A DNA stretch of 32,000 nt from an archaeon (GTDB lineage: Archaea; Iainarchaeota; Iainarchaeia; Iainarchaeales; CSSED10-239): NCBI GenBank assembly GCA_035390665.1, contig DAOOUC010000003.1, positions 91,056-123,055 of the forward strand, read 5' to 3'. The position numbers and the translations under genes are program-made. Under the pieces are notes generated by a model. That model did no database searches. It was given only the letters and a program-made list of their open reading frames with translations, and had not been told where the DNA came from. Below are positions 1 through 32,000 of the stretch, piece after piece. How positions within the stretch are numbered: the first letter of the stretch is position 1; the number at the start of each line of letters is the position of its first letter.

Positions 1-3000
1 CACAGAATATAAATTAAAATCATAGGTTTTTGTTTCATTTTTTAATATAGTATTAAGAACTTGAGAACAACTATCATAAGAACAACTCATTCCTTGTGCC
101 CATGGCGGAGATAGATTTGGATTTTTCTTAATTGAGTAAATTTCAGATGGATTATATATCCTTATCTTTATATCAAGTGGCATTATAAAGCCATTATTAT
201 TTGCAGTTATTCCAAATAATATTGCTGCGGATTTATAATTTGAAGTTGCATCTGCATTGCCTTGTAATTGAGATTTTATCTGAAAGTTAGTTGTTTGTCC
301 TGAAGATACATTTACTTGAGTAGGTATAATGTCTATGCTTAATCCCGAAACGGTGGGATCTATAAAACTTGTAGCTCCGATTGTAATCGGATTTGCTGAA
401 TTATTTGTAATTGTATAATTAAAATCAACTATAGGAGACACATTCTTAATTAATTCAATAAATATTTCGTTATTTTCTATTACTTTTCCTGGTTTTGTTA
501 TCCCAATTGTATTTGTATTAAGATTAACATCAAATTCCTTGTTTATTTTTATATCTGCATCTAAAGTAAAAATAATTGGTTGATTATCAAATATTCCAAT
601 ATTTAAGGTATTTATATATGTTCCAACAACAGTTGTTGCATTTTGAGGAATTAAAACGGTTTTAATTTGTGTTTTAATTAATTTATTACTGTCTGAAATG
701 GTGGTTGGTAAGATATTATTTTCTTGCAAGTAGACATTCATATCTGTAAATGAGATAAAACCGGATCTTCCTTCTAAAGTTACATTTAACTGAGAATTAT
801 ATGCACTTGATTTAACCACATAATAATTTTTGTCGTCTGTTGTATAATTAGTTACCCCATTAACTGTATATTTGCCTACGTTATAAATTAATGGATGATT
901 AACATCTATAGTTGTGCCTGTTGTATGAACTAACTTATATCCTGATTTAATATTTTTATTAATAACAATTTGATTACTTAGCAACCCATAAGATACAGGG
1001 AAAGTAAATCTAAATGTAATATTATCACCTAATCTACTTTCGGTTAAAGAAATATTTCTATCTACCAAATATCCATTTTCATTTGTTTCTCCTAAAACAA
1101 CTTCAGGAAATAAAGACATTTGATATTTAATTAGAATATCTGGGATTGGATTTCCAAACTTATCTCTTACTCTAAAGCTTACGGCATTATCCCCAATATA
1201 AATATTATTAGAATTATCTAAATCGTTAGTTAATATTTCAATAAAAACATTAGAATCATCATAATACGATAATACATTTTCATTTCTTGGATTAATTTCT
1301 TGAATATCTAATATGTTTGTACTTATCTTTGCATTTGTGTTAAAGAAATTATTTACCCCAAACACAGAATTATGATCAAATTCTGTTCCAAATTCTGCGG
1401 ATAGAGAATTTATTTTATAGGTTGTTGCATTTATTCCTGTTGCTGATTGATTTTCATCTTGTGATTTATAGCTATAGGATTTATACAATAATGCATTTAA
1501 AGTATTTACTGAATATGCATTTATGTCTTCATTATTTATATTGTGGGTTGTACTTAAATAAATGAATTTTTGATTAGATAAATAATTATGATTAATCTTT
1601 AATTCATAATTTTCTCCGTTCTTTAAAAGTAAACTGCCTTGAGAATTGTTCCAATCATAAATATTCTGAATTAAATTATAATTACTGTTTGTAAATGGAA
1701 TTTGGTAGAAACTTGTTGGTGCATAGAAATATCCTTGCGGTCTTATATTACAATTTTGCCAAGAATTATTTAATGTTGGAGAAAATACATAATTTTCATT
1801 GTCTGATTTTGTTAATGCTCTATAATAAATCACATAATTATCTAATTGTGTTAATTCATTTTGGAATTTAAAATTTACAGAAAATTCAATTTGATCTGCC
1901 TCACTATCTGAAAAATTAATCTTTGCCCATTTAAATCCTGTTTGGTTTGCACAGTTTGTTTGACTATGATCCGGTTCATAATTTGCAGTAAAATAAGATT
2001 CATTCCAATCTACTAAACTCCCATGATAATTACATCCTCTTGTAAATGTTGCTCCTGGAGCAAATACAGTTTCAAGTCTTAAATAATCTGAAGATAATGT
2101 AATGCTTTTTCCGGCCCTTATAAAAGCATATGCTAAATCTCTATTGTCTTTTGTAGTTGTTGTAAATTTATATTTTAATTTTAATGTTCTATTTCTATGT
2201 TCTGCAATATTAATAGTATTTAATTTATTTATTCCACTTTCATCATAAATTCCTAAAAATTCAATATTTGCAACAGCATTATTTTGTTGATTACCTAAAA
2301 TTACTTTATAATATATCTTCTGTCCAGGAACCAAAGAAATTAAATCTGTTTGGTAAGTTGATTTATTTTCTGCACTAATTACTGCATACATTTCATTTTG
2401 AGGACATCTAAATATATAATCTTTATTTGTGTCTGATATTGTATTAATGGAATAATCTGTAATTAACTGATCGGTTGTACTATAAAATGAAATATTATAA
2501 TCCCTTACATTTACATTTAAATTTAAAATTTTTGCTTGACTTTCTAAATTTACACTTAATTCTAAGAAATCATTAGCATCTAATTCTTCTGTATTAGATT
2601 GCCCTTGATATCCACTAGCTACAGCAAATGCAAAATAATCTCTGTTTGCTCTAACCATTGGGAAATTAACATCTCCTGAAGAATTTGTTGTTTTAGGAGA
2701 ATTTATTGGTATTTCTGTATCGTCTTCGTCATATAAATAAACTGATGCTCCAGCATAATTATAATTTTCTTTCTTTACTTTTACTCCAATTATTCCTGTG
2801 TTAAGAACAGAAGAATATTCTAATGGTATCGATATATTTCTATCAACCCCATTTACATCAACTGGTGTTGCAGGAAAATAACCGTAATCTTCTGTGTTTG
2901 TAACTGCAATTTTATAATTTCCTGTTAATACAAAGAAGTTTGCAGAATTTACATCTTCTCTTGTTTCTATTGATTGATATCCATTACTATCTGTGTTTTT

Positions 3001-4572
3001 CTTATAAATTGTTATATCTCCTTTAACAACTCTAGTTGTGTCTCCGTTTGCATCAACTAAATTAACATTAATATAACCCAATCTTCCAATTTGACAACAA
3101 CTTCCGGTTTTTAATAAATTTCCATTTGTGTCTCTTGTATAATAATTAGTTAATAAAGAATTATTACAATCTAAACAACCATTTTTACAGAAAGGAGAAA
3201 ATATTGGATTTCTACAATCTAAATTTTGTAAATCACTTGGAGATAATAATAATAAGTTTACTGCGGTTGTATTATTAATTAAAACTTGTTTTCCTTCAGT
3301 TCTTTGAGAACTTATATATCCATCTTTACTTGTAGATAATGTATATGTTCCAGGAGCTAAATTTTCAAATACAAATCTTCCATAATAATCTGTAGTTCCT
3401 GTAACATAAACTAAATTTGATTCATTTATTGGTGTAGTTAAGTCATCCATCTTGTAAACAGACACAATTGCTCCAGTAACTTGGCCGCCTTGTAAATTAT
3501 TAACAAATGCTTCTATTTTCCCTACATTTGCAATAGTTTTTAATGAAAGCATTATTGTATTGTTTTCAGGAACAACTTGGTTTTGAACTAAATTATAATA
3601 ATCAGAAGTAACATCTATTCTTAAGAATCCGCAACCAGTTGGTTGATTAACTGTTAATTTCCCTTGTACTACATTTGATGTTGAAGGACTTGGTGTTTTC
3701 CCTGAATTTGAACAACTTAATTTTACTTGTAATAGTCTTGTAGCCAATAAGGTTTCATTTTCTTTAAATAATATTTCTCTTGTTTGCTCTTGAGATAAGA
3801 ATAATTGACCAGTTGTATCTATATCTAAAACAATTGTTTCAATTATGTTTTTCTTTGGTTCTATTGTTTTAATTTCTGTATTATAAGATTCTTTAGATGC
3901 AATTAGTTTAATGCTATCTTTTTTAGAAAACTTAATATCTTCAAAAATAGTATTTCCAAATGAATCTGTTGTTTGAGTAGTGTTTTCATCATTTATAGAT
4001 AATATTACTGTTGCCCCAGACAATAGACTATTTGTTGTATCTGTTACAGTAACATCAATTATTGAATTACCTCCAATTCCGGTTAAGACTCCAAAAAAGA
4101 AAATAAAGTAAATTATTGAAATTATTAATATTAAGAATAGAATAAAACTAGGAAATATTTTGTCTATTTGATCTGTTACTTTATTAACAGGTATTACTTT
4201 ACTTACACTATCTATTATAGAATAATATCCATCTTCAAAAAAGAAGTATATTTTTTTAAAGAAATTCATTATTGATGTCAATGGATTCTTTATCTGTTTT
4301 TTTTCTTTTGGTTTAGATTCTTGAGTTGTTTTTGATTCATCACTTTTTACTGATTTAGATAATTCTTTAAGTATCTTTTCTTTATCTTCCGTTTTTACTT
4401 GTGGTTTATCTCCTTTAAAAGAAACTTTATTTTTATCTAATTCTTTAATTACTTCTTTTGCTTTATTTTTATCAAATCCATCAGCCACAATTAATCCTTG
4501 TAATTCTTCTCTTGTAAAAGCTTTTGCTTTATTTTCTACAGCTTTATAGATTTGTTCTATTTCTTTGTTCAT
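1..4572 (-). CDS. Giant N-terminally membrane-anchored surface protein, 3'-truncated by the window edge (first 1524 codons); paralog of the 1991-aa ORF at 8394..14369
   Basis: ATG at 4572..4570. My translation of the minus strand stays open in this frame down to position 1. It is missing from the ORF track because no stop lies inside the window. The N-terminus is MNKEIEQIYKAVENKAKAF..., a Lys-rich stretch of about 140 aa, followed by the hydrophobic helix FPSFILFLILIISIIYFIFFFGVL (about 4084..4152). CarboxypepD_reg-like beta-sandwich segments follow, e.g. ...TGTTDYYGRFVFENLAPGTYTLSTSKDGY (about 3300..3530). It is collinear with the 1991-aa ORF: IPLEYSSVLNTG/IPLEYSSALNSG, YQTDLISLVPGQ/YQTDLITLFPGQ, IRPQGYFYAPTS/IRPEGYFYASTT, KNETKTYDFNL/KNKTKSYNISL. 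Confidence 0.85.
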   Translation of the reverse strand, partial: MNKEIEQIYKAVENKAKAFTREELQGLIVADGFDKNKAKEVIKELDKNKVSFKGDKPQVKTEDKEKILKELSKSVKSDESKTTQESKPKEKKQIKNPLTSIMNFFKKIYFFFEDGYYSIIDSVSKVIPVNKVTDQIDKIFPSFILFLILIISIIYFIFFFGVLTGIGGNSIIDVTVTDTTNSLLSGATVILSINDENTTQTTDSFGNTIFEDIKFSKKDSIKLIASKESYNTEIKTIEPKKNIIETIVLDIDTTGQLFLSQEQTREILFKENETLLATRLLQVKLSCSNSGKTPSPSTSNVVQGKLTVNQPTGCGFLRIDVTSDYYNLVQNQVVPENNTIMLSLKTIANVGKIEAFVNNLQGGQVTGAIVSVYKMDDLTTPINESNLVYVTGTTDYYGRFVFENLAPGTYTLSTSKDGYISSQRTEGKQVLINNTTAVNLLLLSPSDLQNLDCRNPIFSPFCKNGCLDCNNSLLTNYYTRDTNGNLLKTGSCCQIGRLGYINVNLVDANGDTTRVVKGDITIYKKNTDSNGYQSIETREDVNSANFFVLTGNYKIAVTNTEDYGYFPATPVDVNGVDRNISIPLEYSSVLNTGIIGVKVKKENYNYAGASVYLYDEDDTEIPINSPKTTNSSGDVNFPMVRANRDYFAFAVASGYQGQSNTEELDANDFLELSVNLESQAKILNLNVNVRDYNISFYSTTDQLITDYSINTISDTNKDYIFRCPQNEMYAVISAENKSTYQTDLISLVPGQKIYYKVILGNQQNNAVANIEFLGIYDESGINKLNTINIAEHRNRTLKLKYKFTTTTKDNRDLAYAFIRAGKSITLSSDYLRLETVFAPGATFTRGCNYHGSLVDWNESYFTANYEPDHSQTNCANQTGFKWAKINFSDSEADQIEFSVNFKFQNELTQLDNYVIYYRALTKSDNENYVFSPTLNNSWQNCNIRPQGYFYAPTSFYQIPFTNSNYNLIQNIYDWNNSQGSLLLKNGENYELKINHNYLSNQKFIYLSTTHNINNEDINAYSVNTLNALLYKSYSYKSQDENQSATGINATTYKINSLSAEFGTEFDHNSVFGVNNFFNTNAKISTNILDIQEINPRNENVLSYYDDSNVFIEILTNDLDNSNNIYIGDNAVSFRVRDKFGNPIPDILIKYQMSLFPEVVLGETNENGYLVDRNISLTESRLGDNITFRFTFPVSYGLLSNQIVINKNIKSGYKLVHTTGTTIDVNHPLIYNVGKYTVNGVTNYTTDDKNYYVVKSSAYNSQLNVTLEGRSGFISFTDMNVYLQENNILPTTISDSNKLIKTQIKTVLIPQNATTVVGTYINTLNIGIFDNQPIIFTLDADIKINKEFDVNLNTNTIGITKPGKVIENNEIFIELIKNVSPIVDFNYTITNNSANPITIGATSFIDPTVSGLSIDIIPTQVNVSSGQTTNFQIKSQLQGNADATSNYKSAAILFGITANNNGFIMPLDIKIRIYNPSEIYSIKKNPNLSPPWAQGMSCSYDSCSQVLNTILKNETKTYDFNLYSV

Positions 4573-4574
4573 AA

Positions 4575-6716
4575 TTATCTAATATTAAATAATGGAGTAA
4601 ACTCTATTTGTTTTATTATTTCTGATTGTTTATAAACTATAAGATATCTTTGACCAGGACAGAATAATTTTACATTTGAAATATCTTCTAAATTCAACTG
4701 TTCTGGTATATAGATTAATTTATTTTTTGAGATTTTAAATTCTTTAATATCTTGCCCGAAAGTAAAACTATCACTTACAGATATTATTTCGCCAGGTTTT
4801 AAAGAATAAACAATATAATTTTGATCTGTTGGAAATCCTGGAGGCCTAAATAAATTTCCATCAGGAGTTAAATAATAAATATTTAAATCTGTTATATTTG
4901 AACTTATAGTAGAATATATAGTATATTCTTTATCTATTCTTAATGGATTATCTAATTCAAGACCATCACATACTGGACAATAGACAAGATTGAATAATGC
5001 ATTAGGAACTTGATTTGTATTATTATCAAAATCACTAGCTATGTCTCCTAAATTTGTAGCTTCTAAACTTAAATTATCTGTAATATAAGATAATTGAGAA
5101 TTTCCTAATGATTTTAAATAACAAGATTTTATATTTATGTTAGAAAAATTAATAGGAACGTGTTTAACTATCTCTAATTTTTTTGGAAGATAACTTCCAG
5201 AAGCAAGATATTTAATATTTATATCTCCAATTGTTGGATCTTCCCCTCCACAAGCTTCTGTTGTACAACTACAATTAACTGCAGTTATAGAATCAATATT
5301 GTCTTCATTTAATTCTGTTTTAATATTAATATTCCCACTTTTATTAAAAAGATAATCTACATTTATTGAACCAATACTTCCTGCAGTTCCAAAATAAGAT
5401 GGTTCTGTAGGATATGAAGAATTAAACCCCTTTTTTCCACTAACTGAATAATAATTAAAATCACCATTATTAATAAATTTGGTAATGTTTAAATCAGAGA
5501 TCAATCCTCCATTCCCTCCATATCCATCTGTTCCTCCTCCATCATGTGCATTATCTCCTCCATTACCGCCATTACCCGCAATAATATTCCACATAATAGA
5601 TCCATTATTTATTAAATCATTATTTCTTAATATTATTTTACCTGTAGAGCCGCCTATTCCTCCATCTGCATTATCATTACGACAATGATTAGCCCCCGCA
5701 TCTCCTCCATTACCACCATTACCACTATTTAATGTAATATAAAAATTAGAGTTATTTAATTTAATTTTTGATATATCAAATACTACACTTCCACTTATTG
5801 CTCCTGAACCCCCCGCTTTAGGATCTCCTGAACATCTTGGGCCGCCTCCTTCAGATGCACCACTACCGCCATCTCCTCCATTTCCTGAAATCAGTATTAA
5901 GTTTAATTCAGAATTATCTATTAATTCTAAATATTTTAAAATAAGATTAGAATCCCCCCCAGTCCCTCCATCTCCGCCAGCTTTACGAGGGCTATCCGTT
6001 TTTCCTGTAGATCCTTTCGCGCCATTTCCTCCAACCAAATTTATATTCATATTACTTGAATTTATTATACTATTAATATCTAATATTGATGGGCCACCAG
6101 GGGTTCCGACATATGGACCAGATGTTGTACTATCTGATCTATTATTTGGGGTTCTTGAAATTAAACTTAAATTTAAATCTGAATTAAAGCCTACAAATAA
6201 ATTTTTTAACTTTACTTTAATTCCGTGTGCCCTTCTATAGGCATCATTATCTGCCCAAGATCTTTCGGCTTCTAAAAATAACAATTTTGAATTTGTATTA
6301 TTTGATAAATAAATATCTGTATTTATATCTATTGTCGTTAATTGAACTACGTTGTCTAAATTATCTATATTAAAAGTTAAACTACCATTATTTTTTATTA
6401 AAATTTTATCTATGCCTGTAATTTTATAATTGCTTTTAGATTCATTTAATGTAATTGTATTATTTCCGACAATTTCTAAAATTGTGGTCTTATTATCACA
6501 ATAAGTAACATTTGGCAATTTAACGAAATTTAAATCAGTATTAGTTATCTGAGTAGGTATTCTTATAATATATTCCCCTTGTTGCCCTCCACTAACATCT
6601 TGAGTAACTCCCGAAATTGTTTGAAAACAATTTGTGGTTGCAAAAATAGAATGTAAAGATAATTGCACAAATATAAAAATAAAAACTAAATTTAAATATT
6701 TTATCTTCATTATCAT
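4575..6716 (-). CDS. Secreted glycine-rich repeat protein (713 aa), paralog of the 674-aa ORF
   Basis: Long ORF in AT-rich DNA. There is an ATG at 6716 and a second in-frame ATG at 6710; an AAGGT overlapping the upstream stop is better spaced for 6710. The N-terminus looks like a signal peptide: KIKYLNLVFIFIFVQLSLHSIFA|TTNC. Residues about 199-450 carry GNGG-anchored repeats. The C-terminal 215 aa or so align with the 674-aa ORF (GSYLPK, YCPxC, EYxIYS, FKxxKNKL, LFCxGQxY). The TAA stop at 4575..4577 lies only 2 nt from the next ATG. Confidence 0.9.
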   Translation of the reverse strand: MIMKIKYLNLVFIFIFVQLSLHSIFATTNCFQTISGVTQDVSGGQQGEYIIRIPTQITNTDLNFVKLPNVTYCDNKTTILEIVGNNTITLNESKSNYKITGIDKILIKNNGSLTFNIDNLDNVVQLTTIDINTDIYLSNNTNSKLLFLEAERSWADNDAYRRAHGIKVKLKNLFVGFNSDLNLSLISRTPNNRSDSTTSGPYVGTPGGPSILDINSIINSSNMNINLVGGNGAKGSTGKTDSPRKAGGDGGTGGDSNLILKYLELIDNSELNLILISGNGGDGGSGASEGGGPRCSGDPKAGGSGAISGSVVFDISKIKLNNSNFYITLNSGNGGNGGDAGANHCRNDNADGGIGGSTGKIILRNNDLINNGSIMWNIIAGNGGNGGDNAHDGGGTDGYGGNGGLISDLNITKFINNGDFNYYSVSGKKGFNSSYPTEPSYFGTAGSIGSINVDYLFNKSGNINIKTELNEDNIDSITAVNCSCTTEACGGEDPTIGDINIKYLASGSYLPKKLEIVKHVPINFSNINIKSCYLKSLGNSQLSYITDNLSLEATNLGDIASDFDNNTNQVPNALFNLVYCPVCDGLELDNPLRIDKEYTIYSTISSNITDLNIYYLTPDGNLFRPPGFPTDQNYIVYSLKPGEIISVSDSFTFGQDIKEFKISKNKLIYIPEQLNLEDISNVKLFCPGQRYLIVYKQSEIIKQIEFTPLFNIR
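5367..6122 (-). repeat. Protein-level tandem repeats (4-5 units of about 46-54 aa) anchored on GNGG[NDA]GG
   Basis: Anchors are LVGGNGAKGS (aa 229), ISGNGGDGGS (278), NSGNGGNGGD (332) and IAGNGGNGGD (381), with a degenerate SVSGKKG (427). Each unit has an Asn/Ile/Leu beta-strand-like stretch (LIDNSELNLILIS, LINNGSIMWNIIA), then GNGGxGG, a Gly/Asp/Ser/His/Pro loop and a second GGxGG. Locally G+C-enriched DNA (GGN codons) explains the Pro-rich antisense ORF at 5479..5688. Confidence 0.8.
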
Positions 6717-6721
6717 TTACC

Positions 6722-8221
6722 TTATTTGTATATTTTAAAAGGATAATATAAATTTACATCTGAATAATTCAAATCTATATTTTCATTTAATTTAAATTTA
6801 AATTGATACATTTTTATTATATCCAATATTTTACTACTATTAGGAGTTAAATTAAATATGAAAAAACCATTTTGAGTTGTTTGATTATTTATTGAAGAAT
6901 ATCTGTATTCTAAATAATTAATATCAAATAATCCAAAGTTATCTCCAATATATGTAAATTGAGGATTAATTGTTTGCCCTGAATTTGCTTTTTGAATATT
7001 ACCAAAAATTATTGGAGTCATGGTTTGATTTTGATCAGTAAGTAAATAATCCGAAATTTGTGCGGTTATATTTATGTAATTACAATTTTTTGTAAATTTA
7101 ATAATATTATTATTTTGTAATCCAATATTACTTGAATTTAAATCAATTATACCTGCCTCTGGTCTACTATATATCAAAGAACAAATTGCAGTATAATTTA
7201 ATCCAGAAGGCACTTCTATTGGCCCACAGGTATTAAGATAGATTCTACCTAAGTTTGTTGTGCTTAGTGCATTAAATGTTATTGTCTTTGGTAATTTGCC
7301 AATATATTCACTAAATTCTATTTCACAAATTGGTTCTTTAAAATCTATTGGTATGGTATTACTATAATTCATATTTGCATTATTTTGCCCATACACACAC
7401 AGATAACTATTATTTAAATCACAATTTAGACTATATTTTTGAGCACCACAGTTTAGTTTTATTTCTCCACTATTGTTTACATAACCAAAAATAATTCTTT
7501 TTGAATATACATTTAACGGAGTTATTGGAAGTGTCTGTGGTAGTGGGTTATCATCATAAATTCCCATTTGTTCTGATGTATAACATCCAGGAAAATAAAT
7601 AGCATATTCTTCAGAATAATAGTTTGCAGGCTCAATATAATTATTTGAATCTAAGTTAAATTTTCCTTGATTATAAATTTTAGCTTCAGAAAAATCTAAT
7701 GTAGCTATTTTCAAATAAGAATCTGCATAAGATTCCTCTGAATTTAAATAATCAATACATCTTTTGATTTCTGAATGACTTTTAAAATTAAATTCAGCTC
7801 CTGAATTAATAAAAATATTTGTTTTAATTTTTATGTCTACTTCATTTTTTAAAAAAATAGTTAATTTCTTATTATTAGATATAATAATAGAATTAAAATC
7901 AACTATATAAAATTTAGTCATTACATCCCAAACAGTTACTTGTGGAATAAAAGATATATTAGTATCTATATTTACATCTTGAGAAATAATTAAATTCGGT
8001 CTTAAATTATTTACAGATAAAGAATCTTCAGAGATTATATATTGACCTCCGGGTAATACACAATTATTTGTTCCAGAATCATAATTACAATATACTGTGT
8101 CTCCTAAAGTATTTTTTATTCCAGAAATTTCATAATTTTGCGCAAAAATTGTATTTTGAAAAAAAATTACAAAAATTAATAGTAAAGATGCCTTTACTAT
8201 ATTATTGTAATGTTTTTGCAT
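6722..8221 (-). CDS. Secreted Cys-containing protein (499 aa), unknown function; possibly a distant Gly-loop-less relative of the 713/674-aa family
   Basis: ATG at 8221 preceded by GGTGA. Signal-peptide-like N-terminus: MQKHYNNIVKASLLLIFVIFFQNTIFA|QNYE. Weak similarities to the Gly-rich paralogs: N-terminal ISGI, IIISNNKKLTIFLKN versus ILIKNNGSLTFNIDN, and GKLPKTITF versus GSYLPKKLEI. It also has NxG strand motifs (INSGAEFNF, IYNQGKFNL, VNNSGEIKL). The stop is 5 nt before the next gene. Confidence 0.85.
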   Translation of the reverse strand: MQKHYNNIVKASLLLIFVIFFQNTIFAQNYEISGIKNTLGDTVYCNYDSGTNNCVLPGGQYIISEDSLSVNNLRPNLIISQDVNIDTNISFIPQVTVWDVMTKFYIVDFNSIIISNNKKLTIFLKNEVDIKIKTNIFINSGAEFNFKSHSEIKRCIDYLNSEESYADSYLKIATLDFSEAKIYNQGKFNLDSNNYIEPANYYSEEYAIYFPGCYTSEQMGIYDDNPLPQTLPITPLNVYSKRIIFGYVNNSGEIKLNCGAQKYSLNCDLNNSYLCVYGQNNANMNYSNTIPIDFKEPICEIEFSEYIGKLPKTITFNALSTTNLGRIYLNTCGPIEVPSGLNYTAICSLIYSRPEAGIIDLNSSNIGLQNNNIIKFTKNCNYINITAQISDYLLTDQNQTMTPIIFGNIQKANSGQTINPQFTYIGDNFGLFDINYLEYRYSSINNQTTQNGFFIFNLTPNSSKILDIIKMYQFKFKLNENIDLNYSDVNLYYPFKIYK

Positions 8222-8228
8222 TATTTAT

Positions 8229-8233
8229 TCACC
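8229..8233 (-). promoter_or_regulatory. Shine-Dalgarno-like GGTGA, 7 nt upstream of the 499-aa ORF's ATG
   Basis: The minus strand reads GGTGAATAAATAATG. GGTGA matches the 3' part of the GGAGGTGA consensus at canonical spacing. Confidence 0.55.
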
Positions 8234-8393
8234 AAAATAAAAATAATATTATGAATTCAACTACCAGTATAAATATAACTAACTTTTTACTTAATTTCAT
8301 AATTTTCACGGATTTCTTTAAAAAATACCATATAATATATTAGTATAATATATTTAAATATGTTTTTATTATAAAAATAGAAAAATAATACAG
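8234..8393 (-). promoter_or_regulatory. Largest intergenic region: probable end of the upstream transcription unit (T-tracts) and promoter for the 499/713/giant unit
   Basis: The gap between the TAA of the 1991-aa ORF and the next ATG is 172 nt. On the minus strand the stop is followed by CTGTATTATTTTTCTATTTTTATAATAAAAACA, which has oligo-T tracts but no G:C-containing hairpin. TATA-like elements are TTTAAATA (about 8350) and TTATATTTATA (about 8267..8279, roughly 45-55 nt upstream of the ATG). I cannot tell from sequence whether the promoter is archaeal TATA/BRE or bacterial -10/-35. Confidence 0.35.
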
Positions 8394-11300
8394 TTATTCT
8401 GTATTATTAAAGTTATTAATTATTAGCTCTTTTGTACCTATTGGCAAGTTTGTTTTTTCTTCTATCCATTGTATCTTTGTTGTGGATAAACTTTTAGAAA
8501 TACATGCATTTCCTTCTCTTACTTGATTAAACATATCAAATATTGAATAAATGTCAGAAACATTTGAAATTATAGGAAGACTTGTTTCTCCAGAGGTATA
8601 ATCTTTACCATAAAGTTTTGATAATTGATTATTTTCTAAATCTTGTATAGATAATCTTAAATTATCATAATCTGAATTTACTGGAAGATAGATCTTTGAT
8701 TCTAATAAATATTTAGGTGTTAATTCATAACCGTATTTGTTTCTAAACTTATCTGTAGTTATAGTGTGCCTTAAATATTCATTTCCAAAACCAAATATTG
8801 AAATATCATCTATTGTATTATCATATCCTGCATCCATATAATCTTTCCAATTAAAGATTGTCATATCCCAATCAAAAGAATCGCTTTCACTATATTTTAT
8901 TTTGTAACTAAAATTATTATCTTGTATATTATTTACTTTTGCAAATATATTTATTGGCCTTGATGGTGTAAAATTTAATGCAAGTTGTATTTTTTCTGTT
9001 GTACTATTCATAGATAAATCAAATAATACTCCTTTTGAATTTAATACGTCTTGCACTTGCCAATCAATAAGATGACTTGTAGGATAATTTGCAGAAATTT
9101 CTGCAATTCCAGAACAATCTTGACCTGGACAATTCGCTTTTTTATATAACTTTATAGTTCCACTTTCTCTTTGTATTACTGGTATTAATTCTGCATAATC
9201 ATAATTACCAACTATAGTTGAACCATATCCAATTCTGTGAGCTGTTACCTCGTCCTCTAATAATCCAAAGTCTCCATCCACTGGTATATAATAGAATAAA
9301 TTGTCTTTATCTATAGGAATGCTTTGAATCAATTGTAATTTTATAACTATGTCTGTTGTAAAATTAGAATTATAATTCTCTACTGTTAATTTATATTTTC
9401 CTACTTTTTTTGTAGGTGTTCCATCTTGATTTGTTTTTATTATTTCTAATGATTGTGAATGATTTGATTTTAGATAAGAATCTTGGAATGATTGGGTAAT
9501 ATTATGCGTTAAGAAATCATTATAGCTTTCTCTATAATCAGATAAAAGATCTTCTGAGATTCCATCATACATTAAATAAACATAATAATTATTGTCTTGT
9601 GGTTTATACCTTATACTATCTCCAATAAGTGTAAATATTGAATATAATGCTTGAACAGAATCACAATGAATTTTATTGAAATCATAATCTAAATTTGTAT
9701 CCATACATAAGCTGTTCCAATTTACTGATTCTTGCCCCCAATTATAAAGTACTTTTGGAATACTTTCTGGGCCAGATTTACAAGATTCTGTGTCTTTAAA
9801 ATTACAAGAACCTAATATGAATTGATCATTTCCACTTATTAATCCGCCTACTCCTAAACAGAAATTCCCTGTAAATCCATTATCACTTATAATGGTTTCG
9901 GGATCTTCTGGGATATAAGTCACTTGTACAATTAAATTTCTTGTTTCTTGTAATGTGTTATTATTTAAATTTAAATCAAAAGTTAATGACTTATTATATG
10001 TTTTATACCCTTCTGCATTTTGCATAAGATCAGTAAAGTTTCCATCAATAGTTATTGGAACAGGTGTATTTGATATTTCTGTAGGTAAATCAAAAGTCAT
10101 AGAAATTGGTAATGCATTAGGCATCTGGATTGTAGATAATGATATATTATAACTTTTGGTTTTATTTTTAAAAGTATATACTTTATTTAACTTACAATCA
10201 GAAATACTTTTACAAGGAATATTTATTTGTGATCCTTGAGTTGTTAATTCATAGGCTTTATTTTTTGGATATATTATTATTTTTAATGGAATTTCATAAT
10301 TAAAAGATTCATTAGGATTTCCTATTTTTATTTGTAGATTTATATTTTTTTCTGTAATTTGGTTTATTTGATTGTCTATTAAAGTAAAAATAAAATTAAT
10401 ATTTCCTACAACTTTATTTGATTCAGAAATAACTGTATTTGCTTGACTAAAACTTATAATGTTAGTCAAATCATCTCCGGTTGTTGAAATTTCTAAAATT
10501 TGGTAATTTTGTGAATTATCAAAAGATAAATCTAAATAATATTCTAAAGTTCTATTTGTAGAAATATCTGTAATTAATTCTAGTCCTGATCCATTACTAT
10601 CAGTATAAAAACCGTTATCTTCTGTTATAAACATAGATTCGTCAGTTAATACTATTCTTTTAATTTTTATATTGGAAGATGCAACTCTGTATATTGTTGT
10701 TGGCTCTTGGTTCCCTTGATTTTGCAAAGTAAAAAGATTATTATATTCAAAATCTATATTTGTGTCTGTTGTATTAATGTCTATTAAAGCACTTGCTAAA
10801 ATGTCTGTATCTGCTATAAGTGTTCTAGGCAATTGATTATCTAATATTAATTTTTGATTAATCTCTTCTGTTAATAATCCGTTGACAGCTGTTGTTGAAA
10901 TATCTTCAAGTATTGTTGATCTGCCGGTTTTATTTTTTATTATGTAATTGTTGTTTGTTTCAGATATTTTCTTTATTCCATTTAATTCAGTTATAATTAC
11001 TGGGAATTTTAATTTATTTTCATTAGTTATCAATTGATTATTTGTATCATAAAGATCGATTCCTGACCCGATATTTAAAGACAATTCTAATTCGTTGTTT
11101 GGAAGATTGGAATTTGGAATTGTATATATAAATTTGATTGTTTTTCCTGAATCTGCATCTGCAATAAATATTTGAGTATTTAAATAATTATTTGTAATTT
11201 CTCCAATATCTGTTGGAACGGTTTCTCCAGAAATTATATATCTTACGGATATTCCATTTTGGAATTGCCCGGTTTTGTTTTTTAAACTAATGTTTAAATC

Positions 11301-14300
11301 ATTTAAACCAATGTATATTTTATTATCTGTTGCTTGAGATTTAACTTCAGGAACATAATCGTTTTGTGCATAGGATAAAATATTTGTTGTAGTTGTTTCA
11401 AGTATTGAATTTTGAGCATTTCTAAATAATTGAGTTTTAATACTTGGTTGAGCAGCTAATGAAAAGAAATCAATTGGTTTTCCTATAGCTTGATTAGTAA
11501 AATAATATCCTCTTGTGGTTGTTTTTTCTGGAATAATTACAGATAAATTATTATCCAATAATTGAATTTGTGCAGTATTATTTATTTTGTCTTTAAAACT
11601 ATTTTTAGAAAATAAATACTTTTCGTTTGTATTTGCAGTATTTACAATTATATCTCCGGTTCTATTCGTTTCTCCGAATTGAATAAAATCAAAACTATAA
11701 TTGTAATCTTTATCTATATAAAGAATATAGTCTGATCCAAATTTTTCTAATTCTCCATTATTATCATATAATTTAATATTATAAGAATAATTATTACTAT
11801 CAAATGGAATTGATTGAGAAGTGGTAGATGCGTAGAAATAACCTTCTGGTCTTATTGTCCAATCTTGCCAATTTGAAACTGTTGGAGAAAAGGAGAAAGA
11901 TTCTAAATCTGAATTAATGGATCTATAATAAATTTTATAATTATCTGGATTTGTTATTTCGTTTTTAAATTTTATATTTATTGAATATTCAATAATATTT
12001 GGTTCGATATCACTAAAATCAAACTCTGTCCATTTATATTTTCCTGAAACACATTGATTGCCGGATACATCAGAAGAATAATTAGTATTAAAGTAATTAT
12101 TATCCCAATGATTTAAGGTTCCACTATATCTGCAACCCGTATTAAGTTCTGTATTTTCTGGAACAAATAAATTTGTATTAACTAAATATATATAATCGTC
12201 ATTTTGAGTTAAATATTGCCCTGCTTTTACAAAAACTTTCTTTAAAACATCTTGATTACTTGAACCAAAAACGGTTTTGAACTTTAATTTATATTCTTTT
12301 GTAATATCGTTATTGCCAATAAAACCAATTTTATTTATTTTTATTGTTCCAGTGGAATCATATAATCCTAAATATTCTGTTGTTGTTTGAATAGAAGACA
12401 ATGTTGTAGGAAAAGAAATTTCTTTGTTAGTTGTTTGTCCAGGAAATAATGTTATTAAATCTGTTTGATAAATAATATCATCTTTTTTAGTCTTTAAATA
12501 AATACGGGAACAATTTTCACAATTAAAAACAAATGTTTTATTTGAATCTCCTGGGGCACTTGCAATAATTATATTTTCTTTAGATATTTCTTCTCCAGTT
12601 ATATCAAAGAAGGAGAAATTATAATCATTCTGATTTGGTGTGATTTTTAGATTTAATGCTCTTGCTTGATTCCCTAAATTAATATTTAATTCTAATACTT
12701 CATTATTATCTAATTCCAAAGATGGCAATGAATCTCCGTCTGCGTTTTCATTCCTTAGTATAGCATAAGCATAATATTCTTTATTACTTCTTACTAAATT
12801 AAAATTAACATCTCCATTTAGATTTGTAGTTCTTGGGCTTTCTGGATTATATGCTATATATTCTCCATCTAGTTCATAAAATAAATAAACCAAAGCATTT
12901 GCTCTATTGTATTCGTCTTTTTTTACATTTACTTTTATTGTTCCACTATTTAATGCAGAAGAATATTCCAATGGTATTTCAATTGTTTTATTTCCGTCAG
13001 ATAATCCGTTTATATCTTGGGGATTTGACGAAATATAGCCACTATCTTCTGTATTAGAAACAACAATTCTGTAATTTTTATTTCTTATTAAAACAAAAGT
13101 TGTTTGATTAATATCTATTCTTGTGCCTATTAATGTAGAAATATTGCCATCTCTTCTATAGATTGAAATATTTCCAATAACTGGTTGATTTGTATTTTGG
13201 TCTTTTAATTTAATTGTAAGATTACTTAATTGTCCTACAATACATCCATTTCCATTTGGATTTGGAGTAACAATTCCAGATAATAATGGACTTGCACAAT
13301 TAATACTTCCATTACTACAAAATGCACTATATATTGGATTAGTACAATTAATATTTTCTAAATCTTCTGCAGTAAAAATAATTAAATCAGCATTTGCTAA
13401 ATTATCATTAACAACTGTATATGGCCCAAACTTAGGCAAAGTAATATATCCTATTTTATCTACTGAAATTAAATAATTTGATTGAGCTAATTTAAATTTA
13501 TATTTACCATATGTGTCTGTTGTCCCAGTACTAATTGCCATTTCAGATTCATTAACAGTAGTTATAGGGTCATCAATTGCATAAACCTTTAAATTTGTAT
13601 TTGGTATTGCAACCCCGTTTGAATTTTTCACCGTTACTTCTAAGGTTCCTGTATTTGAATTTATTTTTTTCATTTCAACTATATTGCTTTCAGGGATTTC
13701 TCTATCTGTAATTAATTCATAATTATTTGAAACAACACTTACTAATAATTGACCACAATTTTTAGGTTGAATAACATTTTGTCTTCCATTTGTTACTGTT
13801 GCGGTTTTGGGTTGTGGAACATCTAAATCTGTAGAACATTTAAAGGTAGCATTTAAAACATCATTAATTAGTACATCATAATTTTTAAAAATTATTTCTC
13901 TTCTCTTTTCTGAATTTTGACCAGGGTATTCAAATTTTTTAGGATCAAGTCTTAGTTTAATTGTTTGCTCTATATATTTTTGATTTAAATTTATTGTTGA
14001 TTCAAATCTTAAATAATTTTCTTTAGTTATTGTTAATTCAAGTTTTCTAGATTTTAATTCTTGAAATTCAATATATCCGAAAGCATCTGTATTTTTTGTT
14101 TCTTCCTGCCCATTATAATTTATTTTAACAACTGCATCTTTTAAGGATAAACCTTGTTCGTCAGTAACATATATAGCTAATGATTTTGACGAAGGGCCAG
14201 ATACTAGAACGATTATAATTATTATTAAAATTACTGCTACACCAATTAAAGGGATTTTAAATTTATTAAATAAAGATTTAAAATCTGGTTTTGATTTTGA

Positions 14301-14369
14301 ATTTACGGGCTTATTTTTAGAATCATCAACTTTTTGTTTAATTTCTTCCAGTATTTTATTTTGATCCAT
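8394..14369 (-). CDS. Giant N-terminally membrane-anchored surface protein (1991 aa) with beta-sandwich domain array and family-specific C-terminal region
   Basis: ATG at 14369 with AGGA 6 nt upstream. Lys-rich 38-aa N-terminus, then the TM helix IPLIGVAVILIIIIIVLVSG (about 14196..14255). There are at least 4 CarboxypepD_reg-like segments, e.g. IYVTDEQGLSLKDAVVKINYNGQEETKNTDAFGYIEFQEL and VTVKNSNGVAIPNTNLKVYAI...TTDTYGKYKFKL. A 4-Cys knot reads NINCTNPIYSAFCSNGSINCASP...GCIVGQ. The C-terminal 490 aa or so are shared with the other giants. Confidence 0.92.
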   Translation of the reverse strand: MDQNKILEEIKQKVDDSKNKPVNSKSKPDFKSLFNKFKIPLIGVAVILIIIIIVLVSGPSSKSLAIYVTDEQGLSLKDAVVKINYNGQEETKNTDAFGYIEFQELKSRKLELTITKENYLRFESTINLNQKYIEQTIKLRLDPKKFEYPGQNSEKRREIIFKNYDVLINDVLNATFKCSTDLDVPQPKTATVTNGRQNVIQPKNCGQLLVSVVSNNYELITDREIPESNIVEMKKINSNTGTLEVTVKNSNGVAIPNTNLKVYAIDDPITTVNESEMAISTGTTDTYGKYKFKLAQSNYLISVDKIGYITLPKFGPYTVVNDNLANADLIIFTAEDLENINCTNPIYSAFCSNGSINCASPLLSGIVTPNPNGNGCIVGQLSNLTIKLKDQNTNQPVIGNISIYRRDGNISTLIGTRIDINQTTFVLIRNKNYRIVVSNTEDSGYISSNPQDINGLSDGNKTIEIPLEYSSALNSGTIKVNVKKDEYNRANALVYLFYELDGEYIAYNPESPRTTNLNGDVNFNLVRSNKEYYAYAILRNENADGDSLPSLELDNNEVLELNINLGNQARALNLKITPNQNDYNFSFFDITGEEISKENIIIASAPGDSNKTFVFNCENCSRIYLKTKKDDIIYQTDLITLFPGQTTNKEISFPTTLSSIQTTTEYLGLYDSTGTIKINKIGFIGNNDITKEYKLKFKTVFGSSNQDVLKKVFVKAGQYLTQNDDYIYLVNTNLFVPENTELNTGCRYSGTLNHWDNNYFNTNYSSDVSGNQCVSGKYKWTEFDFSDIEPNIIEYSINIKFKNEITNPDNYKIYYRSINSDLESFSFSPTVSNWQDWTIRPEGYFYASTTSQSIPFDSNNYSYNIKLYDNNGELEKFGSDYILYIDKDYNYSFDFIQFGETNRTGDIIVNTANTNEKYLFSKNSFKDKINNTAQIQLLDNNLSVIIPEKTTTRGYYFTNQAIGKPIDFFSLAAQPSIKTQLFRNAQNSILETTTTNILSYAQNDYVPEVKSQATDNKIYIGLNDLNISLKNKTGQFQNGISVRYIISGETVPTDIGEITNNYLNTQIFIADADSGKTIKFIYTIPNSNLPNNELELSLNIGSGIDLYDTNNQLITNENKLKFPVIITELNGIKKISETNNNYIIKNKTGRSTILEDISTTAVNGLLTEEINQKLILDNQLPRTLIADTDILASALIDINTTDTNIDFEYNNLFTLQNQGNQEPTTIYRVASSNIKIKRIVLTDESMFITEDNGFYTDSNGSGLELITDISTNRTLEYYLDLSFDNSQNYQILEISTTGDDLTNIISFSQANTVISESNKVVGNINFIFTLIDNQINQITEKNINLQIKIGNPNESFNYEIPLKIIIYPKNKAYELTTQGSQINIPCKSISDCKLNKVYTFKNKTKSYNISLSTIQMPNALPISMTFDLPTEISNTPVPITIDGNFTDLMQNAEGYKTYNKSLTFDLNLNNNTLQETRNLIVQVTYIPEDPETIISDNGFTGNFCLGVGGLISGNDQFILGSCNFKDTESCKSGPESIPKVLYNWGQESVNWNSLCMDTNLDYDFNKIHCDSVQALYSIFTLIGDSIRYKPQDNNYYVYLMYDGISEDLLSDYRESYNDFLTHNITQSFQDSYLKSNHSQSLEIIKTNQDGTPTKKVGKYKLTVENYNSNFTTDIVIKLQLIQSIPIDKDNLFYYIPVDGDFGLLEDEVTAHRIGYGSTIVGNYDYAELIPVIQRESGTIKLYKKANCPGQDCSGIAEISANYPTSHLIDWQVQDVLNSKGVLFDLSMNSTTEKIQLALNFTPSRPINIFAKVNNIQDNNFSYKIKYSESDSFDWDMTIFNWKDYMDAGYDNTIDDISIFGFGNEYLRHTITTDKFRNKYGYELTPKYLLESKIYLPVNSDYDNLRLSIQDLENNQLSKLYGKDYTSGETSLPIISNVSDIYSIFDMFNQVREGNACISKSLSTTKIQWIEEKTNLPIGTKELIINNFNNTE

Positions 14370-14383
14370 AGGTTTTCCTATTT

Positions 14384-16408
14384 TTAATTATTAAATAATT
14401 CTCTTAAAGGAACAAAAGGAAACTCAAATTCTTTAGAGTTATTCCCAATAGTTATTTTTCCTTTCAATATATATTCTTGACCATAACAGAAAAGATATTC
14501 ATCTTCTGCTAAATCATTTCTATCTTCATCTTGTGATGATCCAAACCACACAAGTTTATTTTTTTCTAATTTAAACTCTCTCATTCCTATTTTATCATTC
14601 ATTTCTGAAGAAATTTCTTCTTTATTTGTATAAATTGGTTGTAAGGTATTATCTATTCTTTTAGTATAATATATTTGATTTGTTACTGGATTAAAATAAA
14701 ATATTTTTAAATCTCCAGGAAGTATTTTCCCATTAACATTTGAATAAATATTATATTCTCTTGTATATCTATTAACTTCGTCAGTAAGATCTATAACTTC
14801 ACAATGAGGACAATATCTATAATTAACTGACGTTCCGGCAGGTAAGAAAGAATTTATGCTTTCAATATTTGTTGCATAAATATTTGTTCCTCCATTTAGA
14901 TTATAAGTTACTTGACTTGGTTGAATATAACAACCAGATAAATCTATAGAGTTATTAAAAATTGGGTGTTCTGGTTCTGATTTAATATTTATAGATTTTG
15001 GAAGATAAGATCCATTCTTTAAATTATTAATATTAACATTAGTAACGGTTATTCCTAAATCTAATAATTTACGCATATACCCTGTATCCCCCGATTCGCC
15101 CCCATCATCGGTATTATTATTTGCTTGGGCCGTTGCAGCTAACTGATAATCTGCTAAACTAAAATTTAATTGAGATATAATTTCTATTCCAGGATATGTA
15201 TTTTCTAAAAAATTAATATCTATATTTCCTAAAGTTCCTGGAAATCCAAAAGGTTTATCTAATTCGTGATTAGTACAGGTTCCATCAGCAACATTTCGTT
15301 TTCCTAATTCTCCTGATTTTAAATTAAGTTTAAAATTAGGGGACCTATTAATTAATGTTGTTATATTTAAATCCGAAACATCTCCGCCATTACCACTATC
15401 TCCATGGTAATCGTGTTCTCCATCATTACCCTCGCCCCAATCACAATCATTATCCCCCGCAAATCTGCTTGTTCCTGCCCAGCCACCATTTCCTGCAATT
15501 GCTTGCATGGAGAAATCTCCTTGATTTTTTATTAATTTTATTTCATTTATATTTATATTTCCTGCATGCCCTCCATTCCCACCATTAAATGAATCGTCTG
15601 CAGAATCATCTTTAGGAGAATGACTTCCATTTCCGCCATTTCCTGTTTTTAAGATTATATTCAAATTATTATTATTCTCGATATTCTGAATTCTAAGATT
15701 TAAATTTCCAGAAGATCCTCCTGGTCTTCCGTGTCTTTCTTCTGCATCATCTTCGCTATGTGGTTGTCCGCCTTTTCCTCCATTTCCGGTTCCTAATTCA
15801 ACAATTGAATTCCCAAAATTTATAAAATTTTTAAATGAAATTATTAAATCGCCTGAAGATATCCCGTCTGTTCCATCGTCTCCTTCACTATCTCCATCTG
15901 TTCCATTTTTTCCATCATTTGTTTTTATTTTTATTTCCAATTTAGAATTAGGTTTTACTGTAATATCTTTAGTTATAAAATTTATTTTAATTGAACTACT
16001 TGAAAATGATTCAGATAAATTTTTAATTTTTGCATCTGAATTTGATTCAACTATTATGTTTGAAAGATTAATATCTAAACTTTTTGAATTATCTATCACT
16101 ATATTAGAAGAACCAGATATCACTAAATTCCAATTAGTATCATTCATATTTAAATTTTCTTTAACCCAAATTGTTTTTGCATTTAAGTTTAAATTGATTG
16201 CATAGTCTTCACAACCGGATAAATTAAATAATTTAGATGTGCTTGATTCTAATGGTGTTGTATTAACATTACATTCACAGATTTTAGTTGTGTTATCACA
16301 AGAATTACAAGTTATTCCATTTACAATTCCAGAAATAGCACAAGCAAATATTGGATTTACAAATATAATAAATGTTATTAAAAGTATAAATATTTTTACA
16401 TATTTCAT
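14384..16408 (-). CDS. Secreted (possibly lipid-anchored) glycine-rich repeat protein (674 aa), paralog of the 713-aa ORF
   Basis: ATG at 16408. The N-terminus MKYVKIFILLITFIIFVNPIFA|CAISG has the same IFA cleavage context as its neighbours. I-F-A-C could alternatively be a weak lipobox. A Cys-rich stretch follows (CNSCDNTTKICEC). Residues about 163-445 are GNGG repeats with Asp/Glu/His-rich loops. The C-terminal 215 aa or so are homologous to the 713-aa ORF, including YCPHC. Confidence 0.9.
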   Translation of the reverse strand: MKYVKIFILLITFIIFVNPIFACAISGIVNGITCNSCDNTTKICECNVNTTPLESSTSKLFNLSGCEDYAINLNLNAKTIWVKENLNMNDTNWNLVISGSSNIVIDNSKSLDINLSNIIVESNSDAKIKNLSESFSSSSIKINFITKDITVKPNSKLEIKIKTNDGKNGTDGDSEGDDGTDGISSGDLIISFKNFINFGNSIVELGTGNGGKGGQPHSEDDAEERHGRPGGSSGNLNLRIQNIENNNNLNIILKTGNGGNGSHSPKDDSADDSFNGGNGGHAGNININEIKLIKNQGDFSMQAIAGNGGWAGTSRFAGDNDCDWGEGNDGEHDYHGDSGNGGDVSDLNITTLINRSPNFKLNLKSGELGKRNVADGTCTNHELDKPFGFPGTLGNIDINFLENTYPGIEIISQLNFSLADYQLAATAQANNNTDDGGESGDTGYMRKLLDLGITVTNVNINNLKNGSYLPKSINIKSEPEHPIFNNSIDLSGCYIQPSQVTYNLNGGTNIYATNIESINSFLPAGTSVNYRYCPHCEVIDLTDEVNRYTREYNIYSNVNGKILPGDLKIFYFNPVTNQIYYTKRIDNTLQPIYTNKEEISSEMNDKIGMREFKLEKNKLVWFGSSQDEDRNDLAEDEYLFCYGQEYILKGKITIGNNSKEFEFPFVPLRELFNN
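15074..15922 (-). repeat. Protein-level tandem repeats (about 5 units of 42-60 aa) anchored on GNGGxG, with acidic/His-rich loops
   Basis: Anchors are KTNDGKNGTDG (aa 166), GTGNGGKGG (208), KTGNGGNGS (256) and IAGNGGWAG (306), with a degenerate KSGELGK (about 366). Loop examples: QPHSEDDAEERHGRPGGSSG, SHSPKDDSADDSFNGGNGGHAG, TSRFAGDNDCDWGEGNDGEHDYHGDSGNGGD. The antisense ORF at 15355..15588 is the shadow of this region. Confidence 0.8.
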
Positions 16409-16435
16409 ATTTTTTCTTCTCTTATAATATTAAAA

Positions 16436-16834
16436 TTATGATTGCTTAAATGGGAAAGTTAAAGAAATATTTTGATCTTGTTCACCATATTTTAGTGTTG
16501 ATGAAATAAAATAAAATTTAAAGAAATCTTTAGCAACTAATATTTGTACATCTTTTGTTGCATCTTTGTTTCTTATAAAGAATAGTTTTCCCGTATCTGA
16601 GTTTTTACAAGTACTGTAAATATTTATTTGCGGTAAGTTTTGCCCGGGATAAAATTTACTTGCGGTAAAATTGCCTGAACAGTTAATTAAGTTATCTGGA
16701 TCTTCAATTTTACCGAAAACAATAGGATAAATGTTTCTGTTTTCTGTAGGAAATGATATCCAATCTTCTGCAAAGACAAATCTAACATTAACTAACAGAA
16801 ACAACAATAGCATTATTTTAAAATATTTTTTCAT
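16436..16834 (-). CDS. Small secreted protein (132 aa), unknown function
   Basis: ATG at 16834, 10 nt after the upstream stop. Clear signal-peptide-like N-terminus MKKYFKIMLLLFLLVNVRFVFA|EDWI. Two Cys residues. The C-terminal tail ...ISLTFPFKQS resembles the tails of the 499/674/713-aa proteins. It sits inside a tightly packed operon. Confidence 0.75.
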   Translation of the reverse strand: MKKYFKIMLLLFLLVNVRFVFAEDWISFPTENRNIYPIVFGKIEDPDNLINCSGNFTASKFYPGQNLPQINIYSTCKNSDTGKLFFIRNKDATKDVQILVAKDFFKFYFISSTLKYGEQDQNISLTFPFKQS

Positions 16835-16844
16835 TTTATCCCAT

Positions 16845-19800
16845 TTAATTAATTCCTGTTATTCCAATCCCTGTGTATATGTTATTATTTCCATAGATTA
16901 CTTTTGGATTCCAATAGAATTCTGTAGTCTTTCCACTATCAGAATTAACAACACAAATTTGGTTGGTTTTCACTTTCTCAAAGATGTTTGTTAAATTATC
17001 TGTATTATAATTTTCGCCATTACTTAAAAGATTCTTGGTATAACTGTCGTTTGGATTTTTATTATCTTTATTAAATTTAACAATTACATCTCCTCTTGAT
17101 TTACTTGTTAATTTATAGATGCTATTATGTGAATCATAAGGAACATAAAATATTGTTCTTAAGTTTACTATTCCTTTTCTTGCAACAGTATCCCAATCTA
17201 TTGCATAAGAATTATACATTCTTTCATCAGGTGTTGTTTGTCTATCATAGAAATTTATAAATCTAGAATATACATATTCTCCTGAGAAATCATAATAGTT
17301 ACTATCTCCAACTCCATTCCATACTCCTAAACTAGTGCCACCATATAATGGTTGATTTGATGGATCCGTTATTTGATAGTATGCACTAAATGGCATTAAA
17401 TTTGTTCTTGTTACGCTCATTAATGTTGCATTTGGATAGTTTGGAGAATAGATTAATTGAATCTGATCTTCTGTTTGTTCTTTTATTGTAAGTATGTTAC
17501 CTCTTGTTTCTACATTGCTGTTTATTTTAAAGAAATCTTTATTATATTGTACATTTAAATATTTCTTTGGATTTGATGAACTACTATATTTTGTAGTTAA
17601 AGGCAATTCTCCTTGTTTACTTATTGTTATTTCATCACCCATATATGCTAAACCATAATTTTGTCTGGAATATCCATTGTTTGTTAAACCTACTGCACCA
17701 TTAAATGGCATTCTGTAGAAAATACTATCGCTTTCTGGTCCAGAGATATATGTTAAAGTTACTGTTGTATTAACATCTAAATCATCTGCTCTTATAAAAT
17801 CCCAGTGCTCATTTCCAAATATAAAATCAATTCTTACTTTATATTTTCCTGGAACTAAAATGTTTACACCTGATTGATTATTTGTATATTTTAAATTAAA
17901 TTCTGTGTTATCTCTAAACAATTTTGAATATATCCCATTTTGATAATAACTTGGAGCACCTAAGAAAGCATAAGTACTTGATTGTCCAGCAGACATTTTT
18001 CCACCATAAGCTTTATCAAAGTCTGTTTGGAATTGTTTATTATAATTGTCTGTGATTAGATATGCGTCAAACTCTATTGTTTGTTTTAATTGTTGTATGT
18101 CTTCTATATTCCATTCACTAATGACATTATTTGGATATTGTTCTTTATTAAACCACATATCTATGTAGTCTACTCCATTAAATTGAGCGGTTGTTATTGG
18201 AACTTGACAAGGACCTCCTGTTGGTTGTGCCTGGTGCACACTTAAATTAATATCTGTTGTGTAATATGTTTGATTTGGATCTTCTAAATAAGTATTTGCT
18301 CCAGAATATTCAACTTCTAACTTAATATTGTTTCCTATTAGAGGGTTTGCTTGTTCACCATAAGTAAACCAATACTCTGCTGTATTTTCATTTTCACAAG
18401 CTGGAACTGTTGTGTTTAATATTGGATTGATTGTATTTATTCCAATCACTGTTCCTTCAGTGTGTTGTCTTTCAGTTGTACAATTATCATTTGGAAGTAA
18501 TTCTGTATATGATTTTAATATTTGATTTCCTAATTTTAGATTTAATGTTCCTGTTTTTAAAGAACCTGTTCTATTTTCTATAACTACTCCAATCTTTACT
18601 AAATTACCATCTGTTCTTGCACTTACATTTTGTAAACCAATGTAACCTGCAGGAATTTCATTATCTAGATTTGGAACACTTGAAGTTAAATTATATGATC
18701 CAGACAATGCTTGATCAAGAACTTGCCCTGTACTTCTTGGACAAATTATTTCTTTATTTTCTAATTGATCTTCTACTTTTTTCATTCTTTCAATAATTAC
18801 TTGAGACAATTGTGTAGCATCACAATATTGATTACCTGTGCTACAAACATTTGTATCAAAACCTGTTGTTTTCCATGTCCAATCAAGATTTACTTTTGGC
18901 ACAGCTCCCTCTCCAGTTTTACCAACCTTCCCTGAATCTGTAAAACAATCAACCATATTCTGGTCAACTTGTGGGCTATCAGGATATTGTTTAGAGATAA
19001 ATGCAAATCTGAAATCTCCAATAGGTTGTGAACCAACAAAGGCTTTGTCTTGTGAACCATTATTATCATTTAAAGTTGGTTTGAAAGTAATATTCTTATA
19101 AACAATATCTCCTCTTAGAAGTTTTTGATATGTGCTATTGCCATCTATTGAATAATCAACAACGAAATCAATAGGTTTAATACCTGCTTGTTCTGGCCAT
19201 ATTGCTTTATCGTATTTACAAGAAGTATATACTTCAAATTCTAAATTTATTTTATTTCTTGTTGGTTTACTACCATAACATTGAACTCCTGCAATTATTT
19301 GATCTTCAGTTACTTCATATTTATCAAATTTATCATTACAGTTTTCGTTTTTTACTATTCTTTTATATTCATCAAAGAATTCTTGGTGTTGTTTTCCACC
19401 ACATTTTGGCATTTCTGTATCTAACATTTCATCTGATGTTAATTTATTTGTTTTATCGTTATCAGTTTTACCTATTAATTTCAAATAAGTAAAATATCTT
19501 GCACCAGTAATATCAAACACATTTACAAATTCTTCTTGATCCCCATCTGATATAATTTTAATTTCTTTTGTAGTTTCAAAGTCAGGCATCGTGTAAATTT
19601 GAGAAACATCTAAAACATGATAATGAGGATTAAATGAATAATCATTATGCCAGGTTGATGCCATCCATCCACCAATTGCTATAACACCAATTGCAGCCCA
19701 ACCCCATGGTCCAATTGCTGCTAATACCGTGTACAAAGGACCTAAAAATGCTCCACCTGCATATGTACCTGCAACAGATCCAAATACCATTGCCATTGTT

Positions 19801-22800
19801 AAACTACTAGTCCCTGCAGCTAATGCTCCGCCAATTATTGCTGTTGTTGCTAATGATGCTGCAACAGTAGATGCTGTATTCCACCATTCTGCTCCATCAT
19901 CGGTTTGATTTGTTAATTCATTTGGGAGACTAAATAACATTTTTTCAAAATATGGACGTTCTTCTGAAGTTACCATAAATCTTGAAAAGCCTGTGTCGCC
20001 TTCAACTTTTTGAACAGCATAGTCCCAAGGTGTAACATTTATATCGCTGTTTAATAGTCTTACAGTCTGACTTGAATATATTTCTGTTCCAATTTCATTT
20101 TGTGTCTTTTCCATTTCTATAAATGGATCTTCCATGTATAATCCTGAAGAAGAATGTACGTTTACTTTTAATCTCTTTTCAATATTAACTATTGCCCTTC
20201 CCGTGTCTCCAAGAACAGATATCTTTACAGGTATAATATATGCTCCTGGTACTTCTGGCTTTATTATTCCAACAACTTGTGTTGTGTCTCCTCTATTAAA
20301 GTTTATTTCGTTCTGTAGAAGACCTTCCATGTTGTCGTATCTTACTTTTTGACAACCATACCATTTCTTACCTTCACAGAATTCTAATTTAAATCTTCCA
20401 AGATCTGAACAATTATTCTTAACATTTAGTTCTTTTATTTCGCCTTCAAAAGTTTCTTTAGGTACTACTAACATGTTGTTAATCTTTTTTGAACCATCAT
20501 AGAAGTCAATACAGTCTTGTATCTTTCTTATTGCAATGTCTGTTGTAAATGCTATTTCTTTTGAAGTATTTACATATTTTAAACCATCGTTAGTTTCTAC
20601 TTGTCCATTAATATAAATCTTTGTCTTAACATCTCCAAACTTTTTATCAAGAGCTCTATATTCAATTATTGCTGCGTGTGGTCCTGGAGATAAATCATTA
20701 AAGATTGTGGTATATGCTCCTTCTGAAAGAGTTATTGATTTACCATCAACTGTTAAAATATAATTACCATACATGTCTTTATCATTAACAATTTTTGCTC
20801 TTATGTTCTTTAAGTTTATTGATTCTTCAGAATTTCCCTTTACTCTACAGTTGTTTGTTATTGTAAATGTTTGAATAACTGCACTATTACCACTAACAAT
20901 AGATTGCCATGGATTACTTACTCCATTAACAACCAAACAATCATCTTCTTCTACTCCTTCGCCAACTGATAACTTAACATTCATTGGTATCTCAAATGGA
21001 TAAGTAGTTTGACTTTCACCAACTAAAACATTACCTGTAATTGTCCCAACAAGATTTAAAGTTTCAACAAGATTTTCTGCATCTTGAGATGCTGCTAGTT
21101 TTAATTTAATATCTGCTTCTCCATTTGCTGGAACAACAATGTTACCAACTTGAGAATTTAAATAATTCTTTAATTGTTCAATATTTAAATAATTAGAATT
21201 ACTAAAACTAAAGCCATCGTCTGTAAATTCCTTTAATGTTAATGGATAATCTGTTTTATTAACAATTGTTAATCTTTTCTCTGTACCTTGTGGATTTGAT
21301 TTATTAATATTTAAAATAAATGGCGATGCGGGTTTTACTTCACTACCATCTTGCTTTAAACTTAAAATGTCTTGATTAATAACTATTTCTACTGGTGCTG
21401 AATAATATCCACTTTTTTCTACAGAAATTATTATTTTTTCTGCATTCTTTAATGGAGGTAAATTTATAGAAGCAACACCAATGTCGTTTGTTCGTTGTTG
21501 TCCAACATTTAGTGCAATTAATTGATTGTTTCCTTTTTTCTGATAGATGTTAACAATTGCATTAGTTATTGGTTGATTAGAATTGTCCATTGCAATTACT
21601 TTTAATGTAAATGCTTTATTTGGCACAATATTTTGTGGTTCGTAAGTAATTGTAAAAGGAAATTGTTGACTTGCAGTTATTTCTATCATCTTATTATAAG
21701 CAACTAATTGACCAGAAATTATTTTATTTTGTATTCTTGTTCCTCCAAGTAATACTGGTTTAATTGTGGTATTAACATAAATTTTATCATAAACATTAAT
21801 TGTTTGAGAATCTAAATAATCCCCATAGAAAGGAATACTATTTCTTGTCTGTTCTCCACTACTTGATGAAGAACTAAATCCTGCTCCTGAAATTGTGTAA
21901 TTTAAGAAATTAATTGCTTGTGTTGGTATTTCGTTATTATTTTCAATATTCTTTATTGTTAATCTATTATTATAGAATACATTAGATTTAGCATTTGTTA
22001 TTTCATAATTAAATTGATATGTTTTATTTACAATCAATCCATTATTTGTTTCATCTAAATCATAAGCAATTCCATCCTCTGTATCTACAAACTGACCTTT
22101 TATACAGAAGTCTTCTGAACATAATTCACTTACATCAATATAATAGATTTTTTGATTACCAAGGGTGTTTGGTTCTGGTGCAACCCCAGTATAAATTGAG
22201 TAATATATTGGAATAGCTGCCCCTCTTGTAGCCGCAAGAGTTTGCACAGGTATAGTTAATTCATAAACTCCTGCCTGCACATTTGAAAACATTGTATCTG
22301 TCATCTTTGTTGGAGAATCTTGTAATACTCTTGTTGGTAAAGTGTCTGAATAATATGCTGTGTTAGCTATTGAATTAAGTATTGGTTTAATTAATACAAT
22401 ATCTTCAGTAATATTATTTTTTTCTCCAATTAAAAACCTAATTCCGAGATTTCCTGGATTTGGTGTGATTAATCTAAACTTAAAATTAAATCTTGCATTT
22501 TGTGTAAAATTTTCTGTTGATTGTTCTGAAATATTATATAATCCAATTAATTCTGCTGTTGGAGTTGTTGCATATCCAGATCTATATAATTTTATTTCTT
22601 TATTTAATGTTTCATTCTTAATTACAGGCATTAATTCTGTAAAATAATCATAATATCCTGTTTTGCTTATTTTAGCATAAACTATTTTATCTGCTTTTAT
22701 TTTTTTATTATAAATTCCTGATTGATTTGCTTGATCAAGTCCTATTTCTTCTCCAGTGATATTATATAATCTAATGTCTGCAAAATCTATTGTTTCATTA

Positions 22801-24389
22801 TTTATGTTTTTTATATTAAGATTGATTGTTCCTTGTCCAATATTTATTAATATAGAAACATTAGAATCTGTTGGTGGTGTGTGCGTAAATTTATTTGATT
22901 CTCCAACAACATTTGTTTTTCTTAATTTAACAAAGTAATAGCCTGTTGGAATATTTTCAAAACTTGCCTGTCCATTAACATCTGTAAGTAATGGAGTAAA
23001 TCTTGTATCAATATATCCTAAGTTTCCATCATATAACCATAATGTTGCACCCACAATAGGCAAATTATCTTCGTCTTTTACACTTATATTAATATCAGAA
23101 ACATTACTTACTGTTATTTTTTCTAAAAATATAGAATATTCATTTACATTTGGAGTTATATTTCTTACTTGTGGGATATATCCTTCTGCTTTTGCAGTTA
23201 AAGAATAATTTTTACCGTCTTCTATTCGTAGCATTATTCCGGTTTGAGTATATGCTTTAGTATCAACTGTTTGATTTGCATCTAATATCAATAAAACATT
23301 TGGCATATATTCTACAGAAATTTCTTGATTTGTTTCACTATCTTTTAAAATAACTTTTATATCTCTTGTAACAATAGAAACAATTGAATCTCCTGGATTT
23401 ACAACTTCATTAATTGCATCTAACTCTAAACTTACTTGTGATTCAACATTTTTTGTAACAATAAAATTAGCTGATTTTGTTTGATATCTTGAAGAATCAT
23501 CTGTTGCTGTTACTATATATTCTCCTGTCTCAATATTTGAAAACCTTCTTGCTCCAAATTGAGATTGTCCAGAAGTAACAGGATTAATTGTGTCTTCTAC
23601 TTTATATATTCTTAAAGTAATTCCATCTAATGGGTTTGCTCCACTTTTTACTGTTACTCTAACTTGTCCATATTCTGCTATTATTGATTTTTCTTGTAAT
23701 TGAATTATGCCCGTCTCAGGATTAATAATTACATTTGTTGCTGAATATGTGTTTCCGATAGCTGTTGCAACAAGTCTATTACACATTAAAGGTAATTCAA
23801 ATGTGCCTTTTCCATTTTCTACATTTGTTATTGATGGAACAACAACCTGTGTGCCATCTTGACAAGTAATTGTTACATTTAATTTTTCTGAAACTAATTG
23901 ACCATCAGGCCCAATAAATTGTAATGATTTATTTTGTTTTGATGCAATCTCAAATATATCAACAGTAAAGTTTAATCTTGATTTGCTTAAATCTAATACT
24001 TCTTCTTTATACTTATACCCTTTTTTATTTATGATTAATGCATAATCACCATATTTATTTAATTCAATTGTAAAAATACCTTTACTATCGGTTCTATAAC
24101 TTTGAGTAGAATTACTATTTAAATTTTTTATTTCAAATTCGAAATTTGTTAATAATTTGTTTGTATTATCTGCAATTGCAATTGTATAAACGCTTGTTTC
24201 TTCGGTTAAGTTTGAAGAAAATGGTTTAAATATTAAAAAGAGAATAACAAGAATAATCGCAATAAATAAAAACAAAGAAGCAGTAGGAAAAAGTTTATCT
24301 ATTGGTTTTGTAAGCCATTTAATTGGTATTCTTTCGTTTATTTTTTCAATAGTTGCCTGATATTTTTCTGAAAAACTCATACATTTCAC
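16845..24389 (-). CDS. Giant N-terminally membrane-anchored surface protein (2514 aa) with beta-sandwich array, internal Gly/Ala-rich hydrophobic segment and family C-terminal region
   Basis: The track start is GTG at 24389 (MKCM...). An in-frame ATG at 24380 (MSFSEKYQ...), preceded by GTGA, is at least as likely. TM helix ASLFLFIAIILVILFLIF (about 24228..24284). There are at least 6 CarboxypepD_reg-like segments; the most canonical is INISVKDEDNLPIVGATLWLYDG...TDVNGQASFENIPTGYYFVKL (about 22925..23100). Further Ig-like segments follow (LTIVNKTDYPLTL, FTITNNCRVKGN, LNVKNNCSDLGRF). An uncharged hydrophobic block spans aa 1502-1581. The C-terminal 700 aa or so are shared with the other giants. 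Confidence 0.92.
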   Translation of the reverse strand: MKCMSFSEKYQATIEKINERIPIKWLTKPIDKLFPTASLFLFIAIILVILFLIFKPFSSNLTEETSVYTIAIADNTNKLLTNFEFEIKNLNSNSTQSYRTDSKGIFTIELNKYGDYALIINKKGYKYKEEVLDLSKSRLNFTVDIFEIASKQNKSLQFIGPDGQLVSEKLNVTITCQDGTQVVVPSITNVENGKGTFELPLMCNRLVATAIGNTYSATNVIINPETGIIQLQEKSIIAEYGQVRVTVKSGANPLDGITLRIYKVEDTINPVTSGQSQFGARRFSNIETGEYIVTATDDSSRYQTKSANFIVTKNVESQVSLELDAINEVVNPGDSIVSIVTRDIKVILKDSETNQEISVEYMPNVLLILDANQTVDTKAYTQTGIMLRIEDGKNYSLTAKAEGYIPQVRNITPNVNEYSIFLEKITVSNVSDINISVKDEDNLPIVGATLWLYDGNLGYIDTRFTPLLTDVNGQASFENIPTGYYFVKLRKTNVVGESNKFTHTPPTDSNVSILINIGQGTINLNIKNINNETIDFADIRLYNITGEEIGLDQANQSGIYNKKIKADKIVYAKISKTGYYDYFTELMPVIKNETLNKEIKLYRSGYATTPTAELIGLYNISEQSTENFTQNARFNFKFRLITPNPGNLGIRFLIGEKNNITEDIVLIKPILNSIANTAYYSDTLPTRVLQDSPTKMTDTMFSNVQAGVYELTIPVQTLAATRGAAIPIYYSIYTGVAPEPNTLGNQKIYYIDVSELCSEDFCIKGQFVDTEDGIAYDLDETNNGLIVNKTYQFNYEITNAKSNVFYNNRLTIKNIENNNEIPTQAINFLNYTISGAGFSSSSSSGEQTRNSIPFYGDYLDSQTINVYDKIYVNTTIKPVLLGGTRIQNKIISGQLVAYNKMIEITASQQFPFTITYEPQNIVPNKAFTLKVIAMDNSNQPITNAIVNIYQKKGNNQLIALNVGQQRTNDIGVASINLPPLKNAEKIIISVEKSGYYSAPVEIVINQDILSLKQDGSEVKPASPFILNINKSNPQGTEKRLTIVNKTDYPLTLKEFTDDGFSFSNSNYLNIEQLKNYLNSQVGNIVVPANGEADIKLKLAASQDAENLVETLNLVGTITGNVLVGESQTTYPFEIPMNVKLSVGEGVEEDDCLVVNGVSNPWQSIVSGNSAVIQTFTITNNCRVKGNSEESINLKNIRAKIVNDKDMYGNYILTVDGKSITLSEGAYTTIFNDLSPGPHAAIIEYRALDKKFGDVKTKIYINGQVETNDGLKYVNTSKEIAFTTDIAIRKIQDCIDFYDGSKKINNMLVVPKETFEGEIKELNVKNNCSDLGRFKLEFCEGKKWYGCQKVRYDNMEGLLQNEINFNRGDTTQVVGIIKPEVPGAYIIPVKISVLGDTGRAIVNIEKRLKVNVHSSSGLYMEDPFIEMEKTQNEIGTEIYSSQTVRLLNSDINVTPWDYAVQKVEGDTGFSRFMVTSEERPYFEKMLFSLPNELTNQTDDGAEWWNTASTVAASLATTAIIGGALAAGTSSLTMAMVFGSVAGTYAGGAFLGPLYTVLAAIGPWGWAAIGVIAIGGWMASTWHNDYSFNPHYHVLDVSQIYTMPDFETTKEIKIISDGDQEEFVNVFDITGARYFTYLKLIGKTDNDKTNKLTSDEMLDTEMPKCGGKQHQEFFDEYKRIVKNENCNDKFDKYEVTEDQIIAGVQCYGSKPTRNKINLEFEVYTSCKYDKAIWPEQAGIKPIDFVVDYSIDGNSTYQKLLRGDIVYKNITFKPTLNDNNGSQDKAFVGSQPIGDFRFAFISKQYPDSPQVDQNMVDCFTDSGKVGKTGEGAVPKVNLDWTWKTTGFDTNVCSTGNQYCDATQLSQVIIERMKKVEDQLENKEIICPRSTGQVLDQALSGSYNLTSSVPNLDNEIPAGYIGLQNVSARTDGNLVKIGVVIENRTGSLKTGTLNLKLGNQILKSYTELLPNDNCTTERQHTEGTVIGINTINPILNTTVPACENENTAEYWFTYGEQANPLIGNNIKLEVEYSGANTYLEDPNQTYYTTDINLSVHQAQPTGGPCQVPITTAQFNGVDYIDMWFNKEQYPNNVISEWNIEDIQQLKQTIEFDAYLITDNYNKQFQTDFDKAYGGKMSAGQSSTYAFLGAPSYYQNGIYSKLFRDNTEFNLKYTNNQSGVNILVPGKYKVRIDFIFGNEHWDFIRADDLDVNTTVTLTYISGPESDSIFYRMPFNGAVGLTNNGYSRQNYGLAYMGDEITISKQGELPLTTKYSSSSNPKKYLNVQYNKDFFKINSNVETRGNILTIKEQTEDQIQLIYSPNYPNATLMSVTRTNLMPFSAYYQITDPSNQPLYGGTSLGVWNGVGDSNYYDFSGEYVYSRFINFYDRQTTPDERMYNSYAIDWDTVARKGIVNLRTIFYVPYDSHNSIYKLTSKSRGDVIVKFNKDNKNPNDSYTKNLLSNGENYNTDNLTNIFEKVKTNQICVVNSDSGKTTEFYWNPKVIYGNNNIYTGIGITGIN
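19647..19886 (-). other. Region encoding an 80-residue uncharged Gly/Ala/Thr/Ser/Trp-rich hydrophobic segment (predicted multi-pass membrane or glycine-zipper segment) inside the 2514-aa ORF
   Basis: aa 1502-1581: WWNTASTVAASLATTAIIGGALAAGTSSLTMAMVFGSVAGTYAGGAFLGPLYTVLAAIGPWGWAAIGVIAIGGWMASTWH. It contains no D/E/K/R, while the rest of the protein is dominated by N/K/I/D/E. GSVAGTYAGGAFLG contains a GxxxGxxxG motif. The DNA is visibly more G+C-rich here than in its surroundings. Confidence 0.75.
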
Positions 24390-24458
24390 TTTTTACAATA
24401 AATATATACTTAAATATATTTATATTAGAAAAGAAAGTATTTAAATAATATGGTTTTT
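24390..24458 (-). promoter_or_regulatory. Probable promoter/5' leader for the 2514-aa gene unit
   Basis: Lies between the terminator hairpin and the start codon. The minus strand reads ...AAAAACCATATTATTTAAATACTTTCTTTTCTAATATAAATATATTTAAGTATATATTTATTGTAAAAAGTGAAATGTATG. It has a TATA-like TTTAAATA and ATATAAATATA. GTGA lies just upstream of ATG 24380. No transcription start site can be assigned from sequence alone. Confidence 0.35.
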
Positions 24459-24490
24459 AAAGAAAAAGAAGATGAGCAGAAAAGCTCATC
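24459..24490 (-). terminator. Intrinsic-terminator-like hairpin plus T-tract after the 442-aa gene
   Basis: The minus strand reads GATGAGC-TTTTCT-GCTCATC, a perfect 7-bp stem with four G:C pairs and a 6-nt loop (24490..24471). It is immediately followed by TTCTTTTTCTTT. The TGA stop (24486..24488) sits in the 5' arm. This is the only G:C-containing perfect inverted repeat I found in an intergenic position. Confidence 0.6.
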
Positions 24491-25814
24491 TACAATCAGT
24501 TAATGGTTTAGAATAACAAAATGCTGCTGTTGTTTTACAGGTTGTATTACTTTGACAAGCAGCAACAGAATATAATGAAATTTGATTATTTGTACAGGTT
24601 GCTGCATAAACTGTTTGTGCATCTGGTCTACAAACACACCCAAAAGCACCTGATTGTAACCCAGCATCAGCACATTTCCCCACATCTCCTGTAGTTCCAG
24701 AAGTAAATGTTGTTGTGTAATATTTAATGACTGCTGGTGTTTGAATGGTTGAAGAAGGAATAACCGGCGTATTTGTTACTGGTGCTGACACGGGCACACT
24801 TGGTGTTTCTACTGGAACTTGCGTACTCCAGGTCATAGTTGTATTACATCCAATTGTAGCGCCTTTCCAACAAGAAGTATTTAAATTACCTGGATATTCT
24901 CCTAGATAAATATAATTGTGATTTGTTGGATTCCACATTTTATTATATGGCCCATAAACAACAGTTGATCCATTGAAACATTTTTCAACACCATAGTAGT
25001 TTTGTTTATTACTTCTTACACACACACATCTATAGTTTAAACTATCTTGCTCTATTGGATAATCTTCAATATTACATTGTTGTGCTGCATTTCTAGTAAT
25101 TAAAACATAATTAAAGGTTTTGGTTATTGTTTGTGGCTCAATATAATTGTATTCTAAATTTATTTGGCTAGTGTCTAAAATCCAAGTTAATAAACAATTT
25201 TTTCTTAAATTATTACAATTTTGATTATTTTCATTACAAAAGAACAGAATTATTTTATTATTCATTTCACAGTTTAAAACGGTTTTTTGCTCAAGCAAAT
25301 CTAAATTATAAAAGGTAGCATAGCTTATGGTGACTTTGTCTGGAGTTTTCTGTAAAAATAATAAAACATATGGTTCATTTATTGATTCATTTGTTGTAAA
25401 TTGAAATCTTGACTGAGAATTATTAAATTTAATTTTTGTAATGTTTGAATTTGGATTTAATGTATATCTGGTGTTACCATTATGTAAATTATATCCTGCA
25501 TTTTGATTATCAGCTAAAAAGTTATTTATTTCTGTAATTGCTGAATTTGTTGTATTAAGATTAAAAAACATAACATATGTTGTGTTTGTCGAAAAGATTG
25601 GATTTAGAGTTATATCCACATTCTTTATTTTATTCTTATAATTAAAAACAAATGCCTGCTCTGTTGATTCTGTGGTACTTGATAAAGAAACATAAGATTG
25701 ATCTGAAATATTGTAGTTAACAGAAGCAATTGGTTTTATTTCTAAGGTGTTTGCATTAATTATGGTTATTTGTATTATGCAAAATAAAGCAATTAATAAT
25801 GTTATTTTTTTCAT
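24486..25814 (-). CDS. Secreted Cys-rich protein (442 aa) with Pro/Thr/Val linker and C-terminal 8-Cys mini-domain
   Basis: ATG at 25814 with a strong AGGTGG 4 nt upstream. Signal-peptide-like MKKITLLIALFCIIQITIINA|NTLE. Linker TQVPVETPSVPVSAPVTNTPVIPSSTIQTPAV (aa 331-361). The tail (aa 381-442) has 8 Cys. A duplicated motif reads RCVCVRSNKQNYYGVEKCFNG / GCVCRPDAQTVYAATCTNN. This is the only gene here ending in TGA; the other seven visible stops are TAA. Confidence 0.88.
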   Translation of the reverse strand: MKKITLLIALFCIIQITIINANTLEIKPIASVNYNISDQSYVSLSSTTESTEQAFVFNYKNKIKNVDITLNPIFSTNTTYVMFFNLNTTNSAITEINNFLADNQNAGYNLHNGNTRYTLNPNSNITKIKFNNSQSRFQFTTNESINEPYVLLFLQKTPDKVTISYATFYNLDLLEQKTVLNCEMNNKIILFFCNENNQNCNNLRKNCLLTWILDTSQINLEYNYIEPQTITKTFNYVLITRNAAQQCNIEDYPIEQDSLNYRCVCVRSNKQNYYGVEKCFNGSTVVYGPYNKMWNPTNHNYIYLGEYPGNLNTSCWKGATIGCNTTMTWSTQVPVETPSVPVSAPVTNTPVIPSSTIQTPAVIKYYTTTFTSGTTGDVGKCADAGLQSGAFGCVCRPDAQTVYAATCTNNQISLYSVAACQSNTTCKTTAAFCYSKPLTDCR

Positions 25815-25818
25815 TTAT

Positions 25819-25824
25819 CCACCT
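25819..25824 (-). promoter_or_regulatory. Shine-Dalgarno AGGTGG for the 442-aa gene
   Basis: The minus strand reads CAATAAATTTTAGTAGGTGGATAAATG. AGGTGG lies 4 nt before the ATG, within the 18-nt gap after the upstream TAA. Confidence 0.7.
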
Positions 25825-25832
25825 ACTAAAAT

Positions 25833-28800
25833 TTATTGAGACTCCTCATTTACTTTTTCTGGATTGTACCACAAACTAATTCTATTTGCATCATAGAAAT
25901 TAAAACAAACATTTTGACTTGTAATATTATTAAATACAGAATTAATATTTTGTAATTCATCTGGTCTAAATTTTTCATTTACAATATTTCCTGGGATTAC
26001 AAAATATTCTTTTTCAGGTATTTCTGAAATTAATGCAGAAGGTACTGCAAATGTAAATTTGTAATTTGTTTGAATTGGTCTTTTTGTAAATAATTCTATT
26101 TTTTGTGTAGGACAATTTACAAATGCAAAGATTGTTGTTTTGTAAGATTTCCCATTTTGTAATAAATATCTATTATTTCCGGTTATTGGCTTTATTTCTA
26201 ATAATTTTGCATCAATATTATCATACCAAAACATATTTCTATCTAAAGACTTCGCCTCATTTCCTGCATTTGTATATTGTAATAAATATGAATTATTTGT
26301 TTTGGAAATAATTTGTATTGGTCTTATGTTTTTATAAATAATGCCATGTATTCCATTACCTCTTGTAGAAATACTTAATAGATATCCATCTTGACCCTTT
26401 GACCAAATATCGTGATTTGTGATTATTTCTGTTTCTTTTGAAATTCCTGTTTCTGATTCTTTAAATAATTTGCCTGTATAATTGAAATAATAAGCATTTA
26501 TTGGATTTGTAAATAACATATTTGATTTATATTTTAAATATTTAGATTGCTCATAATAATTTAAAATACTAGATAAATCACTTTCTTTTATAGAAACTTT
26601 TGGTTCTGTTGGTGTTTCTATAAATATCTTTACGGTTCTTGGAGAATTTATATTTGTTACTTCTGAACTTTCAGAAAATGGCAAGGCTTTTTGTGTAGTT
26701 AAGAAATCTCCTGTGCCTGTAAATATTTCGTTAGTTATTCCTATGTTTGTAGAATTAAATGTCTTCGTGTTGACTACAACAGGATTCAATGCGTCTCCGT
26801 AATATATATTTAAATTTCTTAAAATCTTAGTATTAAATGCAATAAATCTTAATTGAGTATTTTGATCTGCTGCATTAAAGAAATTTTGAATTGTTGGTTG
26901 TGCCCTTAAATGAGATTTTACTGAAAAATAATAATCATCATTAATTTTCGTGAAATTATTGTCTGTAAATATTGTAATGAAATTAGTAATTGTTTCTGCA
27001 TTTAAATCAGTGTCTGGAGTTACTGTTGATTTTAATATTATTATTTCTCTTAAATCTGTAGGTAACTTTGCAATTAATACATCTATAGCTGTTGTGTATT
27101 CACTTAGTGATACTCTTCTTAAATCAGTTATAGATAAAGAATCAATAACAGAGTCTTTGAATAACCCGTCTGTTTTTAATAACGTATTTTCTGAAATAAT
27201 ATTATTTTCTGTTTTAAATGTAACTTCATCTAAAGTATATTTATTACTTGAATTAAGTATTTCTATCTTCTTTAATAAAGTTATTTTTAACTGATCTTGA
27301 TCACAATAGAATCCATAGTCACAATTATTGTGAGTCATTTCTGATTCGTTCCATTTTAATAACAATCTATTAAATCCATAATCATAATAATTTCTTTCTC
27401 CTGTATATCCCGAATTTGAATTAAAGCCCATTGGATCATAACAGAATCCTTCTATACTTGGTGTTGAAATATATTTTACATCCAATGGAACATTTTGATT
27501 ATCATTTGGATCAATACAATCTAATTCTGCTAAATTAAAATCAGCAACAGAAAAGTTGATATTTTTTAATCTTCTATCTTTATTTAACCAATCTATACTT
27601 AAAAATTCTTCTTTTAACATATAATCATAAGGTTGACTAAATCTTAAATTTGTAATTTTAGATTCTATCTCTGTTAATCTTCTTACTGGCCTACTAATAC
27701 AAAATCTTACTTCTCTTGTATCTTCTAAAGATTCTAATTTAAAAATTACATCTCCTCTTGTTGTCATTATTGTTTGATCTTTAATATAATATAAACTTGA
27801 GATAAAATGATTTGTGGAAATATTTGCAATGTTTTCTACAAAACAAACTCTTGCATCTTTCCCATTTTCTTTGAAATTATAAATATTTGCTAAATATTCT
27901 TTATTTAAGTTTATTTGCACATTCATTTCTTGTGGATTTGTATTTTGATTAAAAGTCATTGCGCCTGTTGCATAATAAAATTTAGTATTTCCTGAATTAT
28001 AATCCATTTCCTTTCTTTCAGCTAGTGTTGGCTCGGAAATTAAACAATCAAATGCAACTTTTGTTTGTAATTCTGACTCTACTCCATTAGAATTACAACC
28101 TAAAGATGGAACTTCTGTATTTATTCTAAACACTACTTTTCTTAATTCTTCATCTTTTCTTAGAAAATCTATTCCTAAAAATTTCTTTACTGCATTAAGT
28201 GTATATTCTTTTGAAGAATATAAATTTCTAATTTTAGATTCTTGTTCCATTAATCTTCTTGTAGGTCTACTTAAACAAATTTCTAATTTATTTGAATTAT
28301 CTCTAATTGTTTTTAATTTAATTAATATTATACCGTTGTCTAATATATCTTCTTGTGTATCAATATATGTACCCGAAATATTTAGATTATCAATCACATC
28401 TCCATCTAATGTTTTAACAAAACAAACTCTTGCATCTGTTCCATTTTCTTTGAAGTTTCCAACTTTATTAATATATTCTGAATCTATATTTATATCATAT
28501 ACTAACATATCATCTTCCAAAGCTACAATTTCCTCAGATAACTTAATTGCATCTTTTGCTTTGTGGAAATAATATCTACTTGTTTCTTCATTAAATGGAA
28601 GTCTTTTTCTAAATGAAAATGATTTTTCTGGGATAACACAATCAAAGGTTTGTTTATTTCCTGTTTCTTCTTCTTCACTTGTACAGTCTAATGGTGCTAA
28701 TACTGCTTTTAAAGAAAATATATATGAATTTGTATCTACATTATTTCTTTCTAAATCAAATATGCTTTCGATATTAAGATTATTACCGTTTACTCTTGAA

Positions 28801-31800
28801 TTATTAGTATATCTTATGTCTGATTTGTATTTTATATCATTTATCATTCTTTCATTGTCTGTTAATTCTGTTACAGGCCTACTAATACACACTTGAATAT
28901 TTATGTCCTGGTTTCCTTTAATAATTTTTATTTGAGAAATAATTTGTGCATTTACAAAATTAGAAGTGTAGTTATTTTTAAAATCATAATTTTCTATATT
29001 TATTGTTTTTACGAAACAAACTCTTGCATCTGTTCCATTTTCTCTAAAATTTGTGGTTTTACTTAAATAATCACTATTAATATCTACATAAATCATAGAT
29101 TTTAATATTGTTAATTTTAAAGAATCAGAATCATAAATAAAATTAGCAGTACGATTATTAAATCCTAAATCTAGTCTTTGCTGTATTGTTTTTGGTTCTC
29201 TTACACAGTTAAATTTTGATTCATCTACTATTGTACTTGCTGTTGGCAAATTTTGAGTAATTGTGCTTGGATCTGTTTTTGTTACAGTTTTATTATTTAA
29301 AACCCCGAGATTATAAAAACTATAACCTTCATTTAGTTTTGCTATAATTTGACTAGAATCACTACCAATATCTAACTTATCTGTACTTGAGTAAACATTA
29401 TCATATTGATAATCTAATAAACTTCTATCTCTTATATCAACTAATGTAAATGTAAATATATAAACCATCCAACCCATTACCCTTTCTATTATTTCAAAAA
29501 ATTTACTTGAATGTATTGGGGCATAAATTATCATATCTACAGAATTTACAGTATTATCACACACAGTGTCTGGGACAATAAAATTATACTCGGTTTTAAA
29601 TTTATCTGCCTTATAAACAAAATTAGTTTCTGGATTTACATTATAGCCGTATAATTGGAATATGTTCCCTGCATTTCTTTTTCTTTCATTAATTAAATTA
29701 TTTAAATTTCTATAATTCTTTTCTTTTAAGTTATCTGATTTTGTTATTAAAATATGTGGATAAAAATCTTCATTTTCTAATTCTGATATTCTTTCTGGCG
29801 TCCAAAAGTCATCTTTTAATTTAATATCAACATAACAGCTTTTTCCTGTTTCTGTAACATTCACTGTTGTTTCTTCAACATTAAAATCAACATAAGACAT
29901 TGTTGATCTTGGAACGCAAGATAATGGAGTTAATGCTGTCTTTAAAGAAAATATTGCAGAACCATTCTTTTGTCTTCCGTTTTCTTTATCATATATTTCT
30001 TCAATTGTTAAATTATTATTTTTATATTTTACATCATTAATTATACTTTCATAATCTTCTAATTTATTTAATGGTCTTATAAAACACACACTTAATTTTG
30101 AATCATTTATTTTTATTACTGAAATAACATTTCCATTAGCTAAAACACTGTCTTTATTTTCTAAAACATTATTTGTTTGTAGCTCTGTTAGAATGCTCTG
30201 AGGAATTGCAGTTTCAAAACAAACTCTTGCATCATTTTCATTTTCTTTAAAGTCTTCTACCTCACTTAAGAAATCCGAATTTACAAAAATATTTATTTGA
30301 GTATTATCTGTTGTTAAGTTTATTGCTTCAGGATTAGATACAAATTTAGTGTTTCTTTCATTAAAATCTAAATCTCTTAATCTTTTCTTTAAAGTTATTT
30401 CTTTTTCAGCACATAAAAAGTTTTTATCTGGAATATTTGTACTTATTTGTGGTAATGTTCCTGAGATTGCTGTGTCTTCTACTTTTGTAACAGAAATATT
30501 ATATAAATAATCTAAATTATATAAATTGTTTGTTTCTGCAATTCTTTGACTATCTCTACTTAAGTCTAATGCACCAAGACTGCTATATACATTATTATAT
30601 TTATTATCAAAATAATTTTCATTTCTAGAATCATAAATTGTAAATGATCCAACATATAATAACCAACTCCAGAAATCCCCCAAAGCTCTTAAAAATTTAC
30701 TTGATTTCATTGGCAAGAAAACTACTGCATCCATTGTGTTGGTCTCATTATTACATACTGATTCCGGTACAGTAAAATCATAAGTTGTATTATAGGCTGG
30801 TGCTTTATAAACAAAACTTTTTTTCTGATTCTCTCCATATAATCTAAAAATATTTCGTGCACCATCTCTTTGATCATCAACTAATTGTTCCATAGTTTTA
30901 AAATTTTCTGCTTTATTCTGTGTTGCTTCTGTAACTAAAATATGAGGGAAGAATTCTTCTACTGCTAAAGCATTCATATTTTCTTGCGGTAAGAAAGAAT
31001 TATTTAATTCTACTTTTACTCTACATCCTTTTCCTGTTTCTGTTGAGTTTACATTTACAGAAGTTATATAATCTAATACTCCACCATTACTGTTTGCTGG
31101 AGGAACACAATTAAGTTGTGTTAATCCTGCAGAAACATTAAAATTTATCTCTAATTGTTTTTTCTTTTTTAATCCAAAGAAATAAGTCACACTTTCTAAA
31201 AAACTATCAGGATCATCAATAACATATGTTTTTCTTTCTGTATTAGAACTATAACTTTTTTTTATTGATTCATTAGAGAGTATCATTTCTTCATTTGTAA
31301 TCTCAGACAATGGTCTACTAACACAAACTTCTAATATCCCAGATGTATTTATACTTAATACATAAAATACTTTATTTACACTAATATATCCCTTTGTTTG
31401 TGAAAATACATTGTCTAGTACTTGTCTACTATTTCTTGAATTTAATATTGGTTCTAGCTCTGTTCCTTGTAATTTAGAATTTAAATTTGCTGTAAAACAC
31501 GCTCTTGCATCAACACCATTATCTTTAAAATTATTAGTAGAATCTAATAAATCTGCTGGAATTGTAATATTAATATCAACTGTTTTTATTTTTTTTGCTT
31601 CTTGTATTCTCCCTGCATTTACATTTAATTGATTATTGTAAATTGCGGTATTAGCTGAAAATTCCATTCTATTTTGTCTATAGTCTACTGTTTTTTCTGG
31701 AGTAGCACAATAGAAATTTCCATTTGAAGTTACTATTGATGAAGAGCCGGTAGTATATATTTGTCCTACATTAGTGTTTAATGTTGGTTGAACCTGTTCT

Positions 31801-32000
31801 ATTGTTACAGGCGTTATATTTCCTAACGTGTCTGTAATTACTGGATCAGGAACATCTATTACGATTTCAGGCAAATCCGTTTCTGAATCGCCCTCTGAAG
31901 AATTTACAAGTAAATTCCCGTCTTCTACTTGATTTTGTGAAGTTTGAGGTAATGCAGGTATTTGAATTCCTATAACATAGCCAAATTCATAATTTATTTC
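25833..32000 (-). CDS. Giant repeat-module surface protein, 5'-truncated by the window edge (at least 2055 codons visible)
   Basis: The track starts the ORF at 31874, but that codon is TTG (Leu). The frame is open for all 42 codons from 32000 to 31875 (EINYEFGYVIGIQIPALPQTSQNQVEDGNLLVNSSEGDSETD-LPEIVIDV...). No signal peptide or TM helix occurs near the nominal start, so the true start is almost certainly beyond the window. The visible part has five Cys-framed repeat modules plus the family C-terminal region. Stop TAA at 25833..25835. Confidence 0.9.
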   Translation of the reverse strand, partial: EINYEFGYVIGIQIPALPQTSQNQVEDGNLLVNSSEGDSETDLPEIVIDVPDPVITDTLGNITPVTIEQVQPTLNTNVGQIYTTGSSSIVTSNGNFYCATPEKTVDYRQNRMEFSANTAIYNNQLNVNAGRIQEAKKIKTVDINITIPADLLDSTNNFKDNGVDARACFTANLNSKLQGTELEPILNSRNSRQVLDNVFSQTKGYISVNKVFYVLSINTSGILEVCVSRPLSEITNEEMILSNESIKKSYSSNTERKTYVIDDPDSFLESVTYFFGLKKKKQLEINFNVSAGLTQLNCVPPANSNGGVLDYITSVNVNSTETGKGCRVKVELNNSFLPQENMNALAVEEFFPHILVTEATQNKAENFKTMEQLVDDQRDGARNIFRLYGENQKKSFVYKAPAYNTTYDFTVPESVCNNETNTMDAVVFLPMKSSKFLRALGDFWSWLLYVGSFTIYDSRNENYFDNKYNNVYSSLGALDLSRDSQRIAETNNLYNLDYLYNISVTKVEDTAISGTLPQISTNIPDKNFLCAEKEITLKKRLRDLDFNERNTKFVSNPEAINLTTDNTQINIFVNSDFLSEVEDFKENENDARVCFETAIPQSILTELQTNNVLENKDSVLANGNVISVIKINDSKLSVCFIRPLNKLEDYESIINDVKYKNNNLTIEEIYDKENGRQKNGSAIFSLKTALTPLSCVPRSTMSYVDFNVEETTVNVTETGKSCYVDIKLKDDFWTPERISELENEDFYPHILITKSDNLKEKNYRNLNNLINERKRNAGNIFQLYGYNVNPETNFVYKADKFKTEYNFIVPDTVCDNTVNSVDMIIYAPIHSSKFFEIIERVMGWMVYIFTFTLVDIRDRSLLDYQYDNVYSSTDKLDIGSDSSQIIAKLNEGYSFYNLGVLNNKTVTKTDPSTITQNLPTASTIVDESKFNCVREPKTIQQRLDLGFNNRTANFIYDSDSLKLTILKSMIYVDINSDYLSKTTNFRENGTDARVCFVKTINIENYDFKNNYTSNFVNAQIISQIKIIKGNQDINIQVCISRPVTELTDNERMINDIKYKSDIRYTNNSRVNGNNLNIESIFDLERNNVDTNSYIFSLKAVLAPLDCTSEEEETGNKQTFDCVIPEKSFSFRKRLPFNEETSRYYFHKAKDAIKLSEEIVALEDDMLVYDINIDSEYINKVGNFKENGTDARVCFVKTLDGDVIDNLNISGTYIDTQEDILDNGIILIKLKTIRDNSNKLEICLSRPTRRLMEQESKIRNLYSSKEYTLNAVKKFLGIDFLRKDEELRKVVFRINTEVPSLGCNSNGVESELQTKVAFDCLISEPTLAERKEMDYNSGNTKFYYATGAMTFNQNTNPQEMNVQINLNKEYLANIYNFKENGKDARVCFVENIANISTNHFISSLYYIKDQTIMTTRGDVIFKLESLEDTREVRFCISRPVRRLTEIESKITNLRFSQPYDYMLKEEFLSIDWLNKDRRLKNINFSVADFNLAELDCIDPNDNQNVPLDVKYISTPSIEGFCYDPMGFNSNSGYTGERNYYDYGFNRLLLKWNESEMTHNNCDYGFYCDQDQLKITLLKKIEILNSSNKYTLDEVTFKTENNIISENTLLKTDGLFKDSVIDSLSITDLRRVSLSEYTTAIDVLIAKLPTDLREIIILKSTVTPDTDLNAETITNFITIFTDNNFTKINDDYYFSVKSHLRAQPTIQNFFNAADQNTQLRFIAFNTKILRNLNIYYGDALNPVVVNTKTFNSTNIGITNEIFTGTGDFLTTQKALPFSESSEVTNINSPRTVKIFIETPTEPKVSIKESDLSSILNYYEQSKYLKYKSNMLFTNPINAYYFNYTGKLFKESETGISKETEIITNHDIWSKGQDGYLLSISTRGNGIHGIIYKNIRPIQIISKTNNSYLLQYTNAGNEAKSLDRNMFWYDNIDAKLLEIKPITGNNRYLLQNGKSYKTTIFAFVNCPTQKIELFTKRPIQTNYKFTFAVPSALISEIPEKEYFVIPGNIVNEKFRPDELQNINSVFNNITSQNVCFNFYDANRISLWYNPEKVNEESQ
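27447..31715 (-). repeat. Five tandem protein modules (S-type, about 190-200 aa); the first two each carry an extra L-type module of about 230 aa
   Basis: Units by their F-x-C anchors: 30420..31715 (aa 54-485), 29214..30419 (486-887), 28647..29213 (888-1076), 28053..28646 (1077-1274), 27447..28052 (1275-1476). Conserved S-module framework: FxC...[ND]F[KR][ED]N[GE]xDAR[VA]CF...[VI]C[VFIL]SRP[LVT]xxL...LxC. At DNA level the plus-strand 17-mer AAACAAACTCTTGCATC recurs at about 27841, 28421, 29017 and 30218, with a variant AAACACGCTCTTGCATC at about 31495. The L-modules share TETGKxC...FxPHIL[VI]T...NIFxLYG...FVYKA...VPxxVCxN...SSKF...YxNVYSS. Confidence 0.85.

What the first reader, a model, noticed from the sequence alone, without database searches (positions are those of the whole stretch)
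8397..9870. A common C-terminal region of about 500 aa unites three giants with otherwise different architectures
Collinear motif strings appear at the ends of the 1991-aa (8397..about 9870), 2514-aa (16848..about 18990) and repeat-module (25836..about 27440) proteins. (a) IPKVLYNWGQESVNWNSLC...IHCDSVQAL / VPKVNLDWTWKTTGFDTNVC...QYCDATQLS / LLLKWNESEMTHNNCDYGFYCDQDQLK. (b) YVYLMYDGISEDLLSDY / FDAYLITDNYNKQFQTDF / ITIFTDNNFTKIN. (c) LFYYIPVDGDFGL / IFYRMPFNGAVGL, seen in two of the three only. (d) The extreme ends SDIYSIFDMFNQVREGNACISKSLSTTKIQWIEEK / TDNLTNIFEKVKTNQICVVNSDSGKTTEFYWNPK / LQNINSVFNNITSQNVCFNFYDANRISLWYNPEK. With N-terminal anchors, this conserved module would sit at the membrane-distal tip, where a shared binding or effector activity is expected. 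I do not recognise catalytic motifs in it.
Basis: partly seen in the sequence, partly recalled or inferred. Interest (0 to 1): 0.65.

Follow-up and report, generated by a model that had tools for sequence, protein, structure and literature searches.

The report
Shared end domain of archaeal surface giants
Three giant surface-protein genes of a tiny DPANN archaeon (Iainarchaeota) end in the same 480-700-residue, cysteine-stapled domain, which is a hallmark of that archaeal order, matches no named family or solved structure, and probably serves as the proteins' binding head, although its function is untested.

Summary
Direct BLASTP between the three C-termini is not significant. A profile built only from 106 modules of other genomes finds all three at the stated places: GB 1e-122, GA 4e-14, GC 1e-6, the last as two collinear hits at motifs a and d. 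It hits no unrelated ORF of this genome. Profile-profile comparison of the GA/GB type with the GC type gives 96-98% probability (E 5e-9 to 4e-12); reversed and shuffled controls fail.

The left-edge giant carries the module just outside the window. The genome has seven module proteins, about 5% of its DNA.

The module occurs in 179 of 201 sampled genomes of the phylum: in nearly all genomes of the window's order and in none of the sampled sister orders. There are 882 cluster representatives in public data. It almost always ends the protein (median tail 7 residues).

It has no Pfam, NCBIfam or PDB sequence match. A fairly good model (pTM 0.81) has no Foldseek neighbour.

The core is conserved, one insert is hypervariable, and the cysteines are lost in pairs. 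One paralog fuses the module to a peptidoglycan-acting YkuD domain. The most likely role is an extracellular binding head. The "membrane-distal tip" idea is not established.

This scan has met the same module before in other genomes; I found no description in the searchable papers.

The parts
8397..9827 (-). C-terminal module of the 1991-aa giant GA (residues 1515-1991). This is the short form without the insert.
   Evidence: External-only profile E 3.8e-14, two collinear domains. BLASTP to external relatives reaches 7e-9. AF2 model pLDDT 72.5, pTM 0.81. Coordinates checked.
16848..18965 (-). C-terminal module of the 2514-aa giant GB (residues 1809-2514). This is the long form with a ~200-aa insert.
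   Evidence: External-only profile E 1.2e-122. Thirty full-length orthologs of 2392-3126 aa. AF2 model pLDDT 66.9, pTM 0.64; the core is confident and the insert is poor.
25836..27452 (-). C-terminal module of the repeat-module giant GC. The gene is cut by the contig end; the full protein is 2254 aa (P0070). This is a divergent subtype restricted to the window's own family.
   Evidence: External g1 profile E 1.1e-6 with collinear hits at motifs a and d. hhalign Prob 96-98%. Close relatives K2563 (1e-63) and K1657 (8e-12). The full-length subtype was found only in genera g1 and g2 of family f1.
9645..9761 (-). Motif a in GA: PKV.Y.W ... C ... HCD..Q. It holds two invariant Cys plus invariant W, D and Q.
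   Evidence: Invariant columns W37, C48, C62, D63 and Q66 of alignment A2. Coordinates.
18804..18902 (-). Motif a in GB: VPKVNLDW ... YCDATQ.
27285..27365 (-). Motif a in GC: LLLKWNES ... YCDQDQLK.
   Evidence: The g2 HMM hits this motif in 42 g1-type proteins of other genomes at E 1e-5 to 1e-10. Coordinates.
8454..8558 (-). Motif d in GA: helix, then Cys strand, then W.xxK at the extreme end.
16902..17003 (-). Motif d in GB: TDNLTNIFEKV...C...EFYWNPK.
25854..25955 (-). Motif d in GC: LQNINSVFNN...C...SLWYNPEK.
18117..18743 (-). Variable insert inside the GB module, roughly residues 1883-2091. It is absent from GA and G0.
   Evidence: Low pLDDT. Identity among orthologs is 0.67/0.39/0.23, against 0.81/0.59/0.44 for the module core. 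The flanking Cys columns 147 and 432 are both missing in GA.
19650..19886 (-). Hydrophobic Gly/Ala-rich segment of GB (residues 1502-1580), about 230 residues upstream of the module. It is probably a membrane hairpin.
   Evidence: An equivalent segment is present in 55 of 100 full-length relatives.
1..4572 (-). N-terminal 1524 residues of the left-edge giant G0 (2142 aa in full). Its module (residues 1638-2142) lies just outside the window, at genome C3:89202-90716.

Best explanation
SHOWN. The three C-termini are copies of one ancient protein domain. So are those of the left-edge giant and of three further proteins elsewhere in the genome. The domain is specific to one order of Iainarchaeota (DPANN archaea).

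Its core has about 450 residues:
- an N-terminal Cys-W-Cys-[YH]CD..Q element followed by a helix;
- an acidic DG.S.DF..DF helix region;
- a beta-rich body with the PG.Y.V.I, FYY.P.DG.VG...RQGYG, RG.LL, SPS.ATPV and L.T.FYTP motifs;
- a final helix, then a Cys strand, then WNPK.

A variable insert of 0 to about 250 residues follows the first helix. The domain matches no known family or solved fold.

INFERRED.
1. The domain is extracellular. The proteins have Sec-type N-terminal anchors or signal peptides. Where a second hydrophobic segment is present, both of its flanks are acidic.
2. It is stapled by disulfides. Patterns of paired cysteine loss suggest that the first Cys pairs with the last, tying the two ends of the module together, that the two motif-a Cys pair with each other, and that a further pair closes the base of the insert.
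3. It works as the shared binding head of these giant envelope proteins. The conserved core is the scaffold, and the hypervariable insert and loops contact an external ligand. That ligand is most likely a component of a partner cell's envelope, possibly a bacterial wall, because one paralog joins the module to a peptidoglycan-acting YkuD domain.
For: Homology.

Distribution:
- 238 stretches in GTDB species genomes, nearly all labelled Iainarchaeum, Diapherotrites or archaeon.
- 179 of 201 genomes of the phylum and 55 of 58 high-quality ones; every family of the same order that has more than two sampled genomes; 0 of 19 in five sister-order families; 4-10 matches per genome.
- 882 cluster representatives at E <= 1e-3 out of 1.84 billion.

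Position: the tail after the module has a median of 7 aa and a maximum of 36 in 147 representatives. 96 of 100 full-length giants have an N-terminal TM.

No known family or fold. The GA module model has pTM 0.81.

Cysteine co-loss:
- GA lacks both column 147 and column 432.
- Columns 285/316 and 374/386 co-vary (phi 0.70 and 0.98).
- K1657 lacks both motif-a Cys but keeps the first and the last Cys.

Scaffold and variable insert: the module core is slightly more conserved than the stalk at three divergence levels, and the insert is far more variable.

Fusion: in K1657 the module (residues 281-787) is followed by YkuD PF03734 (E 6e-17). This sits in the same ORF in three genomes of the genus and is the only YkuD in each.

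A stand-alone form exists: the K975 family, about 975 aa, with a signal peptide plus the module, has 37 relatives.
Against: - There is no experimental or structural evidence of any ligand.
- Invariance of position at the extreme C-terminus, presence in nearly every genome of the order, and the tightly conserved length of orthologs (GB type mostly 2466-2525 aa) look more like a housekeeping structural or assembly domain than a fast-evolving adhesin tip.
- In more than half of the family a hydrophobic hairpin just upstream may hold the module near the cell's own membrane.
- The YkuD fusion concerns only the divergent subtype in one genus.
- The disulfide map rests on co-loss patterns in a few sequences, not on coordinates.
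- One Cys column (887) is present in 95% of members but is Tyr in both GA and GB, with no obvious partner.
Confidence: 0.42

Rival explanations
1. Self-assembly or docking domain. The common module lets the different giants oligomerise with one another, or dock onto a shared envelope partner such as the conserved small membrane proteins encoded after the arrays. Together they would build a coat or canopy of fixed height.
For: - The same module sits on paralogs with different bodies.
- Its position is invariant at the extreme C-terminus.
- It is near-universal in the order, with 4-10 copies per genome.
- Ortholog length is tightly conserved.
- The core is under slightly stronger constraint than the stalk.
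- The arrays are followed by conserved small polytopic membrane proteins in 25-45 of 68 loci, and here too at C3:88446-88793.
- A hydrophobic hairpin lies close to the module.
Against: - The hypervariable insert inside the module is hard to explain for a pure assembly interface.
- Neither is the YkuD fusion, where the module is internal in a secreted enzyme-bearing protein.
- No multimer prediction or co-variation data are available.
Confidence: 0.3
2. A new enzyme domain, such as a hydrolase or lyase acting on a partner's envelope polymers. The invariant Asp, Asp, Gln, Arg and Tyr residues would form the active site.
For: - Invariant polar residues D63, Q66, D95, D104, R205 and Y208 across 108 sequences.
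- Association with a cell-wall enzyme domain in K1657.
- Other notes of this scan report wall-cutting enzymes at the ends of related giants (not checked here).
Against: - There is no similarity to any catalytic family or fold.
- There is no invariant His, Ser, Glu or Lys.
- The motif-a Cys are dispensable in K1657.
- The fold is beta-sandwich-rich and the only weak Foldseek hits are non-catalytic Ig/CBM-like domains.
Confidence: 0.12
3. A folding-assist or sorting domain, that is, a C-terminal intramolecular chaperone or export/quality-control tag for very long Sec substrates. It would have no role in the mature surface structure.
For: The strictly C-terminal position. Analogy, from general knowledge, with the C-terminal chaperone domains of phage fibres and with the C-terminal domain (CTD) of type IX secretion system (T9SS) substrates.
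Against: - At 450-700 residues with a variable insert it is far larger than known tags.
- It exists as a stand-alone conserved protein (K975 family) and internally in K1657.
- No autoproteolytic or sorting motif was found.
Confidence: 0.08
4. For GC only: the resemblance to GA and GB is convergent or compositional (a low-GC, Asn/Ile/Lys-rich proteome) and not homology.
For: BLASTP is not significant. A 4-sequence HMM misses GC. Identity is about 15%.
Against: - A profile from other genomes hits GC at both ends, collinearly, at E 1e-6.
- hhalign gives 96-98% with failing reversed and shuffled controls.
- The reciprocal GC-type HMM hits 42 foreign g1 modules at motif a, and a few also at motif d.
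- The four core Cys are kept in register.
Confidence: 0.03

Closest known systems
[quoted passage not shown]
   Same: DPANN/Diapherotrites. A cluster of giant N-terminally anchored proteins taking up about 5% of a small genome. The authors suggest a role in cell-cell interaction.
   Different: The paper gives no domain analysis and does not describe a C-terminal module. I did not test whether the Forterrea proteins carry it. The module was not found in the sampled sister orders of the class.
Bacterial fibrillar adhesins (stalk of Ig-like, SpaA, SdrD_B, Big_1 or CarboxypepD_reg domains plus a terminal adhesive domain), including the giant RTX adhesins LapA, SiiE and MpIBP
   Same: Giant size. 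Stalk domains of the same Pfam families in GA and GB (CarboxypepD_reg, SpaA, SdrD_B, Big_1). A globular non-repeat domain at the far end of the chain.
   Different: - Anchoring is by an N-terminal TM helix, often with a second hydrophobic hairpin, rather than LPXTG or a T1SS retention module.
- There are no RTX repeats.
- The terminal domain has no sequence or fold relation to any known adhesive domain.
- Ortholog lengths are fixed rather than repeat-variable.
SPEARE giant proteins of Nanohaloarchaeota
   Same: Giant surface proteins of a DPANN lineage, thought to mediate contact with another cell.
   Different: SPEARE proteins are defined by protease, adhesion and restriction-endonuclease-like domains. 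None of these was detected here. There is no sequence relation.
Cell-wall-binding modules of peptidoglycan enzymes (LysM, SH3b, PG_binding) next to YkuD or NlpC/P60 catalytic domains
   Same: In K1657 the module sits in the place that a targeting domain normally occupies, N-terminal to a YkuD catalytic domain in a secreted protein.
   Different: No homology. The module is about 500 residues, against 45-70 for those domains. The analogy covers one paralog subtype in one genus.

Membership tests
Iainarchaeales giant-protein C-terminal module (defined operationally here; unnamed in databases) | Significant match to a profile built from modules of other genomes, covering both the N-terminal motif a and the C-terminal motif d in collinear order | tested here: met
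   GB 1.2e-122, GA 3.8e-14, GC 1.1e-6, with two collinear domains for GA and GC.
Iainarchaeales giant-protein C-terminal module (defined operationally here; unnamed in databases) | Four core cysteines in register: first Cys, the two motif-a Cys, and the motif-d Cys | tested here: met
   Columns 15, 82, 104 and 1058 are Cys in 98-100% of 108 sequences, including GA and GB. GC keeps all four in the profile alignment.
Iainarchaeales giant-protein C-terminal module (defined operationally here; unnamed in databases) | Location at the extreme C-terminus of a secreted or anchored protein | tested here: met
   Tails after WNPK are about 19 aa in GA, 18 in GB and 6 in GC. The family median is 7 aa. Exceptions elsewhere in the genome are K1657 (internal) and K2563 (150-aa tail).
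Any Pfam-A or NCBIfam family | Score above the curated cut-off for the module region | tested here: not met
   No hit for the module in GA, GB, GC, 30 aligned members or GC relatives.
Any solved structure (PDB) or BFVD viral model | Sequence-profile hit at E < 1e-3, or Foldseek hit with E < 1e-3 and a meaningful TM-score | tested here: not met
   The best profile hits are E 0.013 and 0.29 on unrelated proteins. The best Foldseek results are E 0.011 (GB model), 0.13 (GA model, PDB) and 0.14 (BFVD), with TM <= 0.15 over the query. AlphaFold DB was not available.
Fibrillar adhesins (stalk plus known adhesive domain plus wall or membrane anchor) | Stalk of repeated Ig-like or prealbumin-like domains | tested here: met
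   CarboxypepD_reg, SpaA and SdrD_B score above their cut-offs in GB, and CarboxypepD_reg in GA. None was detected in GC.
Fibrillar adhesins (stalk plus known adhesive domain plus wall or membrane anchor) | A recognised adhesive or ligand-binding domain | tested here: not met
   No such Pfam domain is present, and the terminal module is unclassified.
RTX / T1SS giant adhesins | RTX nonapeptide repeats and a C-terminal T1SS signal | tested here: not met
   There is no HemolysinCabind or related hit. The organism is an archaeon with Sec-type N-terminal anchors.
Papain-like / transglutaminase-type cysteine enzymes (considered because of the invariant Cys at a helix N-terminus, YCDATQ) | An indispensable nucleophilic Cys plus an invariant His | tested here: not met
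   There is no invariant or near-invariant His in 108 sequences. Both motif-a Cys are replaced in K1657 and its module is otherwise intact.
C-terminal sorting domains (T9SS CTD, PGF-CTERM/archaeosortase targets) | A short C-terminal beta-sandwich or TM-plus-basic tail recognised by a dedicated sorting enzyme | tested here: not met
   The module has 450-700 residues, there is no C-terminal TM and there is no Pfam hit. Association with a sortase-like gene was not examined here.

The most novel reading that the evidence does not exclude
The module is a new protein fold that forms the contact head of an undescribed, order-wide archaeal cell-contact apparatus. This apparatus would consist of giants with two membrane anchors plus small polytopic membrane proteins, and Iainarchaeales would use it to bind bacterial cell walls. 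The variable insert would read the target and wall-active enzymes such as YkuD would be delivered alongside. That would make these archaea epibionts or predators of bacteria rather than of other archaea.
Probability: 0.15. Interest if true: 0.8.

Novelty: new variant of a known kind. Interest (0 to 1): 0.55.

Why it matters
Iainarchaeota are uncultured DPANN archaea with genomes of about 1 Mb. Their lifestyle, free-living or dependent on a partner, is unresolved.

They spend about 5% of their DNA on giant envelope proteins. The only element common to all of these proteins is this unnamed domain. It is therefore the best single handle on what the apparatus does.

The compact stand-alone forms (GA residues 1515-1991; the ~975-aa K975 family) are of tractable size for expression, structure determination and binding screens against co-occurring cells.

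The domain also deserves a family model. At present about 900 sequence clusters carry roughly 500 unannotated residues each. The profile marks an entire archaeal order and is useful for binning and annotation.

Tried and rejected
1. Direct BLASTP among the three C-termini gives nothing significant. The motif strings alone would not have passed.
2. A 4-sequence HMM (G0, GA, GB, K975) misses GC. Deeper profiles were needed.
3. Pfam, NCBIfam and PDB sequence/profile searches, and Foldseek against PDB and BFVD, all gave no credible match. The weak Ig, CBM21, NPC2 and RhoGDI hits only say that beta-sandwich sub-structures are present.
4. The idea that YCDATQ holds a catalytic cysteine is rejected. 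There is no conserved His, and both Cys are lost together in K1657.
5. The idea that K1822 plus K975 is a simple split copy of GB is downgraded. K975 does equal the last third of GB. But K1822 ends in its own Cys-rich repeats and an S4-like domain, and its frame runs through an assembly gap.
6. The small secreted proteins S1-S4 of the window are not conserved partners. They have no homologs near modules in 68 loci of other genomes.
8. Literature searches for a description of the module found only the one-sentence mention of large membrane-anchored proteins in Ca. Forterrea.
Full report
**Setting.**
The window is the last 32 kb of a 123-kb contig (C3:91056-123055). The assembly is 0.85 Mb in 21 contigs with 28% G+C. 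Relatives of its proteins come from Candidatus Iainarchaeum/Diapherotrites MAGs, a DPANN phylum.

All genes in the window are on the minus strand. In order of transcription they are:
- GC (25833..32000), cut by the contig end. The full protein is 2254 aa with a signal peptide (P0070).
- S4 (24486..25814).
- GB (16845..24389, 2514 aa).
- S3 (14384..16408).
- GA (8394..14369, 1991 aa).
- S2 (6722..8221) and S1 (4575..6716).
- G0 (1..4572), which continues to a full 2142 aa outside the window.

GA, GB and G0 have a short cytoplasmic N-terminus followed by one TM helix. Their bodies carry CarboxypepD_reg, SpaA, SdrD_B and Big_1-type beta-sandwich domains.

Direct BLASTP between the three C-termini is not significant (best E 0.11). 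A 4-sequence HMM misses GC. The case for homology rests on deeper evidence.

1. A 975-aa paralog on contig C11 (K975) bridges GB (2e-28), G0 (7e-9) and GA (4e-3). The GA and G0 C-termini hit dozens of external proteins at 1e-5 to 3e-10.

2. GC groups with two other proteins of this genome, K2563 (1e-63) and K1657 (8e-12).

3. I compared a profile of 69 GA/GB/K975-type modules with a profile of 7 GC-type modules.
   - hhalign in global mode gives Prob 97.9%, E 3.8e-12 over 498 columns.
   - Local mode gives 87-88% in both directions, one hit covering motif a and the other the C-terminal half.
   - With a 108-sequence alignment (A2) the reciprocal local hit is 95.9%, E 5e-9 over 293 columns.
   - Reversed and eight column-shuffled controls score P >= 0.13.

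4. The cleanest test uses a profile built only from 106 modules of other genomes. Among this genome's 1050 ORFs it finds GB (1e-122), K975 (1e-120), GA (4e-14), G0 (3e-13), K2563 (2e-7) and GC (1e-6). Nothing else scores below E 0.01. GA and GC are each hit by two collinear pieces at motif a and at the C-terminal part.

5. Reciprocally, the GC-type HMM hits motif a of 42 foreign modules, and a few of these also at motif d.

Two corrections apply:
- The string proposed as motif b in GC is not the aligned one.
- Motif c does exist in GC in degenerate form, MLFTNPINAYY...FNYTG.

**Anatomy.**
Across 108 sequences the invariant residues, in GA-module numbering, are W37, C48, C62, D63, Q66, D95, D104, G150, R205, Y208 and G209. 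There are many near-invariant aromatic, Gly and Pro positions.

The GA module is the compact form, 477 residues. GB and K975 have a ~200-residue insert after the first helix. GC has a different, partly helical region at that position.

AlphaFold2 models:
- GA: pLDDT 72.5, pTM 0.81. A small N-terminal beta element, three helices, then a long beta-rich body that ends in a helix and two strands.
- GB: pLDDT 66.9, pTM 0.64, with a confident core and a poorly defined insert.

Cysteine columns are lost in pairs:
- GA lacks both Cys that flank the insert (columns 147 and 432).
- Two further column pairs co-vary.
- K1657 has lost both motif-a Cys but keeps the first and last Cys of the module.

I infer the disulfides first-last, motif a-motif a and insert base. 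The first-last pair would tie the two ends of the module together. This is inference; I had no coordinates.

**Distribution and position.**
- A pattern scan of one genome per GTDB species found 238 encoding stretches. The best 68 loci are nearly all Iainarchaeum, Diapherotrites or 'archaeon'. A few carry other labels, which I have not examined.
- In a sample of 201 genomes of the phylum, 179 have the module, including 55 of 58 high-quality ones. Nearly all genomes of the window's order have it. It was found in none of the sampled genomes of other orders of the class. There are usually 4-10 matches per genome.
- An exhaustive profile search of 1.84 billion cluster representatives found 882 proteins at E <= 1e-3, and 560 at <= 1e-30.
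- In 147 representatives the module ends a median of 7 residues (maximum 36) before the stop. 96 of 100 full-length giants have an N-terminal TM.
- In other genomes the carriers are 2300-2700-aa proteins in co-directional arrays of two or three.
- These arrays are followed by small polytopic membrane proteins in 25-45 of 68 loci. A homolog lies directly after G0 here, at C3:88446-88793.
- This genome has seven module proteins, 14,096 residues in all, or about 5% of the assembly.
- The full GC-type subtype was found only in the window's own family.

**Known families.**
None matches.
- Pfam and NCBIfam give nothing for the module in the window proteins, in 30 aligned members or in GC relatives.
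- PDB profile searches give only noise.
- Foldseek with both models finds nothing better than E 0.01, at TM about 0.1. The only recurrent weak hits are small Ig/CBM-like sandwiches. AlphaFold DB was not available.
- The only relevant paper I found states that Ca. [quoted passage not shown] It gives no domain analysis (PMC5905446). Other searches found nothing.

**Clues to function.**

1. *Conservation among GB orthologs.* The module core is slightly more conserved than the stalk at three divergence levels: 0.81/0.59/0.44 against 0.78/0.56/0.36. The insert is much more variable, 0.67/0.39/0.23, and falls to 0.13-0.15 in residues 1951-2000. This is the pattern of a constant scaffold carrying a variable surface.

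2. *The YkuD fusion.* K1657 is a secreted 1657-aa protein with the module at residues 281-787. It is followed by a YkuD L,D-transpeptidase domain (PF03734, E 6e-17). The fusion lies in one ORF in three genomes of the genus and is the only YkuD in each. The family rang only in bacteria among the control genomes. By analogy with wall enzymes, the non-catalytic partner is usually the targeting domain.

3. *Autonomy of the module.* The K975 family has a signal peptide, a Gly-rich segment and the module, in about 975 aa. It has 37 relatives and corresponds to the last third of GB.

4. *Ortholog lengths.* These are tightly conserved, mostly 2466-2525 aa for the GB type. That argues for a defined structural role rather than a repeat-variable adhesin.

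**Topology caveat.**
GB has an 80-residue Gly/Ala-rich hydrophobic stretch (residues 1502-1580; 19650..19886) about 230 residues before the module. An equivalent segment lies 100-300 residues upstream of the module in 55 of 100 full-length relatives. It is often strongly hydrophobic, with Kyte-Doolittle values up to 3.5.

In many relatives the segment is bracketed by C.W..A before and DPC after, and both flanks are acidic. I read this as a membrane hairpin with both ends outside. The module would stay extracellular but tethered near the membrane.

GA, G0 and GC lack the segment.

**Verdict.**
The homology claim is secure, at about 0.95 or higher for GA/GB and about 0.95 for GC.

The function is inferred. 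I put about 0.4 on a disulfide-stapled extracellular binding head whose variable insert sets specificity, possibly for a bacterial envelope. I put about 0.3 on a self-assembly or docking domain of an envelope structure, about 0.1 on a new enzyme, and less on a folding or sorting role.

Earlier reports of this scan on other genomes reached the same 'unnamed head domain' conclusion. Within the scan this is therefore a repeat sighting.

What this report adds:
- proof that the divergent GC-type belongs to the family;
- the leave-out test;
- the order-level distribution;
- the cysteine co-loss map;
- the variable insert;
- the upstream hairpin;
- the internal-module YkuD fusion.

Noticed in passing
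window 19650..19886 (-), GB residues 1502-1580: An 80-residue Gly/Ala/Trp-rich hydrophobic stretch sits in the middle of an otherwise extracellular giant. Equivalent segments occur in 55 of 100 full-length relatives, often bracketed by conserved Cys (C.W..A ... DPC) and acidic flanks. It is probably a second, hairpin-type membrane anchor. It is the most variable part of the protein in sequence (identity 0.05-0.28).
   Followed up: partly
genome contig C7:20814-25787 (+), outside the window: K1657 is a secreted 1657-aa protein with the GC-type module in an internal position (residues 281-787). It is followed by a YkuD L,D-transpeptidase domain, plus regions that by eye resemble NlpC/P60 and lytic-transglycosylase motifs (not detected by Pfam). 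The fusion is conserved in three genomes of the genus. A peptidoglycan enzyme in an archaeon without murein hints at bacterial targets.
   Followed up: partly
genome contig C11:3659-19821 (+), outside the window: This is a second island of giants: K2563 (GC-type module with a 150-aa Thr/Gln-rich tail), K1822 and K975 (a stand-alone module protein equal to the last third of GB). The K1822 frame runs through a 100-N assembly gap inside Cys-rich CTPAC.DT.ECVNG repeats.
   Followed up: partly
window 24825..25037 (-), S4 residues 260-330: The Cys-rich C-terminal part of the 442-aa secreted protein S4 is 42% identical (E 1e-10) to the extreme C-terminus of the giant K1822 on contig C11. This is a second, smaller module shared between a small secreted protein and a giant.
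   Followed up: partly
window 4575..6716 and 14384..16408 (-): The Gly-rich GNGGxGG-repeat proteins S1 and S3 are paralogs (E 1e-23 to 1e-31). Like S2 and S4, they have no homolog within 10 kb of module genes in 68 loci of other Iainarchaeota. They are lineage-specific additions to the island, not conserved partners.
   Followed up: partly
genome C3:88446-89236 (-), just left of the window: Two small ORFs (148 and 115 aa) lie directly after G0. The 115-aa ORF is a homolog (E 8e-10) of a ~124-aa polytopic membrane protein that follows the giant arrays in 45 of 68 loci of other genomes. This marks the window's array as the syntenic equivalent of those arrays.
   Followed up: partly
window 8394..14369 vs 1..4572 and 16845..24389 (-): G0 and GA are full-length paralogs (32% identity over 2008 residues). 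GA, G0 and GB also share their N-terminal ~500-650 residues (E 2e-19 to 4e-12). The giants are therefore less different in architecture than the finding's title suggests; only GC stands apart.
   Followed up: yes
window 24378..24389 (-): The GTG start listed for GB gives 2514 aa. The identical database protein (P0003) has 2510 aa, which suggests that the ATG four codons downstream (MSFSEK...) is the start used by gene callers.
   Followed up: no
window 27500..30400 (-), GC body: Four regions of GC (residues 543-691, 970-1046, 1148-1301 and from 1326) all align to one ~170-residue unit of K2563 that lies just upstream of its module (NF[KR]ENG.DARVCF ... C.SRP). GC thus multiplies a unit that K2563 has once.
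   Followed up: no

Follow-up and report, generated by a model that had tools for sequence, protein, structure and literature searches.

A lineage-variable hydrophobic segment, possibly a helical hairpin, in a family of giant Iainarchaeota surface proteins

Comparison with described systems

Marginally hydrophobic helical hairpins, either two-span or re-entrant, insert cooperatively and do not form a sequence family. Like these, the giant surface protein described here (ORF F) has two uncharged, weakly hydrophobic helices and a tight Pro/Gly turn, and its distal span is of constant length with interfacial aromatic residues; unlike these, its element lies between two huge putative ectodomains, has an upstream arm of 0 to 83 aa, carries no positive turn charge and is absent from part of the family. 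Transmembrane glycine zippers, (G,A,S)xxxGxxxG, are packing motifs of channels, VacA and amyloid-forming peptides, and ORF F shares with them a Gly/Ala-rich hydrophobic composition and a single literal GxxxGxxxG. Viral fusion peptides and toxin hairpins have well-conserved sequences and sit within dedicated machinery of helices or coiled coils. ORF F resembles viral fusion peptides or loops and the hairpins of toxins (diphtheria toxin T domain, colicins) in having an uncharged Gly/Ala stretch or ~40-aa helix-turn-helix inside a large secreted protein with receptor-binding-like domains, but its segment varies more than any other part of the protein, has beta-rich flanks and can be missing.

Bacterial adhesins of the MSCRAMM and SpaA type are held by a sortase signal to the cell wall or by a C-terminal anchor and have no mid-protein hydrophobic hairpin. 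ORF F is archaeal and has an N-terminal signal anchor, but shares with them N-proximal CarboxypepD_reg, SpaA and SdrD_B domains above Pfam cut-offs and a C-terminal module whose best, though weak, fold matches are FnBPA, Cna, SdrE, Bap and PrgB Ig-like domains. In SPEARE-type proteins of Nanohaloarchaeota (SVXNc_0300), a TM domain is followed by a cytosolic VirB4/TraG-like ATPase (PMC10266531). Like ORF F, these are giant surface proteins of DPANN archaea that have an export signal at the N-terminus, a long Ig-like/beta-sandwich array and a hydrophobic segment that is distant from both ends and splits the protein. The 930 aa downstream of the segment in ORF F, however, are beta-rich, weakly adhesin-like, free of an ATPase and probably extracellular, and no sequence relationship between ORF F and SPEARE-type proteins was detected.

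The protein family and its uncharged junction

ORF F was found in a 32,000-nucleotide stretch of archaeal DNA (the window), where it encodes 2514 aa on the reverse strand. Its true start is probably the ATG at 24380, three codons inside the GTG-initiated frame, because orthologs begin with MSFSEKYQ or MNFSEKYQ. All neighbouring genes encode secreted or anchored proteins. The following parts were distinguished:

16845..24389, minus strand: ORF F, giant surface protein with full-length orthologs at 41-99% identity
24216..24284, minus strand: N-terminal signal-anchor TM helix, aa ~36-58 (KD19 maximum 3.11; crude Hessa-scale sum -5.8 kcal/mol)
19887..24215, minus strand: putative N-proximal ectodomain, aa ~59-1501 (Pfam matches above cut-off; invariant alignment columns)
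19647..19886, minus strand: uncharged Gly/Ala-rich hydrophobic junction, aa 1502-1581, the run reaching N1582 (found at this position in most family members)
19815..19880, minus strand: upstream Gly/Ala-rich helix, aa 1504-1525 (AF2 helix 65-86 of model m52ce7e0ce57c, pLDDT <50)
19698..19712, minus strand: turn/kink motif GPWGW, aa 1560-1564 (ortholog alignment)
19644..19706, minus strand: distal helix WGWAAIGVIAIGGWMASTWHN, aa 1562-1582, length-conserved (AF2 helix 122-140)
16848..19643, minus strand: C-terminal module, aa 1583-2514 (mostly beta-strand; AF2 mean pLDDT 83.7)

The ~35-aa tail ahead of the signal anchor is K/R-rich (7 K/R vs 4 D/E), and an N-in orientation is therefore predicted. 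CarboxypepD_reg, SpaA and SdrD_B pass Pfam cut-offs in aa 73-536, beta-sandwich repeats of these types occupy the first ~1000 aa of the N-proximal ectodomain, and ten Cys positions in this ectodomain are invariant among aligned orthologs. The segment separates this beta-sandwich region of ORF F from a distinct region on the C-terminal side, as the preliminary description of this DNA had stated; the Cys by which the latter had been characterized are indeed there (12 residues), but they do not distinguish it, as the N part has 10.

ORF F belongs to a large family, unnamed and uncharacterised, of giant Iainarchaeota (DPANN) surface proteins, for which a profile search yielded 658 cluster representatives and a genome scan 63 loci, the named ones all of Iainarchaeota/Diapherotrites type. 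The family layout runs from an N-terminal signal anchor through ~1450 aa of beta-sandwich repeats and the hydrophobic junction to a ~930-aa C-terminal module, which is the most widely conserved part according to profile search and genome scan.

The 80-residue uncharged string first noticed at aa 1502-1581 (19647-19886) was recovered, and the complete run without D, E, K or R spans 81 aa (aa 1502-1582). It contains G 13, A 18, T 9, S 6, I+L+V 17, W 6 and no Cys, and the Trp-flanked ends described before are present, with W at both termini of the segment. The second-longest uncharged run in ORF F measures 31 aa, and the longest in other proteins of the window 48 aa, the latter polar and not hydrophobic; among the window proteins, only ORF F has a hydrophobic stretch away from the N-terminus. 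Given 20.4% charged residues, 2e-5 runs of 81 aa are expected in ~10,500 aa, and in 2000 shuffles of ORF F the longest uncharged run averaged 29 with a maximum of 57.

We confirmed that the segment is genuine and not an assembly artefact, because it recurs in orthologs, both near-identical and more diverged, whose contigs come independently from other samples (P0001 99%, P0002 85%, P0003 72%). A local GC content of 45%, against about 26-32% around the junction, and the existence of short paralogs, which show that the C-terminal module can be a separate gene, might hint at a chimeric assembly, a frameshift or two genes fused here. The probability of such an origin is nevertheless negligible: the GC rise results from Gly and Ala codons, numerous contigs of independent origin, as well as complete genomes such as those of AR10 and Ca. 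Forterrea multitransposorum, carry the segment within one continuous ORF, and the junction contains no stop codon and no repeat, a search for DNA-level tandem repeats there being negative. The independent assemblies effectively refute this explanation.

A run of 30 or more uncharged residues was present in 77 of 111 full-length representatives, where it started at a median of aa ~1514 and ~850 aa before the C-terminus, and at 40 of 55 genome loci. Two intact syntenic orthologs, L011 (2447 aa) and L042 (2484 aa), are essentially without a hydrophobic segment, and in ~25% of the family the best 19-mer lies above +4.75 (crude Hessa sum), so that these members have no membrane-competent segment. 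Orthologs lacking the segment, named beforehand as possible counter-evidence, do therefore exist; they mark the junction element as dispensable, not as unreal. In short paralogs of ~980 aa, a signal peptide is followed by a Gly-rich, weakly hydrophobic counterpart of the junction and then by the same C-terminal module; the weak hydrophobicity of this counterpart suggests that the ancestral junction element perhaps formed no membrane span.

Membrane fit and proposed topology of the junction

We propose, at an even chance, that the segment forms a hydrophobic helical hairpin, variable among lineages, where two extracellular regions of the protein meet. A second membrane-embedded anchor between two large ectodomains, one of the possibilities raised initially, is thus the best-supported reading. 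The N-terminal tail would lie in the cytoplasm, followed by the signal-anchor helix (aa ~36-58) and, outside, by a first ectodomain, whose beta-sandwich repeats cover ~1450 aa. Next, a span rich in Gly and Ala would enter the membrane of the producing cell itself and not that of another cell, a tight turn or kink (GPxGW in the ORF F clade, CxPC elsewhere) would be located inside, and a span of constant length (~21 aa) with aromatic ends would return outward, capped by an acidic residue and followed by the 930-aa beta-rich C-terminal module as second ectodomain. Insertion would be co-translational, as a pair of marginally hydrophobic helices.

Hydrophobicity was assessed as 19-mer sums on a crude Hessa scale (kcal/mol) and as KD19. 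On the former, the best mid-zone 19-mer had a family median of +2.2, compared with +7.8 elsewhere outside the N-terminus; it was below 0 in 26% of members and above +3 kcal/mol in about 43% of the family. Mid-zone KD values reached 3.5, for example with IIAVVIIAIVIAILMAF in L019 and VVIGVIVMIVVMLMMM in Ca. Iainarchaeum andersonii, and such hydrophobic segments are expected to enter the membrane of the producing cell while being exported. For the ORF F junction efficient insertion is not assured, because its best 19-mers (+2.3 and +2.6 kcal/mol, vs -5.8 for the N-terminal anchor; crude Hessa sum) are only marginally hydrophobic; the best 19-mer of the upstream helix (aa 1504-1525) scored +2.25 kcal/mol on this scale. 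AF2 modelled two helices at the junction with pLDDT of 28-61, rising to >85 from residue 1580 on, and did not place the junction buried inside a domain, the helices being of low confidence.

The junction core common to the family consists of a Pro or CxxC turn, a ~21-aa helix, aromatic residues and an acidic residue. The turn reads (A/G)GPxG(W) in the ORF F clade and, in the corresponding place, CxPC in the clades of I. andersonii and AR10. Family-wide, a median of 21 aa (IQR 18-23) follows the last Pro or CxxC turn, whereas 0 to 83 aa precede it, and gaps amount to 10% in the distal helix vs 29% in the whole junction. In ORF F, the distal helix (aa 1562-1582) bears aromatic residues at both ends, is followed by D1583 and is a candidate for the inward-to-outward span; the helix at aa 1504-1525, in the length-variable half, may represent the outward-to-inward one. 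Before its turn ORF F has 59 aa, more than a single span requires, and these might either include a second helix or run along the membrane surface. The smallest version of the junction comprises 40 aa (19 + PGP + 18).

A non-membrane role of the segment, as a Gly/Ala-rich low-complexity linker, flexible or self-associating, that heads the C-terminal module, appears rather unlikely to us. Such a linker could serve for example in oligomerisation, as an elastomeric element or as a protein-protein interface, and could have become hydrophobic by compositional drift in some lineages. It would fit the very low sequence conservation and many indels, the low AF2 confidence, the only weakly hydrophobic counterpart in the short paralogs, the roughly 43% of members with poor 19-mers and the loss of the segment in L011 and L042. 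Against it stand a span-like distal helix with its constant ~21 aa, aromatic ends and acidic cap, the complete exclusion of charges over 40-100 aa in a proteome with ~20% charged residues, and KD19 values of 2.5-3.5 in many members, which to our knowledge are not seen among soluble extracellular linkers. Low Pro content and predicted helices also set it apart from elastin-type linkers.

The C-terminal module looks extracellular, as judged from sequence features and the structural model, and the number of passes would therefore be even, as in a hairpin; this parity is derived from the segment-less orthologs, the short paralogs with signal peptide, the acidic C-side flank and the beta-rich module. 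About three passes or a cytoplasmic C-terminal part had been considered originally. An odd-pass anchor of one or three spans, with the 930-aa region in the cytoplasm as in nanohaloarchaeal SPEARE-type proteins, would agree with three ~20-aa helices fitting within 80 aa, with one dominant, very hydrophobic helix in some relatives and with the DPANN precedent of a mid-protein TM preceding a cytosolic VirB4/TraG-like ATPase (PMC10266531), but we regard it as very improbable. L011, L042 and the ~25% of the family without a membrane-competent segment argue against it, as do the short paralogs, in which the module follows a signal peptide and is thus placed outside. Family-wide, the C-side flank is 4:1 acidic (D+E 444 vs K+R 110) and the first charge past the junction is D/E in 66 of 77 members (86%), contrary to the positive-inside rule. 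The module moreover is mostly beta-strand in a high-confidence model, contains Cys positions conserved in the alignment, and gave no Pfam, NCBIfam or PDB sequence match and no ATPase or other enzyme domain. Its Foldseek matches were all weak and comprised MSCRAMM-type adhesins, Bap, PrgB Ig-like domains and integrin legs as well as lectin/CBM-type beta-sandwiches and phage receptor-binding proteins. The N-side flank is mixed (D+E 337 vs K+R 231), no K/R cluster was found in either flank among 14 orthologs, and a positive-inside bias at the presumed cytoplasmic turn is absent (in-zone charges K+R 12 vs D+E 23).

Variability of the junction and its possible roles

Position and composition of the junction are kept across the family, but its sequence is not. 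Pairwise identity is 22.7% with 29% gaps, compared to 62-63% identity in the flanks, and total length ranges from 0 to ~100 aa. The expectation that the segment would be conserved while its flanks vary was therefore reversed, and this pattern disfavours a specific pore-forming segment, as had been envisaged, or a fusion segment.

[quoted passage not shown] A marginal hairpin might escape the membrane of the producer and insert into that of a partner or host, acting as anchor, fusion loop or seed of a bridge or pore at the end of a ~1450-aa stalk and beside an adhesin-like head. Apart from this lifestyle, the unfavourable crude insertion energy in ORF F (+2.3 to +2.6 kcal/mol), the turn without positive-inside signature, the weak likeness of the head to adhesins and phage receptor-binding proteins, and a stalk-and-head layout that is the same with or without the hairpin, fitting its facultative occurrence, would be compatible with this idea. 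We nevertheless consider it improbable. Known fusion peptides and hairpins of pore formers usually rank with the best-conserved parts of their proteins, whereas this segment is the least conserved and of variable length. The segments below 0 kcal/mol in a quarter of the family, with KD up to 3.5, would hardly clear the export channel without stopping in the producer's own membrane. Coiled-coil or heptad machinery, amphipathic shielding helices and a cleavage site were not seen, the flanks are beta-rich, and hosts are not established for Iainarchaeota.

A hairpin in the producer's own membrane could instead serve as a second lipid tether, not specific in sequence, that keeps the C-terminal module on the cell surface and closes the N-proximal repeat array into a loop. 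Constraint would then be limited to hydrophobic character and distal-helix length, which would explain why the junction drifts in sequence and length and is lost in some lineages. An essential tethering role fits poorly, since loss of the hairpin in a quarter of the family would shift the conserved module by tens of nanometres.

The glycine zipper proposed earlier is literally there as GSVAGTYAG, but, unlike in transmembrane glycine zippers, its frequency is as predicted from composition (1 observed vs 0.2 expected, p=0.20) and it is not conserved, occurring in just 4 of 14 orthologs; the segment shows no enrichment of small-xxx-small motifs, and an i+4 periodicity was not detected. In distant clades, 41% of members have a Cys directly after the segment (DPC), compared to ~9.5% by chance. 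This Cys co-occurs with that of an upstream CxW (odds ratio 4.8, p=4e-5, uncorrected for phylogeny), which is consistent with the two ends of the junction lying side by side.

A giant protein family with an uncharged central segment

All long open reading frames of the window lie on the minus strand, at a GC content of about 26%. Among them, positions 16845-24389 translate into a giant surface protein of 2514 aa (termed F), and the 80-aa string singled out in the preliminary description corresponds to its residues 1502-1581. The parts of F discussed here are as follows.

Features of protein F
16845-24389, minus strand: F, complete reading frame
aa 73-536, minus strand: Ig-like/prealbumin-like domains, Pfam PF13620, PF17802 and PF17210, all above gathering threshold
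aa 1502-1581 (19647-19886), minus strand: uncharged Gly/Ala-rich segment
aa 1583-2514, minus strand: C-terminal module

The listed GTG start of F (VKCMSFSEKYQ; window 24380-24389) is probably three codons too early, and the ATG at 24380 is the likelier start because orthologs open with MSFSEKYQ or MNFSEKYQ.

The longest run without D, E, K or R in F was 81 aa and the runner-up 31 aa, in a protein with 20.4% charged residues, whereas the longest uncharged run in 2000 shuffled versions of F averaged 29 aa and never exceeded 57 aa. Every other protein of the window lacked a hydrophobic stretch beyond its N-terminus. Local GC rose to 45% at the segment, which is explained by its Gly and Ala codons, and the same reading frame including the segment was present on independent contigs from other samples. 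No tandem repeat was found in the DNA of the segment, and a tandem-repeat origin of its length variation was rejected on this basis. Given the shuffling results, the codon-derived GC, the lack of a DNA repeat and the independent contigs, the segment described in mid-protein was borne out as real, and an artefact has next to no probability.

A word-indexed search returned 19 relatives of F, mostly full length and with 41-99% identity, of which the few named ones were labelled 'Candidatus Diapherotrites archaeon' or 'archaeon'. Scanning GTDB species genomes gave 63 loci of the F family, and every named locus was of Iainarchaeota/Diapherotrites type, including Ca. Iainarchaeum andersonii, the complete AR10 genome and Ca. 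Forterrea multitransposorum. An exhaustive profile search (50% clustering) yielded 658 cluster representatives at E<=1e-3 and 391 at E<=1e-30, mostly 2200-2700 aa long, with the C-terminal 450-700 aa as the most conserved part. The few source names seen read 'hypothetical protein', and a description of the family was not found in the literature on DPANN giant proteins and bridges. Several metagenome-assembled genomes carried two members on different contigs (loci L051/L059, L049/L062, L018/L064 and L027/L066), so that the family is multi-copy in some genomes.

The genomic setting was also conserved, in the order giant, ~980-aa protein, F-type giant, one or two small proteins, ~700-800-aa protein and ~1980-aa giant, and every gene product of the cluster in the window opens with a signal peptide or signal anchor. 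The giant was always directly followed by a small secreted protein of 132-137 aa, or by two of them (window 16436-16834, minus strand; L001 17472-18383). Directly upstream of the giant, orthologous loci encode short paralogs of ~980-1030 aa (L001 6948-9884; L003 624-3554; L011 860-3961; L042 289-3234), in which a signal peptide precedes a Gly-rich, weakly hydrophobic stretch, placed where the segment lies in the giant, and the same C-terminal module. In the window this slot (24486-25814) is taken by an unrelated secreted protein of 442 aa (G), as it is on the 99%-identical contig L067.

The only Pfam domains in F were CarboxypepD_reg, SpaA and SdrD_B domains (PF13620, 56.3 vs a threshold of 32.3 bits; PF17802, 53.5 vs 23.1; PF17210, 31.7 vs 29.7). 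The C-terminal module had no match in Pfam or NCBIfam, nor did the neighbouring genes when all window proteins were scanned, and a profile search of the module against PDB sequences gave no match at E<=1. The family is large and unnamed, with a C-terminal module that stands apart from these sequence databases, and it is encoded in a conserved cluster of giant secreted proteins. A first AF2 model from 13 sequences (aa 1320-2514) was too poor for use (pLDDT 50.5). A second one from a 45-sequence alignment (aa 1440-2514) reached a mean pLDDT of 83.7 and showed the module as almost entirely beta-strand. Foldseek searches against PDB and BFVD returned weak, generic beta-sandwich matches with low TM-scores, the best being extracellular beta-sandwiches of adhesin, lectin and CBM type along with phage receptor-binding proteins, and found no structural relative of the whole module.

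The module contains invariant Cys positions. The most invariant stretch of the family, C-x-TDSGKxGKTGxGALPxVxLDWxW...C...YCDATQ...CP (F aa 1815-1883, about 18741-18947; family alignment A3), includes four invariant Cys and a W-x-W. A P-loop reading of its DSGKxGKTG, a superficial resemblance, was rejected on inspection, as the spacing is GxxGKT and not GxxxxGK[ST] and an ATPase domain match was absent. In the ortholog P0013 a 29-aa stretch of the module (DANVYPSNVVSSWDKPSINTLKNYLEF) occurs in two perfect tandem copies, which stem either from a recent duplication or from an error of assembly.

Variation and anatomy of the segment

All orthologs aligned through this junction have a hydrophobic uncharged stretch at the same site, with lengths of ~30-95 aa and barely alignable sequences. 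Among twelve of the aligned sequences (P0017 and P0018, being partial, and P0019, being distant, were left out), pairwise identity in the segment was 22.7% with 29% gapped positions, against 62-63% identity in both the N-proximal region and the C-terminal module. This is the opposite of a conserved segment between varying flanks, the pattern raised in the preliminary description, and it does not support a pore or fusion segment (a pore- or bridge-forming one is considered there): a fusion peptide or pore-forming hairpin would be expected to show high conservation of its hydrophobic element.

Uncharged runs of at least 30 aa occurred in 77 of 111 full-length representatives, with a median start at aa ~1514, about 850 aa from the C-terminus, and at 40 of 55 genome loci. 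Two intact close orthologs with the same synteny have essentially lost the element, keeping only LGGVGYYLSGIFPLA (L011) and WVFIVSPATAAI (L042). Hydrophobicity of the junction formed a continuum across the family, with a median of +2.2 kcal/mol for the best 19-mer (F, +2.3). By comparison, the N-terminal anchors had a median of -4.9, and the best 19-mer in the remainder of these proteins one of +7.8, all values being crude, position-independent sums on the Hessa scale and not the output of a full delta-G predictor. The best junction 19-mer was below 0 in 26% of members (KD up to 3.5) and above +4.75 in about 25%. The segment is real and occurs family-wide, under loose constraint, in these uncharacterised giant surface proteins of archaea.

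The glycine zipper assigned to the segment from its sequence did not withstand shuffling. GxxxGxxxG occurred once vs 0.2 times expected (p=0.20) and in only 4 of 14 orthologs, and [GAS]xxx[GAS] occurred 17 times vs 15.8 expected (p=0.36), which is the level set by composition. A zipper packing face at a fixed position was not conserved among these 14 orthologs, whose aligned region is rich in indels. We therefore rejected the zipper, its motif being neither more frequent than composition predicts nor conserved.

A recurrent order was still discernible in the junction, namely a variable Gly/Ala-rich arm, a turn or kink, and a more hydrophobic helix. The turn reads (A/G)GPxG(W) in the clade of F and CxPC (CVPC, CLPC, CPPC) in the I. 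andersonii and AR10 clades. The arm upstream of it measured 0-83 aa, while the distal helix after the last Pro or CxxC turn had a median of 21 aa (IQR 18-23) and ends in aromatic residues directly followed by an acidic one; the first charge beyond the zone was D or E in 66 of 77 cases. Of the two candidate spans of a hairpin, for each of which ~18 aa or more would be needed, the distal helix is long enough; the proximal one is variable, Gly/Ala-rich and only marginally hydrophobic. The smallest junction, of 40 aa, reads ITGWGGFGISLIALPLLLL-PGP-WALFALLPIAMGFIAPTL (19 + 3 + 18). AF2 modelled helices at aa 1504-1525 and 1561-1579 of F at a pLDDT of 28-61 for the segment, and did not place it as the core of a domain.

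In distant clades, 41% of members have a Cys directly after the segment (DPC), vs about 9.5% by chance, and it co-occurs with the Cys of an upstream CxW (odds ratio 4.8, p=4e-5, not corrected for phylogeny). Both bracketing Cys are absent from the clade of F. Judged from these sequence patterns, the pair would fit a staple joining both ends of the segment, which is suggestive.

Topology and possible roles of the segment

F begins with a K/R-rich tail of ~35 aa and a strong hydrophobic helix, which points to an N-in signal anchor, so that everything downstream starts outside the cell. Four lines of evidence also put the C-terminal module outside. It is retained in members without a membrane-competent junction, it occurs behind a signal peptide in the short paralogs, the C-side flank is acidic (D+E 444 vs K+R 110 in the 15 aa after the zone, 131 family members), and the module is beta-rich with weak adhesin-type matches. 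A K/R cluster was present in neither flank of the 14 orthologs examined. From these lines we infer that the regions before and after the segment are both located outside the membrane, and hence that the number of passes is even. The division of F into two regions made in the preliminary description is supported, and so is, among its options, the second anchor between two ectodomains; its estimate of about three passes and the option of a cytoplasmic C-terminal part are not supported. By the same four lines, an odd-pass anchor with the C-terminal module in the cytoplasm is very improbable.

Our preferred reading, held with moderate confidence, is that the segment forms a helical hairpin embedded in the membrane, its two ends lying outside. 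It would be inserted co-translationally into the producing cell's own membrane and would serve as a second, sequence-unspecific tether between the two ectodomains. Not all observations favour a classical two-span hairpin: a positive-inside bias was not found at the presumed cytoplasmic turn, with K+R 12 vs D+E 23 within the zone, and both candidate spans in F are only marginally hydrophobic. The segment might instead be a non-membrane Gly/Ala-rich linker or self-association element, which we consider unlikely; embedding in the lipid of the producer's membrane is favoured by the constant, aromatic-capped distal helix of ~21 aa and by the very hydrophobic relatives. That the segment drifts in sequence, varies in length and has been lost repeatedly speaks for a generic role, not a specific one. 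On present evidence it looks like a loosely constrained, dispensable anchor.

The segment could also be a deployable element, putatively inserting into the membrane of another cell, carried at the tip of a stalk, for which the number of domains gives a rough length of 50 nm, and beside an adhesin-like head formed by the C-terminal module. In its favour, the geometry of stalk plus head would not depend on the presence of the hairpin. The poor conservation of the segment speaks against such a role, as do relatives whose segments are too hydrophobic to escape from the export channel, and we regard it as improbable. If true, the F family, so far seen in Iainarchaeota-type genomes only, would become a candidate for the machinery of contacts or bridges that has long been sought in DPANN archaea.

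Compared with known elements, the segment resembles in its behaviour the helical hairpins of marginal hydrophobicity known from membrane proteins, and is without the features that define glycine zippers, fusion peptides, toxin hairpins and PGF-CTERM signals. The last of these are tripartite and located at the very C-terminus, where they combine a PGF-type motif with a TM helix and a short basic tail. An archaeosortase signal of this kind was rejected for F, where the GPWGW turn and its helix lie inside the protein, ahead of an acidic residue and 932 further residues, and where the C-terminus itself (...GIGITGIN) has no TM helix.

The hairpin as preferred here, placed mid-protein between two large ectodomains, would be an unusual layout for a surface protein. 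With its natural variants with and without the hairpin, it might offer a concrete handle on the envelope organisation of uncultivated, very small archaea. The nearest described case are the SPEARE-type giants of Nanohaloarchaeota, in which a TM domain after a long Ig-like array leads into a cytosolic VirB4/TraG-like ATPase (PMC10266531). Unlike these, F has no such ATPase, as judged from the lack of Pfam, NCBIfam and PDB sequence matches in aa 1583-2514, and its downstream module is beta-strand in the AF2 model, has weak adhesin-type matches and probably lies outside the cell.

Other proteins of the window

Further large proteins are encoded around F.

Proteins near F
1-4572, minus strand: giant Z, cut by the window start
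4575-6716, minus strand: secreted protein A, 713 aa
8394-14369, minus strand: giant C, 1991 aa
14384-16408, minus strand: secreted protein D, 674 aa
25833-32000, minus strand: H, listed start 31874 (TTG)

The frame of H is open to the window end, so that H is a giant of more than 2055 aa with its N-terminus beyond the window; its visible part showed no Pfam match and no hydrophobic stretch. Z and C are paralogs (35% identity over ~1160 aa) of a family different from that of F, without the C-terminal module and the hairpin, and share with F only the N-terminal ~650 aa of beta-sandwich repeats. A and D are paralogs with 27% identity and had no Pfam or NCBIfam match. Each carries five ~50-aa repeats of the form '..LNL.L.SGNGG.GG..', with 20-26% Gly in aa ~200-400, a pattern that suggests a Gly-turn beta-helix. 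The bumps in GC and GC skew at 5-6 kb and 15-16 kb are probably due to these repeats.
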